Of a stretch of 64,000 bases of DNA, positions 1 through 64,000 are shown one piece after another. The position numbers and the translations under genes were made by a program. The number at the start of each line of letters is the position of its first letter. The first letter of the stretch is position 1. The notes under the pieces were generated by a model, which ran no database searches, was not told the DNA's origin, and was given only the letters and a program-made list of their open reading frames with translations. This DNA comes from an uncultured Actinomycetota bacterium (GTDB lineage Bacteria > Actinomycetota > Actinomycetes > Propionibacteriales > Nocardioidaceae), in assembly GCA_963781445.1 (NCBI GenBank), contig CAWAGS010000010.1, positions 171,995 to 235,994 of the forward strand, read 5' to 3'.

Positions 1-87
1 GCCGTAGAAGGTGGTGAAGACGTCGATGGCGCGCTGCGGGACCCCGGCATCGCTCATCTTCTGCTGCGCCCGGCCCAATCCACTCAC
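1..87 (-). CDS. 5' end of a CDS running off the left edge; product uncertain (possibly UDP-glucose pyrophosphorylase-type enzyme)
   Basis: The minus frame is open from the window edge up to an in-frame TAA at 97-99. It reads (V)SGLGRAQQKMSDAGVPQRAIDVFTTFYG. Candidate starts are GTG 87/93 or ATG 57. Only about 29 codons are visible, so the product guess rests on remembered N-termini of actinobacterial UDPGP-family enzymes. Confidence 0.25.
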   Translation of the reverse strand, partial: MSGLGRAQQKMSDAGVPQRAIDVFTTFYG

Positions 88-109
88 GGCCACAGGTTAT
101 CGTCGGCGC

Positions 110-733
110 GTGAGCAAGGACGCGCTGCGTGAGCAGGTCCTCAGCAGTCGCCGGGAACGCGGAGCCGAACAGCGACTCGCCGTCGCCGACGCCATCGCCG
201 CACATCTGCTCGCCAGCACGTTCGCGCGGGTTCCGCGACTCGCGTGCTATCTCTCGATGGGAACCGAGCCGGGCACCGGGCCCCTGATCACCGGACTGCT
301 CCAGCGAGGGGCGGACGTCATCGTCCCGGTCGCCAGCGAGGGTGGCCCACCCGCTCCGCCCGGCGTCGCCCCACGACTCGACTGGGTCGTCTTCGATCCG
401 GCCGCCCCGCTTCGCCCGTCACCCATCGGCATCCCCGAGCCGGACGGACCGAGGCTCGGCACCGACGCAATCCAGGGCGTCGGCCTGGTCATCGTCCCCG
501 CACTCGCGGTCGACCATGAGGGGCACCGGCTCGGTCGGGGAGCCGGCTACTACGACCGGGCGCTCACCTCGGTGCGTGCCCCGGTGTGCGCTGTGGTTCA
601 CACCGACGAGCTGCTGGAGTCGATTCCGCACGAGCCGCACGACGTCCCGGTGCAGATGGCCGTCACCGAGAGCGGGGTGTTCCGGGTGCCGGGTCAGCCC
701 GGACGCGATGCCAGGTCTGGCTTGATCCAGTAG
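110..733 (+). CDS. 5-formyltetrahydrofolate cyclo-ligase
   Basis: In-frame GTG at 110 within ORF 11..733 gives VSKDALREQV. Motifs LACYLSMGTEP and VPALAVDHEGHRLGRGAGYYDR are typical of the MTHFS family. The start is uncertain, and the 3' end overlaps the convergent NlpC/P60 gene by 40 nt. Confidence 0.8.
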   Translation: MSKDALREQVLSSRRERGAEQRLAVADAIAAHLLASTFARVPRLACYLSMGTEPGTGPLITGLLQRGADVIVPVASEGGPPAPPGVAPRLDWVVFDPAAPLRPSPIGIPEPDGPRLGTDAIQGVGLVIVPALAVDHEGHRLGRGAGYYDRALTSVRAPVCAVVHTDELLESIPHEPHDVPVQMAVTESGVFRVPGQPGRDARSGLIQ

Positions 734-1923
734 TTGAGCGAGACGATCTCGACGCTGCGGCCCGGCCGCGGAGCGTGGATCATCTTGCCGCCGCCGAGGT
801 ACATCGCGACGTGGTAGATCGATCGTGCGCTGCCCTTGCTCCAGTACACGAGGTCGCCGCGGCGGATCTGGCTGACGGGGACCTTCGTCGTCTGCGTGTA
901 CTGCGCCCCGGCGTAGTGCGGGATTCCGACGCCCGCTGCTGCCCACGCCTTCATCGTCAGGCCCGAGCAGTCCCAACGGTTGGGGCCGGCCCCACCCCAC
1001 TTGTACGGCTCGCCGAGCTGGGCCTGCGCGAACGCGATCGCCGTCTCGACCTTGTTGCCCGAAGCGGGCGGCGGATCGGCCGGGGGCGGGTCGCTCGCAG
1101 GTTTCGGCGCGGGCTTGGGCGCCGGCTTGGGAGTCGTGGGCTCCGGCGTCGTCGGCTTCGGATCGTCCGGCGTGACCGCCGGTTCGTCGGACCCGCCGGC
1201 GGGCGGCGGACCACCGATCGGGGTCGAAGGCCCGCCCTCGTCGATGCGCTGGTCGATGCGGTCCTGGCGCTTCGCAACCGTCTCGACGGTGACGCCCTGC
1301 ACGGCGGCGAGCTGTTTGATCAGTGCGTCGCGCTCTCGCTTGGTCGCGGTGGCGGCCGCCTCGGCCTCGGCGATGGACTGCTCGATGGCTGCGGCCGCCG
1401 CGCTCCGCTCCTCGACCGCCGCCCGGCGCGCCTCCTGCGCGGCGTCGGCCCGTCGCACTGCTGCATCGCGCACGACCTGCCGCGCCGTGAGGGTGTCGAC
1501 ACGAGCGTTCATCGCCTCGTTGGTGCTGGCGTAGGCGCCGGCGCGCTCGAGCAGCTGCTCGGGTCCGTCGGCCTCGAACAAGGTGGTCAGGCGGGCGGTG
1601 CCGCTGCCGGACTGCAGCTGGTCGACGGTCAGGCTTGCGACTGCGTCGCGCTGCTCGGCCAGCTGGGCCTCGGCCCGCTCGACCGCAGCGCGTTGTCGTT
1701 CGACCTCGGTCTCGGCCTGGCTGAGCTCGTACGCGGCGCCGTTGAGGCGTTCGGCGGCTGCCGCGGAGCGGGCGTACAGATCGTTGAGGTGCATCCGCGA
1801 CTCGACGAGCCGCACCTGCACTGCGCCGACGGACGCCTCGTCGGCGGTGGCCAGGGGCGTGCTCGCGACCGTGAGCAACGCACACACGGCGAGCCCACGT
1901 ATCGCGAGGGGGAAGACACGCAT
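694..1923 (-). CDS. Secreted NlpC/P60 peptidoglycan endopeptidase with N-terminal coiled-coil (RipA-like)
   Basis: ATG at 1923 gives MRVFPLAIRGLAVCALLTVASTPLATA, a signal peptide. A long Ala/Glu/Arg coiled-coil and a PT-rich linker follow. The C-terminal YKWGGAGPNRWDCSGLT...HVAMYLGGGKMIHAP is the NlpC/P60 Cys-His core. Confidence 0.9.
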   Translation of the reverse strand: MRVFPLAIRGLAVCALLTVASTPLATADEASVGAVQVRLVESRMHLNDLYARSAAAAERLNGAAYELSQAETEVERQRAAVERAEAQLAEQRDAVASLTVDQLQSGSGTARLTTLFEADGPEQLLERAGAYASTNEAMNARVDTLTARQVVRDAAVRRADAAQEARRAAVEERSAAAAAIEQSIAEAEAAATATKRERDALIKQLAAVQGVTVETVAKRQDRIDQRIDEGGPSTPIGGPPPAGGSDEPAVTPDDPKPTTPEPTTPKPAPKPAPKPASDPPPADPPPASGNKVETAIAFAQAQLGEPYKWGGAGPNRWDCSGLTMKAWAAAGVGIPHYAGAQYTQTTKVPVSQIRRGDLVYWSKGSARSIYHVAMYLGGGKMIHAPRPGRSVEIVSLNYWIKPDLASRPG

Positions 1924-2024
1924 GGCGTCCAACGTAGGTCGTTTCGCCCCACACGTATCAGAAATCCCAGAAAAACCATCCGCCACTTGCGTGTCGTTAC
2001 GTTCCACATGCCGTGATGGATGGT

Positions 2025-2042
2025 AATGACACGCGTGTCATT
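2025..2042. promoter_or_regulatory. Perfect 18-bp palindrome AATGACACGCGTGTCATT in the 133-nt leader of the NlpC/P60 gene (candidate operator or hairpin)
   Basis: Read directly from the sequence. It lies between the acylase stop (2057) and the NlpC/P60 start (1923), in a visibly lower-GC stretch containing TTTTTCTGGGATTTCTGATA on the minus strand. Confidence 0.4.
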
Positions 2043-2056
2043 CGACCACCGGCGAG

Positions 2057-4558
2057 CTATCGCCCGCTCGTCGGCCGCAGAATCAGGGTGTCTGCGGTGG
2101 CGCGATCGACAGCGGCCTCATCGAAGACCCACGGCAGGGTGCGCCCCTTCGCCCACAACGGAAGCTGGTCGTCGTAGTTCTCGTGATAGGCGTGACCGGA
2201 GTTTCCGGACAGCTGGATCCAGCGTGACCGGTCGAGGTCCTCAAGATCGACCACCATGCGCATCGACGGCACGGCCGTGACCTCATAGCCCTCGCTCGCG
2301 TCCCAGGCCGTGGCGTCGACGAGCCCGCCGCCGCCGGCGACCTCGACCGGCCCACGGTTGAACAGCCCGTCGATGAGACCGACGCCGGAGTCGCCGAGCG
2401 TGGGGTTGACGAGGGTCAGCCGGTGCATCCGACCCCACGACCAGCCGGAGGTGTCGCGCGACCGGAGGCGGGTCAGCTCGTCGCGGGCGTTGGTCATGGC
2501 TTCGCGGAGGATGTCGTCGCGCCGCTCGATCACGGTGGGCGTCGCCAGGTTGTCCCACCAGTGACTCTTCGGTTGGTCGATGATCGTGCGGACGACGTTG
2601 AACCAGCGCTCGCCCCCGTCCGGCCACTGGTCGCGGGGAAGCTCGTCGTGGAACGTCAGCTCGAGCAGGTTGCGCCACACCACGGCGAAGTACGCTGCCG
2701 CAGCCGACTCACTGCTCTGGCGCAGGTCCCAGCCGCGCAACGTGTCCTGCCCCTGCTGGGCGAACTTCAGGAACAGGTCGACGTCGAGCAGGAAGGGCCG
2801 CAGCTGCTCGGCGTTCGCGTTGCGCGTGTCCATCTGGAAGCGGGTCATGTCGCGCACCGAGTGCTGGTCCGCGGACGTCAGCAGCTCTCGGATGCGTTCG
2901 GAGCGATAGCCGGCCGCGTGGTCCGCGCCGATCAGCCGGGAGTACGAGTCGTCGATGACCTGGTTGTTCGCGGTCACGATGAAGCCCTCGTCGGGGTTGA
3001 GCACCGACGGCAGCTGCTTGAACGGAATCGTGCCCGTCCACTCGTGCTCGCCGTCCCAGCCGGCCACCGGCCACCGGCCGTCGCCCCTGCTGCGCACCGG
3101 GATCGCGCCGGGCGCCTGGTACCCGATGTTGCCGTCGACGTCGGCGTAGACCAGGTTCTGCGACGGCACGGTGAACAACGTGGCTGCGGCGCGGAACTCG
3201 TTCCAGTTCTTGGCGCGGTCGAGCGCGAAGACGGCGGAGATGGTCGGGCGCGGCGTGAGGGCGTTCCACTGCAGCGCCACCTCGTGACTGACCGACGAAA
3301 TGCCTCGGGACGTCCCGCTGCCGACCTCGGCCAGCTCGTCGTCGATGTCGGACAGGATCGGACCGTGCCGGGTGGATCGGACGGTGATGGTGCGGGACTC
3401 GCCGCCGGCGACCTCGATCTTCTCGCGACGCTTGGTGACCGGCAGCTGCTTGCCCCGGAACTCGTAGGTGTCGCCCGTGACCCGTTCGAAGTAGAGGTCG
3501 GTGACGTCGGCGTACATCGTGGTGACGCCCCAGGCAATGCGTCGGTTGTGTCCGATGACGACGCCCGGCATGCCGGTGAAGGAGAAGCCCGACACGTCGT
3601 AGGGGCAGGCTTCGGTGAGCTCGCGACAGTGCAGCCCGACCTGGTACCAGATGCCGGGCATCGACGGAGCGAGATGCGGGTCATTGGCGAGGATCGGTTT
3701 TCCGGTGGTCGAGTGCTTGCCGTCGACGACCCAGGAGTTGGAGCCGATGCCGTCCCCGGTGCCCAGCAGGGCGGGTAGTGCCTCGGCCGCGTCGCGGGCC
3801 GTGCCGAGGGCCTGGATGACGCTTTGGTCGAGGCCGGGCGGCGGACCGGACGCGACCGTGTCGTTGCTGCCGCCGCGCTGCGAGCCGACGATCGGGCGAT
3901 GGCTCTTCGGTGGGTCCGGGTAGAGCTCCTCGACCTGAGCCACCGTCATCTGGCGCGATGCCAGCGTGCGATCGATCTCGTCCGTCATGTTGCTGCGCAG
4001 GTCCCACGCCATCGCCTTGACCCAGGCGACGGAGTCCACCGGCGTCCACGGATCGGGGCGGTACGTCGGCCCGGTGAGTCCCAGGACCGCGTACTCCAGA
4101 GACAGCTCCGAGCCCGACTTGCCGTCGATGTAGGCGTTGACGCCGCGCGAGTACGCCTGGAGCAGGGCCCTGGTGTCTCCGTCGACCTGGGCGTACTCCC
4201 GCTCGGCCACTCGGCGCCAGCCGAGTGTCCGAACGAACGTGTCGGTCTCGACCCCGCCCTCACCGACCAGCTCGGACAATCGCCCGGCGGTCACGTGGCG
4301 GCGGAAATCCATCTCGTAGAAGCGGTCCTGCGCCTGGACGTAACCCTGCGCGAAGAAGAGATCCTGGGGGTCGTCGGCGTAGATCTGGGGGATCCCGTGG
4401 CCGTCGCGCTTGACCTCGACGGTCCCGGTGAGCGCGTCGAGCCGAACCACGCCGGTCGTGTCGGGGAACGACTTGCGCACCGTGACGAACGCGACGATGG
4501 AGAGTCCGACCAGCACGGCGGCGACCACAGCTGCCAGGACCACCACGATGCGACGCAC
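2057..4558 (-). CDS. Penicillin acylase (S45 Ntn-hydrolase) family protein, N-terminal membrane anchor
   Basis: GTG at 4558 gives VRRIVVVLAAVVAAVLVGLSIVAF. GSNSWVVDGKHSTTGKPILANDPHL holds the beta-subunit N-terminal Ser nucleophile motif. The 934-aa ORF extension upstream overlaps the next gene and is Arg/Pro/Ser-rich, so it is treated as an artefact. Confidence 0.9.
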   Translation of the reverse strand: MRRIVVVLAAVVAAVLVGLSIVAFVTVRKSFPDTTGVVRLDALTGTVEVKRDGHGIPQIYADDPQDLFFAQGYVQAQDRFYEMDFRRHVTAGRLSELVGEGGVETDTFVRTLGWRRVAEREYAQVDGDTRALLQAYSRGVNAYIDGKSGSELSLEYAVLGLTGPTYRPDPWTPVDSVAWVKAMAWDLRSNMTDEIDRTLASRQMTVAQVEELYPDPPKSHRPIVGSQRGGSNDTVASGPPPGLDQSVIQALGTARDAAEALPALLGTGDGIGSNSWVVDGKHSTTGKPILANDPHLAPSMPGIWYQVGLHCRELTEACPYDVSGFSFTGMPGVVIGHNRRIAWGVTTMYADVTDLYFERVTGDTYEFRGKQLPVTKRREKIEVAGGESRTITVRSTRHGPILSDIDDELAEVGSGTSRGISSVSHEVALQWNALTPRPTISAVFALDRAKNWNEFRAAATLFTVPSQNLVYADVDGNIGYQAPGAIPVRSRGDGRWPVAGWDGEHEWTGTIPFKQLPSVLNPDEGFIVTANNQVIDDSYSRLIGADHAAGYRSERIRELLTSADQHSVRDMTRFQMDTRNANAEQLRPFLLDVDLFLKFAQQGQDTLRGWDLRQSSESAAAAYFAVVWRNLLELTFHDELPRDQWPDGGERWFNVVRTIIDQPKSHWWDNLATPTVIERRDDILREAMTNARDELTRLRSRDTSGWSWGRMHRLTLVNPTLGDSGVGLIDGLFNRGPVEVAGGGGLVDATAWDASEGYEVTAVPSMRMVVDLEDLDRSRWIQLSGNSGHAYHENYDDQLPLWAKGRTLPWVFDEAAVDRATADTLILRPTSGR

Positions 4559-4586
4559 TCGGCCATTCTGCACGGGCCGAGTACAC

Positions 4587-5624
4587 CTACGTCTGCTCGG
4601 CCTCGCGGATCTCGCCGACCAGCTCCTCCAGCACGTCCTCGAGCATGATGACGCCGAGCACGGAACCGTCCTCGTCGGCGACCCGGGCCATGTGGGAGCC
4701 GCGTGACTGCATCGTTCGCAAGGCGTCGTAGAGGCCGGAACCGGTGATGACCGTGGCGAGCGGGCGCACCCACTTGTCGGCGACCGGTGTCGACCGGGCC
4801 CGCTCGTCGGTCTCGAGGACGTCCTTGATGTGCAGGTAGCCGGTGAGGTCGCCGGAGGCATCGGCGACCGGGAAGCGGGAGAAGCCAGTGACGGTGCACG
4901 CCCGTTCGACGTCGACCGGGGTGGAGCTCGGCCTGATCGTGACGAGACCGTCGATCGGCATCAGCACCTGGTCGATCTTGCCTTCGTGGAACTCCAGGGC
5001 ACCCGACACCAGTCCGTACTCATCCTCATCCAACAAGCCTTCTCGTCGGGACTCCTCCACCAGCCCCGCCACTTCGTCGTGGGTGAAGGTCGAGCTGACC
5101 TCATCCTTCGGCTCGATGCCGAGGAGCCGCACCGCAAGGTTGGCGGTGCTGTTGAGCACGACGACGAATGGGCGAAGCACCGCGATGACGGCCAACATGA
5201 AGGGGCCAAGAATGAGGGCGGCCCGGTCCGGCCCGACGAGAGCCAGGTTCTTCGGCACCATCTCACCGAGCACGACGTGCGCAAAGACGACGATCGTCAT
5301 GGCGACGAAGAACGAGATCGAGTGCACCAGCCTTTCGGGCACGGCGAAGGCTTCGAACAACGGTTCCAGCAGGTGCGCGACAGCAGGCTCGCCGACCGCA
5401 CCGAGCCCGAGCGAACAGATCGTGATGCCGAGCTGCGCGGCGGCCATTCCCAGACTGACGTTCTCGACGGCGCGGAGGGCGAGACGAGCGGTGCGCGACC
5501 CGGCCTGGGCAGCAGGCTCCAGCTGGGTGCGCCGGGCGGAGATCAGCGCGAACTCCGCGGCCACGAACAGGGCGTTGAGCATCAACAGCACGAGCGCGAT
5601 GACGATGGCCCAGCCCGCGCTCAT
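4587..5624 (-). CDS. DUF21/CBS-pair hemolysin-family (CNNM/CorC-like) membrane protein
   Basis: N-terminus MSAGWAIVIALVLLMLNALFVAAEFALISARRTQLE is the DUF21 signature. CBS-pair-like region follows. The start overlaps the upstream paralog's stop by 4 nt (5621-5624). Confidence 0.85.
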   Translation of the reverse strand: MSAGWAIVIALVLLMLNALFVAAEFALISARRTQLEPAAQAGSRTARLALRAVENVSLGMAAAQLGITICSLGLGAVGEPAVAHLLEPLFEAFAVPERLVHSISFFVAMTIVVFAHVVLGEMVPKNLALVGPDRAALILGPFMLAVIAVLRPFVVVLNSTANLAVRLLGIEPKDEVSSTFTHDEVAGLVEESRREGLLDEDEYGLVSGALEFHEGKIDQVLMPIDGLVTIRPSSTPVDVERACTVTGFSRFPVADASGDLTGYLHIKDVLETDERARSTPVADKWVRPLATVITGSGLYDALRTMQSRGSHMARVADEDGSVLGVIMLEDVLEELVGEIREAEQT

Positions 5625-6985
5625 GACTCGCCCTCCCGCGACGCGCTTTCGTCCACGGTCAGGACGACCCGGTCGATGCGCCGACCTTCCATGCGCTCGA
5701 CGGCGAGCCGGACCACCTGCGGTGGAGGATCATCGTCGTCGCCCTCGTGGGTGCGATCGAGACGGAGCGTGATGGAGTCGCCGCGCTCGGCGAGGCGACC
5801 GAGCGTGGCGTTGACCAAGCCGGCGATGGTCTCGTAGTCGTCGCTCTCCGGCAGCGAGACGCCGGTCTGCTCCTCGACCTCGTCGGGGCGCAACAGGCCC
5901 GACAGCGACCAGGTGCCGTCGCCGCGGTGGCGGCTGCGCGAGGAGAGCCGATCGTGCTCGTCGGCGATGTCGCCGACGATCTCCTCGACGAGATCCTCCA
6001 GGGTGACGACGCCGTCGGTCCCGCCGTACTCATCGACGACGATGGCCATCTGCATGCCCTGGTCGCGAAGCAACGTCAGGAGCGGATCGAGCTCCAGGCT
6101 GTCCGGGACGGTGGTTGCCGGATCGGCGATCTCGCTGAGCCGCACCAGCCGACGGCGCTCCGGCTCGATGCTCACGGCCTGCTTGACGTGCACGATGCCG
6201 ATGACGTCGTCGGGGTTGCGGCCGATGACGGGGAACCGCGAGTGCCCGGTCCGGCGGGTCGCGTCGATGACGTCTTCGACGGTGTCGCGTCCCTCGAGGA
6301 AGTGCACGTGCACGCGGGGGGTCCGAACGTCGGCAGCGGTGCGGCCGCCGAACGCGATGCTGCGGGCCACGAGCTCGGCCGTCTCGTCGTCGATGGCGCC
6401 CTTCGCCGCCGACCGGAGGACCAGCGAGCGCAGCTCGACCGGCGAGCGGGCCGATCGCAGCTCCTCCTGTGGCTCGACGCCGATCGATCGGAGGATGGCG
6501 TTGGCCAGGCCGTTGAGGCCCCGGATGGGCCATCCCATCGCCTTGGTGAACATGCGCTGTGGGAGCTGAGTCGCCGCAGCGGTCGCCTGGGGAAGGGCGA
6601 GGGCGATGTTCTTCGGGATCAGCTCGCCGATGAGCATGGTGACTACGGTGCTGCCGATGAGGGCGATCGCGTAGGCCGTGGCCCGTGCCGAGCCGGACCC
6701 GAGCCCGAGGTCACCGAGCGGGCCCCGGAGCAACGTCCCCACCGCCGGTTCGGCCAGGAATCCGATGCTCAGGTTCGTGATGGTGATGCCGAGCTGTGCG
6801 CCGCTGAGCTGCGTGGACAGTGACCGCAACGCCTTGAGGGTGCCGACGGCACTGGTGTTGCCGGCCGCGGCGTCACGTTCGATGGTGGCGCGGTCGACCG
6901 TGACGAAGGAGAACTCGGCCGCGACGAAGACCCCGCAGGTCACCATGAGTAAGAGGGAGAGAGCGAGGAGCAACCACTCGGTCAT
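5621..6985 (-). CDS. DUF21/CBS-pair/CorC_HlyC hemolysin-family membrane protein
   Basis: MTEWLLLALSLLLMVTCGVFVAAEFSFVTVDR is the DUF21 signature. It also has a CBS pair and a C-terminal transporter-associated domain. It is a tandem paralog of 4587..5624. Confidence 0.9.
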   Translation of the reverse strand: MTEWLLLALSLLLMVTCGVFVAAEFSFVTVDRATIERDAAAGNTSAVGTLKALRSLSTQLSGAQLGITITNLSIGFLAEPAVGTLLRGPLGDLGLGSGSARATAYAIALIGSTVVTMLIGELIPKNIALALPQATAAATQLPQRMFTKAMGWPIRGLNGLANAILRSIGVEPQEELRSARSPVELRSLVLRSAAKGAIDDETAELVARSIAFGGRTAADVRTPRVHVHFLEGRDTVEDVIDATRRTGHSRFPVIGRNPDDVIGIVHVKQAVSIEPERRRLVRLSEIADPATTVPDSLELDPLLTLLRDQGMQMAIVVDEYGGTDGVVTLEDLVEEIVGDIADEHDRLSSRSRHRGDGTWSLSGLLRPDEVEEQTGVSLPESDDYETIAGLVNATLGRLAERGDSITLRLDRTHEGDDDDPPPQVVRLAVERMEGRRIDRVVLTVDESASREGES

Positions 6986-7034
6986 GAGGCTGGAGTCATG
7001 AGGCTGGAGTCATGAGGCTGAAGTCATGAGCTGG
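6981..7034. repeat. 14-bp tandem repeat (gtcatgaggctgga) x about 3.8 abutting the start codon at 6985
   Basis: Copies at 6981-6994, 6995-7008, 7009-7022 (1 mismatch) and a partial copy at 7023-7034. Each copy carries CAT (ATG on the minus strand). Confidence 0.9.
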
Positions 7035-7110
7035 TCCGGCAGGGACGGCGTCGATCACGATGCGGGCAACTGTACCCTTGCATCGCCAACGAGAACGAGC
7101 GGAGTACGTC

Positions 7111-7425
7111 GTGCCCACCTACCAGTACCTGTGCACCGAGTGCGGAGAAGCACTCGAGGCCCAGCAGTCGTTCTCCGACGACGCCTTGACGGTGTGCCCG
7201 GTCTGCTCGGGTCGCTTGCGCAAGGTCTTCAACGCGGTCGGCGTCGTGTTCAAGGGTTCCGGCTTCTACCGCAACGACAGCCGCTCGACGACGACGACGT
7301 CGGAGCCGGCCGCCTCCTCCGACCCCAAGCCCACCAAGGAGTCCACGGACGCGAAGCCGGCCGCCTCCGAGGGCACCAAGCCGGCGAGCACCGGGTCGTC
7401 GACGACGGCCACCGGCGCCGCCTGA
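7111..7425 (+). CDS. FmdB-family zinc-ribbon protein
   Basis: GTG at 7111 is preceded by GGAG at 7101-7104. VPTYQYLCTECGEALEAQQSFSDDALTVCPVCSGRLRKVF has the CxxC...CxxC zinc ribbon, followed by a Ser/Thr-rich tail. Confidence 0.8.
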   Translation: MPTYQYLCTECGEALEAQQSFSDDALTVCPVCSGRLRKVFNAVGVVFKGSGFYRNDSRSTTTTSEPAASSDPKPTKESTDAKPAASEGTKPASTGSSTTATGAA

Positions 7426-7481
7426 CGGTGCCTGTGGACGCCCGCCCGCGTCCGGTGACCGCCCCGACCTAGCCTCCGGGC

Positions 7482-8078
7482 GTGGAGAAGATCTCGCGCC
7501 TCGTCCTTCGGCATCGCCGTCCGCTCGCCGCGCTCTGCGCCGGTCTCGCCGTGCTGCTCGGCCTGGGCGCGGTCCGCGCCGAGCCACCCGGGCGCTCCGT
7601 GGTGACCGCCGCCCACGACCTGCCCAGTGGCACCGCGCTGACACGCGACGACCTCCGGCTGGTGCGACTGCCGGAGTCTGCCGTTCCCGGCCACAGCACC
7701 ACTCGCATCGACGACGTCGCCGGACGCACCGTGGCCGGGCCGATGCGGGCCGGTGAGGTGGTCACCGACCGACGAGTGGTCGACACCGACCGGATGAGCG
7801 GCTTTCCCCACGGGTCGGTGCTCGCGACCATCCGGCTCGCCGACGCCGAGGCGTTGACGAACCTGCGCGTCGGCGACCTCGTGAACGTCCTGGCCGTCGA
7901 CCCGGACAGCGCGCAGGCCGAGGTCGTGGCGAGGGCGGCGGAGATCGTCACGCTCCCCTCGACCCGCGGCGACTCCGGCGGGGTGGCGCTCGGCGTGGCC
8001 ACCGACGAGCGGACGGCCCTCACGCTCGCAGAGCGGGCGCTCGACGCGAGACTCACGGTGCTGGCCTCGCGACGCTAG
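7482..8078 (+). CDS. SAF-domain protein (CpaB/RcpC-like), N-terminal TM
   Basis: N-terminal hydrophobic segment LAALCAGLAVLLGLGAV, then LPSGTALTRDDLRLVRLP, which is SAF-like. The FmdB-SAF-mscL order is, as I recall, a conserved actinobacterial arrangement. Confidence 0.6.
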   Translation: MEKISRLVLRHRRPLAALCAGLAVLLGLGAVRAEPPGRSVVTAAHDLPSGTALTRDDLRLVRLPESAVPGHSTTRIDDVAGRTVAGPMRAGEVVTDRRVVDTDRMSGFPHGSVLATIRLADAEALTNLRVGDLVNVLAVDPDSAQAEVVARAAEIVTLPSTRGDSGGVALGVATDERTALTLAERALDARLTVLASRR

Positions 8079-8139
8079 GACCTGCGCCTGGCCGATCGAT
8101 ACAGTCGCCACGGATCTGTCCGACCTACCAGGGAGCACC

Positions 8140-8529
8140 ATGATCAAAGGATTCAAGGACTTCATCATGCGCGGGAACGTGGTCGACCTCGCGGTCGGCA
8201 TCGCCATCGGCGTCGCGTTCACCACGCTCGTCGGCGCGTTCGGCACCTACTTCGTCAACCCGATCGTTGCGGTCGCCGGTGGCGACAAGGCCGAGGGCTT
8301 CGGCTTCTCCATCACCGACAGCAGCGCGACGTTCGTGAACATCGGCGGGCTCATCAATGCGCTGATCGTCTTCGCCGTGACGATGGCTGTCATCTACTTC
8401 GTCGTGGTCGTCCCGATGCAGAAGATGATGGCGCTGCGCAAGGGAGAGGCGGGTCAGCCCGAAGCCCCGCCGGAGGAGATCGAGCTGCTCCGCGAGATCC
8501 GCGACGCCCTGCAGCGCCGGCCGCTCTGA
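8140..8529 (+). CDS. mscL: Large-conductance mechanosensitive channel
   Basis: MIKGFKDFIMRGNVVDLAVGIAIGVAFTTLV is the canonical MscL N-terminus. Length is 129 aa, with an AGGGAG-like RBS upstream. Confidence 0.95.
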   Translation: MIKGFKDFIMRGNVVDLAVGIAIGVAFTTLVGAFGTYFVNPIVAVAGGDKAEGFGFSITDSSATFVNIGGLINALIVFAVTMAVIYFVVVVPMQKMMALRKGEAGQPEAPPEEIELLREIRDALQRRPL

Positions 8530-8563
8530 GACGACTCTGGACCTGAAGGGTCCTGACTCGGTG

Positions 8564-8752
8564 TCAGCCGTGGTGGGGCGGCACGTCGCGACGGATCTCG
8601 TCGTCGCGGCTGTCGCCCCCCGCTTCGCTCCAGCCCTCGTCCGAGTCGTCGGCCGAGGCTTCCGGCAGCAGATCGCCGAGGAGCCGCTCGGCGCGCCGGC
8701 GGCGAGCCTTCTCCGCGGCCGTCGGTTCGACGGGCTCGGCGTCAGAGGACAC
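8564..8752 (-). CDS. Small acidic hypothetical protein (62 aa)
   Basis: GTG at 8752 overlaps the stop of the upstream epimerase gene by 11 nt. The protein ends DDSDEGWSEAGGDSRDDEIRRDVPPHHG, which resembles small conserved actinobacterial proteins ending in PPHH. This is weak evidence. Confidence 0.35.
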   Translation of the reverse strand: MSSDAEPVEPTAAEKARRRRAERLLGDLLPEASADDSDEGWSEAGGDSRDDEIRRDVPPHHG

Positions 8753-9647
8753 CGTCGAACCAGTCCGGAGTGAGCTTCGGATACTGCGGGTGCCAACCGG
8801 TGCGGTCGCAGAAGCGTTGCGAGCTGACGCGCTGCGACCGCGACAGCATCTCCAGCCGCTGGCCACCCAGGTACATCGTGGCGGCGGAGAAGAACCGACC
8901 CTCCTTGCGCCCACCCGCCAACGCGAACGTGTCGACCAGGTCACGCCGCTTGACCGGCTCGGATCCGATGTTGTACGCCCCGGGTGGGACGGTGAGCGCA
9001 GCCACCGCGGCGCTCCCGACGTCGTCGACGTGCAGGAGATGCGTCCAGGAGTCGGGTCGGCCGATGCCGATCGGTCGGCCGGCGCGCGCCCGACGCAGCA
9101 ACCAGGCCGAGTTGCCGTCATGCCCGGCAATCTGGCCGAACCGCAACGCCACCCCCTCACCTCCGCCACGACCGAAGTCGTCGACCGCGGACTCGGACAC
9201 GACGACGTGCTCGGTGGCGCGGGTGAGCTCGATCGAGCTCTGCTCGTCGATCCAGTCGTCGCCGTGATCGGCGTAGACGAAGCTGAGACTTTGCTGCACG
9301 AGTCGGCCGACGCCGGCCTTGCGGGCCGCGTCGGCAACCACGGCAGCGCCCCGGCTGCGGATGCGGTCGTTGGTGCGCCACGCCCACGGACGCATCATGG
9401 CCGCCCCGACCGGAACGCGCGTGGCGAAGTTGATGACCGCGTCACACCCTCGCATGGTCCGTTCGAGGCGGGCCGTGTCGAAGATGTCGGCCACCACCGT
9501 CTCGGCGTCGAAGGTGGCGATCGCCGCCGCGCCTCGGTTCGTCCGCACCAGACCGATGACCGTGTGCCCGGCCTCGATGAGCGCGGGAAGGGTCGAACGA
9601 CCCATGACGCCGCTGGCTCCGGTCAGGAGAACCTTCACGTACTGCAC
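8742..9647 (-). CDS. NAD(P)-dependent epimerase/dehydratase-family (SDR) protein
   Basis: VKVLLTGASGVMGRSTLPALIEAGHTV is a Rossmann GxxGxxG motif. An alternative GTG start lies at 9638. Confidence 0.8.
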   Translation of the reverse strand: MQYVKVLLTGASGVMGRSTLPALIEAGHTVIGLVRTNRGAAAIATFDAETVVADIFDTARLERTMRGCDAVINFATRVPVGAAMMRPWAWRTNDRIRSRGAAVVADAARKAGVGRLVQQSLSFVYADHGDDWIDEQSSIELTRATEHVVVSESAVDDFGRGGGEGVALRFGQIAGHDGNSAWLLRRARAGRPIGIGRPDSWTHLLHVDDVGSAAVAALTVPPGAYNIGSEPVKRRDLVDTFALAGGRKEGRFFSAATMYLGGQRLEMLSRSQRVSSQRFCDRTGWHPQYPKLTPDWFDGVL

Positions 9648-9714
9648 GCTCCGTGGTGGGACAGGTCCGGTCGGGGTGGTTGCCCTCGGACTCCGCTCAG
9701 GGTAGCAATGCGCG

Positions 9715-10725
9715 TCACCCTCGAGACCTCGGATGTCGAGAAAAGAACGACCACATCAGGTCCGTCGCGTTGATCTCCTGGGTCATGCCCGTCCTCGGCA
9801 CCGCCTCGGCATCGGACCCGTTCCGGCCGGCGGGCGTCCGGAGGTCGATCCCGCCGGGCCACGCGTGTCCACCGGAGGCCACGACGTAGGCCGAGATGTC
9901 GTGGGACCCTGCGCACCTGGTCCAGCGGTAGAGCTCGACGTGCTTCGAGACGGTGGACGTCTGGGCGGGACGGCGGCACTCATCGTGCATCGCCCACATG
10001 GTCATCGCCTCGATGACACCCGGCAACCGGCCGATGATCGTCTTCGACCCGGAGTACGGGACGACGACGTCGGCCGCGCCGTGGAAGTAGATGATGGAGC
10101 GCGGCGGCGCCGATTGGCAGCGCTTCGCGTAGAACGGGGCAGCGACCCCGGCGAACGCGGCGAAGTCCGACGAGTCCTCGCACGCCAGCGCCAGGGCCAG
10201 GGCGGATCCGTTCGAGAACCCGGCTGCGAAGACCCGGTCCGCGTCGACGCAGGCAGCCTCCTTCACGTCGTCGAGGAGGTCGTGGGCGAACGCGACGTCT
10301 GTGCCCGGCTGGTCGGAGTCGGACCCGAAGTCCCAGGAGGAGATGATGCCCGAGCCCTGGGGTGCAACGATGAGCGCGTTCTCCTTGTCGGCGAGCTCAT
10401 CCATCCGAGTGCTGTGCAGCACGTCGCGGGCGTCGCCGCCGAAACCGTGGAACAGCATGATCACCGGAAGACGGGTCCGGCCGTCGTACGCGGGCGGGAC
10501 GTGCAACAGGTAGCTGCGCTCGTCTCCACCGAACTCGATCTGGCGCTGCGTGGTGCCGGTGGCGACCGCGAGCCCCGGTGAGCACCGCGGGCCGGACGAC
10601 TGCTCCGTCCCGCACGAGCCGATGCCTGCCGTCAGAGCGACGGCCAGGACGAGCGACATGATCCGGGGGGTCACGAGGACGAGCGTAGAGGTCCGGCGCA
10701 TGCGCCGATCCATCCCGACCTGCAC
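9715..10725 (-). CDS. Secreted alpha/beta-hydrolase esterase, PHB-depolymerase (LpqC-like) family, probable lipoprotein
   Basis: LPVIMLFHGFGGDA, a GFSNGS nucleophile elbow, and a lipobox-like AGIGSCG after a hydrophobic leader. The true start is probably internal (MRRTSTL or MSLVL). Confidence 0.7.
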   Translation of the reverse strand: MQVGMDRRMRRTSTLVLVTPRIMSLVLAVALTAGIGSCGTEQSSGPRCSPGLAVATGTTQRQIEFGGDERSYLLHVPPAYDGRTRLPVIMLFHGFGGDARDVLHSTRMDELADKENALIVAPQGSGIISSWDFGSDSDQPGTDVAFAHDLLDDVKEAACVDADRVFAAGFSNGSALALALACEDSSDFAAFAGVAAPFYAKRCQSAPPRSIIYFHGAADVVVPYSGSKTIIGRLPGVIEAMTMWAMHDECRRPAQTSTVSKHVELYRWTRCAGSHDISAYVVASGGHAWPGGIDLRTPAGRNGSDAEAVPRTGMTQEINATDLMWSFFSRHPRSRG

Positions 10726-10774
10726 CGACTGCTTGCCGACGTCGGCAGCACGGAGCGCGGTAGTCTCGCGGCGA

Positions 10775-10847
10775 GCCCCCGTAGCTCAGGGGATAGAGCG
10801 ACGGTTTCCTAAACCGCAGGCCGCAGGTTCGAATCCTGCCGGGGGCA
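10775..10847 (+). tRNA. tRNA-Arg (anticodon CCT)
   Basis: Hand-folded cloverleaf: acceptor GCCCCCG/CGGGGGC, D arm GCTC..GAGC, anticodon stem ACGGT/ACCGC with loop TTCCTAA, T arm GCAGG-TTCGAAT-CCTGC, discriminator A. CCA is not fully encoded. Confidence 0.9.
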
Positions 10848-11048
10848 CCGGAAGCGTGACTGGCGCGCCGCCGGTCGACGAACCACTGATTCCCGCTCCC
10901 TCACCCGGTCCTGTACCGAGCTTTGGGCTACGATGCCAGTGCGAGATCGCTTTGGCTTCCATGCTGGGGCAGCGCGACTCGCGGCACTGGTCGAACCGCC
11001 GGCGAGACGCCACCACTGCGAACCTTTCCGAGATCTGGTGTCCATGCC

Positions 11049-11258
11049 ATGGACCGTTTCGACCTGCTCCTGTCCCTCGACGTCCGCCTCGTGCACGTGC
11101 CTGGGCTGACCGAAGGTGCCATCTGGCTGCCCCTGCAGCGAATCCTGATCGTCGACACCGACCTCACGCCCGACCTCGTCGATTTCGCGTATGAGGCGGT
11201 CGCCTCGGGGCTCACCCCGAAGCAGGATGCGCAGACCGTTCTCGTGGCCCATCCGTGA
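11049..11258 (+). CDS. Hypothetical small protein (69 aa)
   Basis: ATG at 11049 within ORF 10923..11258 gives MDRFDLLLSLDVRLVHVPGLTEGAIWLPLQRILIVDTDL. I recognise no family, and coding status is unproven. Confidence 0.3.
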   Translation: MDRFDLLLSLDVRLVHVPGLTEGAIWLPLQRILIVDTDLTPDLVDFAYEAVASGLTPKQDAQTVLVAHP

Positions 11259-11440
11259 GCCACGGCGTCCACCCGATCGCACCTGCCCCAGCGCTGGTGC
11301 ACCGAGAAGCTGATCCATGGGCGCTGGAGGAGGACGGACGCGGACTCACTGCATCCTGACGGCGATCTTGCCGCGGGTCCGACCGGCCTCCCGATGGCAC
11401 CGGAGTCGCGCAGAACGGGATCCAGCCCTACCTTTCCCTC

Positions 11441-12433
11441 ATGGTCCGTCTGCGGCGCGTGTCGGCGAGCATGCCGGGATGGACGCGGGTGCGGCACGGT
11501 CGCGGATTCCGTTACCTCGACGAGTCCGGGACGGCGCTGGAGACGGTCGACCTCGAACGCTGCAAGAGCCTGGTGATCCCGCCGGCCTGGAGGGAGGTCT
11601 GGATCTGCCCGGTCGAGAACGGTCACCTGCAGGCCGTCGGCACCGACGACGCCGGACGACGTCAATACATCTACCACCCCGACTGGCGGATCCGGCGCGA
11701 CGCCGAGAAGTTCGAGCACATGGAACGGTTCGCCCGGTCGCTCATCCGGCACCGCACGCCGACCCGGCGCGATCTTTCCGGCGAGCCGGACCTCACCACG
11801 GTCGCGGCCGCCGCGTTCTCGCTGCTCGACCTCGGCATGTTCCGCATCGGCTCGGAGCGCTACACCGACGAGCACGGCAGCTACGGCTTGACCACCCTCG
11901 AGAAGAAGCACGTGACGCGTGACGGCCGTGGCCTGACGTTCAGCTACACGGCCAAGTCCGGACAGGAGGTCGACGTCACCGTGCGCGACGACCGCGTCGG
12001 CGCCGTGCTCGACACCCTGTTGCGCCGTCGCGGCGGCGGGGAGAACCTGCTCGCCTACAAGGACGGTCGACGCTGGCGGGACCTTGACGCCGACGACGTC
12101 AACGCCTATGTGAAGGAGAGACTGGGTGAGGAGTTCAGCGCCAAGGACTTTCGCACGTGGCGGGGTACGGTGATCGCGGCCCACGAGCTGGCCGACGCCG
12201 ACGCGTCCAGCAAGACGGCGCGCAAGCGTGCGATCGCCGCTGCGATGCGTGAGGTCGGCGAGCACCTCGGCAACACCGCCACCGTGGCCCGGGGATCCTA
12301 TGTCGATCCACGGGTGGTGGACCTGTTCGACGACGGCATCACCGTGGCCTCAGGTCACCGGCGCATCGCGCCCGGCGCTCCGGTCAGCCGGACGCTGGAG
12401 CGTCAGGTGCTGCGGCTCCTCAAGCGAGCGTGA
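11441..12433 (+). CDS. DNA topoisomerase IB (poxvirus-like bacterial TopIB)
   Basis: GFRYLDESG, IPPAWREVWICP, GTDDAGRRQYIYHPDW, FRIGSERY, LTFSYTAKSG, SAKDFRTWRGT and the C-terminal ARGSYVDPRV (catalytic Tyr context) match the TopIB family layout. Confidence 0.85.
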   Translation: MVRLRRVSASMPGWTRVRHGRGFRYLDESGTALETVDLERCKSLVIPPAWREVWICPVENGHLQAVGTDDAGRRQYIYHPDWRIRRDAEKFEHMERFARSLIRHRTPTRRDLSGEPDLTTVAAAAFSLLDLGMFRIGSERYTDEHGSYGLTTLEKKHVTRDGRGLTFSYTAKSGQEVDVTVRDDRVGAVLDTLLRRRGGGENLLAYKDGRRWRDLDADDVNAYVKERLGEEFSAKDFRTWRGTVIAAHELADADASSKTARKRAIAAAMREVGEHLGNTATVARGSYVDPRVVDLFDDGITVASGHRRIAPGAPVSRTLERQVLRLLKRA

Positions 12434-12446
12434 CGCCGGAGGATCC

Positions 12447-13805
12447 TCAGGGCAGCGTCGACTCCACGGCCCGCCAGTACGTCGGGTACGCGTAGATCGA
12501 GTTGCGGAGCGTGGCGAGGGGGATCTCAGCCCGCACGGCGACGGCAAGGCCGGAGAGCGTCTCACCGCCGGTGGGCCCGACGCTCGTCGCGCCGACGAGC
12601 ACGTCGCGGTCGGTGTCGATCACCAGCTTGATGAGTCCCTCATGACCCGGGCCGTGCACGAAGCCGCGGCTGCTCGACGCCACCGACCCCGTGGCGACCT
12701 CCACCGCGATGCCTCGGTCACGGGCCTGCTGCTCGGTGAGGCCGACGCTGCCGACCTCGGGATCGGTGAAGGTGACGCGCGGCAGGCTGGGGTCGTAGGG
12801 CTCCTGCGGCTCGCCGAGGATGGCTCGGGCCGCGCGCTCCGCCTGGTACATCGCGACGTGGGTGAAGGCACCCCGACCGGTGATGTCACCGATCGCCCAC
12901 AGTCCGTCCACGACCCGCTGGTCGTCGTCGACCTCGAGGAACTTCCCGGTGGAGTCGACCCCGACCGTGTCGAGACCGACCTCGGTGATCCGCGAGGTAC
13001 GACCCGCCGCCACGAGCAGCCGCTCGGCCTCGAAGGTCTGCTCGCCGCAGGTGACGTGGAAGCGCTCGCCGCCGTGCGCGATCGCGTCGATGCTGATGCC
13101 GGCGTGCACCGCCAGACCCTCCGCCTGGAGCACCTCCGTCAGCAGCTCGGAGGACTCCGGCTCCTCCGGGCCGAGAATGCGTGGCGCGACCTCCAGGACC
13201 GTGACCTCGGACCCGAAGCGCGAGAAGGCCTGCGCGAGCTCCATCCCGATCGCGCCGCCCCCGATGACGATGAGCGAGTCCGGCAGCTCGGTCGTGCTCA
13301 GGGCCTCGCGGTTCGTCCAGAAGGGAGTGTCGGCCAGACCCTCGATCGGCGGGACCGACGCCGTGGTGCCGGTGTTGAGCACCACCCCGGTGGACGCCGT
13401 GATGCGCTCGACGCCGTCGTCGGTCTGCACCTCCACGACGCGGTCGCCGGCCAGTCGGCCGTGGCCACGCACGAACCGCACCCCTGCGTCGACGAGCCGA
13501 TCGACCGCGATCGTGTCGTCCCAGTCGGCCGTGGCCTCGTCGCGGATGCGTCGCGCCACCGGTTCGAAGTCGGGGGTGACGTCCGCGTGCCCGGCCAGGC
13601 CGTCGATGCGGCGTGCCTCGGCCAGCGCGTTGGCAGCGCGGATGAACATCTTCGACGGGATGCAACCCCAGTACGGACACTCACCGCCGACCAGCTCGGC
13701 CTCGACAGCGACGACCTCGAGCCCGGCTCCCGCCAGCCTCGAGGCCAGTGCCTCTCCCCCCGGCCCGAGGCCCACGACCACGACGTCACACTGTTGTTCG
13801 CTCAT
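12447..13805 (-). CDS. FAD-dependent pyridine nucleotide-disulfide oxidoreductase (dihydrolipoyl dehydrogenase/mercuric reductase-like)
   Basis: MSEQQCDVVVVGLGPGGEA is the FAD GxGxxG motif and GGECPYWGCIPSK is the redox-active CxxxxC. A second Rossmann IVIGGGAIGMELA is present. An alternative start lies at 13832. Confidence 0.85.
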   Translation of the reverse strand: MSEQQCDVVVVGLGPGGEALASRLAGAGLEVVAVEAELVGGECPYWGCIPSKMFIRAANALAEARRIDGLAGHADVTPDFEPVARRIRDEATADWDDTIAVDRLVDAGVRFVRGHGRLAGDRVVEVQTDDGVERITASTGVVLNTGTTASVPPIEGLADTPFWTNREALSTTELPDSLIVIGGGAIGMELAQAFSRFGSEVTVLEVAPRILGPEEPESSELLTEVLQAEGLAVHAGISIDAIAHGGERFHVTCGEQTFEAERLLVAAGRTSRITEVGLDTVGVDSTGKFLEVDDDQRVVDGLWAIGDITGRGAFTHVAMYQAERAARAILGEPQEPYDPSLPRVTFTDPEVGSVGLTEQQARDRGIAVEVATGSVASSSRGFVHGPGHEGLIKLVIDTDRDVLVGATSVGPTGGETLSGLAVAVRAEIPLATLRNSIYAYPTYWRAVESTLP

Positions 13806-13832
13806 CTGCCCATCATTGGGCATGGACCCCAA

Positions 13833-15023
13833 TTACGGGCTGATGAGCTTCAACGGGTTGATGAATCCGCTGCCCGTGGTGTCGTCCTTGCCGGGTTGCT
13901 CGAGGTCCTGCGCGGTGGACTCGAGCCGGCTGGCGACCTTCGCCTGGCTCCACCCGCGGCGCGAGATGGCCAGGGCGCCGGCGGCGGCCACGTAGGGCGA
14001 GGCCATCGACGTGCCGGAGAGATAGCAGTAGTCGGCGCTCTGCGAGCACCCGAGACCGTTCGAGCCGCGAATCATCGTGGAGATGATCTTCTCGCCCGGG
14101 GCCACGACATCGACCCACGAGCCGCAGGAGGAGAACGACGAGCGCCGGATGGACTGGTTCACCGCACCGACGCCGACGACCCCCGGATAGGCCGCGGGGT
14201 AGACCGACCACAGGTTCAGCAGGCCGCAGCCGCCGTTGCCGGCCGCTGCGACGACGAGGACGTTCTTGGAGATGGCGTAGTCGACCGCCGAGCTCATGGC
14301 CGCGCTGGACTGGCTGCTGGACAGGGAGAGGTTGATGACCTTCGCCCCGTTCGAGGCGGCATAGACGATGCCCTTGGCCACGTCGGCTGCCGTGCCGCTG
14401 CCGTCGGCGTCGAGCACCCGTACCGGGAGGATCTTCGTCTTCGGCGCGAACCCGGCAACACCGACGCGGTTGTTGGCGGTCGCGGCGATGATGCCTGCGA
14501 CGTGGGTGCCGTGTCCGTTCTCGTCATTGCTGGACGTACCCGGGTCGACGTAGTCGATTCCGGACAGCACGCGGCCCGACAGGTCTTGGTGCGAGCTCTT
14601 GACCCCGGTGTCGATGACCGCGACGGTCACCTTCGAGCCTGTGGTGGACTTGTGGACGGTCTCGGCCTTGAGCGCCGAGAGCGCCCACTGCTGCTTGCGG
14701 TACGTGTCGTTGTAGGCGTCGATCGAGACCCGGTGGTTCAGCTCGGCTCCGATGGTCGAGGCCTTGGCGAGCGCCTGCGCGATCAGTGCGCGAGCCTGCG
14801 CAAGGGTGTCGACCTCGATCGTGTCGATGACCGGCGCGCCGTTGGATCCACGCGAGGTGATGACGACTTCCAGCGGCACCCCCGAGACTGCGGTGGCGAC
14901 GATGTCGTCCACCTCGTCGCTGTGGGGTGCGGCCGACGTGGCTCCGGGGAGGGCGACCAGAGCGGTCACCAGGACTGGGACGGCGAGCAGCCGCGACACG
15001 ATGCGGGCCTGGGGGATCGGCAC
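13833..15023 (-). CDS. Secreted S8 (subtilisin-like) serine peptidase
   Basis: Signal peptide, I9-like propeptide, and a catalytic triad in the contexts VAVIDTGV, HGTHVAGI and SGTSMASP. Confidence 0.9.
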   Translation of the reverse strand: MPIPQARIVSRLLAVPVLVTALVALPGATSAAPHSDEVDDIVATAVSGVPLEVVITSRGSNGAPVIDTIEVDTLAQARALIAQALAKASTIGAELNHRVSIDAYNDTYRKQQWALSALKAETVHKSTTGSKVTVAVIDTGVKSSHQDLSGRVLSGIDYVDPGTSSNDENGHGTHVAGIIAATANNRVGVAGFAPKTKILPVRVLDADGSGTAADVAKGIVYAASNGAKVINLSLSSSQSSAAMSSAVDYAISKNVLVVAAAGNGGCGLLNLWSVYPAAYPGVVGVGAVNQSIRRSSFSSCGSWVDVVAPGEKIISTMIRGSNGLGCSQSADYCYLSGTSMASPYVAAAGALAISRRGWSQAKVASRLESTAQDLEQPGKDDTTGSGFINPLKLISP

Positions 15024-15055
15024 GGTACTCCTAGGGTCGACGTCCCTCTAACGAT

Positions 15056-15553
15056 TCAGCTCCCCCGAAGGTGACGCTCCTCGCGCAACGATTCTTGGTC
15101 GGCGCGACGCCAGCGCCGCACGCTGTACGCCAGCAGCGACCACGCAGCAACGGCGGATGCGATGAGGCCCAGACCCGTCGGCCATCCGGCCCCCGGCAGG
15201 TGCGGCCCGAAGTGCAGGACCCAGACGTCGAACTCAGGAATGGTCGGCGAGCTCCACCAGACGATGCCGAGGGCGAACAGCCAGGCGCCGCCGAGCACGC
15301 TGATGCTGATCCGTGGCCAGGTGGCCACGCCGTAGCGCGCCGCCCGGACGGCCTGCCGCTGCAACGGGTCGAGGGCTCGCTGCGCCCAGGAGTAGTGGGG
15401 CGCGAGCAGCGCGACACCGGCGACCAGCACCAACGTGCCGGGACCGGGGAGCGGGATGAGCGGGATGCCGACGACCACCAGCGTCCACCCGAGGATCTCG
15501 CTGCCGGTGCGCCGGAACCATCGGCCGAGACGCCCGCGCATGGTCATGGACAC
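15056..15553 (-). CDS. PGPGW-domain membrane protein
   Basis: GIPLIPLPGPGTLVLVAGVALLA plus further TM segments. This is a small basic membrane protein. Confidence 0.6.
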   Translation of the reverse strand: MSMTMRGRLGRWFRRTGSEILGWTLVVVGIPLIPLPGPGTLVLVAGVALLAPHYSWAQRALDPLQRQAVRAARYGVATWPRISISVLGGAWLFALGIVWWSSPTIPEFDVWVLHFGPHLPGAGWPTGLGLIASAVAAWSLLAYSVRRWRRADQESLREERHLRGS

Positions 15554-15578
15554 AGCATGCCAGCCGCGGCAATCTCAG

Positions 15579-16922
15579 ATGGCGAAAGCCGACCCGGCCC
15601 CGTTGAATGGACCAGTGAACCTCGCCTCCCGCCTCCTGTCCCTGACCGAGGATGCCCTGAACGTCCGACTCCCGGTCCGTCTGCGCGCGTGGGATGGCAG
15701 CGAGGCCGGCATCGAGGGCGGGCCCGTCCTCGTCATCGGCGACAAGCGGGCCCTTCGGCACATCCTCTGGTCGCCCGGCGAGCTGGGCGTCGCCCGCGCC
15801 TACGTGAAGGGGTTCCTCGATGTCGAGGGCGACCTCGCCCAGGGTCTCACCGCGGTCTGGGCCGCCGTCCGCACCGCCCGGGCCGACGACCCCACGGCGG
15901 CCAAGCCCAGGATCGGCCCCCGCATCGCCGCTCGCGCCGCTGGACTTGCCCTGCGGACCGGAGCCATCGGTCGCCGCCCTCCGGTCCCGGCGGCGGAGTC
16001 GCAGCTCACCGGAGACCTCCACTCCCGCGAGCGCGACCGTGCGGCCATCTCGCACCACTACGACCTCTCCAACGACTTCTACGAGCTCATCCTCGACGAG
16101 AGCATGGCCTACTCGAGCGGGTTCCACCTCACGCCCGAGATGACGCTGTCGGAGGCCCAGCACGCCAAGCTCGACCTCATCTGCCGCAAGCTCGGGCTCG
16201 TGCCCGGGATGCGGATGCTCGACATCGGCTCCGGATGGGGCTCGCTCACGCTGCATGCGGCCGAGCACTACGGCGTCCACGTCGTCGGCGTCACCTTGTC
16301 GAGCGAGCAGCGCGACTTCGTCATGAAGCGCGCCGCCGAGCGCGGACTCCAAGGACGCGTCGACGTCAGCCTCCGCCACTTCCGCGACCTCGAGGGCGCC
16401 GGCGTCACCGACGGCACCATCGACGCCATCGCCTCGGTCGAGATGGGCGAGCACGTCGGCGACGCCGAGTACGTCGTGTTCACCGAGTCGATCCACCGCT
16501 ACCTTCGACCCGGAGGTCGGGTGCTCATCCAGCAGATGTCGCGGAGCAACGACGAGCCGGGCGACAGTCCCGGAGGTGGGCCGTTCATCGAGACCTACAT
16601 CGCGCCGGACATGCACATGAAGCCGTTGGCCAGGACGATCGGGCTCATCAGCGGCGCCGGCCTGGAGGTCCGCGACGTCCAGGCCATGCGCGAGCACTAC
16701 CCCCAGACGGTCGCCGCGTGGGCGCGCAACCTCGAGGAGAACTGGGCGACCGCGGTCGCCCTGGTGGGCGAGGAGATGGCCCGGGTGTGGCGGCTCTACC
16801 TGGCCGGCGGCTCGCTGGCCTTCGAGGAGAACCGGATGGGCGTCGACCAGATCCTGGCCGTGAAACCCTCGGCTCGCGGCATCAGCGGAATGCCGGCGTC
16901 CCCCCTCACGTGGTTGTCTTGA
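15579..16922 (+). CDS. Cyclopropane-fatty-acyl-phospholipid synthase-family SAM methyltransferase
   Basis: ATG at 15579. HYDLSNDFYELILDESMAYSSG and MRMLDIGSGWGSL (SAM motif I) are CFA synthase/mycolic acid methyltransferase family signatures. Confidence 0.85.
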   Translation: MAKADPAPLNGPVNLASRLLSLTEDALNVRLPVRLRAWDGSEAGIEGGPVLVIGDKRALRHILWSPGELGVARAYVKGFLDVEGDLAQGLTAVWAAVRTARADDPTAAKPRIGPRIAARAAGLALRTGAIGRRPPVPAAESQLTGDLHSRERDRAAISHHYDLSNDFYELILDESMAYSSGFHLTPEMTLSEAQHAKLDLICRKLGLVPGMRMLDIGSGWGSLTLHAAEHYGVHVVGVTLSSEQRDFVMKRAAERGLQGRVDVSLRHFRDLEGAGVTDGTIDAIASVEMGEHVGDAEYVVFTESIHRYLRPGGRVLIQQMSRSNDEPGDSPGGGPFIETYIAPDMHMKPLARTIGLISGAGLEVRDVQAMREHYPQTVAAWARNLEENWATAVALVGEEMARVWRLYLAGGSLAFEENRMGVDQILAVKPSARGISGMPASPLTWLS

Positions 16923-16926
16923 TCCC

Positions 16927-17733
16927 ATGATCGACAACGACATCTCCCAGAGCGTCGTCACGCTCCTCATCGGTCTCGTCACCGTGGCCGCTCTCATGGG
17001 CGGTTCGCTGTGGTTCGCGACCCGCAAGCGGAAGCTGACCATCGTCGACACGGTGTGGGGCCTGGGGTTCGTCGCGGTCGCCTTCGTGTCGGTGTTCGTC
17101 ACCGATCGCGGCGACGGCATGCCCGGCACGCAGGTCTTGTTGTTCCTGCTCGTGCTGCTGTGGGGCCTGCGTCTGGCCGTGCACCTGCACCTGCGCAACT
17201 CCAAGGCCGGCGAGGACCCGCGCTACCAGGAGCTCGCCGACGCCGACGGGCGGTCGTTCGAGGAGGTCGCGCTCCGCCGCGTGTTCCTCCCCCAGGGCAT
17301 CTCGATGTGGCTCGTCGCCACCCCCGTGATGGTCGGGATGAACAACGAGGGCACCGTCGCGTGGCTGGGCTGGCTCGGCTTCGCCGTGTGGGCGGTGGGG
17401 ATGTTCTTCGAGACCGTCGGCGACTTCCAGCTCGTCCGGTTCAAGAAGAACCCCGACAACAAGGGCAAGCTGATGGACCGCGGACTGTGGCGCTACACCA
17501 GGCACCCGAACTACTTCGGCGACGCGTGCGTGTGGTGGGGCATCTGGCTCGTGGCGGCGTCCTCGTGGGCCGGCGTGGTGACGATCATCGGGCCCATCGC
17601 GATGACCCTGTTCCTGACGAAGGTCACCGGAGCGGCGAACAACGAGAAGGGCATGCGCTCGAGCAAGCCCGGCTACGACGAGTACGTCCGGCGCACCAGC
17701 GGGTTCGTCCCGATGCCGCCGAAGAAGGCCTGA
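16927..17733 (+). CDS. DUF1295 (steroid 5-alpha-reductase-like) membrane protein
   Basis: Multiple TM segments and GLWRYTRHPNYFGDACVWWGIW. It starts 5 nt after the cfa-family gene. Confidence 0.8.
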   Translation: MIDNDISQSVVTLLIGLVTVAALMGGSLWFATRKRKLTIVDTVWGLGFVAVAFVSVFVTDRGDGMPGTQVLLFLLVLLWGLRLAVHLHLRNSKAGEDPRYQELADADGRSFEEVALRRVFLPQGISMWLVATPVMVGMNNEGTVAWLGWLGFAVWAVGMFFETVGDFQLVRFKKNPDNKGKLMDRGLWRYTRHPNYFGDACVWWGIWLVAASSWAGVVTIIGPIAMTLFLTKVTGAANNEKGMRSSKPGYDEYVRRTSGFVPMPPKKA

Positions 17734-17738
17734 GCGGT

Positions 17739-18428
17739 TCAGGCCGACACGAAGATGTGGGCGGCAGCCTCGGCGTCGATCTCTGCCGTCTCGGCTTGGC
17801 GCGCCACGATGATTCCGTCGTGGCCCTGCGACACCAGCACGTCGTTGCCCGGCAAGGCGCCGACGCGACGCAGCACGGACATGACCTGCGTGTCCTTCTG
17901 CAGCTCCTCGGCGATCCGTCGCACGATGCGACGTACCGGCTCGACCGAGCCGCTGACCGCCTTGGTGAGCGGCTCCACGCCGGCCAGGAAGTTGGTGTCG
18001 TCGCCGGCCTCACCGAGCTCGGACAGTCCGGGAATCGGGTTGCCGTACGGCGACTCGGTGGGATGTCCGAGCAGCTCGACGAGCCTGCGCTCGACCTGTT
18101 CGGACATGACGTGCTCCCAGCGGCACGCCTCCTCGTGGACGAACTCGATCTCCAGGCCGATGACGTCGGTCAGCAGCCGCTCCGCGAGCCGGTGCTTGCG
18201 CATCACCCGGGTGGCCAGCTGGCGACCCTTCGGAGAGAGCTCCAGATGACGGTCGCCCTCCACCGTGACCAGCCCGTCGCGCTCCATGCGGGCCACCGTC
18301 TGGCTGACCGTAGGGCCGCTCTGGTGCAGTCGCTCGGCGATGCGGGCCCGCAACGGGACGATGCCTTCCTCCTCGAGCTCGAACACCGTGCGGAGGTACA
18401 TCTCGGTGGTGTCGATGAGGTCGCTCAC
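17739..18428 (-). CDS. ideR: Iron-dependent transcriptional repressor, DtxR/IdeR family
   Basis: MSDLIDTTEMYLRTVFELEEEGIVPLRARIAERLHQSGPTVSQTVARMERDGL and HEEACRWEHVMS (metal sites), plus an SH3-like C-terminal domain. Confidence 0.9.
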   Translation of the reverse strand: MSDLIDTTEMYLRTVFELEEEGIVPLRARIAERLHQSGPTVSQTVARMERDGLVTVEGDRHLELSPKGRQLATRVMRKHRLAERLLTDVIGLEIEFVHEEACRWEHVMSEQVERRLVELLGHPTESPYGNPIPGLSELGEAGDDTNFLAGVEPLTKAVSGSVEPVRRIVRRIAEELQKDTQVMSVLRRVGALPGNDVLVSQGHDGIIVARQAETAEIDAEAAAHIFVSA

Positions 18429-18483
18429 GCCCCCATTGTTCCATGGTCACTTCGCGGGCATTCCGGTGTCGGCCATGGGTGAG

Positions 18484-19827
18484 ATGCCGGCCTCCGTGAT
18501 GTGGTTCCGGCGCGACCTGCGGCTGGCCGACCACCCGTCCTTGGGCGCTGCTGTCGACGCCGGGCCCGGGGGCGTCGTCCCGCTGTTCGTGCTCGATCCG
18601 GCAGCCCCCGGACTCGGCGGACCGGCCCACCGAGCCCACCTCGCCGCGTCGCTCGCCGACCTGTCCGATCGCGTCGGCGGCATGCACGTCCGGCGTGGCG
18701 ACCCGGTCGACGTCGTGGCGCACGTGGCCCGTCGCGCCGGGGCGGACACCGTGCACATCACCGCCGATCACGAGCCCGACGCGGCGGCACGGGACGAAGC
18801 GGTCGAGGCAGCCCTGAACGAGCACGGCATCGCCCTCGTCCGCACCGGTTCGGCCTACGCCGTCAGCCCCGGCCGGGTGCGCACCGGCGCCGGCACCGGC
18901 TATCAGGTGTTCACGCCCTACTACCGCGCCTGGCGCGAGCACGGCTGGCGTGAGCCGGCCTCATCCGTGCGGGCTGTGCCGTGGCTCCACCCCGACGAGG
19001 GCGAAGCCCTCCCGAACGACGTCCCCCCGGAGGCGATGGTGTTGCCGGCAGCCGGCGAGGCGGCGGCCCGGCGACGCTGGCGCAGCTTCCTCGCCGCCGA
19101 CGTCGACGACTACCACGACACCCGCGACCGGCCCGGTGTCGACCGGACCTCACGGATGTCCGTCCACCTGCGCTGGGGCGAGGTCCACCCGCGCACCCTG
19201 CTGGCCGACCTCGGCCGCTCCGAGGGCGCCGAGGCCTACCGCCGCGAGCTGGCGTTCCGCGAGTTCTACGCCGACGTGCTGGTGCGCCGCCCTGACTCGG
19301 CGTGGGGCTACTACGACCCGCGATTCGCATCGATGCACTACGACGAGCCGGGTGCCGATCTCGACGCCTGGAAGGACGGCCGAACGGGCATCCCCATCGT
19401 GGACGCCGGCATGCGTCAGCTGCGTCGCGAGGGCTGGATGCACAACCGGGTCCGGATGATCGTCGCCAGCTTCCTCGTCAAGGACCTGCACCTGGAGTGG
19501 CACCACGGCGCCCGCCACTTCGCCGAGCACCTCGTCGACTTCGACCTCGCGTCGAACCAGCACGGATGGCAGTGGGTGGCCGGGTGCGGCACGGACGCCG
19601 CGCCGTACTTCCGGGTCTTCAACCCGATGACGCAAGGCAGGAAGTTCGACCCGAACGGCACGTACGTGCGTCGCTGGGTGCCTGAGCTGGCCGACGTCCC
19701 CACCCGGAACGTCCACGAGCCGTGGCTGATGGACGTTCCGCCCGGCAGGTACCCCGCTCCCCTGGTCGACCACGCCGAGGAGCGGAAGGAGGCCCTGCGC
19801 CGGTACGAGGCGCTCCGGCGGGCTTGA
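18484..19827 (+). CDS. Deoxyribodipyrimidine photolyase (cryptochrome/photolyase family)
   Basis: MWFRRDLRLADHPSL, TSRMSVHLRWGEV, WMHNRVRMIVASFLVKDL, NQHGWQWVAGCGTDAAPYFRVFNP. An alternative ATG lies at 18475. Confidence 0.9.
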   Translation: MPASVMWFRRDLRLADHPSLGAAVDAGPGGVVPLFVLDPAAPGLGGPAHRAHLAASLADLSDRVGGMHVRRGDPVDVVAHVARRAGADTVHITADHEPDAAARDEAVEAALNEHGIALVRTGSAYAVSPGRVRTGAGTGYQVFTPYYRAWREHGWREPASSVRAVPWLHPDEGEALPNDVPPEAMVLPAAGEAAARRRWRSFLAADVDDYHDTRDRPGVDRTSRMSVHLRWGEVHPRTLLADLGRSEGAEAYRRELAFREFYADVLVRRPDSAWGYYDPRFASMHYDEPGADLDAWKDGRTGIPIVDAGMRQLRREGWMHNRVRMIVASFLVKDLHLEWHHGARHFAEHLVDFDLASNQHGWQWVAGCGTDAAPYFRVFNPMTQGRKFDPNGTYVRRWVPELADVPTRNVHEPWLMDVPPGRYPAPLVDHAEERKEALRRYEALRRA

Positions 19828-19868
19828 GACTCTCCGCGGGTCAGACCGCCGCGTCGTAGGTTGGAGCC

Positions 19869-20606
19869 ATGGTGACGATCCGCGCGCAGTTCAACGGCCC
19901 GACCCACTCCGGCAACGGCGGGTACGTGTGCGGGATGTTGGCCGACGAGCTCGGCGACGGGCCCGTCACGAGCACGTTGCGCGAGCCCCCTCCGCTCGAC
20001 ACTCCCCTGACCTGGGAACGCGGCGGCGACGAGGTGCGGTTGATGACCGCGGGCGGAGCGATCATCGGCGCCGCCGTCGACGGGGATTTCCGGCGTGACC
20101 CGGTGCCGTGTCCCACGGCGACGGAAGCCGCCGACGGCCTGGCGGCCTACCCGGGCTTCCACCATCACCCCTTCGACCACTGCTTCACCTGCGGCACCCA
20201 GCGGGCCGAGGGGGACGGGCTCCGGCTGTTCACCGGCCCCGTCGGCGACTCGCGGACGGCGGGTCCCTGGAGCCCGCATCAGGCCTTCGCGGAGCCCGAC
20301 GGCACGATCGACGTCCCGACGTCATGGGCCGCGCTCGACTGCCCGGGCGGCTGGGCCGCCGACTTCAACGAGAACGTCGTCCTGCTGGGGCGGATGACCG
20401 CGCAGGTCTTCCGCCGACCCCGTGCCGGCGAGGACCTGTACGCGACCGGCCGCCTCGACGAGCGCGACGGCCGCAAGTTCCACACCTCCACCGCCCTCTA
20501 CACCCCTGACGGCGAGCTCCTCGGCCGCGCCGAGCAGACCTGGATCCTCCCCTCCTGCCCCCCCTGCCCGCGCGCCAGGTGCTGGTCGGTTTACCAGGTT
20601 AAGTAG
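19869..20606 (+). CDS. Hotdog-fold (thioesterase-like) protein with a non-native-looking C-terminus
   Basis: NGGYVCGMLA, HHHPFDHCFTCG and GRMTAQVFRRP...GRKFHTSTALY are hotdog/PaaI-like. The last roughly 19 codons and the TAG stop (20604-20606) lie in or next to the left arm of the repeat element. Confidence 0.55.
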   Translation: MVTIRAQFNGPTHSGNGGYVCGMLADELGDGPVTSTLREPPPLDTPLTWERGGDEVRLMTAGGAIIGAAVDGDFRRDPVPCPTATEAADGLAAYPGFHHHPFDHCFTCGTQRAEGDGLRLFTGPVGDSRTAGPWSPHQAFAEPDGTIDVPTSWAALDCPGGWAADFNENVVLLGRMTAQVFRRPRAGEDLYATGRLDERDGRKFHTSTALYTPDGELLGRAEQTWILPSCPPCPRARCWSVYQVK

Positions 20607-20803
20607 GCAAGTTGTCACATCTCAAGGCAAATTTGCCCAGTGGAGTGCAGGTTTGCCCGGGGACGTGGAGATGCAAGGGCAGACGACCCCCGTTGGACGT
20701 TGCGTCGGCTGGCGGCGGCGACTTCACCGAGCAAGCCTTCACATCTCAGGGCGAATTTGCCCAGTGGAGTGACAACTTGCCTACTTAACCTGGTAAACCG
20801 ACC
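20584..20803. repeat. Composite repeat element: perfect 35-bp terminal inverted repeats enclosing two 32-bp direct repeats (MITE/REP-like)
   Basis: Left arm GGTCGGTTTACCAGGTTAAGTAGGCAAGTTGTCAC (20584-20618) is the exact reverse complement of 20769-20803. The direct repeats cacatctcaRggcRaatttgcccagtggagtg lie at 20616-20647 and 20740-20771. Each contains the palindrome GGCAAATTTGCC or a near-copy of it. Confidence 0.85.
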
Positions 20804-20832
20804 CCCGGGCCGGACGTCAAGGCATCCGGACG

Positions 20833-22101
20833 TCAGGGGGTGGGGTCGCGGGAGTCGTAGGTGAGGAAGCGGCGCTGGAGGGTCAGGGCGAGGAGGACGC
20901 CGATGATGCAGGCGACGCCGCCGATCACCATCGCCGGCTCCTCGCCGGTCAGGGCGGCGAGGGAGCCGATGAGGAAGTCGCCGAGACGTGGACCTCCGGC
21001 GACGACGACGGTGAAGACGCCCTGCAGACGTCCCCGCAGCTCGTCGGGGGCAGCCTCCTGGAGCATGGTCGAGCGGTAGGCGGCGCTGATCATGTCGGCC
21101 GCGCCGGAACCGGCGAGGAATGCCACGACCAGCCAGAGCGCTCCCGGCACGCCGATGGCCCCGCCACCGGCCAGCGCCACTGACGCCCCGTACGCGACCA
21201 CGGCGATCGCGATGGCGACGCCGTGACGGTTGATGCGCGAGATCCACCCCGACACCGCGAACGCCACCAGCGAGCCGATCGCGGGCGCGGCCTGGAGCAG
21301 GCCGAGCGTGGACGCGGATCCGGCGAACACGGTGAGCGCAAGCGCCGGGAACAGGGCGCGAGGTTGGGCGAGCACCATCGCGCAGAGGTCGACGATGAAG
21401 GTCATCCGCAGGTTGGGCGCGTTCTTGAGAAACCGAAGCCCCTCGACCACCGACCGCAGGCCCGGCGCGCGACCGCCACCGTTGGCCGGTGGGATCGGCG
21501 GAAGCCGCACCAGCGCGTACAGGGCCGCGGTGAACGTCACCGCGTCGACCAGATAGGCCGCCTCGACGCCGTGCCAGCCGATGACGACTCCCCCGACCAG
21601 CGGGCCCACGGTGAACCCGAGGTTGAACGACGCCATGCCGAGGGCGTTCGCGGCCGGCAGCAGCTCGGCGGGGAGCAGCCGCGGCAACATGGCCGACCGG
21701 GCCGGGTTGTTGACCGCGAACAGGGCGGACTGCGCGGCGACGACGCCGTACAGCAGGCCGACCGAGTCCAGTCCGGCGAACGCCTGGACGACAAGGATCC
21801 CTGAGCACACCCAGAGCCCGACGGCCGACCAGAGCGCGACCAGGCGCCGGTCGAAGGCGTCGACGAGGGCACCACCGTAGAGGCCGCCGAGCACCAGGGG
21901 CAGGAGCCCGAACAACCCGACCAGTCCGACGGCGAAGGACGAGCGGGTGAGCACGTACACCTGGTACGCGATCGCGATGGTGCTCATCTGCTGGCCGAGC
22001 TGGGAGACGGTCTGCCCGAACCAGAGCCGCCGGTAGTCCGGGGACTCCCGCAGCGGCCGGATGTCGGTGAGCAGCTGACCCAGTGCCCCGCGCCTTCTCA
22101 C
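20833..22101 (-). CDS. MFS transporter (EntS/enterobactin-exporter-like)
   Basis: LRESPDYRRLWFGQTVSQLGQQMSTIAIAYQVY and 12 predicted hydrophobic segments. Confidence 0.85.
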   Translation of the reverse strand: MRRRGALGQLLTDIRPLRESPDYRRLWFGQTVSQLGQQMSTIAIAYQVYVLTRSSFAVGLVGLFGLLPLVLGGLYGGALVDAFDRRLVALWSAVGLWVCSGILVVQAFAGLDSVGLLYGVVAAQSALFAVNNPARSAMLPRLLPAELLPAANALGMASFNLGFTVGPLVGGVVIGWHGVEAAYLVDAVTFTAALYALVRLPPIPPANGGGRAPGLRSVVEGLRFLKNAPNLRMTFIVDLCAMVLAQPRALFPALALTVFAGSASTLGLLQAAPAIGSLVAFAVSGWISRINRHGVAIAIAVVAYGASVALAGGGAIGVPGALWLVVAFLAGSGAADMISAAYRSTMLQEAAPDELRGRLQGVFTVVVAGGPRLGDFLIGSLAALTGEEPAMVIGGVACIIGVLLALTLQRRFLTYDSRDPTP

Positions 22102-22129
22102 CGGTCGATCATGTCACCGCGCCGTCGGC

Positions 22130-22774
22130 CTACGGCTGGAGCCTTTCCCGGGACCAACCGTCGCCGTCGCGCGCGAAGCGAAGGCGATCGTGAACGCGAT
22201 CGGCGCGGCCCTGCCAGAACTCCATGGAGGCCAGGGCGATGCGGTACCCGCCCCAATGGTCGGGCCGCTCGACGCCCGGACCCTGGAGGGTCCTCGCCAC
22301 GTCGGCGACCCGCTCTTCGAGCGTCGCACGGTTTTGCACCGTGCGCGACTGCTGTGAGGCGACCGCGCCGACCTGGGCCCCCCGCGGGCGGGAGGCGAAG
22401 TACGCATCCGACTGCTCGGGCTCAACCCGCGTCACCGGACCTTCGATTCGCACTTGCCGTTGCAGTGGGTGCCACAGCATCACGGCCGCCGCCCGCGGGT
22501 TGACGAGAAGCTCGTCGCCCTTGCGCGACTCGTAGTTCGTGTAGAAGACCGCTCCGGTCTCGTCGAAGCCCTTCAGCAGCACGATGCGCACCGAAGGACG
22601 CCCGGACGCGTCCGCCGTGGCGAGCGCCATCGCGTTCGGTTCGTGCACTCCGGCCGCGATGGCGTCGTCGACCCACCGGCCGAACAACGCGACCGGGTCG
22701 TCGCCCGCGTCGGCTTCGTCGAGACCCTCCCTCGCGTACTCGGCCCGCAACGCCGCAAGATCAGGGGACTCCAT
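22130..22774 (-). CDS. pdxH: Pyridoxamine 5'-phosphate oxidase
   Basis: ATG at 22774. EPNAMALATADASGRPSVRIVLLKGFDETGAVFYTNYESRKG and WGGYRI...EFWQGRADRVHDRLRF. The rest of the 559-aa ORF is antisense to citrate synthase. Confidence 0.9.
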   Translation of the reverse strand: MESPDLAALRAEYAREGLDEADAGDDPVALFGRWVDDAIAAGVHEPNAMALATADASGRPSVRIVLLKGFDETGAVFYTNYESRKGDELLVNPRAAAVMLWHPLQRQVRIEGPVTRVEPEQSDAYFASRPRGAQVGAVASQQSRTVQNRATLEERVADVARTLQGPGVERPDHWGGYRIALASMEFWQGRADRVHDRLRFARDGDGWSRERLQP

Positions 22775-22810
22775 GCCGTCACCGTAATGGCCCAAGGCAC
22801 AATGCTGCGT

Positions 22811-23926
22811 ATGACTGAAGGCGTAGAGGTTCATCACGGGCTCGAGGGAGTCGTCGCGTTCGAGAGCGAGATCGCCGAGCCCGACAAGGAAGGATCCGCG
22901 CTTCGGTACCGCGGCGTCGACATCGACGACCTCGTCGGCCGTGTGCCGTTCGAGAAGATCTGGGGCCTGCTCGTCGACGGCTCCTACGAACCCGGCCTCG
23001 GCCCCGCCGAGCCGTTCCCGATCCCTGTCCACTCCGGCGACATCCGCGCCGACGTGCAGAGTGCCATCGCGCTCACGGCGCCGGCCTGGGGCCTCAGGCA
23101 GCTCTACGACATCGACGACGTCCAGGCCCGCGACGACCTCGCTCGCACCGCGGTGATGATCTTGTCGTACGTGGCCCAGGCGGCCCGCGGCGTGGGTCAG
23201 CCCATGGTGCCGCAGTCCGAGATCGACAAGTGCGACTCGATCATCGGGCGGATGCTGACCCGCTGGCGGGGCGAGGTCAACCCCGACCACGCCAAGGCCA
23301 TCGACGCGTACCTCGTGTCGGCCGCGGAGCACGGCATGAACGCCTCCACCTTCACCGCCCGCGTCATCGCCTCCACCGGCGCCGACGTCGCCGCCGCCCT
23401 GTCCGGAGCGGTCGGCGCCATGTCCGGTCCGCTCCACGGCGGCGCCCCGGCCCGTGTGCTCACGATGATCGAGGAGGTCGAGAAGTCCGGAGACGCCACG
23501 GCATACGTCAAGTCGTTGCTCGACTCCGGCCAGCGTCTGATGGGGTTCGGGCATCGGGTGTACCGCGCCGAGGATCCCCGCGCCCGCACGCTCCGCCGCA
23601 CCGCCCGCGAGCTCAACGCCCCGCGTGCCGAGGTCGCCGAGGCCCTCGAGCAGGCCGCCCTCAAGGAGCTGCGCGAGCGCCGACCCGATCGTGTGCTCGA
23701 GACGAACGTCGAGTTCTGGGCCGCCATCGTGCTCGACTACGCCGAGGTTCCTCCGCCGATGTTCACCGCGATGTTCACCTCCGCCCGCACCGCGGGCTGG
23801 AGCGCCCACATCCTGGAGCAGAAGCGCACCGGTCGCCTCATCCGCCCGTCCGCGATCTACACCGGTCCCAAGGAACGCCGCGCCGACGAGATCGAAGGCT
23901 GGGATCCGGCCTGGGGCAACGCCTGA
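22811..23926 (+). CDS. Citrate synthase (type I/CitA-like, about 371 aa)
   Basis: LEGVVAFESEIAEPD, LRYRGVDIDDL, AAEHGMNASTF, GPLHGGA and GFGHRVYRAEDPR. An alternative ATG lies at 22802. Confidence 0.9.
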   Translation: MTEGVEVHHGLEGVVAFESEIAEPDKEGSALRYRGVDIDDLVGRVPFEKIWGLLVDGSYEPGLGPAEPFPIPVHSGDIRADVQSAIALTAPAWGLRQLYDIDDVQARDDLARTAVMILSYVAQAARGVGQPMVPQSEIDKCDSIIGRMLTRWRGEVNPDHAKAIDAYLVSAAEHGMNASTFTARVIASTGADVAAALSGAVGAMSGPLHGGAPARVLTMIEEVEKSGDATAYVKSLLDSGQRLMGFGHRVYRAEDPRARTLRRTARELNAPRAEVAEALEQAALKELRERRPDRVLETNVEFWAAIVLDYAEVPPPMFTAMFTSARTAGWSAHILEQKRTGRLIRPSAIYTGPKERRADEIEGWDPAWGNA

Positions 23927-23962
23927 TCTGCGGGTTCACCACCGGGAACCTACGGTGGAAGC

Positions 23963-24787
23963 ATGACTGTTCCCAGGATCGAGCTGAACAACGGTGTCGC
24001 CATCCCGCAATTGGGGTTCGGCGTGTTCCAGGTGCCACCGGAGGACACCGAGAAGGTCGTCCGCGAGGCTCTTGACGTCGGGTACCGCCACATCGACACC
24101 GCCCGGATCTACAAGAACGAAGAGGGCGTCGGCGCGGCACTCGAAGCCTCCGATCTCGACCGTGACGACGTCTTTGTCACCACGAAGCTGTGGAACCACA
24201 GTCAAGGGACCGAGTCGGCGCTCTCGGCCTTCGACGCCAGCATGGGACGGCTCGGCCTCGACGTCCTCGACCTGTACCTGATCCACTGGCCGTGGCCCCA
24301 GCAGGACCTCTTCGTCGACACCTGGAAGGTGTTCGAGAAGCTCCTCGCCGACGGTCGGGTGCGGTCGATCGGGGTCTCGAACTTCCGCGTCGAGGACCTC
24401 CAGCGCCTGCTCGACCTCGGAGGGTCCGTTCCGGTGGTCAACCAGATCGAGCTGCATCCCTACCTGACGCAGGACACCCTGCGCGCCTTTCACGCCGAGC
24501 ACCAGATCGTCACCGAGGCGTGGAGCCCGCTCGCGCAGGGCGCCGTGCTCGACGACCCCGTCATCACCGACCTCGCGAAGGCCAAGGACGCCACCCCCGC
24601 CCAGGTCGTCATCGCCTGGCACCTGGCCATCGGCAACGTCGTCATCCCGAAGTCGGTGACCCCGGAGCGCATTGCGGAGAACTTCGCGGCCACCGAGGTC
24701 ACACTCGGCGAGGACGAGGTCGCGGCCATCACCGGGCTCGACCGGGATGGACGCGTCGGACCCGACCCCTTCGCCTTCCCCGGCTGA
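23963..24787 (+). CDS. Aldo/keto reductase (2,5-diketo-D-gluconate reductase-like)
   Basis: IPQLGFGVFQV, GYRHIDTARIYKNEEGVG, LDLYLIHWP and IGVSNF. Confidence 0.9.
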   Translation: MTVPRIELNNGVAIPQLGFGVFQVPPEDTEKVVREALDVGYRHIDTARIYKNEEGVGAALEASDLDRDDVFVTTKLWNHSQGTESALSAFDASMGRLGLDVLDLYLIHWPWPQQDLFVDTWKVFEKLLADGRVRSIGVSNFRVEDLQRLLDLGGSVPVVNQIELHPYLTQDTLRAFHAEHQIVTEAWSPLAQGAVLDDPVITDLAKAKDATPAQVVIAWHLAIGNVVIPKSVTPERIAENFAATEVTLGEDEVAAITGLDRDGRVGPDPFAFPG

Positions 24788-24798
24788 GTTCGGCCGGC

Positions 24799-25305
24799 CT
24801 ACACCTCGACTGCTCGAGGCGCCGCCGGAGTCATCGAGACCACCCAGGCCTCGTGAACCCCGAGGAACACGAGCACGCTGAGCAGCAGGCCCTCGACCTC
24901 GATCGGCGCCAGGGTGAGGCCGACGTCCGCGACGACCGTCGGGGTGCTTGCGACCAGGAGAACGAGGACGTAGAGCGGAACGCCGAGTGCGCCGAAGAGC
25001 AATGGTGCGATCCGGGCCGTGGTGGTTCGATGGATCTCCCGGGCCAGCATCGCGATGCCGACCGCTCCGGCTGCGCCCGCGGCGCCGAAGCCGGTACGCC
25101 ACACGGCGGCCTCCTGCGGCGCCACTTGGGCGAGCAGTGCCACCGTGGCGGGGATGACGAACTGCAGCGAGACGAGGTAGGCGGTGCGACGCGATGCCGC
25201 ATCGTGACCGACGAGGTCGGACCGGTCCTTCACCGCCACCCACCACAGGCCGAGCAGGGTGAAGTTGATCGCCGAGACCACGCCGTAGAACGCTGTCTGG
25301 TCCAT
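24799..25305 (-). CDS. Hypothetical integral membrane protein (168 aa)
   Basis: ATG at 25305. There are five hydrophobic segments (FYGVVSAINFTLLGLWWVAV ...). I recognise no family. Confidence 0.5.
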   Translation of the reverse strand: MDQTAFYGVVSAINFTLLGLWWVAVKDRSDLVGHDAASRRTAYLVSLQFVIPATVALLAQVAPQEAAVWRTGFGAAGAAGAVGIAMLAREIHRTTTARIAPLLFGALGVPLYVLVLLVASTPTVVADVGLTLAPIEVEGLLLSVLVFLGVHEAWVVSMTPAAPRAVEV

Positions 25306-25535
25306 AGGCACAGCGTAGGACCACCGGCGCGGGTCGTGACCGCCACACGATGTGGACAGGGGAAGAGCCCGGTCGTCCCCCCCGAGACGCCCGGGCCCTT
25401 CGGTCCCCCTGCACGCGCTTCGACCGTCCCCCCGAGATGGTCGCCTACGCGCTGGTCCAGACCAGACCATACCGCATCATCTAGTTCGATAGAACTATAT
25501 GGGCCTAGTTATTTTGTAGGACTCTCCCGGCGCCG

Positions 25536-26537
25536 TCAGTTGCGGGCCTCGTTGTAGACGCCTTGGATCACGCTGCCGAAGTACGGGCCGAACATCCTGT
25601 TGCTCATCGGACCGCCGTTGTACTTGAAGGAGTTCAACGAGTTCAACGTGCCGACGCCGGTGGCTTCGCTGTAGTTGATGAACCACGGTCCGCCCGACGA
25701 TCCGCCGGTCATGTTGCACACCATGCCCTGGTCGGCGCTGCCCCCGTATGTGTCGGCAGCCACGGTTCCGTTGCACCAGGCGAGGGACGAGCCGTCGTAG
25801 GGCGAAGCGGCCGGGTAGCCGAAGGCGTACATGGTGGCGTTGCGCGCGAGGTTGAAGCCCACACCCTGAGCGCCCACCTTGGCCGTGAGTGTCGAGCCGC
25901 CGGACGTGCCGACCACCGCGTACCCGATGTCGTAGTCGAGGTCGCCGGAGCTCGCCCACTGCGAGGAGGTGTAGAGCGTCGTGGCCGCGAACTGGCCGTA
26001 CGGAGCACTGCCGCTGGAATAGGCCGGAACGAAGGTGAAGTTCGAGGCGAACGAACCGGGGCCCTCGTTGAGGCAGTGTCCCGCCGTCTGCACGAGACTG
26101 TTGTTCGGAGCGACCGTGGAGCTTCCCGAGCACACGTAGTCGGTTCCGGCCAGCGTGAAGAAGACCTTGCCGGTGGTCTGCACGACCTTGCCGCCGCCGG
26201 TGTAGAGACCGCCGCCGAAGGCCTGCGGGACCGGCTTGCTCTTCTTGGCCTTCGCTGCTGTGCCCTCGTGCACGGTCGGTGAGCCCTTCGCGACCGTGCC
26301 GTTCGAGGCCACCTCGCTGCGATCACGGACCAGCAGACTGCCGTCCTTCGCGTTCTTCATGCGCGACGTGGTCCAGTGGTCCTTGGCCTTCTCCTGCGCA
26401 GCCTTGCTGATCGACTTGCTGACGGCCGGATCAGGCTTCTCAGCGGTCACAGGCGACGCGATCGCGTTGCCTGAGGACAGGGTCATGGCGAACGTCACGC
26501 CCAGCCCTGCTGCCGCGACGAGTGCTCGTCGGAACAT
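25536..26537 (-). CDS. Secreted trypsin-like (S1, glutamyl-endopeptidase-like) serine protease
   Basis: Signal peptide MFRRALVAAAGLGVTFAMTLSSGNAIA. Triad contexts are TAGHC, DYDIGY and GGSSGGPW. Confidence 0.8.
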   Translation of the reverse strand: MFRRALVAAAGLGVTFAMTLSSGNAIASPVTAEKPDPAVSKSISKAAQEKAKDHWTTSRMKNAKDGSLLVRDRSEVASNGTVAKGSPTVHEGTAAKAKKSKPVPQAFGGGLYTGGGKVVQTTGKVFFTLAGTDYVCSGSSTVAPNNSLVQTAGHCLNEGPGSFASNFTFVPAYSSGSAPYGQFAATTLYTSSQWASSGDLDYDIGYAVVGTSGGSTLTAKVGAQGVGFNLARNATMYAFGYPAASPYDGSSLAWCNGTVAADTYGGSADQGMVCNMTGGSSGGPWFINYSEATGVGTLNSLNSFKYNGGPMSNRMFGPYFGSVIQGVYNEARN

Positions 26538-26733
26538 GTGTGTCTCCCCCTTGGTTCGCCGACCTCAGTGGTCGAGCGGTTCTTCGGACCTTAGTCACGC
26601 TGAACTACCTCTGACTAGTCTTTTCGGACTATTCGCTCGTATTCGTGGCGGTGGTGCTGGCGGGCCAGTAATCTGCAGCCACCACTCCCGCTCTCGGGCA
26701 CCTAGGAGCGCCACCGTTGCGCTCGAGGAGAAC

Positions 26734-29214
26734 ATGGCCGTTCACCGCAGCGTCTTCCGCACCAGGGCAGCAGCCGCCCTGATCCTCGTCGCTCCCGCAC
26801 TGACGCTCCTGGCCCCCTCCGGCGCCCGTGCGGAGCCCGTCTGCACGACGGGCGGCAGCACGGTCACCTGTACGTTCGACTACACCGGCTCCACGCAGAC
26901 TTGGACGGTCCCGACCGGCGTCACCTCGGCCACCTTCGATCTCTACGGCGCGTCGGGCGGCGACAGCGACACCGTAGCCGTCGGTGGAAACGGCGCGCAC
27001 GTCCAAGCCACGCTCGCGGTGACAGCGGGGACGACGTACAACGTCGAGGTCGGACAGAGGGGCACCCATCGACCCGACAACAGCACCGGCAGGGGCCCGT
27101 CGGCCTACAACGGCGGCGGTCAGGGCTGGGGCCAGTCGTCAAGCGGCGGCGAGCAATCCGAAGGCGGCGGTGGGGCGACCGACCTGCGCACGTCCGCGGG
27201 CGGTACGGCCGATCGTCTGCTGGTCGCCGGCGGTGGTGGGGGTGCCGCGCACCGCGGAACACGGAATGTCCTCGGCATCAACGCGACGGTGAATGGCGGT
27301 GCCGGCGGAGCCAGCGGGAACGCTGGCAAAGATGGCCAGACCGTGGTCGGCACCGGCGCCAATGGCGGCGGTGGGGGCGGAGCTGGCACAGCCAGCGCCG
27401 GCGGTGCAGGCGGCACGAGCTCGGCGTCGGTGGTCACCCCCATCGAGAACCCGGTGACGTTTCCGGCGACTCCCGGCACCGCTGGGTCGTCGGGTCAAGG
27501 GGGTAACGGAGGAAGGGGTTTCGAAGGAACCGCCGGTGGAGGCGGTGGCGGTGGCTACTTCGGCGGAGGGGGTGGGGGTGGCGGCTCCGCCACGGACGCC
27601 TCGCTACTGCTCGTCGCCATGGCCGGTGGCGGTGGTGGTGGTGGTGGTTCGAGCTTCGTGACGCCGTCGGCGACGAGCTCGCAGCCGGTGGAGGAGGGAT
27701 TTCACGACGGACACGGAAAGGCGGTCGTCACCTACACGGTGCCGTCGTCGGACACCACGGTCCCGTCGGTGACGATCGCGAAAGGTTCGAGCCAAGCCGA
27801 CCCAACCGGCAGCAGCCCGATCGTGTTCGACGTGGTCTTCTCCGAATCGGTCACCGGATTCGGCGATGACGACATCGAGCTGACCGGCACCGCCGGCGCC
27901 ACGACCGCCCAGGTCTCCGGAACCGGCACCACCTACTCGGTCTCGGTCTCCGGCATGACGACCAGCGGAACCGTGGTCGCGAAGGTCAAGGCAGGCGCTG
28001 CCTCGGACGGCACCAACACCAGCACCGCCTCCGGCACGGCGTCGGTCACCTACAACGCGCCGGACACGACGGTCCCATCGGTGACGATCGCCAAGGGTTC
28101 GAGCCAAGATGACCCGACCAGCGGCAGCCCGATCGTGTTCGACGTGGTCTTCTCCGAATCGGTCACCGGATTCGGCGATGACGACATCGAGCTGACCGGC
28201 ACCGCCGGCGCCACGACCGCCCAGGTCTCCGGAACCGGCACCACCTACTCGGTCTCGGTCTCCGGCATGACGACCAGCGGAACCGTGGTCGCGAAGGTCA
28301 AGGCAGGCGCTGCCTCGGACGGCACCAACACCAGCACCGCCTCCGGCACGGCGTCGGTCACCTACAACGCGCCGGACACGACGGTCCCGTCGGTGACGAT
28401 CGCCAAGGGTTCGAGCCAAGATGACCCGACCAGCGGCAGCCCGATCGTGTTCGACGTGGTCTTCTCCGAATCGGTCACCGGATTCGGCGATGACGACATC
28501 GAGCTGACCGGCACCGCCGGCGCCACGACCGCCCAGGTCTCCGGAACCGGCACCACCTACTCGGTCTCGGTCTCCGGCATGACGACCAGCGGAACCGTGG
28601 TCGCGAAGGTCAAGGCCGGCGCTGCCTCGGACGGCACCAACACCAGCACCGCCTCCGGCACGGCGTCGGTCAGCTACAGCAAACCGGCGAGCGAGTTCGC
28701 ACCAGGCCCGACCGCCACCATCTCCGGCACACCCCGGGTCGGGCAGATCTTGACCGCCGGCGAGGGAACGCCATCGCCGACACCTGACTCCTTCGCCTAC
28801 CGGTGGTTCGCCGACGGCACCGAGATCAGCAGTGTCTCCAGCTCGGCCCTCGGACAGGAGAAGACCCTCCTCCTGACCGAAGCCGAGCAGGGGAAGGCCA
28901 TCACCGTGCAGGTCACCGCCATCAAGTCCGGATTCACCGACGCCTCCGACACCTCCGATCCCACCAGCCTCGTCGCACCCGCCGGCACCGACGGCGACGG
29001 CGACGGCGACGGTGGCGGCGACGGCGACGGTGGCGGCGACGAGGAGAGCGACGGCGACGACCATGACGGCGGCACACTCCCGGACACCGGAGCACCACTC
29101 GACGAAAGCGCCCTCCTGGCCGGGCTCGCTCTCCTCGTCGGTGGACTGGTCGTGGCGAGCTGGGCCCACCTCAGCGCACGGGCGAGCGTCCTCGCGCGGC
29201 GTCAGGAGTCGTAG
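26734..29214 (+). CDS. LPXTG-anchored surface protein: glycine-rich (ALK-GRD/Gly_rich-like) N-terminal domain, 3 Ig-like repeats, one further Ig-like domain, acidic Gly/Asp spacer
   Basis: ATG at 26734 with GAGGAG 3 nt upstream. Signal peptide AAALILVAPALTLLAPSGARA. GGGGATDLR...RLLVAGGGGG and long Gly runs. Three 104-aa repeats. The C-terminal LPDTG plus a hydrophobic stretch and a basic tail is a sortase signal. Confidence 0.85.
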   Translation: MAVHRSVFRTRAAAALILVAPALTLLAPSGARAEPVCTTGGSTVTCTFDYTGSTQTWTVPTGVTSATFDLYGASGGDSDTVAVGGNGAHVQATLAVTAGTTYNVEVGQRGTHRPDNSTGRGPSAYNGGGQGWGQSSSGGEQSEGGGGATDLRTSAGGTADRLLVAGGGGGAAHRGTRNVLGINATVNGGAGGASGNAGKDGQTVVGTGANGGGGGGAGTASAGGAGGTSSASVVTPIENPVTFPATPGTAGSSGQGGNGGRGFEGTAGGGGGGGYFGGGGGGGGSATDASLLLVAMAGGGGGGGGSSFVTPSATSSQPVEEGFHDGHGKAVVTYTVPSSDTTVPSVTIAKGSSQADPTGSSPIVFDVVFSESVTGFGDDDIELTGTAGATTAQVSGTGTTYSVSVSGMTTSGTVVAKVKAGAASDGTNTSTASGTASVTYNAPDTTVPSVTIAKGSSQDDPTSGSPIVFDVVFSESVTGFGDDDIELTGTAGATTAQVSGTGTTYSVSVSGMTTSGTVVAKVKAGAASDGTNTSTASGTASVTYNAPDTTVPSVTIAKGSSQDDPTSGSPIVFDVVFSESVTGFGDDDIELTGTAGATTAQVSGTGTTYSVSVSGMTTSGTVVAKVKAGAASDGTNTSTASGTASVSYSKPASEFAPGPTATISGTPRVGQILTAGEGTPSPTPDSFAYRWFADGTEISSVSSSALGQEKTLLLTEAEQGKAITVQVTAIKSGFTDASDTSDPTSLVAPAGTDGDGDGDGGGDGDGGGDEESDGDDHDGGTLPDTGAPLDESALLAGLALLVGGLVVASWAHLSARASVLARRQES
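27751..28686. repeat. Three in-frame tandem copies of a 312-bp unit (104-aa Ig-like repeat)
   Basis: The period of 312 bp was read from identical strings. For example, ggtcccRtcggtgacgatcgc occurs at 27759 and 28071, and a third copy follows one further 312-bp period on (about 28383, by extrapolation). Copies 2 and 3 differ at very few positions by eye; copy 1 is slightly diverged. Confidence 0.9.
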
Positions 29215-30163
29215 GCCTCGAGGATCTTGTCGGCGGCCGTGGCTGCCGGCATCTCGCCGGCCAGCACTGCGTCGCGGATCTCGGCCCGGACTGCGGCGAC
29301 GTCCTCGTCGGTGCGCAGGCGATGGTCGAGCTCGTCACGGACCAACGCCCAGGTGAAGTCGAGCTGCTGCTGCGCCCGTTGTTCGTGCAGGCCCTTCTTG
29401 CCCATGAACTCGCGGTGCCGGATGACCCGCTGCCAGACGGTGTCGATGCCGCGGCCCTCGAGGGCGGAACAGGTGAGCACCGGCGGCACCCAGTCGTCCG
29501 TCCCGGCGTACACAAGTCGGAGCGCACCGGCGAGGTCCTTCGCACTGGCCTCGGCCTCCTTCTCGCGGTCGCCGTCTGCCTTGTTGACGGCGATGACGTC
29601 GGCGATCTCGAGGATGCCCTTCTTGATGCCCTGAAGCTGGTCGCCGGTGCGGGACAGCGTGAGGAACAGGAATGTGTCGACCATGCCGGCGACGGTGATC
29701 TCGGACTGACCCACGCCCACCGTCTCGACGAGCACGACGTCGAACCCGCCGGCCTCCAGCACCGTCATGGCCTGCATGGTGGCCCGGGCAACTCCGCCGA
29801 GCGTGCCGGCGGTGGGCGAGGGGCGGATGTACGCGTCCGGGTTGGTGGCCAGCGTGGCCATGCGGGTCTTGTCGCCGAGCACCGAGCCGCCCGTGCGGAT
29901 GCTCGACGGGTCGACCGCCAGCACGCCGACCTTGTGACCTTCGGAGACGAGCCAGTTGCCCAGGGCCTCGATGAACGTGGACTTGCCGACCCCCGGTACC
30001 CCGGAGATGCCCACCCGCACCGCACCGCCCGCCTTCGGCGTCAGCGTCTCGAGCAGCTCCCGGGCGGACGCACGATGGTCGTCGCGGCTCGACTCGACGA
30101 GCGTGATGGCGCGCGAGATCGCGGCCCGGCGCCCCGCGAGGACGTCCTCGGCGAGATCGCTCA

Positions 30164-30164
<1 letters not shown>
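29202..30164 (-). CDS. meaB: Methylmalonyl-CoA mutase-associated GTPase MeaB (ArgK)
   Basis: GISGVPGVGKSTFIEALG is the P-loop, and it sits immediately downstream of mutB. The ATG shares 1 nt (30164) with the mutB stop. Confidence 0.9.
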
Positions 30165-32340
<2,176 letters not shown>

Positions 32341-32344
<4 letters not shown>

Positions 32345-34182
32345 GCGTCCAGCTCCTCGCGGGTACGGCGGAGGAAGGCGACGGCGTCGATTCCCGTGGC
32401 CGCGGAGTCATCGGCACCGACGAGGCCGGCCAGCGGCTCGGGGCCGGCCAGGATGACGCGCCGCGCACCAGCCTCGCGCAGGGCGGTGACCAGGTCGGCA
32501 CCCCAGTCCTCGTATGCGGAGTCGGGACCGGTCAAGCAGACGACGGGCACCTCGCCGGCCTCGTGGAAGGCGGACACGACGTCGGCCGGGTTCTCGCTGG
32601 GGCCGGCCGTGACGGTGTCGATGCCACCGGCCGCAAACAGGTTGGCCGCGAACGAGGCTCGGGCGGTGTGCTGGGCGAGGCTGCCCATGGTGGCCAGGAA
32701 GAGCGGGGTGCTCGCGCGCTCGCTGCGCATCTGCTCGAACGACTCGCCGTATCGACGCACCACCGGGGCCCGGCCATAGGGCCGGCGCTCGGCGACGTCC
32801 TCGTGCAGGTTCGGGAATTCACTGACCCCGGTGATCGGGCGGTTCCGCGTCGAGACCTGGGCTTCGCGCGCCTCGACCGTCTCGGCGATGTGGGCGTGCA
32901 GGCTCCCGTCGGCCAGCGACGCGACGACACCCCCGTTGGCATCGAGCTCACCGAAGAGCGTCCAGGCCGCGCGGGCGAAGTCGTCGGTGAGCTTCTCGAC
33001 CGCATGCGCACCGCCGGCCGGATCAGTGACGACGGCAACGTGCGACTCGCTGATGAGCAGGCTCGAGGTGTTGCGGGCGATGCGGCGGCTGAAGGCCTCC
33101 GGCAGCCCGAGCGGCTCGTCGAACGGCAGCACCGTGACGGCGTCAGCTCCCCCGACCCCGGCCGCGAACGCGGCCACGGTGGTGCGGAGCATGTTCACGT
33201 ACGGATCGAAGGCGGACATCATCGGTCGCGACGTGACCGCGTGCTGACGCTGGCCGCGTGCGTCCGCTGCGGCGCCACTCAGCTCGGCGACGCGGTTCCA
33301 GAGCAGGCGGGCAGCCCGCAGCTTGGCGATGGTGATGAACTGCTCGTCGGTGGCCGCATAGCGGAAGTCGATCTGCCCGGCCGCCTCGTCGACCGAGAGG
33401 CCGGCGTCGACCAACGCGCGCAGGTAGGTCGCTCCGGCCGCCAGCGAGTAGGCCAGTTCCTGGACGTCTGAGGCACCGGCGTCGTGGACGGCGGTGGCGT
33501 CGACGACGACGCCGCGCGCGCCCCGGGCTCGGGCCAGCTCGGCCACCTCGACCGCGACCGCGACGTCCGTGACGCCGCTCCCCCGGACGGACGCGCCCAG
33601 CGGATCGGCGCCGTAGTTCGTGCCGGACGCGGGCTGGACCGCCTTGTCGGCGAGGACGGCGTCCAGCGCTCGGGCTGCTTCGAGCGGAACTTCGGGCGCG
33701 TCGACGACGACGGCAGCGAGATCCATGAACACCGGCTCGAGGACCTGGGCGACGGCCTCGACCGGGATCGCGCCCTCTCCGACGGAGAGCCACACGGAGT
33801 TCACCCCGTTCTCGAGGTCGGTCACGACCTGGGCTGCGGAGAGGTCGACGTCTGGGTCGGTGAACCAAGCGCGGACGTCCCAGCCGTCGAGCTCGCGGGT
33901 CGCGACGCCGCCCCGCGTGTACGGCGCCTGACCGGGGAGGCCCGGGTCGGGCAGGTCGGCGGAGATCGCCGGGCTGCCGAGCGGAGTGACGCTGATCCCG
34001 TCGAGGGTCTCGTGCGCCAGGAGGTCCCAGACGTCGTGGTCAGGCGCGTCGTCGGCGAGCCGCTTGGTCTTGCGCAGGACGGCGGCCGTGGCCTCCTCCC
34101 ACTCGGCGACCGTGGCATCCAGACCGTCGGCGAGCAGCACCTTCGCGGTGCCGGGATCAGGTCGACCGGAAGCAGAGTCCAT
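32341..34182 (-). CDS. mutA: Methylmalonyl-CoA mutase small subunit
   Basis: 613 aa, mutase-like but lacking the DxHxxG B12 motif. It overlaps the mutB start by 4 nt. Confidence 0.9.
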
Positions 34183-34275
34183 GGCCGAAGTCTATGAACG
34201 CCTGATCGTGCGCCGCCACCGGATGTGACTCACCCGACCGGGCCGGCATGCCGCAGGGTGTCGCGGACCCGGACC

Positions 34276-34791
34276 TCAGTCGGGCAGACCCTGTCGATGC
34301 AGGTCGCGGTGCTCCTCGTAGATCCGGGCGTTGTTGCGGATGTTCTCGACCTCGGCGTCGCTGAGCTCGCGACGGATCTTGCCGGGGACGCCGGCGACGA
34401 GCGAGCGCGGCGGCACCTCCATGCCCTCGGTGACCAGCGCACCGGCGGCGATCATCGACTCCTCGCCGATGACCGCGCCGTTCATGACGACGGCGCCCAT
34501 GCCGACGAGCACGTGCGCGCCGATCGTCGCACCGTGCACGACGGCGCCGTGGCCGATGGACACCCCCTCACCGAGCGAGACCGGCATGCCCTTGTCGACG
34601 TGGAACGCGCAGTTGTCCTGCACGTTGGACCGGGCGCCGATGGTGATCGGCTCGTTGTCGGCCCGCAGCACCGCGCCGTACCAGATGCTCGCGCCGTCGG
34701 CGATGGTCACGGCACCGACCAGCGTCGCGTTCGGCGCCACCCAGGCACCCTCGGCGACCTTTGGGACCAGTTCTCCGAGAGAGATCTCCAT
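34276..34791 (-). CDS. Gamma-class carbonic anhydrase-family (hexapeptide repeat, YrdA/PaaY-like) protein
   Basis: VAPNATLVGAVTIADGASIWYGAVLRAD...IGARSNVQDNCAFH...IGHGAVVHG shows left-handed beta-helix repeats. Confidence 0.85.
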   Translation of the reverse strand: MEISLGELVPKVAEGAWVAPNATLVGAVTIADGASIWYGAVLRADNEPITIGARSNVQDNCAFHVDKGMPVSLGEGVSIGHGAVVHGATIGAHVLVGMGAVVMNGAVIGEESMIAAGALVTEGMEVPPRSLVAGVPGKIRRELSDAEVENIRNNARIYEEHRDLHRQGLPD

Positions 34792-34825
34792 CGCGACAAC
34801 GTATCGCGCGGAGTCTCTCCTCAGC

Positions 34826-34867
34826 GGTACGGGAGCCTCTCGTCAGGGTACGGGAGCCTCTCGTCAG
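34826..34867. repeat. Two perfect tandem copies of a 21-bp unit (ggtacgggagcctctcgtcag) in a 79-bp intergenic spacer
   Basis: Read directly from the sequence. It lies between the permease stop (34871) and the gamma-CA start (34791). Confidence 0.9.
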
Positions 34868-34870
34868 CGG

Positions 34871-36322
34871 TCAGGTGATCCAGCGGGTGATCGGGTCGAT
34901 GGCGAAGTAGACGACGAACAGGGTCGCCACCAGCCACAACAGCCAGTGCACCTCGGCGGCCTTCGCGCGCACCGCCTTCAGGACGACGTAGGCGATGAAG
35001 CCGGCGCCGATGCCGGCGGTGATCGAGTACGTGAAGGGCATCAGGACGATCGTGAGGAAGGCCGGGATCGCGATCTCGGCGTCGTCCCAGGAGATGTCCG
35101 TGACCTGGCTCATCATCAGGAAGCCGACGAGCACGAGGGCAGGAACCGCAGCCTCGTTGGGGATGTGCTGCACAAGCGGAGCCAGGAACGTCGAGGCCAG
35201 GAACAGCAGCCCCGTGACGACACTGGCCAGACCTGTGCGCGCCCCGTCGCCGACGCCGGAGGCGGACTCGATGTACGACGTGTTGCTGGAGATGCCGGCT
35301 GCGCCGCCTGCCGCGGCGGCGATGGAGTCGACCACGAGGATCCGCTGCGCGCCCTCGGGCGTGCCCTCCTCGTCGTTGAGGCCGGCCTCCGCGCCGATGG
35401 CCGTCATCGTGCCCATCGTGTCGAAGAAGTCCGCGAGCAGCAGCGTGAAGACCAGGAGGACCGCCGTGACGATGCCGACCCGGTCGATGGAGCCGAACAG
35501 GGAGAAGTCACCGAGCAGGGAGAAGTCCGGCTTCTGCACGAGGTCGTCGGGCCAGGACGGGACGTTGAGGTTCCACCCCTTCGACATCGGGTCGCCGCCA
35601 CTCGCCTTCGTGTCGGTCAGCGCCTGGACGACGCCCGCGAGCACCGTCGTGATGGCGATGCCGATGAGGATCGCGCCAGGGACGCCGCGCGTGTACAGCG
35701 CGATCATCACCAGCAGGCCGATGCAGAACACCAGCACCGGCCACCCGGACAGCTGACCGCCGATGCCGAGCCCGACCGGGGGCGCGGGGATGCCGGAGGT
35801 CCGGACAAAACCGGCGTCGACGAGCCCGATGAAGGTGATGAACAGTCCGATGCCCACGGCGATCGCCGTCTTGAGCTCGCGGGGCACGGCGTCGAAGACG
35901 AGCTTGCGAAACCCGGTGAGCACGAGCACGAGGATGATCAGGCCCTCGAGGACCACCAGGCCCATTGCGTCGGCCCAGGACATCTGGCTCGCCACCGAAA
36001 AGGCCACGAAGGCGTTCAACCCGAGGCCCGTGGCCAGCGCCAACGGGAAGTTGGCCACCACGCCCATCAGGATCGTCAGGACCCCGGCGACCAGGGCGGT
36101 GACGACCGCGATCGTGGCGAAGCCCGAACCGGGCTCCGTTCCCCCGCCGAGATAGCGGCCGTCGGCATCGGCGACGCCGGACAGGATGATCGGGTTGAGG
36201 ACGATGATGTAGGCCATCGTCAAGAACGTGACGACCCCTCCTCGTACCTCCTTGGCGACGGATGTCTCACGGTCGGTGAGCTTGAAGTACGAGTCGAGAG
36301 TGACGGCCATGCGAGGCAGCAT
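34871..36322 (-). CDS. NCS2-family purine (adenine/guanine/hypoxanthine) permease, AzgA/PbuG-like
   Basis: LDSYFKLTDRETSVAKEVRGGVVTFLTMAYIIVLNP and many TM segments. An alternative ATG lies at 36310. Confidence 0.9.
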   Translation of the reverse strand: MLPRMAVTLDSYFKLTDRETSVAKEVRGGVVTFLTMAYIIVLNPIILSGVADADGRYLGGGTEPGSGFATIAVVTALVAGVLTILMGVVANFPLALATGLGLNAFVAFSVASQMSWADAMGLVVLEGLIILVLVLTGFRKLVFDAVPRELKTAIAVGIGLFITFIGLVDAGFVRTSGIPAPPVGLGIGGQLSGWPVLVFCIGLLVMIALYTRGVPGAILIGIAITTVLAGVVQALTDTKASGGDPMSKGWNLNVPSWPDDLVQKPDFSLLGDFSLFGSIDRVGIVTAVLLVFTLLLADFFDTMGTMTAIGAEAGLNDEEGTPEGAQRILVVDSIAAAAGGAAGISSNTSYIESASGVGDGARTGLASVVTGLLFLASTFLAPLVQHIPNEAAVPALVLVGFLMMSQVTDISWDDAEIAIPAFLTIVLMPFTYSITAGIGAGFIAYVVLKAVRAKAAEVHWLLWLVATLFVVYFAIDPITRWIT

Positions 36323-36331
36323 GCCAGAACC

Positions 36332-37327
36332 TCAGCGGCGGCGAGTCACCAACCACGCGATTGCTCCCAGCGCGGCGACCGCGGCCAGACCGCCCCCCAG
36401 CACCAGCCACGCCGGGGCCGGTGCCGACGAGGTCTCCGCCGGCGCGGGCGTCGGCTCGTCGGTACTGGCAGGCGTCGGCGTGGCGTCATCCGAGGTCCCG
36501 GGGTCGTAGGCGACCCGGATGAGCGGCGATCGCTTGCCCTCGCTGCCGATGAGGAACGACGTGCCGCTCGGCTCCATGGAGATCGACTCGCCCTGCTCGA
36601 CCTTCGGCACTTTCAGGACTCGGATCTCCTGCCACGTCTGCGGGTCGAAGACGTGGACGGCGTCGCGCGTCCGGATCAGTGCCTGGGATCCGTCGAGCGT
36701 GTAGGTGGCGTCGGAGACGTCCTCCGGCACGGGCTTGCCCAGGTCGGTGGCGAGGTTCGGCTGAGTCGTCGACAAGGTGTCCGGCAGGGAGAAGAGCGTG
36801 CCGGGCTTCTTCTTGTCCTTGCTGGCCAGGAACTTTGCACCGGTCTTCGGGTGGACGAGCAGGGCCTCGACGTCGACCGGCCCCTCGGCGTACGTGACGG
36901 CGTAGCGCTCCGCTGTCACGGTGTGATCGCCGGGACCGGGCTCCTCGAAGGAGTAGAGCGCGACGTCGTCTCGTTCGGCGTCGTTGTCACCGAGGTCGGC
37001 CAGCCACATGGTGCCCTCGGAGTCGATCGCGATCGACTCGGTGTCGGAGATCGGCCCACCCTCGACCGCGGTCGTCCCCACGACCTTGCCGGTGGAGATG
37101 GTGACGGCGTAGACGATCGGCGCGTTGCCCGCGTCGTTGATCGTGTAGACGAGGTCGTCGGTGGTCGGGCTGACGGCGAGCCCGCTCGACTCCTTGATGC
37201 GCGGGTCGTCGATCCGGCTGACCTCACCGACGTCCGGGTCGGCGGCCAGGGCCGGTGCGACCGCAGCCAGGAGGGGCGTGGCGAGGACGGCCGCTGCCAC
37301 CACGAGCGGCACAGTTCGGGGAGTCAT
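36332..37327 (-). CDS. Secreted, C-terminally membrane-anchored beta-propeller-like protein (SdiA-regulated/phytase-like fold suspected)
   Basis: Signal peptide, then RIDDPRIKESSGLAVSPTTDDLVYTINDAGN and LWLADLGDN-like motifs. A PT-rich linker, a TM segment and RRR lie at the C-terminus. The family call is tentative. Confidence 0.6.
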   Translation of the reverse strand: MTPRTVPLVVAAAVLATPLLAAVAPALAADPDVGEVSRIDDPRIKESSGLAVSPTTDDLVYTINDAGNAPIVYAVTISTGKVVGTTAVEGGPISDTESIAIDSEGTMWLADLGDNDAERDDVALYSFEEPGPGDHTVTAERYAVTYAEGPVDVEALLVHPKTGAKFLASKDKKKPGTLFSLPDTLSTTQPNLATDLGKPVPEDVSDATYTLDGSQALIRTRDAVHVFDPQTWQEIRVLKVPKVEQGESISMEPSGTSFLIGSEGKRSPLIRVAYDPGTSDDATPTPASTDEPTPAPAETSSAPAPAWLVLGGGLAAVAALGAIAWLVTRRR

Positions 37328-37368
37328 GCGGCCATCCTTCCAAACCGAAGCCGAATCCTGCCTGAACG

Positions 37369-38385
37369 TCAGGGGTGGCGTGAGCGGCGGAGCAGGACCA
37401 GCACAGCGACGAAACCGGCCACCAGCGCACCAACCCCGATGACCACGGCGAGCGGCACCTGCGCGCCCTCCGCGGGCTGCTCGGGTGCCGACGGACTCGA
37501 CGACGGCGACGGCGTCGGCGCCACGGTGGCTTCGGGATCGAGGACCACGCGGATCAGAGCCGAGTTCCTGCCCTCGCTGCCGACCAGATAGGAGTGACCC
37601 GAGGGCTCCATCGCGATGGTCTCGCCCTGCGGCTGGTCCGGCAGCGCGTCGGTGCGGAGCAGCTGCCAGGACTCGGCGTCGCGGATCTCCACAACGGCGT
37701 AGTTGCGGACCAGCACGTGGCGTCCGTCGGGGGTCGACGTGGCATCGGTGGTGAACGGGGGCGTTGGTCGGTCGGTCGTGGCGGCCACGTTGGGTGCGCC
37801 CGCACGGAGAGTCTTGGGCAGTCGCAGCACGGCCCCGCCATCGGACTGCTTCGAGAACAACATGATCCGGCCGCTGTCCGGCTGCACCACCAGCGCTTCG
37901 ACGTTCTGGGGCCCCTGCTCGTACGAGACCGGGTAGCGAGTCGGCGTCGCCACGTGGTCTCCCGGTCCCGGCTCAGGCAGTGCGTACAACGCCGTGTCGG
38001 ATCGACCCGCCGCGTTGTCGCCGGTGTCGGCGACCCACAGGGTGTCGCCGTGCAGCGCCATCGCCTCGGTGTCGACCCAGGTGGGGCCCTCGATCCGGGT
38101 CGTGCCGACGACCTGCCCGGTCGAGAGACGCACGGCGTAGACGACGGCCGTGTTGCCGGAGTCGTTGACCGTGTAGACGAGATCGTCGTGGGTCGAGCTC
38201 ACCGCCAACCCACTCGACTCCACGATCCGCGGATCGGCGATGCGAGACACCACCGACGACTCGACCGGCTCGTCGAACGACGCCGCCGAACCGTCGCTGC
38301 GGTCGGTGAGCGCGCCGATGAGGACGACGATCAGCAGGGCCACGAGCAGGCCCGGGATCAGCAGTCGTCGGAAGCGGGGGTTCAT
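37369..38385 (-). CDS. Paralog of 36332..37327 with N-terminal signal-anchor and C-terminal TM
   Basis: RIADPRIVESSGLAVSSTHDDLVYTVNDSGN, LWVADTGDN, EPGPGDH. The architecture is collinear with the downstream paralog. Confidence 0.6.
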   Translation of the reverse strand: MNPRFRRLLIPGLLVALLIVVLIGALTDRSDGSAASFDEPVESSVVSRIADPRIVESSGLAVSSTHDDLVYTVNDSGNTAVVYAVRLSTGQVVGTTRIEGPTWVDTEAMALHGDTLWVADTGDNAAGRSDTALYALPEPGPGDHVATPTRYPVSYEQGPQNVEALVVQPDSGRIMLFSKQSDGGAVLRLPKTLRAGAPNVAATTDRPTPPFTTDATSTPDGRHVLVRNYAVVEIRDAESWQLLRTDALPDQPQGETIAMEPSGHSYLVGSEGRNSALIRVVLDPEATVAPTPSPSSSPSAPEQPAEGAQVPLAVVIGVGALVAGFVAVLVLLRRSRHP

Positions 38386-38444
38386 CGTCGATCAGCATGC
38401 CAGCAGGTCCCGGCAGGACAGTGCCCGACGGGTAGGCTGACGAG

Positions 38445-38852
38445 GTGACCGAAGGTGACGACTGGGCCGTTCGCGAGGGCGACGGACCCGAGACGATCGA
38501 GCGGAAGCTCGGTCATCGCGAGAGCGCCCGGCTGGAGCGCGCGGCACGGCGCCACGAGCTGGGTCGTCCGGAGGTCACCGAGCTGGAGATCGGCAGCACG
38601 ACCCATCGGGTCGCCGAGGTGGAGCCGATGGACGTCGACGGCGTCCGCACCATGACGGTGGGCACGATCGTCTGGGGCGTCATCGCCGTGGCCCTCCTGC
38701 CCTTCCTCGGCACGCTCGACGAGCAGGGCCGCACCTGGTGGATGTGGACCGCGTTGGCCGGGCTGGGCCTCGGTCTCATCGGCATCGAGTACTGCCGGCG
38801 CCGTCGCAACGCGCTGCGAATGCAGCCCGGTCGACGCCGCAAGACCGCCTGA
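38445..38852 (+). CDS. Small two-TM membrane protein (DUF2530-like)
   Basis: C-terminal half TVGTIVWGVIAVALLPFLG...WWMWTALAGLGLGLIGIEY followed by basic residues. The GTG start at 38445 is uncertain, and an internal ATG near 38628 is possible. Confidence 0.4.
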   Translation: MTEGDDWAVREGDGPETIERKLGHRESARLERAARRHELGRPEVTELEIGSTTHRVAEVEPMDVDGVRTMTVGTIVWGVIAVALLPFLGTLDEQGRTWWMWTALAGLGLGLIGIEYCRRRRNALRMQPGRRRKTA

Positions 38853-38867
38853 CGCTGACGACTCTGG

Positions 38868-39650
38868 TCAGAGCTGCTCGATCTCGTCGACGGTGACGGT
38901 GTCGAAGACCGGCGGCGGCAGTTGCTGCGGTCCGGCCGACCGGCTGAGCCTGGCCCCTGAGTGGGCGCCGCACCCGTGCAACAAGGCCACGACCTTGCCG
39001 TCGTCGTTGGCCATCCCGTTGGCGCAGACGCCGAACGTGTCGGACAGCGGCCCGGCCAGGCTGATGAGGAAGCCGCAGGAGTCGCAGGTGCCCGGTGCCT
39101 GCTCCGTGATGGGCGTGTCCGGGCCCTGGTTTCCGTCGTGCCAGCGCTGCGCTGCGAGGTCGCGACCTTCGAGGGACAGCACCCACGTGCGGCCGAGCCC
39201 GACCTCGCGCGCGAAGGCGCGGTCGACGGTGTCCTGGTCGTCGCCGGCCGACCAGGCCGGGACCAGGCGGATGTCGTCCTCGTCGGGCGGGAGGACGTCT
39301 CCGGGGCCGAGATCGCCGGGCTGGATGCGCTCGCGGTACGGCGTCCACGGCGGCGCCACCACCGCTGCTTCACCGGGCAGCATCACGATGTCGTTGACGG
39401 TGATCTTGTCGTCGTCGGGCGCTCGTGACACGGTGACCGACCAGTACCAGCCGCGATAACCCGGCTGGGTGGAGGCGAAATGGTGGGCCACGACGCCGTG
39501 GCCCTCGTCGATGGCCCCGAGGTGCTCGCCGACCGTGCCCTGGTCGGCAGCCTCCTCCGCCACGGCGCGTGCCGCGTCGACGGCGGAGGTCAGCAGCGAG
39601 TCGGAGGTCATGACTCGATTGTCGCCCATGTCCGGGCCGGCAACGTCCAC
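38868..39650 (-). CDS. DUF3027-domain protein
   Basis: The GWYWSVTVSRAPDDD motif and the Cys cluster CDSCGFL...FGVCANGMANDDGKVV...HGCGAHS match the conserved actinobacterial family as I recall it. An alternative ATG lies at 39611. Confidence 0.7.
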   Translation of the reverse strand: MDVAGPDMGDNRVMTSDSLLTSAVDAARAVAEEAADQGTVGEHLGAIDEGHGVVAHHFASTQPGYRGWYWSVTVSRAPDDDKITVNDIVMLPGEAAVVAPPWTPYRERIQPGDLGPGDVLPPDEDDIRLVPAWSAGDDQDTVDRAFAREVGLGRTWVLSLEGRDLAAQRWHDGNQGPDTPITEQAPGTCDSCGFLISLAGPLSDTFGVCANGMANDDGKVVALLHGCGAHSGARLSRSAGPQQLPPPVFDTVTVDEIEQL

Positions 39651-39671
39651 GGGGTGAGGCAGGATGAGGTC

Positions 39672-41102
39672 ATGGAGGACTTCGAGGGGCCCGGTGGACC
39701 GGAGCGGGAGGGTCCGCCGTCTCCGTTCTCCGAGGGCGACGACCCGGCGCGGGGGTCTTCACGCCTGTCGCGATCGGCCGAGCGAGCTCGACGACTCTCC
39801 GGCAGCGCGGGTCGCATGGTCGCCCGGAGCAGCACCTCGGCCTTCCTCGGGGCACGCCGATTCACGCACTCCGGCGGGGCCGGCGAGAGCGGGTTGTCGC
39901 GGCTTCTCGAGATGCACGCGTTCAACACCGCCGGCGACGCCGCGGTGGCGGTGTCGTTGGCGGGCACCCTGTTCTTCACGGTCCCGACCGAGGAGGCGAG
40001 TGGCCAGGTTGCCCTGTTCCTCGTGCTCACGATGCTGCCGTTCGCGGTGGTCGCCCCGCTGATCGGCCCCTTCCTCGACCGGTTCCGACGCGGGCGGCGC
40101 TGGGCCATCGGCGCGACGATGGCCGTGCGCGCCTTCTGCTGCTGGGTGCTCGCCGGGGCGGTGGTCGACGAGTCGCCGGCGTTCTACCTGGCTGCCCTCG
40201 GAGTTCTCGTCTCGTCCAAGGCCTACGGCGTCACTCGCGCCGCGGCGCTACCGCGCCTGCTCCCCGTGGAGTTCACGCTGGTGAAGGCCAACTCCCGGAT
40301 CTCCTTCACCGGCACGGCTGCGGCAGCGATCTCGGCCCCGCTCGCCGTCGCCGCCGCCGCCATCGGCGCACCCTGGGCCCTGCGCTACGCGGCGGTGCTC
40401 TTCGTGATCGGCACCATCCTCGCCGTGCTCCTGCCGTCGCGCGTCGACTCCAGCGTCGGGGAGGAACAGGTCGACCTCGGCGGACGACGCCCAGGCATGA
40501 GCGTGTCGCGCGACGTCGTCAACGGCCTGCGCAGCAACGCCGGCCTTCGCCTGCTCACCGGCTTCCTCACCATCTTCATGGCCTTCACCCTGCGTGACCC
40601 TCCCGACTCCATGGGATGGGGCGGCAATGCCACGGTGCTGATGGCTCTGGTCATCGGCGCCGCCGGACTGGGCAACACCCTTGGGATCGTCATCGGGTCG
40701 TGGACCAAGTCCCGACGACCCGAACGGGTCGTGCTGGCTGTCCTGGTGCTCGACGTCGCCGTGCTCGTGGTGGCCGCCACCTTCTTCCGCTGGCCGATGG
40801 CGGCACTGCTGGGACTCACCGTCGGGCTCTGCCAGTCGCTCGGCAAGCTCAGCCTCGACGCCCTCATCCAGCGCGACGTCGGCGAAGAGGTTCGCACCAG
40901 CATGTTCGCGCGCTCGGAGACGCTGCTCCAGCTGTCGTGGGTCACCGGTGGCCTCCTGGGGATCGGCCTGTTCACCCTCGGGGTCTCTGCACCGCTCGGC
41001 ATGGTGATCACCGCGGTGATCCTGCTCGCCTGGGGTTCGTTCGTGATGGCCCGGGCGCTCAACCCGCCGCCGAAGACTCCGCGCCCCGCCGTCAGACCGT
41101 GA
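39672..41102 (+). CDS. MFS transporter with long cytoplasmic N-terminus
   Basis: ATG at 39672. About 12 hydrophobic segments, and the LDRFRRGRRW loop between TM2 and TM3 is typical of MFS. Confidence 0.75.
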   Translation: MEDFEGPGGPEREGPPSPFSEGDDPARGSSRLSRSAERARRLSGSAGRMVARSSTSAFLGARRFTHSGGAGESGLSRLLEMHAFNTAGDAAVAVSLAGTLFFTVPTEEASGQVALFLVLTMLPFAVVAPLIGPFLDRFRRGRRWAIGATMAVRAFCCWVLAGAVVDESPAFYLAALGVLVSSKAYGVTRAAALPRLLPVEFTLVKANSRISFTGTAAAAISAPLAVAAAAIGAPWALRYAAVLFVIGTILAVLLPSRVDSSVGEEQVDLGGRRPGMSVSRDVVNGLRSNAGLRLLTGFLTIFMAFTLRDPPDSMGWGGNATVLMALVIGAAGLGNTLGIVIGSWTKSRRPERVVLAVLVLDVAVLVVAATFFRWPMAALLGLTVGLCQSLGKLSLDALIQRDVGEEVRTSMFARSETLLQLSWVTGGLLGIGLFTLGVSAPLGMVITAVILLAWGSFVMARALNPPPKTPRPAVRP

Positions 41103-41910
41103 CGAACGAACGCATCCCCACCGATCCGAGGTCGATGGCCTCGTTGAAGAACCGGAGGTCGTCGTCGTCCTCCAACAGGCTCAGCGCGGCGACCATCGGA
41201 CGGTAGTGGTCGTCGGTCGGCACGGCGAGGCGCGCCTCGGCCCACGTGCCGTACGGATCGAGGAGCTGATGGGTACGCCGCTCGCGCAGCGCTTCGGCGG
41301 TGTCGGTGTCGAACTGCTCGGCCCAGTCCCACGCGGGGCCGCCGCCCCACGTGACCCGTCCGAGCGCGTGCACGATGTTGCCGCTGCCGATGAACAGGAC
41401 CCCCCGACGGCGCAGCGAGCGCAGCCGCGAGTACAGCGCGTGCAGCTCCGGCAGCGGCATGGTGGCATCGATGCTGACCTGCAGCACCGGGACCGACGGC
41501 GCCGGCGCAAGGTGCACCAGGACCGACCAGGTGCCGTGGTCCAGGCCCCACTGAGCGTCGAGCTGCGCCTCGTACTCCACGAGCTGCCGCGCGAGGATGC
41601 GGGCGACACCGGCGTCACCGACCGACTCGTACTGCACGCGGTAGAGCTCGTCGGGAAAGCCGCCGAAGTCGTGGATGACACGGTTCCGGGGGGCGTCGGT
41701 GATGTGCGTTGACCCCGGCGTGAGCCAGTGCGCGCTCACCACGACGATCGCCTGCGCGTCCGGCAGCTCCGTGCCGAGCTGAGCCCACGACCGGGTGAAC
41801 GCGTTGTCCGAGATCGCGTTCATCGGGTTGCCGTGCCCGACGAACAGCACCGGCATCCGCTCGCTGGGTGTCAACCGCTGCTCGAGATCGGAGACGGTGT
41901 ACTCGGTCAT
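41092..41910 (-). CDS. 4,5-DOPA dioxygenase extradiol (YgiD-like class III extradiol dioxygenase)
   Basis: MPVLFVGHGNPMNA, VVVSAHW, DHGTWSVL and FIGSGNIVH. Confidence 0.85.
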   Translation of the reverse strand: MTEYTVSDLEQRLTPSERMPVLFVGHGNPMNAISDNAFTRSWAQLGTELPDAQAIVVVSAHWLTPGSTHITDAPRNRVIHDFGGFPDELYRVQYESVGDAGVARILARQLVEYEAQLDAQWGLDHGTWSVLVHLAPAPSVPVLQVSIDATMPLPELHALYSRLRSLRRRGVLFIGSGNIVHALGRVTWGGGPAWDWAEQFDTDTAEALRERRTHQLLDPYGTWAEARLAVPTDDHYRPMVAALSLLEDDDDLRFFNEAIDLGSVGMRSFVTV

Positions 41911-41984
41911 GCGGGTCCTTGACTAGTAGATGATTCAACTAGCATACGGGACGCCGGGCGCTGGCCTGCTGTCGTCGGGCCCTG

Positions 41985-42380
41985 CTATCCGTCGAGCTCA
42001 GTGGCCAGAGCCCGGAGCAGGAGCGCGACCGGCTTGGCGGCCTTCTTGTCGGGGCGCCGGCCGTGCCGGTAGCCCTCGCCGATGTCGTCGAGCAAGCGGA
42101 TGAGGTCCTCGACGATCGTGACCATCTCCTCGGGCGCCTTGCGTCGGGCCTGCGCCTGGGCCCGCGCCACCGAGGCGACGGGCTCGAGCACACGGACCTG
42201 GAGCGCTTGGTCGCCGCGGCGGCCTTGAGCAATGCCGAACTCCACCCGCGCACCTGCCTTCAGCGTCGTGACCCCTTCGGGCAGGGCGTCCGAGCGCACG
42301 TGAACGTCGCCACCGTCGTCCTGGGTGAGGAATCCGAAACCCTTTTCGGCGTCGTACCACTTCACTTTGCCCGTGGGCAT
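41985..42380 (-). CDS. Cold-shock domain protein with C-terminal extension
   Basis: MPTGKVKWYDAEKGFGFLTQDDGGDVHV carries the RNP1 motif KGFGF. At 131 aa it resembles the long actinobacterial CspB-type proteins. Confidence 0.9.
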   Translation of the reverse strand: MPTGKVKWYDAEKGFGFLTQDDGGDVHVRSDALPEGVTTLKAGARVEFGIAQGRRGDQALQVRVLEPVASVARAQAQARRKAPEEMVTIVEDLIRLLDDIGEGYRHGRRPDKKAAKPVALLLRALATELDG

Positions 42381-42434
42381 GGCGATGTCCTTCTCTTCGT
42401 GTGATTCTCGCGGTGCTTGCTGGTCACCCTGAGC

Positions 42435-43424
42435 CTACCGGTGCGGTTCCTCCGGCTTCTGCTCGAAGGTCGTCTCGATCGACTGGAAACCCTTGTGTCG
42501 CTGGGACTTCGCGTAGCTCGTGTAGGCGCGGAGGTCCGCCTTGGTGAGCGAGACGTTGTCGGTGAACGGGGTGAGCAGGGCGCGCGGGTAGAGGCGTCGG
42601 CGCAGCACCACGTTGATCTCCAGACCGAGGACCGTCAGGATGCCGGCGAGGTAGAGGAAGGCGATCAGTCCGAGCACCAGGGCGAAGGTCTGGTTCATCT
42701 GGTTGGCCGAGGCGATCACGTTCGTGACGAAGGAGTTGCCGACGAGCTGGAGCAGCTGCCACAGGACCGACGCCGCCAGGGCACCCGGCAGCACCGACCG
42801 GACGGTTCCCCGTCCGGCACTGACCAGACGGAACAGGCCGATGAAGATCAGCGACGTGAACACGAAACCGACGAGACGGGCCACTCGTCCGTAGTCGGAC
42901 TCGACCGTCCCGCCCAGGGCGTCGGGGTTGGCCAGCACCGACGACGTGATGGCAAGAGTCAGGACGCCGATGCCGGCGATGGCGAGGAACACCACGCTGC
43001 GGAGCCTCTGGAGCACGGCGTTCGTTCGGCTGTTCCGCGGCACCGACCACGCGATGTTGGCGGCGTTCTGGGCTGCCTGCCCGAGGCCGAGCGCACCGTA
43101 CGTGGCCGCGATCGAGCCGACCACGAGCGCGGACGTGCTGCCGCGAAGGCCCTCCGGTCGACCGAGCTGGTCACCGACGATCGGGAACTGGCTCAAGGCG
43201 GAGTTCAGCAGCCGGTCACGCAGCACCGGGTCGTCCTGGAGGAAGAAGCCGAGGATGGACGTGGAGATGAGCAGCAGCGGGAAGATGGCGATGAAGGCGT
43301 AGTACGCCACGATCGCGGCAAGGTAGGGGCCTTGGTCGTCGAAGTACTTGTAGATGACCGCCAGCGGGAAACCGATGACCGGATGACGACGTTGGAAGTG
43401 GTCGATCCGCTGCAGCACCTTCAT
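42435..43424 (-). CDS. YihY/BrkB (virulence factor BrkB, RNase BN-like) family membrane protein
   Basis: YLAAIVAYYAFIAIFPLLL and six TM segments. The C-terminal basic tail is typical of the family. Confidence 0.85.
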   Translation of the reverse strand: MKVLQRIDHFQRRHPVIGFPLAVIYKYFDDQGPYLAAIVAYYAFIAIFPLLLISTSILGFFLQDDPVLRDRLLNSALSQFPIVGDQLGRPEGLRGSTSALVVGSIAATYGALGLGQAAQNAANIAWSVPRNSRTNAVLQRLRSVVFLAIAGIGVLTLAITSSVLANPDALGGTVESDYGRVARLVGFVFTSLIFIGLFRLVSAGRGTVRSVLPGALAASVLWQLLQLVGNSFVTNVIASANQMNQTFALVLGLIAFLYLAGILTVLGLEINVVLRRRLYPRALLTPFTDNVSLTKADLRAYTSYAKSQRHKGFQSIETTFEQKPEEPHR

Positions 43425-43813
43425 GGCGTGGGCGGGCCGGGCACGTACGGCGCGAGCGCCGCCGCGACGGCCTCGAAACGCTCGCGGTCGAGCACGGCCC
43501 CTTCACGACGGACGTCGTCAGGATTGACCGGGATCAGGCGATTGAGGCGCACCTCGCTGGGCCGACCCTGGCTGTCCCACGGGCCGGAACCGATGTCGAA
43601 CCAGAACCGGCCGGCGTCGGCCTCCTGCTCGAGGTCCCGGTCGTGGTCCTTGGACGTCATCATCAGTCCGACGAGCTCCTCGTCGAGGCGACCGACAAGC
43701 AGGACGGGCCGGTCCTTGCCCTGCTCCGGATCGTCCTCGTAGGGAACCCACGTCCACACCACTTCGCCCGGATCGGGCTGTCCGTCAGGATGCGGGTCGT
43801 ACGTGATGTCCAC
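43421..43813 (-). CDS. PemK/MazF-like (SH3-fold toxin-like) protein, no cognate antitoxin visible
   Basis: YDPHPDGQPDPGEVVWTWVPYEDDPEQGKDRPVLLVGR resembles the actinobacterial PemK-like family. The stop overlaps the yihY start (ATGA at 43421-43424). Confidence 0.6.
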   Translation of the reverse strand: MDITYDPHPDGQPDPGEVVWTWVPYEDDPEQGKDRPVLLVGRLDEELVGLMMTSKDHDRDLEQEADAGRFWFDIGSGPWDSQGRPSEVRLNRLIPVNPDDVRREGAVLDRERFEAVAAALAPYVPGPPTP

Positions 43814-43867
43814 GTCGTCAGCCTGCCACAGCGGCGCCGAGACGCTGGTCGTTGCCGCTCCTCAGCG

Positions 43868-45460
43868 TCAGTCGAATTCCGGAAGCTCGCGCTTCATGAC
43901 CTTGCCGGTGGGATTGCGTGGCAGCTCATCGAGGAACATCGTGCGACCCGGGACCGCGAAGCGAGCCACGCGTTCCTTGGCGAAGGAGACGACGTCGTCG
44001 TGGTCGAGATCGGCACCGTCGCGAGTCACGACGTAGGCCGCGAGGACCTGCCCCCAGTCCGTGTCGGGGATGCCCACGACCACCACGTCGGCGATGTCGG
44101 GGTGCCCGATCAGGGCGTCCTCGAGCTCACGCGGGAAGACGTTCTCGCCACCGGAGATGACCATGTCGTCGTCGCGGCCGGAGACGAAGAGACGGCCGTC
44201 GTCGTCGAAGTGACCCAGATCGCCGGTGCTCATCCGACCGTCCGTGAACTTCTTGGTGTTGCCGTCGGTGTACCCGCCGAAGGGCATGTCGTTGGCCACG
44301 TAGATGGTGCCCGTCTCGCCCGCCGGCACCTCGTTTCCGTCGGAGTCGAGGATGCGCACCGTGGTGTGCCACGGCGCGCGGCCGGCGGTGCCGGGGGCGG
44401 CTCGCAGGTCCTCGGGCGAGGCGATCGTGACCCACCCGGTCTCCGTCGCGCCGTAGAAGTTGTAGACCGAGTCGGTGAACGTGTCCATGAACTGCGTGGC
44501 GAGGTCGCCGGCGAGCGCCGATCCGCTGGCTGCGGTGATGCGCAGGCTCGACACGTCGACCGTGCGGAGAAGCTCGGGGTCCGCGTCGACGAGCCGCTGC
44601 ATCATCAGGGGCACGACCACCAGGACTTCGGCCCGGTACTGCTCGATGTCCTTCAGGACCTGCTCGGCCTTGAACCGGCGACGCAGCACGTACGTGGGCA
44701 CGGTCGAGAGGCCGAAACCGAAGTTGATCAGGCCCCACGAGTGGAACAACGGTGCCGCCAGCACGACCGTGGAGTTGCCGCGGTACGGGATGGCACCGAA
44801 GAACGTCACCAACGGGTCGAGACCGTCGGGCTCCTCGCGCCTCGCACCCTTGGGGAGGCCGGTGGTGCCGGACGTGAAGATGACCACGGACCCGCGCTTG
44901 GCCGGCTTCGGCGGCTGCTTGGTGGACTGCCCCTTCGTCAGCTCCGCGATGGTCGGAATCCCGTCGACTTCGTCGTCGGCCCAGGCCAGGATGAGCTGGT
45001 CGCGGTCGACGTCGTCGGCCACCGAGAGGAACTCCTGATCGAGGACGATGAACGCCGCGCCCTCACGGGTCGCGAGCTCGGTGAGCTGAGACCCGCTGGC
45101 CATCGTGTTGAGCAACAGGACCCGACCGCCGACCTGCATGATCGCCACCATCGCCATCACGATGTAGCGGTGGTTGCGCGCCAGCAGCGCCACGGAGTCG
45201 CCCGGCTCGACGCCGCGCTCCCGGAGGGCGTGGGACAGCTGGTTGATCTGGTCGCGCAGCTCGGACCAGGTCAGCTCACCGGCATCGTCGATGATGGCCT
45301 CTTGATGCGGCGACCGGGATGCGGCAGCGGCAACGGCAGCCGGGAAGCCGGGTCCCCACTTGACGAGCTGGTAGCCGGCAAAAGCCAGGCGGTGGGGAAG
45401 CTGAGGCTTGATCAGGCCGATCTGACGGAAGACCTTCAAGCGATAGGCGAGGTCGGACAC
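43868..45460 (-). CDS. AMP-dependent acyl-CoA synthetase/ligase (FadD-like)
   Basis: IFTSGTTGLPKGA is the AMP-binding motif. TGDLGHFDDDGRLFVSGRDDDMVISGGENV and a C-terminal PRNPTGKV are also present. Confidence 0.9.
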   Translation of the reverse strand: MSDLAYRLKVFRQIGLIKPQLPHRLAFAGYQLVKWGPGFPAAVAAAASRSPHQEAIIDDAGELTWSELRDQINQLSHALRERGVEPGDSVALLARNHRYIVMAMVAIMQVGGRVLLLNTMASGSQLTELATREGAAFIVLDQEFLSVADDVDRDQLILAWADDEVDGIPTIAELTKGQSTKQPPKPAKRGSVVIFTSGTTGLPKGARREEPDGLDPLVTFFGAIPYRGNSTVVLAAPLFHSWGLINFGFGLSTVPTYVLRRRFKAEQVLKDIEQYRAEVLVVVPLMMQRLVDADPELLRTVDVSSLRITAASGSALAGDLATQFMDTFTDSVYNFYGATETGWVTIASPEDLRAAPGTAGRAPWHTTVRILDSDGNEVPAGETGTIYVANDMPFGGYTDGNTKKFTDGRMSTGDLGHFDDDGRLFVSGRDDDMVISGGENVFPRELEDALIGHPDIADVVVVGIPDTDWGQVLAAYVVTRDGADLDHDDVVSFAKERVARFAVPGRTMFLDELPRNPTGKVMKRELPEFD

Positions 45461-45491
45461 CGTCGCACTGTAACAGCGAGTGACCGCTGGT

Positions 45492-47321
45492 TCAGCGGGT
45501 CAGGTCGCGGTTCAGGGCGATGCGCAGCGTCCGCGCGAGGATGCGCGCATCGAGGCGCAGACTCCACTGGTCGACGTACTGCAAGTCCAGGTTGATCGAC
45601 TCCTCCTGCGTGAGCCGGGACCGGCCGCTGACCTGGCTGAGGCCGGTCAACCCCGGGCGCACCGTCAACCGTCGCCAGGTCCGGTCGTCGTAGCGCACGA
45701 CGGCGGCCGGAGGGGACGCACGCGGGCCGACGAGTGACATGTCGCCGTTGAGAACGTTCAGGAGTCGGGGCAGCTCGTCGATCGAGGTCCGGCGCAGGAA
45801 CCGCCCGAGCGGAGGGATGACCTGGCCCTCGCTGGCAGTCGAGATCGCGGTGCGGAACGTGTACATCACGTACGGGACGCCGTCGCGTCCGGTGCGGGCC
45901 TGCCGAAGGATCGCCGGCTGCTGCAGCGTGACGCGCAGCACGAGCGACAGGACGATGAACAACGGGGCGAGCAGCACCAGGGCGATCGCAGCAACCACTC
46001 GGTCGATGGTGTCCTTCACCACGGTCGCGATCAGGTGCTCGGCCGGCGGACGGATCGAGAATGCAGCGCGGCCGGCCACCTCCCTGGCACGCGTGTGGTC
46101 CGGGACGTCGGTGCCGTCGCTCAGCACCAAGCACGCGGCACCCGAGCGCCGCAGGGCCCACGCGAGGTCACGCAGCATGAAGCGCTCCAGCGAGTGCACC
46201 GAGACGACGACCACGGAGCATGCGTTGTTCCGGTTCACGGCGCCCAAGGCCTGCGGAATCAGCTCCGCGATCGACCCGTCAGGAAGCGCGGTCGTGTCAC
46301 CGCTCCACGCGCAGGTGGCCACGACCTTCACGTCGCGCCGATCCTTCCACTGCGCAGCGAGCCCGCAGACCGACGCCTCACTGCCGACCAGCACAGTCGG
46401 AATCCGGCGGAACAGCAATCGGTAAACCAGGGTGGCGACGGTGAGCGTCGCGGCTGATGCGAGCCCGACCATGAATCCATCGCGCAGCTCGGGCGAACCG
46501 TCGACGCCGGCCACGAACGCTGCTGCCGCGCCCACCGCGGCCAACCCGACGAACCAGGCGGCAGGTTGGAGCGACCTCGCCCGCGCGAACTCCGGGGTCA
46601 CCGCGAAGCTGGCGAACAGCCACAATGCCACCAGCCCGAGCGTGATCCGCTCGTGGCCGGCCGACAGGTCGACCCGGTGGTTGACGAGAAGCGCTGCACC
46701 AAGCGCGAGCGCATAGGCGAGCAATCCTCGATTCATGAACCCCGACAGGATCGTCCACACGTGAGGAAGGCGCCGCAGCCGCGGCTCGAGAATGACTGCT
46801 CCCCGCTCCATCCGGTACGAGGTCAATGGCCCCACCGCGGCCAGCAGCCGGACGGCCGCTCGCGTTCCCGGCGTCGACCGTCGTGCTGCCAACCGGGTGG
46901 CGATCGTTCCGTCACGGGTGCCATCGAGCAACCGGGCCAGCTCCTCCGCCGACTCCGCGACGTGCACCAGGCCCAGCTCGGCCAGCCGGTGGCACAGCAC
47001 CACCTGGTGGTTGTCGACGACTTCGTGATCCACCGGTATGCGCGGCACGACGATCGGGATCCGGCCCGCCTTCCGAGCGTCCATGACGCCACCGGCGCCA
47101 CCTTGCAGGACGATCGCGTCGGCGTCGCGGTAGTGGTCGAGCAGGTCCTTGGGCGCCAGCACCTCGTGGTTCTCGGCCCCTGACATCGGGCTGGTGGAAC
47201 CGTGCTGGAGAACCACGCGCGCGCGGTTCTCGGTCGTCCAGGGCTCGAGCCACTCGACGAATCTCTCGAACGGGTGGTGATACGTGCCGACGCTCGCGAC
47301 GACGGTGAACTGGCCGTTCAC
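45492..47321 (-). CDS. Fusion protein: Alg13-like GT28 C-terminal domain + WbaP-type polyprenyl-phosphate sugar phosphotransferase
   Basis: GTG at 47321 overlaps the upstream stop (GTGA). The first 170 aa or so (FTVVASVGTYHHPFERF...VLQGGAGGVMDA...IVVPR) are Alg13/PssE/Cps14G-like. TM segments follow, then IDELPRLLNVLNGDMSLVGPR...PGLTGLSQVSGRS, the bacterial sugar transferase core. It is one uninterrupted frame of 609 aa. Confidence 0.8.
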   Translation of the reverse strand: MNGQFTVVASVGTYHHPFERFVEWLEPWTTENRARVVLQHGSTSPMSGAENHEVLAPKDLLDHYRDADAIVLQGGAGGVMDARKAGRIPIVVPRIPVDHEVVDNHQVVLCHRLAELGLVHVAESAEELARLLDGTRDGTIATRLAARRSTPGTRAAVRLLAAVGPLTSYRMERGAVILEPRLRRLPHVWTILSGFMNRGLLAYALALGAALLVNHRVDLSAGHERITLGLVALWLFASFAVTPEFARARSLQPAAWFVGLAAVGAAAAFVAGVDGSPELRDGFMVGLASAATLTVATLVYRLLFRRIPTVLVGSEASVCGLAAQWKDRRDVKVVATCAWSGDTTALPDGSIAELIPQALGAVNRNNACSVVVVSVHSLERFMLRDLAWALRRSGAACLVLSDGTDVPDHTRAREVAGRAAFSIRPPAEHLIATVVKDTIDRVVAAIALVLLAPLFIVLSLVLRVTLQQPAILRQARTGRDGVPYVMYTFRTAISTASEGQVIPPLGRFLRRTSIDELPRLLNVLNGDMSLVGPRASPPAAVVRYDDRTWRRLTVRPGLTGLSQVSGRSRLTQEESINLDLQYVDQWSLRLDARILARTLRIALNRDLTR

Positions 47322-47767
47322 AGCACCAATCCGACGAGCTTGGACCGCGGGAGTCGCTCGCCGAGCTGCTCCCACTGCGTGAGGTAGTCATCGACAAAGG
47401 GGTAGACGAGGCGTCCGCTCAGCGAGGGCTTCGCAATGCGATCGACCGTCTCGAGGAAGACCGACCGGGCACCTACGCCGTGGGCCTGGAGGATGAACGG
47501 CACGGCGACGGCGGCGCCGGTGCTGAAGACGATGTCCGGCCGGAAGTCGCGCAGCACCTGATGCGCCAGCGCGGCGTTGCGCACCAAGTTCGGAATGTTG
47601 CGCTGGGTCGGCCAGTGACACGCGATCGCCCGCTCATCCGCGAGCTTCATCTGCGCGTCGGGCGTGGGACCGGTGACCCACAGCCGCTCGTGCTGCCCCC
47701 ACCACGGCTTGAGCGCGAGCGCTTGGGCGAGATGGCCGCCGGAGGAGCAGGCGATGAGGATCTTCAT
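47318..47767 (-). CDS. Alg14-like oligosaccharide biosynthesis protein (PssD/Cps14F-like GT partner)
   Basis: MKILIACSSGGHLAQALAL, WPTQRNIPNLVRN and PDIVFSTGAAVAVPF. The ATG at 47767 shares 1 nt with the GT2 stop. Confidence 0.8.
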   Translation of the reverse strand: MKILIACSSGGHLAQALALKPWWGQHERLWVTGPTPDAQMKLADERAIACHWPTQRNIPNLVRNAALAHQVLRDFRPDIVFSTGAAVAVPFILQAHGVGARSVFLETVDRIAKPSLSGRLVYPFVDDYLTQWEQLGERLPRSKLVGLVL

Positions 47768-48720
47768 CAGATTCCCTTTCCGAAGCGGTTGGCAACCCGT
47801 CCGACTGCATCGGCCGAGAGGAGGCGCCAGGAGATCGCCAGGGCGAGCCACGCCCGCAGGTTGCGCACGTCGTGGCGCAGGACCTGCCGAGCGATGCTCC
47901 GGGCCTGACGTCGTTGCTCGCCTGCGGCGTGCGCAAAGGCGATCTGGGACCGGATCCTGCCGGCGGCGCGCGGATCGGCGGCGATGTCGCCGTGCTTGGC
48001 GAGCAAGTACGTCAGCGCTTCGGCGTACCGGGCCCACTGACCGTAGAAGTAGGACTGCCCTTGCCACCGCACCGACACGAGCGCCTCGTTGACGAGCCGA
48101 ATGGGCGCAATTCCGGACGTCGTGAGCAGCATGTCGTAGTCCTCGCCGTAAGCCCCCGGGAGGCTCTCGTCGACGAGCCCGATCTCGTCGACGAGAGCAT
48201 GACGACGGAAGACGAAGCTGCTCGAGTGCAGCCCGGCCAGGCGATCGCGCACGAGATGGTCACGCGTCACGACGTCGACCGGGACCAGTCGCTCGTGCAG
48301 CCGGTGGCCGTCGTCGACGCGCATCGCCGTTCCGACCAGGCGAACATCGGCGTGCAGGTCGAACAACGGCATCTGGGCCGACAGCTTGCCCGGAAGCCAG
48401 GTGTCGTCGTCGTCGAGGAACGCGACGAACTCGTGGGCCGCGGCCAGGATGCCGGAGTTCCGCGCGCCGGCGAGGCCGCGGACTCGCCCGTTGACCATCG
48501 CCCGCATCGACCGGAGCGGACCGGTGTCGATGTCGGGCAGCTCAGGATCGCACCCGTCGAACACGACGATGATCTCGATCAGGCCGGGATAGTCCTGGTC
48601 GACGATGCTCTGCACTGCTTCGCGCATCAACACCGGACGCCGGTGAGTGGGAACGACCGTGGTGACCGGTGGGACGATCACCACGGCCGCGTTCGTGGGG
48701 GCGCCGATGCTCATCGTCAT
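47767..48720 (-). CDS. Family 2 glycosyltransferase
   Basis: ATG at 48720 (MTMSIGAP). VVIVPPVTTVVPTHRRPVLMREAVQSIVDQDYP, ARNSGILAA and FLDDDDTW (DxD). Confidence 0.85.
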   Translation of the reverse strand: MTMSIGAPTNAAVVIVPPVTTVVPTHRRPVLMREAVQSIVDQDYPGLIEIIVVFDGCDPELPDIDTGPLRSMRAMVNGRVRGLAGARNSGILAAAHEFVAFLDDDDTWLPGKLSAQMPLFDLHADVRLVGTAMRVDDGHRLHERLVPVDVVTRDHLVRDRLAGLHSSSFVFRRHALVDEIGLVDESLPGAYGEDYDMLLTTSGIAPIRLVNEALVSVRWQGQSYFYGQWARYAEALTYLLAKHGDIAADPRAAGRIRSQIAFAHAAGEQRRQARSIARQVLRHDVRNLRAWLALAISWRLLSADAVGRVANRFGKGI

Positions 48721-48897
48721 TCTGATTCGAGCCCTCGGCCGCCGGGGAACGAGCGCACCATCGCGCTCGAAGCGGGGGGAACGGCCGTGGTGACCGGTGG
48801 GACGATCACCACGGCCGCGTTCGTGGGGGCGCCGATGCTCGTCATTCTGATTCGAGCTCTCGGCCGCCCAGGAACGAGCGCAACATCGTGCTCGAGG
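48651..48897. repeat. Tandem duplication (about 125-bp period) of the cytidylyltransferase-stop/GT2-start junction
   Basis: Copy A at 48651-48772 and copy B at 48779-48897 align with a 3-bp indel and about 8 substitutions by eye. Both contain ...gatgctc(atc)gtcattctgattcgagc... Confidence 0.9.
48717..48845 (-). other. 42-codon chimeric mini-ORF created by the junction duplication (GT2 N-terminus + cytidylyltransferase C-terminus-like)
   Basis: It reads MTSIGAPTNAAVVIVPPVTTAVPPASSAMVRSFPGGRGLESE. Its ATG overlaps the TagD-like stop (48842-48845), and its TGA overlaps the real GT2 ATG (48717-48720). Confidence 0.4.
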
Positions 48898-49288
48898 TCT
48901 GGCGGGTGTACGGGAAGTAGAGGACTTCGGCACCCACGGCGTTCATCGCTCGCTCGAGGCGGTAGCCCTTGGGGGTGCCCTGCCAGTCGGAGCCTTTGAA
49001 GATGACCTCGAACGGACACTGTTGCCACACGTGGGTCTTGTCCTCGGCGCGATCGATGAGGACTTCGTCGACGATGCCGAGTGCAGAGATGATGTCGATG
49101 CGCTCGTCGCACGGGACGACCGGAGCACGACCCTTGACCTCGTCGGCATACTCGTCGCTCGCCACTCCGACGACGAGGTGTCGGCACCGCTGGCGGGCGC
49201 GGCGGAGAAGGTTCAGGTGCCCGACGTGGAACATGTCGAACACGCCGCTCGCGTACCCGATGCCATACGTCCTGTTCGGAGTGGGCAC
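48842..49288 (-). CDS. Glycerol-3-phosphate cytidylyltransferase-like (TagD-family HxGH nucleotidyltransferase)
   Basis: GYASGVFDMFHVGHLNLLRRA carries the HxGH motif. Length is 148 aa. Confidence 0.85.
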   Translation of the reverse strand: MPTPNRTYGIGYASGVFDMFHVGHLNLLRRARQRCRHLVVGVASDEYADEVKGRAPVVPCDERIDIISALGIVDEVLIDRAEDKTHVWQQCPFEVIFKGSDWQGTPKGYRLERAMNAVGAEVLYFPYTRQTSSTMLRSFLGGRELESE

Positions 49289-49435
49289 TGCTTCCCCTCA
49301 CTGCTCACCTTCGAAGAAGTGCTTCTTCAAACGTTCAGAGTGGGAAGCAGCGAGATCGTGACGCCGCGTGACACGAGTTCAGGGAAGTTTTCGTCAAAAG
49401 TGCCCACCGCCACCACTGAATCGTGATAGCAGCGC

Positions 49436-50356
49436 TCAGTGCATGGAGCGGTAGACACGCACATGGTCGACCACCAGCGCGGCCGGCAGCCGGGTGAGCT
49501 CGGGCCTCGCGGCCTCGACTCGCCCCCAGTACCGGCTGCCCACCTGCAGGTTGAGTCGAATGTTCACCCGTCCCCGCAGGGAGGAAGCCAGCCACGGCGC
49601 AGCGTCCGTCGCAACCGAGCCGGTCACGGCGCCGTCGAGACTGAACTTCAGGCAGGTCGGCGACCAGTCGAGGGCATAGACGTGGAAGTCCTCGGCGAGA
49701 GACGGTCCATTTGAGGCTGTCCCCCACCCGTGGAAACGACCGCCGCTGCCGGAGGTCTGATGGGTGTCCTCATGGATGTTCCACGCGTACATGCCCGGAC
49801 CGGCGCCCGGCTGATTGGCCGGCGTCCCCCACGCCTCCATGACGTCGATCTCGCCCGGTGCGTCATCGAAGCGCAGCCAGAAGGCCGGCCACAGACCTCG
49901 GGAGACCCCGTCCGCCACCGGCAGTCGAGCCCGGATCTCCCAGCGTCCGTACTCCTGCGAAAAATGACCGATGGTGTCGAGGTAGCCGGTGGAGTAGGCC
50001 CGCTCCCCGACCTTTTCGCGACGTGCCTCGATCACCAAGGTGCCGTCCCGGACCTCCACGTTGCGCGACTGGATGGCGGCCTGGTCGAAGGAGAGCTTGG
50101 TTCCGTCCCGGACTGTCCAGCGACTTCCGTCGACGGCCGTGCCGTCGAACTCATCAGACCAGGCGAGCTCGCCCTGTCCGGGCCGGGAGTAGTCGAGTCC
50201 GCTCAGCTCGGCAGCCGCACAGGCATGGCGGTCCGCGGCGGCCCGGGGCGACGGACCGGACTGCTCCGATACCCACAGCCACGCCCCCGCTCCGCCGGTC
50301 ACGAGGAGTCCCACCACTGCGAGCGCGGCTACGGCCGGCCCGCGCGTTGGCCTCAC
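49436..50356 (-). CDS. Glycoside hydrolase family 16 (laminarinase/ExoK-like) with N-terminal signal-anchor
   Basis: GTG at 50356 overlaps the upstream stop (GTGA). WSDEFDG, GLWPAFWL and GEIDVMEAWG (the ExDxxE catalytic motif). Confidence 0.85.
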   Translation of the reverse strand: MRPTRGPAVAALAVVGLLVTGGAGAWLWVSEQSGPSPRAAADRHACAAAELSGLDYSRPGQGELAWSDEFDGTAVDGSRWTVRDGTKLSFDQAAIQSRNVEVRDGTLVIEARREKVGERAYSTGYLDTIGHFSQEYGRWEIRARLPVADGVSRGLWPAFWLRFDDAPGEIDVMEAWGTPANQPGAGPGMYAWNIHEDTHQTSGSGGRFHGWGTASNGPSLAEDFHVYALDWSPTCLKFSLDGAVTGSVATDAAPWLASSLRGRVNIRLNLQVGSRYWGRVEAARPELTRLPAALVVDHVRVYRSMH

Positions 50357-52005
50357 TTCTTCGACTTCTTGGCCTTGTCCTTCTTCTCGTCCTTCTTCTT
50401 GTCCTTCTTCGCGTGGTCCTTCTTGTTGTCCTTGTCCTTCTTCGCGTGGTCCTTCTTCGCGTGGTCCTTCTTCGCGTGGTCCTTCTTCGCGTGGTCCTTC
50501 TTCGCGTGGTCCTTCTTCGCGTGGTCCTTCTTCTCGTGGTCCTTCGTATCCGGTCTGGCGTGCTTGTCGTCCTGCGCCTTGTCGGCCTGGGGTGGCTTCG
50601 CGCCCGGGTCAGCCTCCGGTGCCGTCGCGCCCACGTCGACCCGTGGCGTCACGCCGGGAATGGGCGTGCTTCCCGCCCAGGCGCGACGAGCGCTCCGCGC
50701 CCATGCCGGCCGCCCCCGTGCCGGCTGGCGACCCGACGAGGCCGCGGTGCGGTGGCCGATCACAGCGAGACGACGTCCGAACCACATGCCCCATACGGTG
50801 TAGCGCGGCCTCGTGGCACCCGACGTGGGAAGTGGTGACGGGAGCGCAGCTACCAGCGAAGAGGAGTCGACCTCGACTGGCGGCAGGTCCGTCGCAACGG
50901 AGGTCTCGTCGTCGCCAGCCGACTCGGACGGCATCTGTTGATCCGGTTCGACGTCCGCGACGGCCAGGCGGACGGTCTCGTTCGGCACCGTGGTCGTTCG
51001 GGATGCATGGTGCGGGGGTGACATCGTCACCGGGGCGGACACGGTGGGAGTGGACGGGACGAGGACCGCAGCGGTCATGGCAGCCGTCGAACCGACGGCG
51101 ACCAGGCTCGACTTGGCTGCGGCCACGGCGTCGGCGAGCCAGCCGCCCAGGAGCGAGGGCCCGATGGGGCCGGTGAGAACCGCCAGGAGTGAACCCGCAC
51201 CGATGGCGCCGAGCTGAGCATTGACCACCTCGAGCTCCAGGCAGACACCGACGCAGGCAGCGCACTTGTCGAGGTGCGCATCGATCATCTTCTCGTCGCG
51301 TGCCGAGGCCGTGCCACGGACATGACCGGCGAGCAGCCTGCGAGCGTTGACGCACTGCACGCCCGCACGATCGGCCTTGGTGTTGATGTGCTCGTGCAGG
51401 TAGGCCCTGCGCAGCCCTTCCCGGGCCCGCAACGCGAGAGCAGAGACACCGTTCGGCTTCAACCCGAGCAGGGGTGCGACCTCCTGCGGCTTCTCGCCGT
51501 TGACGTCGACGTGCCACAGCACGGTTCGCCAACGCTCTGGAAGTGACGTGAACGCGGCCACCACGAGATCGCGCTCGAACCCGTCCATCCGGCCGTGGCC
51601 GAACGGCACGCACATGTCGATGGTCGACGACTCGTCTGTGGGGCGGACCCGCTGGGTGGCCTTGGCCCGGCGACCTGCCTCGTGCCTGATGGAGTTGAAC
51701 AAGTAACCACGGAACGAGGTCCGGGGCCCGCGACCTTCCCTGAGCTGATGCAGCACCTGGGTGAAGCATTCGGAGACGATGTCCTTGGCGTCGACCGGGT
51801 TCGACAGGTAGGCGGCCAGGCGGTGCGCCACCTGCCGATACCGTTGGAACAGCACTTCGTACGCGTCGGCGTTGCCCCGTCGAACGAAGTCGAGCAAAGC
51901 TCCGTCGTCCACGCTGGACAGATCGGTCGACAAACCGGTCGAAGCCTCGGCCTCGTCCGCATTGTTGTCTTGGCCCACCCCTGAGCAAGGTCTCACGACG
52001 AACAT
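50353..52005 (-). CDS. Single-chain ECF-type sigma-70 / ZAS anti-sigma fusion with hydrophobic segments and Lys/His-rich repeat tail (550 aa)
   Basis: ATG at 52005 is preceded by AGGGGA. Region 2-like sequence is DIVSECFTQVL...FRGYLFNSIRH. Region 4 is LPERWRTVLWHVDVNGEKPQEVAPLLGLKPNGVSALALRAREGLRRAY. Then comes C-x25-HLDKCAAC, a hydrophobic stretch, and a (KKDHA)n tail. Confidence 0.8.
   Translation of the reverse strand: MFVVRPCSGVGQDNNADEAEASTGLSTDLSSVDDGALLDFVRRGNADAYEVLFQRYRQVAHRLAAYLSNPVDAKDIVSECFTQVLHQLREGRGPRTSFRGYLFNSIRHEAGRRAKATQRVRPTDESSTIDMCVPFGHGRMDGFERDLVVAAFTSLPERWRTVLWHVDVNGEKPQEVAPLLGLKPNGVSALALRAREGLRRAYLHEHINTKADRAGVQCVNARRLLAGHVRGTASARDEKMIDAHLDKCAACVGVCLELEVVNAQLGAIGAGSLLAVLTGPIGPSLLGGWLADAVAAAKSSLVAVGSTAAMTAAVLVPSTPTVSAPVTMSPPHHASRTTTVPNETVRLAVADVEPDQQMPSESAGDDETSVATDLPPVEVDSSSLVAALPSPLPTSGATRPRYTVWGMWFGRRLAVIGHRTAASSGRQPARGRPAWARSARRAWAGSTPIPGVTPRVDVGATAPEADPGAKPPQADKAQDDKHARPDTKDHEKKDHAKKDHAKKDHAKKDHAKKDHAKKDHAKKDKDNKKDHAKKDKKKDEKKDKAKKSKK
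50401..50550. repeat. 15-bp in-frame tandem array (gtggtccttcttcgc) encoding (KKDHA)n
   Basis: Five perfect copies lie at 50446-50520, flanked by degenerate copies on both sides. Confidence 0.9.
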
Positions 52006-52237
52006 CCCCTGATTCCATGCTTTTGCTGTCGCTCCGAGTGGTTGCAGAGCGCGCAGAGCATGTAACTGCGTGTGACAGCGAGCCAATCTAGCAGGAAACC
52101 AAGAAGCGCAACAGAGGTAAACGCAACGAATTTGCTGCCAAACCAGCGGTTCGAGCCTCCGCGCCGGCGTTTGGCGACGGATTCAGTAACGGCCAACCCA
52201 AGGACCAGAGGACTCGGCACCGTCTGGACCTGGGCTC

Positions 52238-54103
52238 CTACTTCTCCCCGCCGGCCTTGTGGCGCTTGGTCGATTTGCGAGCCTTGTGAGACTTGGTCGA
52301 CTTGTGGGACTTGGTCGGCGGGTGGGACTTGGTCGACGTGTGGGACTTGGTCGATCTGTGGGTCTTGGAGCTCTGCTGGGCCTTCGATGCCTCGTACGAC
52401 CTCGGCTGATGAGCCTTCGCGGCGTCGGCCTGGTGACCCCGATGAGGCGCGCTGGCACCGGTTCCGCGGGTGCCGGACGACCAACCATCGTCGACCGTCC
52501 GCGCTTGAGCGGACTCCGATGTCTTCTGGGTCGTCGTGACCTTCTGCGCCTTGTGGGCCTTGTGGGCCTTGTGGGCCTTGGGTGCCCTGGACGCCTTGCG
52601 GAGTCCGGCACCGTCGGCGCCCGTGGTGACCGCCGGACTCTCGGTGACCGTGCCTCGCACAGCGGCTTCAGCGATGGTGTCGACCAGCTTGTCCAGGGGT
52701 GGAAGACCAACCGCCATCGCCGCCTTGAACCCAGACGCGTCGATGGAGACGGGCGCGCCCGACGAGTCGACCGTCAGCGTCACTGGTGGCCTGCCGCCGG
52801 CGACAGTCACGGTGATCGGCAGGCCTGCACCGGTTCCCGTGGCCTCACCCAGGGAAGCAACGAGCTGCAACCCGCCGGCCACCGCTCTGCTGACACCAGC
52901 CTCCGCCGCCTCGATCGGTGCGGACACCGCTGCGGTGACCTCCCGCCCGACCTCTCCGACCCCCGCCGGCACGGCCGCGCCGGCCTCCCGCTCCTGGCCG
53001 TACTCGGCCGGCGCGGCCGTGCCCACCTCCCGCTCCTCAGTCAGCTCCTCCACGACCGGTGGCTTGACGTCTCGCCGCTGCGGTCCGAACTCGCCCGCCA
53101 GCTCTGTCGTCAGCTCGGAGACCGGAGGGCTGGCGGCGAACGAACGGCTCTGCAGCACATCGACCGGCTCCGGCTCGGCACTCGAGCCGGGCATGACGGT
53201 GAGTGCCGTCGCCACCACGGCAGCAGTCGAACCCATGGCCACGAGGGCCGACTTGCTGGCGATCGTCGGCCTCCCGACCGAACCGTGATGTGTCGGCGGG
53301 GCGGTCGGATCGAGGATGGTCGCGAGGAACCCTCCCACGGCGCCGACGTGGAGATTGACCTCCTTGAGCTCGAGGTACAGGCCCACACAGGTGCCGCACG
53401 CATCGAGGTGCGGATCGACGACCCCGATGTCGCGCGGTGTGGCCGAGGAACGGACATACCGAGCCAGCCGGTGGCGAACGTCACGGCAGGCGGCGCTGGT
53501 CCGCTTCCTGGTCGTCCGAGCAGAGTGCTGGTGGAGGTAGGCCTGACGAAGTCCTTCGCGGGCCCGGCGAGCCAGCGCGGAAGCTCCGCTCGCAGACATC
53601 TCCAGGATCGGCGCGAGCTCCCGCGGCTTCGTCCCGTTGACCTCCACGTGCCACAGAACGGATTGCCACCGCCCGGGCAGTGACTCGAACGCAGCCCGCG
53701 CGATGTCGTCGTCGAAGCTCTCCATGGGGCCGGCGCCGAAGGGGACGATGCGGTCGATGCCTCCCGAATCCTCGGCCCGTCGGGCTGCCTCGTGACGCAA
53801 GGTCGTGAACAGGGTGCCACGAAAGGACGTTCCGCGACCGTGTCCGCCATGAAGCTGGTTCACGACGAGGGCGAAGCTCTCGGCGACGACGTCGTTCGCC
53901 ACCGCGGCACTCGACAGATGGGACGCCAGCTGCTGGGCAGGGCGCCGGTATCGCTGAAAGAGCACGGCGTAGGCATCGGCGCTGCCCTGACCGATCACGT
54001 CCAGCAGAGCCTCGTCGCTGAGCCGGCCCAGCTCGTGCGCGGCCGGGTCGGGGTGACGGCGGCGTGCGTTCGCGGCCAACGCACCGCGGTTGTTCTTGGG
54101 CAT
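52238..54103 (-). CDS. Single-chain ECF-type sigma-70 / ZAS anti-sigma fusion with long C-terminal extension and His/Lys/Ser/Thr repeat tail (621 aa)
   Basis: ATG at 54103 with AGGA upstream; an alternative upstream ATG lies at 54379. DVVAESFALVV...FRGTLFTTLRH, then LPGRWQSVLWHVEVNGTKPRELAPILEMSASGASALARRAREGLRQAY, then C-x25-HLDACGTC. The tail carries KAHKAHKAHKAQK and (HxSTKS)x5. Confidence 0.8.
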   Translation of the reverse strand: MPKNNRGALAANARRRHPDPAAHELGRLSDEALLDVIGQGSADAYAVLFQRYRRPAQQLASHLSSAAVANDVVAESFALVVNQLHGGHGRGTSFRGTLFTTLRHEAARRAEDSGGIDRIVPFGAGPMESFDDDIARAAFESLPGRWQSVLWHVEVNGTKPRELAPILEMSASGASALARRAREGLRQAYLHQHSARTTRKRTSAACRDVRHRLARYVRSSATPRDIGVVDPHLDACGTCVGLYLELKEVNLHVGAVGGFLATILDPTAPPTHHGSVGRPTIASKSALVAMGSTAAVVATALTVMPGSSAEPEPVDVLQSRSFAASPPVSELTTELAGEFGPQRRDVKPPVVEELTEEREVGTAAPAEYGQEREAGAAVPAGVGEVGREVTAAVSAPIEAAEAGVSRAVAGGLQLVASLGEATGTGAGLPITVTVAGGRPPVTLTVDSSGAPVSIDASGFKAAMAVGLPPLDKLVDTIAEAAVRGTVTESPAVTTGADGAGLRKASRAPKAHKAHKAHKAQKVTTTQKTSESAQARTVDDGWSSGTRGTGASAPHRGHQADAAKAHQPRSYEASKAQQSSKTHRSTKSHTSTKSHPPTKSHKSTKSHKARKSTKRHKAGGEK

Positions 54104-54468
54104 CTGACGATCCTGGAGGTGCTCCCGCCCCGGCGCCCGCCATGGGCTCAAGCGGATGGGGGCCGGCTGCGCGCACACGATGGCAACGACCGCAGCGACA
54201 CCCAACCTAGCGCCGAGCGGACGCTTTTGGCTGCAGGGTTTCGATGAAAATTCCCCGGATTCCTTCGAAAAGATGGCCCCACGGACTTCCTCCGACGAAT
54301 TCGGCGAAATGGCGTCACGAACTGCGTCACGGTGACTCTTGCTCTCCACGAAAATCGCCTTCCAGGTCGTGGCGTGCACCAGGTTGTCGCTCCTCGCGTC
54401 ACGATCGCGCGGCGCCCGCCTCCTTCACATGAGGCGCGGAACATCCCGCGCACCACTGACGGAGGACC

Positions 54469-55743
54469 GTGATGGATGAACCGAGACAGCCGGTGCAGTT
54501 GTCCGACCTGCTTGCTGCGCTGAGGCGTCACGCGAACGTCCTGGCTGTGGCGGCCGGGATCGGGCTCGTGCTCGGGATCATGGCCGCGTTCGTGATTCCG
54601 ACGCGGTACTCCACGACCGCCACGGTCGCTGTGTATCCCTTGAAGACGGACCCGCTCAGCTCCGCCTCCGGCACCTCCACGGTCGACATGGCCACCGAAG
54701 GCTCGCTCGCGGAGTCACAGATGGTGGCCGCGGCAGCAGCCACGAAGCTGGAGCCGAAGCACGGCTTCACCACGCAAGATGTCGTCGACGCCGTCTCGGT
54801 GGAGACACCGGAGGACTCCCAGGTGCTGCGCATCTCGTACTCGGCCTCCTCGGCGGCCCGGGCCGCCGACGGTGCCAACGAAGTGGCCGCGGCCTACCTG
54901 CTGACCCGGCGCAACGAGGCGACCGGACTCGCCAACCGACTCAAGAAGACGGTGCAAGGGCAGGTCGAGGAGCTGAAGGGTCTCAAGAATGAAGGCGCGC
55001 TGGTCAAGCGCACCCGGCAGGTGCAGGCCGATGAGCTCGGTACCCGGCTCGCCGAGCTGGGCGGACTCGAGTTCGACCCCGGACGAATCGTCGGGCGGGC
55101 GACTCCGCCGGACGGGCCGTCCACGCCCGGCGTCCTTCCGCTCGGCCTCGCCGGTGCCTTCCTGGGCCTGTTCGTCGGCGTGCCGATCGCGCTGACCCGC
55201 AAGGAGCTGCCCTCCAACATCGGCAACCTCGAGGGCCTCGACGCACCCGACGAGCAGCTCGTGCTGGACGGCACCAGCGACGCCGACCGTGCCGACACCT
55301 GGGACATCGCGACGTTCATGCTGAACATCCCGGCAGACCTGCCCGACGATGCGCCGTACACGGTTCTCGTCGATGCCGAACCGGGCAGTGGGCCGCCGGC
55401 GCCCGGCCAGGAGTTCGCCGACGCGCTGACGCGACGCGGCTGGGGGTCCAGGTTCGTCGACGCCGGCGGAGTCGACGAGGGCCGCATCAACCGCGGCTGG
55501 CCGAACGACCGCAAGCGCAAGTCGTGGGACGGCAGGATCGTCGTCATCGACACCTCGACGCTCACGTCGGATGCCCACCGGGTCGAGATCGCGAGCCGAT
55601 GCGACGCGGTGATGCTCACCCGCACGACAGACGACGCTGCCGACTCGTTGCGCAACCTCTCAGAGATGCTCAGGGCGCGGGAGATCGACGTCAGTCTCAC
55701 CACGCTGTTCCCGGCGCCCGAGCACAGCCTGCTCGATCACTGA
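54469..55743 (+). CDS. Wzz/PCP-family chain-length-determinant-like protein with degenerate (P-loop-less) kinase-like C-terminal domain
   Basis: TM1 LAVAAGIGLVLGIMAAFVI, a periplasmic coiled region, and TM2 LPLGLAGAFLGLFVGVPIAL. The C-terminal domain has Walker-B-like RIVVIDTS, but AEPGSGPPAPG sits where GxxxxGK[ST] is expected. Confidence 0.7.
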   Translation: MMDEPRQPVQLSDLLAALRRHANVLAVAAGIGLVLGIMAAFVIPTRYSTTATVAVYPLKTDPLSSASGTSTVDMATEGSLAESQMVAAAAATKLEPKHGFTTQDVVDAVSVETPEDSQVLRISYSASSAARAADGANEVAAAYLLTRRNEATGLANRLKKTVQGQVEELKGLKNEGALVKRTRQVQADELGTRLAELGGLEFDPGRIVGRATPPDGPSTPGVLPLGLAGAFLGLFVGVPIALTRKELPSNIGNLEGLDAPDEQLVLDGTSDADRADTWDIATFMLNIPADLPDDAPYTVLVDAEPGSGPPAPGQEFADALTRRGWGSRFVDAGGVDEGRINRGWPNDRKRKSWDGRIVVIDTSTLTSDAHRVEIASRCDAVMLTRTTDDAADSLRNLSEMLRAREIDVSLTTLFPAPEHSLLDH

Positions 55744-55777
55744 CCCGACGCCGACCGGTCGTCTCGTCGGCGCACCC

Positions 55778-56578
55778 TCAGGTGAGGGTGACGTGGCGAA
55801 GGTGCTCGTTGACGTCCTCGAGCTCGCCGAAGACCGCGGTGCAGGACGTACAGGACTCCAGATGAGCGTGCAGCCCGATCGCATCGCGCGACCGGACCTT
55901 GTGACGCACCAAGGCAGCCAGCTGGTCGCGGACCTCGCGGCACCGCGTGCCGAGTTGATTCCCGTCCGACGCCACGTGCTGCGCGACGTAGGCCGTCCGG
56001 AGGCCCTCGCGAGCCCGGTACGCCAAGGCGGAGACTCCATTGGGGGTCAGCTCGAGGATCGGTGCGATCTCGCTCGGACGACGCCGTTCGACGTCGATGT
56101 GCCACAGGACCGTGCGCCACCGTGCCGGCAGCGTCTCGAACGCCGCCCACACGACCTCGCGCTCGAACCCGTCCAGCTCGCCGCTCTCGGGGGACAAGCG
56201 CGACTCCATCATGGTGATGTCATTAGTCGGCACGACCCGCTGCCGCGCCTTGGCGCGCCGGCCCACGCCGTGGCGGATGGAGGTGAACAAGTAGGCGCGG
56301 AACGCGCGTTCCGGACCGCGTCCGCGGAGCAGCTGGTCGAGAACACCGGCGAAGGCCTCGGCGACGATGTCATCGACATCACCGGATCGACTCAAGTACC
56401 GAGCCAGCCGTTGCGCGGGATGCCGATAGCGGGAGAAGAGTGAGGCGTACGCGGCGGACCGGCCCTCGCGGACCATGTCGAGAAGCTGACCATCGTCGAG
56501 CTGATCGAGATCGTCATCGTGATCGTGATCGTGATCGAGCTCTTCGGGAAACTCAGACTCAGGACTGGTGAACTGCAC
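55778..56578 (-). CDS. Soluble single-chain ECF-type sigma-70 / ZAS fusion (266 aa) with acidic (DH)n N-terminus
   Basis: GTG at 56578. DIVAEAFAGVL...FRAYLFTSIRH, then LPARWRTVLWHIDVERRRPSEIAPILELTPNGVSALAYRAREGLRTAY, then C-x25-HLESCTSC. It ends about 20 aa later with no TM segment. Confidence 0.8.
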   Translation of the reverse strand: MQFTSPESEFPEELDHDHDHDDDLDQLDDGQLLDMVREGRSAAYASLFSRYRHPAQRLARYLSRSGDVDDIVAEAFAGVLDQLLRGRGPERAFRAYLFTSIRHGVGRRAKARQRVVPTNDITMMESRLSPESGELDGFEREVVWAAFETLPARWRTVLWHIDVERRRPSEIAPILELTPNGVSALAYRAREGLRTAYVAQHVASDGNQLGTRCREVRDQLAALVRHKVRSRDAIGLHAHLESCTSCTAVFGELEDVNEHLRHVTLT

Positions 56579-56604
56579 GGCATCGCCTTCGGGGTGGTTC
56601 CCGC

Positions 56605-58200
56605 TCAGCTACCGGGGCCTGTTTTCCGGGAGGAAATCGCCGCTTGTGGCGGATAAACCACCGTATCGGATACTGCATCCGGGCGCGAGCATTCCATCAC
56701 CTCCGTTTTGGCCGGCGGGGCCGGGACGCGATCTCGCAGGGTCATCATCTGGACCAGACCCAGCGCGTGCCGAGTCCGCCAGCCGAGCCAGACGTAGCCG
56801 ACGCCGAGAACGACGGTGGTGATCGCGGCCGTCGTCCCGGACGTCCCGAACAGCGTGCGTGCCGCCAGCGCCGGAAGCGCGATGACCGCCAGGGGTTGGA
56901 CCATCGCCACCTTCAGGTGACGGCCCGAAGGGCGAATCCCCATCAAGCCCTGCACCTGCCAGACGACGACCAGCGTGTCCGCGACGATGGTGACCGCCCA
57001 CGCGATCGCCGCTCCCGTGATGCCCCAGATCGGGATGAGGAGCAGGTCGAGCGTGATGTTCAGCAGCAGCGCTCCGGTCTTGTCGGCGAGCTGCCACGTG
57101 CTCCGCCCGCCCATCAGCAAAATGGTCTGGACGGTGCCGGCGGCCACCGACAGCGCCATGGCAGCGGCGAGGACCGCCATCGGCGTCGCGCCGGAGCTGA
57201 AGCCAGGACCGAAGATCCGCAGGACCGGCTCGGCGAAGACCGCCACCAGGATGAAGAACGGCCAGGCCACCCAGATCATCGTGGCCGTGACGACCTCATA
57301 GATCGCGCGAGCATGCGCGAGGTCGCCGCGCGCCAGTGCCGCGCTGATCTGTGGCCCCACCACGATCCTCGCGGCCTGCTGGACGATCTCGCTGGCCCGC
57401 AGGCAACGCGTGACGACGGCGTACACGCCCGCTTCGGCGGGCGATGCCAACGCTCCGACCAGGATCACGTCGATCCACTCCAGCAGGATCTCCACGCAGG
57501 CGGTGACGCCGCGCGCTGCGGTGAAGCCCCAGAAGGCCGCCCCGATCTCCTGTCGCCGCGCAGGACCGACCGCCGGCGTCCGGGGCGATCCACGCCGCAC
57601 CAGGCGGACCGCGACGACCGTCGCAAGCGCCAGCACCAGCGGGACCGGGGACAGCCAGGCGGCGAGCAGCCCGCTGACACCCCATCCGGCCAGCACGGCC
57701 AGACCGACCGCCCCCAGTCGGCCGAGCGGCAGGAGGACGTTCTGCAGTGCCGGATAGGTGAGGACGTCGTCGAAGCCGCGCGTGAGCCCGAGCAGCACGG
57801 CCACCATGGAGAGCGAGCCGGCCGCCACCGACGCCGCGACGAGCACCCCGGGCTCGACACTGCGGACCGGATCGACCGCGAGCACGATCGCAGCGGTCGC
57901 CACCACCAGCATTCCGACGACGAGGAGGACCGGACGAACGGCCGACCGGAGCAGCACCCGCGCTTCCTCCGGCCGACCGACCGCTCGGGCTGCGGAGACG
58001 AACCGCACCAGTCCGGTGTCGGCGCCCAGCTCCGCCGTGTTGGCAGCGATCAGGAAGGCCGCGACCACGAGGAAGTACGTGCCGGTGCCCTCGGCACCGA
58101 GATGACGCCCGACCAGCGCAGCGATCGCGAGGTTCACGGACGCGCCCACGGCCCCGGCCGCGACGTTCAGGACGGCAGAGCCACCCATCCCTGGCGTCAC
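56605..58200 (-). CDS. Wzx-type (MOP superfamily) polysaccharide flippase
   Basis: About 14 hydrophobic segments. The N-terminal GTYFLVVAAFLIAANTAELGADTGLVRFVS is typical of polysaccharide biosynthesis flippases. Start is GTG 58200 or ATG 58188. Confidence 0.8.
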   Translation of the reverse strand: MTPGMGGSAVLNVAAGAVGASVNLAIAALVGRHLGAEGTGTYFLVVAAFLIAANTAELGADTGLVRFVSAARAVGRPEEARVLLRSAVRPVLLVVGMLVVATAAIVLAVDPVRSVEPGVLVAASVAAGSLSMVAVLLGLTRGFDDVLTYPALQNVLLPLGRLGAVGLAVLAGWGVSGLLAAWLSPVPLVLALATVVAVRLVRRGSPRTPAVGPARRQEIGAAFWGFTAARGVTACVEILLEWIDVILVGALASPAEAGVYAVVTRCLRASEIVQQAARIVVGPQISAALARGDLAHARAIYEVVTATMIWVAWPFFILVAVFAEPVLRIFGPGFSSGATPMAVLAAAMALSVAAGTVQTILLMGGRSTWQLADKTGALLLNITLDLLLIPIWGITGAAIAWAVTIVADTLVVVWQVQGLMGIRPSGRHLKVAMVQPLAVIALPALAARTLFGTSGTTAAITTVVLGVGYVWLGWRTRHALGLVQMMTLRDRVPAPPAKTEVMECSRPDAVSDTVVYPPQAAISSRKTGPGS

Positions 58201-58201
58201 G

Positions 58202-59482
58202 TCAGGGTCCGTCGTCGTCGTCCAGGCCGTAGCGACGCCGGAGCAGCAGCGCCGCCACGAGGACCACCGAGAGCATCTGGATGATGTCGAGCCCGTACAC
58301 GAAGACGGCCAGGCTCGCGACGACCAGCACGCTGTGCAGCACGAGCTGGATGTCGGAGGGCGCTCGCCAGGTGTGCAGCGTCGTGCCCCACAGGAAGAGC
58401 AGGAAGAAGGTCAGGCCCACGAAACCGTGGCTGAACATGATCGTCCAGACGTAGCCCTGGGTCCCCACTGAGAGGTCCTGGAACTCCGATGGCCGGGGAG
58501 CGCCGTAGCCCAGCAGAGGGCTCTGGAGCGTCCGGCTGATCGTCTCGGTGTAGAGCGAGAACCTGGCCTCGCTGGACTGACCGTACTGCTGTCGCGTCGA
58601 CAGCTGGTCGACGAGGCCGCGCGAGAGCACGAAGGTCACGGTTGCCAGCCCGACGGCGGCCAGGCCCAGCACCGGTGCCGCACGGTTGCGGATCGCCAGC
58701 CGGATCACGACATAGGTCACGGCCACCCCGAGCGCGGCGAACATGCCGCGGTTCGAGGAGGCGACGGCGGGGGGCACCATCGCCACGGCGGTGATCAGGA
58801 GCAGCACGCGGGTGAACCACGTTCGGGCGAGCATGAAGGCCGCCACCGCGACCGGGGTCAGGAGCAGGATTGCGACGCCCCAGCTGTTGGCGTACGGGAA
58901 CGGCGCCGACGGCCGGAGGAAGACCTCGGGCGAGCCGTACGGGTACTGGATCTCGGCCAGTGGCGGGAAGAACAGGTCGTGCACGTACTCGTTCTGCGCG
59001 AGCCACTGCGGCATCAGCAGGCCGACCGGCGTCGTGATGCGGCCGTGCGGCACCAGCATGCCCATGATGCCGCCGACGACCGTGAACACCCACACGAACG
59101 TCAGGGCGTTCACCACTGACCGCACGGTGAGCCGACGCCGGGCGCTCACGGTGTAGGCCAGCGCGACCAGCGCGAACAGCACGATCGTGAAGCGGTAGAG
59201 GAACCCGAGGGCACGAGGGGCGGAATCCACCATGATCGCGGTCGGCACGATCCAGACGGCGAAGGCCAGCAGCGCCCCGACGCCGGGGACGATGACCACG
59301 TTGCGCTGCTGGGCGAGGAACGCGACCATCACGATGGTCATCGTGATGGCGGCCGGCACCACCGTGACGCCGGCCAGCCACATCACCGGGAAGCCCCACA
59401 ACATCACCAGCACCGGCCAGGCCGGCAGGTCATCGGTGCTCAACCGCATCGGCCGGCGGTCGGCGGCCACCTCGACGGTCAT
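58202..59482 (-). CDS. O-antigen ligase/polymerase-family (Wzy-like) membrane protein
   Basis: ATG at 59482 overlaps the upstream stop (ATGA). It has 10 or more TM segments and a large loop with NRGMFAALG, an O-antigen ligase domain-like region. Confidence 0.75.
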   Translation of the reverse strand: MTVEVAADRRPMRLSTDDLPAWPVLVMLWGFPVMWLAGVTVVPAAITMTIVMVAFLAQQRNVVIVPGVGALLAFAVWIVPTAIMVDSAPRALGFLYRFTIVLFALVALAYTVSARRRLTVRSVVNALTFVWVFTVVGGIMGMLVPHGRITTPVGLLMPQWLAQNEYVHDLFFPPLAEIQYPYGSPEVFLRPSAPFPYANSWGVAILLLTPVAVAAFMLARTWFTRVLLLITAVAMVPPAVASSNRGMFAALGVAVTYVVIRLAIRNRAAPVLGLAAVGLATVTFVLSRGLVDQLSTRQQYGQSSEARFSLYTETISRTLQSPLLGYGAPRPSEFQDLSVGTQGYVWTIMFSHGFVGLTFFLLFLWGTTLHTWRAPSDIQLVLHSVLVVASLAVFVYGLDIIQMLSVVLVAALLLRRRYGLDDDDGP

Positions 59483-60189
59483 GGCGTGACTCCGAGGCGC
59501 AGCGTCTGCCGCTTGCGCTGGAGGGTCGCGAGAAGCAGCAGCAGGTTGCCCACGGCGAGCACGAGGTATCCGACCAGGAACAGCGGCGTCCAGGCCCACA
59601 GCAGGAAGGCGGCGTTGACGACACCCGCATCGGCCGGGGTCTGGAGCCAGGCGGCCCGGCGACCGGGGACCGCCCCGGTGGTCGCGACGCCGAGCTGGTC
59701 GGCCAGCAGCTGCGCGAAGAACCGCACCGACGCGACGACCGCAAAGGCCAGCGGCACCAGCAACCAGGTGTCGCCGACGTCCGTGTGCCGGAACAGTGCC
59801 ACTGCAACGCCGAGGTGCAGCACCAGGATTCGGCCGGCATCCACCACGTGGTCGAGCCATTCACCGGCCACGGAGCCGCGGCCGGTGAGGCGAGCGAGCT
59901 GGCCGTCAGCGGAGTCGAAGGCGAACCCGAGCTGCAGGAGCAGCGTCACGGTGATCGCGACCGCCACGGACGGCTCGAACGTCACCAGAACCGACATCCC
60001 GGCCCCAACCGTCAAGGCACTCAGAGCCGTCATCTGGTCGGGCGAAGCGTCGTACCGTGCTCCGACCGCAGCGATCACCCGGCCGAGGCGCCGGTTGACC
60101 GCACGCATGTAGAACGGCACGCCGGTGCCGGGCTTCTGCGCGTCGGCAAGCCGGGTGTACGACTCGCGGACCTCCGCGACCAGGTTCAT
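59479..60189 (-). CDS. CDP-alcohol phosphatidyltransferase-family protein
   Basis: ATG at 60189 is preceded by AGGGGA. DSADGQLARLTGRGSVAGEWLDHVVD matches D-G-x2-A-R-x8-G-x3-D-x3-D. Confidence 0.8.
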   Translation of the reverse strand: MNLVAEVRESYTRLADAQKPGTGVPFYMRAVNRRLGRVIAAVGARYDASPDQMTALSALTVGAGMSVLVTFEPSVAVAITVTLLLQLGFAFDSADGQLARLTGRGSVAGEWLDHVVDAGRILVLHLGVAVALFRHTDVGDTWLLVPLAFAVVASVRFFAQLLADQLGVATTGAVPGRRAAWLQTPADAGVVNAAFLLWAWTPLFLVGYLVLAVGNLLLLLATLQRKRQTLRLGVTP

Positions 60190-60193
60190 TCCC

Positions 60194-63046
60194 CTACCGC
60201 TGCGCCTCGATCGCCATGTCCAGGCTCGAGCTCGGCGTCGACCGATAGTTCGAGTGCACCTCGACGGCGACCGTGTTCGCGCCATTCTGGATCAGGTTCG
60301 TCGGGATCTGGACGACCACGGGGTTCGCGATGGCGCTGTTCGTCGACGGCGCCGCGGTCGCGTAGGTGTTGCGCGTGACCGTGCCTGCCGGCATGTTCGC
60401 GCGCGCCACCTCCGTGCCGTTGACGTAGACGACGATGCCGTCGTCGGACCGGGTGGTCAGCTCGAAGGCCTGGAACGTGGCCGGGTCCGCCACCGTGAAG
60501 CCGGTGCGGTGGTAGGACGTCAGCGCCCGAGTCACTCCGGCGGGGACGTCGATGTTGGTGGCGATCGTGCTGCTACCCCAGCCGAGCGGCGCGGCGCCGG
60601 AGCTCCAGCTCGCGTCGTCGAACGTCGGCTGGTTCCAGGCCGCGTCGACGGTGACGTCGTTGTCGAACAGGTACTTCCACGTGCTTCCCGCGGCGAGGAC
60701 AGTCGTGTTCGTGACCGCGGCCGGGCGAACCGCGTTGGTGGAGGCCGACCGGTTGCCCTCGCCGTCGGAGGCGCGGACGAAGAACCGGTCGTCCTGGGCC
60801 GAGTCCGGGATGTCGGCCGACGACCCGGTGGTGGTGGCGACGACACGATCGTTGCGGATCACCTCGTACGTGGCGCCGGAGGTCGATCCCGGGCTCCACC
60901 GGACGTTCGCGGTGCTGTCGGTCAGCGTGACCGACGGATTGGAGGGCTTGCCGGGAGCGGTGTGCGGCCGCGCGGCGAACCGGACGAAGCCACCGGTCCA
61001 CTGGTTGGCACCGTTCTCCTTGACCGCGGACTCGAAGGACCCGCCGGCCCAGAGCGTGCCGTCCGACGCGACCTTGAGGGCCCACGCCCCGTACCCGCCG
61101 CGGGACTTCCACTGCGGTGCGAACTCGGTGACGAAGCTCCCGGAATCTGCGCGCCAGGCACCGACCAAGGAGATCTTGTCACCCTGCGTCCACGGAGGGT
61201 TCAACGTGCCTGGGCTGTACCCGTCGTACTGGGTGGTCAGGTAGTTCCAGTCACCGCAGTGGCACCCGCCGTAGACGACACCGTTGTCGCCGTCGATGGC
61301 CTGCAGGTCCCCCCCGGCCTTGGTGACGCCGAAGGCCTTCAGCGCGAAGGTCGAGGTGTCGTACCCGAACATGTTGTGCTGTGAACCGGCAAGCCAGACG
61401 AGGCCGTCGACCTGGCGCACGGCCTGCTGGTACTTGGCGGAGCCGCTCGTGCTGTGGGTGGGTTTCCACACCGGTGTCACCTGGGACGCCGAGGAACCGG
61501 TGGATAGCGCGGCGCCCCGGTCCGCAGAGGCCGAGCCGGTCTGGGTGAAGTAGCCGGAGAAGTACACCTTGGAGTTGTCGTCGTCGACGTCGACTCCCGT
61601 GCCGGTGCCGTTGAAGTTCGCGTTCCAGCCACCGTCGGCACGCCCGTTCGACAGCGACAGGCGCGCGCCGTTGCGCGCGTACACGGCCGAGCTGCCGCGG
61701 ACGAAATGAGTGAAGCTGCCGGTCACGTAGAGGTCAGCGTTGCTGGCGTCGAGACCACGCACCGAGACGCTCTGGCTGCTGATGCGGTTCTCGACGTTGG
61801 TGTCCCACGTCGGGTCGAGCTGGCCGTTGGCGAGGTCGAGCACCACGAGACCGGTGCGGTTGGATCCGTTCACGCTGGTGAAGTCGCCGCCGACGGCGAG
61901 CTTGTTGCCGGGAAGGACTGCAAGGGCCTTCACGTGGTTGTTGAACGTCGGGCGGAACGAGCTGATCCAGTCACCGGTCGTCGCATTGAACGCGGCCAGG
62001 TAGGGCTGGGCCACCTTGTCGGCGCCGGTGGCGTTCTCGCCCTTCTGCACCGTCGTGAAGTTGCCGCCGACGTACATCGTGTTGCCCACCTGGGCGAAGG
62101 CCTGCACCTCGGTCGCGAGCTCACCGCTGCCGGCCGCACCTGTGCCGGTGACGCCCCACGTGGCCGGCAGCGCACCACTCTCGGCCACGGCGAGTGCCGT
62201 TTGCGCGGACGTCCCCGAGTCGGGGATCGACGGGTACGACATGTCCGAGGACTTGATCTTGGGGCGGATGAACACCTGGGTGAACGGCGACCCGTAGCGC
62301 CCGGACGTCGCGGTGGAGTAGATGTAGCTGCTCGCGCTGGTGGACCCGATCCCGTCGCGACCGAAGATGAACCCGCGGACGTAGTTGTTGTTGGCCGTCT
62401 CGAAGGTCGACACCCGGTTGTAGGCGGAGTTGGTGCCGAAGTCGCGGCTCGTTGCGTTGGAGCCGTTGGACCCGCCGATCGAGTAGCTCGCGATCGGGTG
62501 TCCGGCACCGAAGGCCCAGGTCCACCGGTCGCGGGACTTGAAGGTGAAGGTCGTCTCCTGCCACGACGTGCCGGCCGTGTTCGCGGCGCGACGCAGCCGA
62601 ACCCCGTCGGACATCGAGTCGAGTCGCCGGCCGCCGAGCAGCCCGTTGACGACGTTCTCCGACAGCTGTCGGGGCGAGAACGCCTCGGGACCCGTCACTG
62701 TGGACGCGACCTGCGCCGTGGTGCCCTTGCCGTCGCCGTCCCACATCCACCCGTCGCGGCCGCGCCCGACGAGGACCCACCCGCCGCCACTGGTCGTCAT
62801 GTCGCAGTAGAACTTCGCCGGCGCCTGCAGCTGGGGGGTGACGAGCCAGTACTCGCCATCGGCGGCGCTCGGCTTGTTCTGCTTGATCTCCCAACAGGAC
62901 GCAGCGGCGAGATGCTCGGCGGAGCCGTCGATGACGACCGCCGACTGGGCCGGGGAGGCGAGCAGCGCCGCAGCGGGCAAGACCGAGAGCGCGGAGATGA
63001 TGAGGGCCCGGCGGAGGCTCCGTGGAGTCGAGGTACGCACGCTCAT
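60194..63046 (-). CDS. Secreted multidomain protein: fibrinogen-like YCDxxxxGGGW domain, beta-propeller (delta-60-repeat-like), FN3, C-terminal jelly-roll-like domain (950 aa)
   Basis: ATG at 63046 with GAAGGA upstream, then a signal peptide. SCWEIKQNKPSAADGEYWLVTP...FYCDMTTSGGGWVLVGRG is fibrinogen C-terminal domain-like. Repeated GGxFTxV(N/Q) motifs follow. SNPSVTLTDSTANVRWSPG...YEVIRND is FN3-like. WKYLFD...DDGIVVYVNGTEVAR lies in the C-terminal domain. Confidence 0.8.
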   Translation of the reverse strand: MSVRTSTPRSLRRALIISALSVLPAAALLASPAQSAVVIDGSAEHLAAASCWEIKQNKPSAADGEYWLVTPQLQAPAKFYCDMTTSGGGWVLVGRGRDGWMWDGDGKGTTAQVASTVTGPEAFSPRQLSENVVNGLLGGRRLDSMSDGVRLRRAANTAGTSWQETTFTFKSRDRWTWAFGAGHPIASYSIGGSNGSNATSRDFGTNSAYNRVSTFETANNNYVRGFIFGRDGIGSTSASSYIYSTATSGRYGSPFTQVFIRPKIKSSDMSYPSIPDSGTSAQTALAVAESGALPATWGVTGTGAAGSGELATEVQAFAQVGNTMYVGGNFTTVQKGENATGADKVAQPYLAAFNATTGDWISSFRPTFNNHVKALAVLPGNKLAVGGDFTSVNGSNRTGLVVLDLANGQLDPTWDTNVENRISSQSVSVRGLDASNADLYVTGSFTHFVRGSSAVYARNGARLSLSNGRADGGWNANFNGTGTGVDVDDDNSKVYFSGYFTQTGSASADRGAALSTGSSASQVTPVWKPTHSTSGSAKYQQAVRQVDGLVWLAGSQHNMFGYDTSTFALKAFGVTKAGGDLQAIDGDNGVVYGGCHCGDWNYLTTQYDGYSPGTLNPPWTQGDKISLVGAWRADSGSFVTEFAPQWKSRGGYGAWALKVASDGTLWAGGSFESAVKENGANQWTGGFVRFAARPHTAPGKPSNPSVTLTDSTANVRWSPGSTSGATYEVIRNDRVVATTTGSSADIPDSAQDDRFFVRASDGEGNRSASTNAVRPAAVTNTTVLAAGSTWKYLFDNDVTVDAAWNQPTFDDASWSSGAAPLGWGSSTIATNIDVPAGVTRALTSYHRTGFTVADPATFQAFELTTRSDDGIVVYVNGTEVARANMPAGTVTRNTYATAAPSTNSAIANPVVVQIPTNLIQNGANTVAVEVHSNYRSTPSSSLDMAIEAQR

Positions 63047-63371
63047 CCTTCTGTCGGGGGTCAGAGACTGCGTTCGCGGGCGCGCAACAGTGCCCACTAC
63101 CCATCCTGAGTCGACAGTTCCTCAGTCGTGACGGCGTTCTGAGCCCATGGTTTCCGCACGAGCGGCGCCGATTGACGATCAGCGGCTCCAGGACTCCAGC
63201 TGCCGGACGTGGGCCGCAACTTGCGTCGCCCGCGGGGAGGAGGCGCGAACGCGTCGTGGGCGCGGTACAGATGCCGCGTCAACAGGGCCGGATCGACGCC
63301 CGGGGGAATCGCGACGTCGCGCGTTCGACCCATGACTCGGAGTTTACGTCAGGTCCATGGCACCCACCGGG

Positions 63372-64000
63372 CTACGCGTCCCGGCGGATGAAGAGCCACG
63401 TGCTGAGCGCGAGAAGCAGCCCCACGAACGTGGCCATCACCAGTCCGCCGCCCAGGGGGCCGAACGGGATCACCCCGAAGTACGACAGCAGGTCGTTGAC
63501 GGAGAGCCTGGTGTACATCTGGCCGCCGGCATCGAACGGCAGGAACTTGAGGAACCACACCAGGCCGCCCTTGCCGGTGGGGTCGTCGGAGGCCGCATGG
63601 ATGGCCAGGACGACGGCCTTGATGATCGTCTCGACGACGCTCGGCACCAGCAGGAGGAGCGCCAGGGCGGCGGTCTGGTTGCGGGTGATGGCGGCGTAGG
63701 CCAGCCCCGAGAGCGCGAACATCGACGCGAACAGCGTGGTGCCGACGGTGATGTCGCGGAACCCGACGAGCGTGGGCATGCCCACGCCGAACATCCAGGA
63801 ACTCAGCACGGCGATCAGCACGCAGGCGAGTGCTCCGAGCGCCGAGACGACGGCGGTGACGATCATCTTGGAGGCGAACACCGACCAGCGACTGGGTAGC
63901 GCAGTGAGGGTGGCTCGGATCATCCCGTGTCGGTACTCGTGTCCCATCGAGAACACGCCCAGCATGCCCAGGACGTAGGCGATGAGCAGCGGCGCGACGC
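63372..64000 (-). CDS. ABC-2-type transporter permease (3' part; the gene runs off the right edge)
   Basis: MGHEYRHGMIRATLTALPSRW is an ABC-2 signature-like motif, followed by hydrophobic segments. The frame stays open, with hydrophobic codons, upstream of the listed Met to position 64000. Confidence 0.7.
   Translation of the reverse strand, partial: VAPLLIAYVLGMLGVFSMGHEYRHGMIRATLTALPSRWSVFASKMIVTAVVSALGALACVLIAVLSSWMFGVGMPTLVGFRDITVGTTLFASMFALSGLAYAAITRNQTAALALLLLVPSVVETIIKAVVLAIHAASDDPTGKGGLVWFLKFLPFDAGGQMYTRLSVNDLLSYFGVIPFGPLGGGLVMATFVGLLLALSTWLFIRRDA

Follow-up and report, generated by a model that had tools for sequence, protein, structure and literature searches.

Single-chain sigma/zinc anti-sigma paralogs and a promoter-like motif in an actinobacterial Wzx/Wzy glycopolymer locus

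Three minus-strand open reading frames in a 64,000-nt stretch of DNA from an uncultured member of the Nocardioidaceae (the window), namely P1 (50353-52005), P2 (52238-54103) and P3 (55778-56578), each code for a single chain that combines sigma regions 2 and 4 with a zinc anti-sigma (ZAS) domain of the pattern C-x25-H-x3-C-x2-C. By sequence comparison, they are three anciently diverged paralogs belonging to a large family of actinobacterial one-component ECF sigma factors. A bipartite motif of fixed spacing, CGTCAY-N15-GNCTC, is found in the correct orientation 5' of the propeller-Wzy-Wzx operon and, twice, 5' of wzz in the surrounding glycopolymer locus. Taken together, these features are probably best explained by sigma-ZAS paralogs that read the motif and have the locus as their regulon.

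Domain architecture and divergence of the three paralogs

The single-chain architecture and the identically spaced zinc motifs, both proposed in an initial annotation, were borne out by Pfam searches and alignment. Sigma70_r2, Sigma70_r4_2 and zf-HC2 were matched in all three proteins, although several matches fell below the Pfam gathering score: r2 scored above it in P1 and P3, r4_2 below it in all three, and zf-HC2 above it in P1 only. TIGR02937 (sigma70-ECF, NCBIfam) was passed by P1 (57 bits) and P3 (65 bits). P2 was the weakest, failing TIGR02937 at 23 bits with all three domains under the Pfam threshold; it is nevertheless recovered by the family profile at E<1e-20 and keeps all family-invariant residues. 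The collinear region common to the paralogs measures about 265 aa rather than the 200 aa or so first estimated, with a core identity of 44-52%. Its zinc ligands are C218/H244/C248/C251 in P1, C206/H232/C236/C239 in P2 and C213/H239/C243/C246 in P3, the ZAS domain being fused about 10 residues past region 4 through a linker of approximately 6-10 residues. The region 4 recognition helices are almost identical.

P1 comprises 550 aa from its ATG, although ribosome-binding-site spacing suggests that it may start at a GTG three codons further on. It contains sigma region 2 (aa 52-119; 51649-51852, minus strand; PF04542, 30 bits), the region 4 HTH (aa 148-196; 51418-51564; PF08281, 22 bits, with the family invariants) and the ZAS domain (51220-51354; zf-HC2, 24.8 bits, and alignment). 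As initially described, a hydrophobic segment then follows in P1 and P2 and leads into low-complexity tails (about 230 and 315 aa, respectively). Hydropathy and alignment place the predicted TM segment of P1 at aa 297-319 (51049-51117), at a KSxLVAxGSTAA sequence shared with P2; AF2 confidence beyond residue 276 is low (pLDDT<50), and TM count and tail topology are therefore predictions. The tail ends in a (KKDHA)n-encoding 15-nt tandem repeat (50401-50545, minus strand; 9.5 copies by TRF), which has a different copy number in the related contig L002. The P1 stop overlaps the GTG start of a membrane-anchored, laminarinase-like GH16 enzyme (GTGA, 50353-50356), an overlap that had been noted before, is real and is conserved in the related species L001. 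This enzyme (49436-50356, minus strand; Pfam GH16; PDB 8xph_A, E=2e-24) carries its anchor at aa 3-31 and the catalytic motif EIDVME.

P2 (621 aa) is the most divergent paralog, with a 9-aa deletion in its sigma2-sigma4 linker. Its ZAS domain (53354-53488, minus strand) was located by alignment and a sub-threshold Pfam match, and its predicted TM segment (aa 283-306; 53186-53257) coincides with the hydropathy maximum of 1.88.

P3 (266 aa; Pfam, NCBIfam and AF2) has no predicted TM segment and ends 20 aa after its last zinc-motif cysteine, as originally noted. Its ZAS domain (55784-55948, minus strand; Pfam, alignment and AF2) forms three helices at residues 211-265 in a model with pLDDT 86.8, whose domain arrangement has a pTM of only 0.47. 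P3 had been taken for a reduced copy of its neighbors; by sequence it is instead an old, deep-branching TM-less paralog, 44-52% identical to them, and TM-less members make up about half of the Aeromicrobium-relative clade while being rare elsewhere.

The cores of P1, P2 and P3 are all under purifying selection (dN/dS 0.30, the P1 value being measured against L001, 0.25 and 0.17, respectively), the 0.25-0.30 values having been obtained over a synonymous divergence of about 0.3 per site. Near-neutral evolution marks the basic tails (dN/dS about 0.8 in P1 and 0.82 in P2), which thus may not be specific sensors. The wider family is large: 1,672 representatives (50%-identity clusters) match at E<=1e-30, the top 150 of which all align through the ZAS domain. 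All four zinc ligands (CHCC) are kept in 256 of 265 sampled relatives, and zf-HC2 and r2 occur in one chain in 42 of 43 long relatives. Ig-like, cadherin-like, PKD and fn3 domains occur in the extensions of relatives and argue for a C-terminus outside the cell.

The glycopolymer locus and its promoter-like motif

Domain searches and related loci confirmed the Wzx/Wzy/Wzz cluster recognized at the outset. A Wzz-like chain-length determinant (54469-55743, plus strand) is divergent from P2, while the minus strand carries a biosynthetic operon (45492-49288; cytidylyltransferase, GT2, Alg14-like and Alg13-like/Bac_transf priming transferase) and an operon encoding a fibrinogen-like/propeller protein, a CDP-alcohol phosphatidyltransferase, Wzy and Wzx (56605-63097), of which P3 is the last gene, 26 nt past Wzx. 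The association of sigma-ZAS genes with a glycopolymer locus is not peculiar to this site: it is the norm among Aeromicrobium relatives, where one such gene occupies a fixed place, flanked on one side by a divergent wzz and on the other by the cytidylyltransferase-GT2-priming transferase operon of a conserved Wzx/Wzy locus. It is the only sigma gene common to all ten loci examined; a second small sigma-like gene is confined to L083 and L084. A triad was found only in the window's lineage, and by this comparison is a lineage-specific expansion of a usual single gene.

The window contains three exact matches to the motif, all intergenic, inside the locus and correctly oriented. One (CGTCAC-N15-GACTC; 63108-63133, minus strand) precedes the propeller/CDP-alcohol transferase/Wzy/Wzx/P3 operon and is present in 8/8 related loci; the others lie 131 nt (54313-54338, plus strand; conserved in L001) and 47 nt (54397-54422, plus strand; equivalents in L001, L006, L084 and L087) 5' of wzz. 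A one-mismatch copy (CACTC for GNCTC, the mismatch falling in the -10-like element) lies between GH16 and the cytidylyltransferase operon (49338-49363, minus strand), where L083, L084 and L086 have exact copies. Within the window alone, three matches against 1.2 expected are not significant (12 of 100 shuffles reach three). Across the ten related loci (199 kb), however, 19 exact matches were found against 3.6 expected (P=1e-8), and 18 of them sit at three promoter positions inside the locus.

Loci of other genera (1.47 Mb) hold just five exact 15-spacer matches. In 55 of 76 such loci the sigma gene is instead accompanied, on the divergent strand and no more than 300 nt away, by a version with a 17-nt spacer, 2 nt different from that of the Aeromicrobium clade (background 0.045 per 300 nt). 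This version stays with the gene across quite different genomic contexts, which suggests that the motif is the family's own promoter. The motif was not found before the sigma genes themselves, where TGn/TAnnnT-type -10 elements occur instead. Housekeeping-type candidates comprise an extended -10, TGC-TAGATT, read by eye 5' of P1 (52085-52093, minus strand), with an analogous TGn-nAnnnT block that six related loci conserve before their sigma gene, and a putative TAGGTT 5' of P2 (54204-54209, minus strand), conserved in L001. The proposal that the three genes form a module controlling the locus thereby gains sequence support from the motif before the locus operons and from its relative beside the sigma family in other genera; the step from sigma factor to motif is one that we infer.

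Relation to known regulators

This type of regulator is already known: ECF48/52/53-type sigma factors, such as SCO4117 of Streptomyces coelicolor, carry a fused ZAS domain and transmembrane extensions. The initial reference to ECF52 with an S. coelicolor member agrees with the literature (Huang et al. 2015 as cited in PMC5826349; PMC8999054). Like P1 and P2, ECF52 proteins are actinobacterial and combine ECF sigma2/sigma4, zf-HC2, a TM segment and a long low-complexity extension in one polypeptide; the group is restricted to Actinobacteria, and release by proteolysis has been proposed (PMC8999054, PMC5826349). Some members have been reported with carbohydrate-binding or GH domains (PMC10766802), so that a carbohydrate link is common to both. 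In contrast, P1 and P2 lack a carbohydrate-binding module, their tails end in Lys/His-rich repeats rather than a Pro-rich linker and NPCBM, the glycoside hydrolase has a gene of its own with putative translational coupling, and P3 lacks any predicted TM segment or extension. SCO4117 lies beside atrA rather than in a glycopolymer locus, and the motif published for it (CSGYN-17-SRHA) does not resemble CGTCAY-N15-GNCTC. ECF48 and ECF53 have a fused ZAS and one or two TM helices, and ECF287 of Actinobacteria has a Cys-rich C-terminal extension (Casas-Pastor 2021; PMC7826278, PMC8999054). Compared by published description, as was ECF52, these groups share with the present proteins a zinc-finger or Cys-rich C-terminal extension on an actinobacterial ECF core and the usual absence of a separate anti-sigma gene; ECF287 could be a counterpart of the short form.

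Within the P3 model, the sigma portion finds its best matches in the sigma chains of SigW-RsiW (5wuq), SigK-RskA (4nqw) and sigmaE-RseA (1or7). Superposition on anti-sigma-bound sigma chains is poor (rmsd 11-12 Å, Foldseek), as it is for these three structures against the whole model (TM 0.45-0.50, rmsd 11-16 Å). The ZAS-TM-extracytoplasmic layout of RsiW-type anti-sigma factors is mirrored by the predicted topology of P1 and P2, but RsiW, RskA and RseA are polypeptides of their own, with genes downstream of that for sigma.

Alternative readings and a proposed mechanism

SigR-RsrA of Streptomyces and SigH-RshA of Mycobacterium are two-protein zinc anti-sigma redox switches. They share with the paralogs a CHCC set with Hx3Cx2C and the same C-x25-H spacing (RsrA C11/H37/C41/C44), and the ZAS of RsrA, like that of P3, is soluble; here, however, sigma and ZAS form one chain, and P3 matches the TIGR03988 antisig_RsrA model weakly (E=9e-4, below cut-off). 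These likenesses would fit real sigma-ZAS factors that govern general stress, such as thiol/redox responses, with the motif belonging to another regulator, be it a different sigma or a transcription factor that binds it. SCO4117 is pleiotropic, with effects at a great distance from its own locus (PMC5826349), and a short homolog, L088, is found in an unrelated setting. We nevertheless regard this reading as unlikely, given the close motif version beside the sigma gene in differing contexts of other genera, the concentration of exact matches at in-locus promoter positions, and the standing of sigma-ZAS as the sole sigma gene found in all ten Aeromicrobium-relative loci.

The paralogs might also regulate one another, as the initial annotation thought conceivable, the ZAS of one sequestering the sigma of another and P2 or P1 serving chiefly as an anti-sigma or membrane decoy instead of a transcription factor. 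The short region 4-ZAS linker may hinder same-chain binding, P2 combines weak sigma-domain scores with its linker deletion, the near-identical recognition helices may compete for the same promoters, and two motifs stand in tandem before wzz. Yet the loci of most relatives contain a single copy, which means that family members must function in the absence of a paralogous partner, and P2 shows purifying selection on its core and retains all family invariants, leaving cross-regulation quite improbable.

Decay of P1 and/or P2 into non-functional duplicates of a single working copy is very doubtful: near-neutral tails, repeat numbers that differ among near-identical strains, a disrupted P1 tail frame in L001 and the low HMM scores of P2 are outweighed by constrained cores, reading frames intact in three assemblies, retention of all zinc ligands and family invariants, and a P1-type gene with downstream GH16 as the sole copy in L086. 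Finally, an assembly or frameshift artefact joining separate sigma and anti-sigma genes, to which the metagenome-like source and a pair of indels (+1/-4 nt) that offset each other in the tail of P1 in sister contig L001 might point, is contradicted to the point of being negligible by a sigma4-ZAS junction unbroken in three paralogs, L001, L002, the isolates Aeromicrobium sp. SMF47 and A. fastidiosum, and hundreds of other proteins, by the single-chain long relatives, by the sharing of the fusion among about 1,670 clusters, by the zinc ligands kept in relatives and by the constraint on all three cores.

In the preferred reading, P1, P2 and P3 would switch the glycopolymer locus on from CGTCAY-N15-GNCTC promoters, the ZAS domain masking the core-binding surfaces of sigma at rest (candidate same-chain autoinhibition). 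P1 and P2 would be expressed from housekeeping-type promoters and each anchored in the membrane through a single TM helix, with a disordered tail, Pro/Ser/Thr-rich and then Lys/His-rich, outside the cell; a putative envelope signal would free them, the probable route being proteolysis as suggested for ECF52, and P1 would be translationally coupled to the membrane-anchored GH16. P3, without a predicted TM segment, may respond to a cytoplasmic cue at its zinc-thiolate site and, as the last gene of an operon driven by the motif, may provide positive feedback. If these sigma factors do recognize the motif as their promoter, the glycopolymer locus would be their regulon.

Domain organization of the sigma-ZAS proteins

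The three minus-strand ORFs reported in the initial annotation are present in the window (G+C content, approximately 69%) at 50353-52005, 52238-54103, and 55778-56578, here P1, P2, and P3, respectively, and an HMM search matched the Pfam models Sigma70_r2, Sigma70_r4_2, and zf-HC2 in each of them. Sigma70_r2 scores above its gathering threshold in P1 and P3, Sigma70_r4_2 falls below it in all three, and zf-HC2 (cut-off, 22.2 bits) passes in P1 at 24.8 bits, with P3 at 21.3 and P2 at 17.8. P2 is thus below the Pfam threshold for all three domains and also fails the NCBIfam ECF superfamily model TIGR02937 (23 bits), which P1 (57 bits) and P3 (65 bits) pass; it retains the family-invariant residues. 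With sigma regions 2 and 4 and neither region 3 nor region 1.1, these proteins are ECF (group 4) sigma factors, and their closest solved relative is sigmaE (1or7_A, E=5.5e-10).

The zinc-binding anti-sigma (ZAS) domain is a three- to four-helix domain with a fourth ligand that is either C or H. Alignment of the paralogs reproduced the identical C-x25-H-x3-C-x2-C spacing first noticed by eye—that is, the Hx3Cx2C signature of the ZAS class with its fourth ligand about 25 residues upstream—and also the collinear region common to all three, the length of which is approximately 265 residues rather than the 200 originally estimated; identity across the paralog cores is just 44–52%. P3 terminates 20 residues past the last Cys and shows no transmembrane (TM) segment by hydropathy. 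P1 and P2 run on through a single hydrophobic, predicted TM segment (P1 297-319, P2 283-306), where the hydropathy peak falls on a common post-ZAS stretch (KSxLVAxGSTAA), and continue into low-complexity tails, as had been described.

A concern raised at the outset was that an assembly frameshift might have fused separate sigma and anti-sigma genes. Relatives speak against it: a search with P3 retrieved 245 proteins, mainly from Aeromicrobium and other Nocardioidaceae, nearly all of which carry sigma and zf-HC2 in one chain. At E<=1e-30, 1,672 matches were found among 1.84 billion 50%-identity representatives, the best 150 of which all align through the ZAS (lengths, 253–1,638 aa); the C/H/C/C zinc ligands are present in 256 of 265 sampled relatives, and scanning genomes produced at least 590 matches, from Nocardioides, Kribbella, Pseudonocardiaceae, Cellulomonas, Demequina, and other taxa. 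The same triad occurs on two metagenome contigs, L002 from nearly the same strain as the window and L001 from a related species (89% identity in P3, 80% in P2). Between the window and L001, dN/dS is 0.17 for P3, 0.25 for the P2 core, and 0.30 for the P1 core (compared with 0.09 for Wzz and 0.20 for the neighboring GH16), and approximately 0.8 for the basic tails of P1 and P2. Taken together, family-wide conservation and these ratios indicate that the fusion is genuine and its cores functional, with the tail ends loosely constrained.

The AF2 model of P3 (74-sequence alignment; pLDDT 86.8, pTM 0.47) comprises an all-helical sigma2, sigma4, and a three-helix ZAS, with the ZAS helices confident at 211–265; the model of P1 residues 1–400 is confident only to residue 276, with pLDDT<50 beyond. 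Zinc binding by the ZAS and occlusion of the core-binding surfaces of the sigma part are predicted features, the domain arrangement in the model being of low confidence (pTM 0.47). Foldseek against the PDB returned sigma chains alone, in poor global superposition and uninformative on in-chain ZAS docking: ECF sigma chains from anti-sigma complexes (TM 0.45–0.50, rmsd 11–16 Å) fit the P3 model somewhat better than RNA-polymerase-bound ones (TM 0.30–0.44, rmsd 13–20 Å), a difference that at most hints at a closed state.

Several actinobacterial groups of similar design have been described. ECF48, ECF52, and ECF53 combine a fused zinc-finger anti-sigma part with one or two TM helices, and proteolysis is their presumed route of activation (PMC8999054); GH or CBM domains are said to occur in some ECF52/53 members (PMC10766802), and ECF287, likewise actinobacterial, has a Cys-rich extension (PMC7826278). 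According to PMC5826349, which follows Huang et al. 2015, ECF52 is characterized by a C-terminal zinc finger, at least one TM helix, and a long proline-rich extension containing a carbohydrate-binding module; its member SCO4117 has a Pro-rich linker and such a module. Compared by description, P1 and P2 fit the ECF48/52/53 kind, and all three paralogs share with ECF52 the C-terminal zinc-finger extension; however, the tails of P1 and P2 lack the proline-rich extension with a carbohydrate-binding module, and P3 departs from the ECF48/52/53 kind by having no predicted TM segment. Among the wider sigma-ZAS relatives, Pro-rich extensions do occur and carry Ig-like, cadherin, PKD, and RGI-lyase beta domains. 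ZAS fusions are not mentioned in PMC7671368, and a literature search for Aeromicrobium with ECF or anti-sigma factors gave no paper on Aeromicrobium among its top results.

The glycopolymer locus and the variable tails

As originally proposed, a Wzx/Wzy glycopolymer locus, which also has a Wzz, surrounds P1–P3, and the stop codon of P1 overlaps the GTG start of a GH16 gene (GTGA, 50353-50356). The GH16 product (49436-50356, minus strand; PF00722, 52 bits) has an N-terminal membrane anchor, the motif EIDVME matching the catalytic ExDxxE of this family, and a resemblance to laminarinases (8xph_A, E=2e-24 over residues 59–302). The gene in the Wzx position (56605-58200, minus strand) has no Pfam match and a weak SpoVB-like match in NCBIfam (E=6e-8); its orthologs in Aeromicrobium sp. 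SMF47, A. fastidiosum, and L086 match Polysacc_synt (PF01943). The window flanks (PemK, BrkB, CSD, MFS, DUF3027) are syntenic with Aeromicrobium genomes. Downstream of the locus in SMF47 and A. fastidiosum, a small Sigma70_r2-like gene (173–177 aa; L083:16024-16545 and L084:17248-17781, respectively) lies beside the PemK toxin gene; the corresponding spot in the window (43813-43868) spans 55 nt, and so the gene is absent there.

A survey of orthologous loci found the triad in L001 and L002, whereas a single sigma-ZAS is carried by SMF47, A. fastidiosum, and six loci of metagenomic or MAG origin, several of them partial (L003–L006, L086, L087). One gene order is common to these single-copy loci: propeller protein, CDP-alcohol transferase, Wzy, Wzx, wzz (opposite strand), the one sigma-ZAS, cytidylyltransferase, GT2, and priming transferase. 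The single copy is short in SMF47 (257 aa, no TM segment), long in A. fastidiosum (445 aa), and long and followed by GH16 in L086. In a neighbor-joining tree built without bootstrap, P1 clusters with the L086 type (60% identity), with P2 as the sister of that cluster, and P3 is a lone deep branch restricted to the window, L001, and L002. Short forms (<=40 aa after the last Cys) account for 57 of 112 clade members, as against 3 of 144 wider-family representatives. Outside the clade, sigma-ZAS genes are single-copy, stand in unrelated contexts (SRAP/aroA/rsgA, or GT87/GtrA), and encode Pro-rich extensions of approximately 200–1,900 aa in which Ig-like, cadherin-like, PKD, fn3, or RGI-lyase beta domains occur. 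The initial interpretation was largely right, with the amendment that relatives carry one sigma-ZAS: a regulator of known kind, conserved and embedded in this locus, has been triplicated in the window's lineage.

The tails of P1 and P2 contain no Pfam domain. They are Pro/Ser/Thr/acid-rich at first (a proline content of 17% is confined to P1 317–400) and finish in Lys/His-rich repeats encoded by 15-, 18-, and 9-nt tandem units. Copy number in these coding repeats (50401-50545 and 52540-52580) differs between the window and its near-identical strain L002, in which P1 is identical except for one additional KKDHA unit and P2 (99% identical) has one KAH unit fewer; the tail ends are therefore variable in length. 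Five terminator-like matches of the strict sigma-70 consensus scan at 50442-50524 (plus strand) were dismissed, being the KKDHA repeat on the opposite strand. Out-of-frame translation was considered for the Arg/Trp-rich middle part of the P1 tail and rejected, since the frame is open and, once indels are allowed for, conserved in L001. Two indels, of +1 nt and -4 nt, set apart the P1 ortholog there (L001:15440-15970, aligned with window 50340-50880), and its shifted frame is open and matches that of the window; by this comparison, the window's reading of the tail is the consistent one. As a result of the indels, the called L001 protein reads the AAGAAGGAC repeat as QEG, not KKD, for approximately 130 codons; the difference could be genuine or could stem from an error in long-read assembly.

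A candidate promoter motif

An alignment of the sequences that precede the propeller operon in five loci revealed a promoter-like motif, CGTCAY-N15-GNCTC. It occurs exactly three times in the window, each time intergenic, within the locus, and aimed at the downstream gene: ahead of the propeller operon (63108-63133, minus strand) and in tandem 131 nt and 47 nt before wzz (54313-54338 and 54397-54422, plus strand). A one-mismatch copy lies ahead of the cytidylyltransferase operon (49338-49363, minus strand), and other spacings gave no match in the intergenic regions of the locus. Across ten clade loci (199 kb), 19 exact matches were counted versus 3.6 expected (P=1e-8), 18 of them at these three promoter positions; omitting the five discovery sites still left 14 (P=3e-5). 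Both tandem copies before wzz (54313-54422) are conserved in L001, and the upstream one holds a second CGTCACGG inside its spacer, as do the Kribbella loci L045 and L065. The first gene of the propeller operon (60194-63097, minus strand) encodes a protein of approximately 970 aa that has a domain of the fibrinogen-like YCDxxxxGGGW type (NF040941, 75 bits) together with weak matches to the beta-propeller model DUF5122 and is kept at the same position in all related loci.

In loci from other genera (1.47 Mb), the 15-spacer form occurs just five times. There, a 17-spacer form, CGTCAY-N16-YGNCTC, is found instead, on the divergent strand and 75–220 nt ahead of the sigma gene. Exact copies, all with this spacing, are present in 27 of 76 loci, and allowing one mismatch raises the count to 55 of 76 (background, 0.045 per 300 nt). 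The motif thus accompanies the sigma gene across differing genomic contexts. The 17-spacer form is aimed at a conserved, divergently transcribed partner gene of 270–320 aa, present in 74 of the 76 loci approximately 75–220 nt upstream of the sigma gene (e.g., L028:8904-9716, L073:9109-9990, and L035:8854-9819, all minus strand). The partner has no Pfam match and contains SCEDPLTGL...HLRxRLxELYR, which resembles the beginning of a GGDEF domain; the partner gene is missing from the window and from the Aeromicrobium loci, in which wzz occupies its position. Given its fixed spacing and orientation and the lack of a TAnnnT -10 element, the motif is most simply read as a putative promoter recognised by the sigma-ZAS family. 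At the sequence level, its placement before the operons of this locus and beside the sigma gene elsewhere supports the earlier claim that the module controls the locus.

The sigma genes themselves do not follow the autoregulated ECF pattern. The motif is absent upstream of P1, P2, and the single sigma gene of related loci, where candidate -10 elements of the TGn/TAnnnT type are found instead: P1 is preceded by TGC-TAGATT and P2 by TAGGTT, and a TGn-nAnnnT block is conserved ahead of the sigma gene in six related loci, all of them housekeeping-type candidates. P3 starts 26 nt after the Wzx gene, so it is probably a member of the motif-driven operon and may be indirectly autoregulated via the operon that it ends. 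Other scans were unproductive: the classical ECF consensus GGAAC-N15-18-CGT gave 9 matches versus 13.4 expected, the one overlapping the P3 start being probably due to chance; the strict sigma-70 consensus gave no promoters; and dyad enumeration in the sigma-gene upstream regions recovered coding-sequence conservation alone.

Proposed mechanism and significance

In the mechanism that we propose, the sigma parts of P1–P3 would read the motif, the ZAS would inhibit the sigma part, and P1 and P2 would be tethered to the membrane with their tails outside the cell; the activating signals are putative in nature. The boldest extension, which we consider improbable as a whole, would make the triad a three-input, single-promoter-class circuit for wall-glycopolymer homeostasis. 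At that same low joint probability, P1 and P2 would be constitutively made, membrane-tethered sensors, the fast-evolving polycationic Lys/His-rich tails of which would lie outside the cell and sense the amount or charge of the polymer made by the locus; the co-translated GH16 would make or trim the ligand; the TM-less P3, ending a sigma-dependent operon, would act as a positive-feedback amplifier; and ZAS-sigma binding between paralogs would buffer all three.

To our knowledge, ECF48, ECF52, and ECF53 have been catalogued with their mechanism almost wholly unknown, SCO4117 being the only member studied and its promoter and signal not established. The present results overturn no current view and are relevant mainly to specialists in ECF signalling and the actinobacterial cell envelope. 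Of the new findings, the candidate promoter and regulon are the most useful. The candidate promoter is sharply defined, its 15-spacer form marking the Aeromicrobium-clade loci and its 17-spacer form adjoining the sigma gene in most of the loci from other genera; the candidate regulon is compact, consisting of one Wzx/Wzy glycopolymer locus; and natural variants that have the membrane anchor, as well as others that lack it, occur at the same genomic position. Thus, the one-chain sigma/anti-sigma mechanism becomes directly testable in this family.
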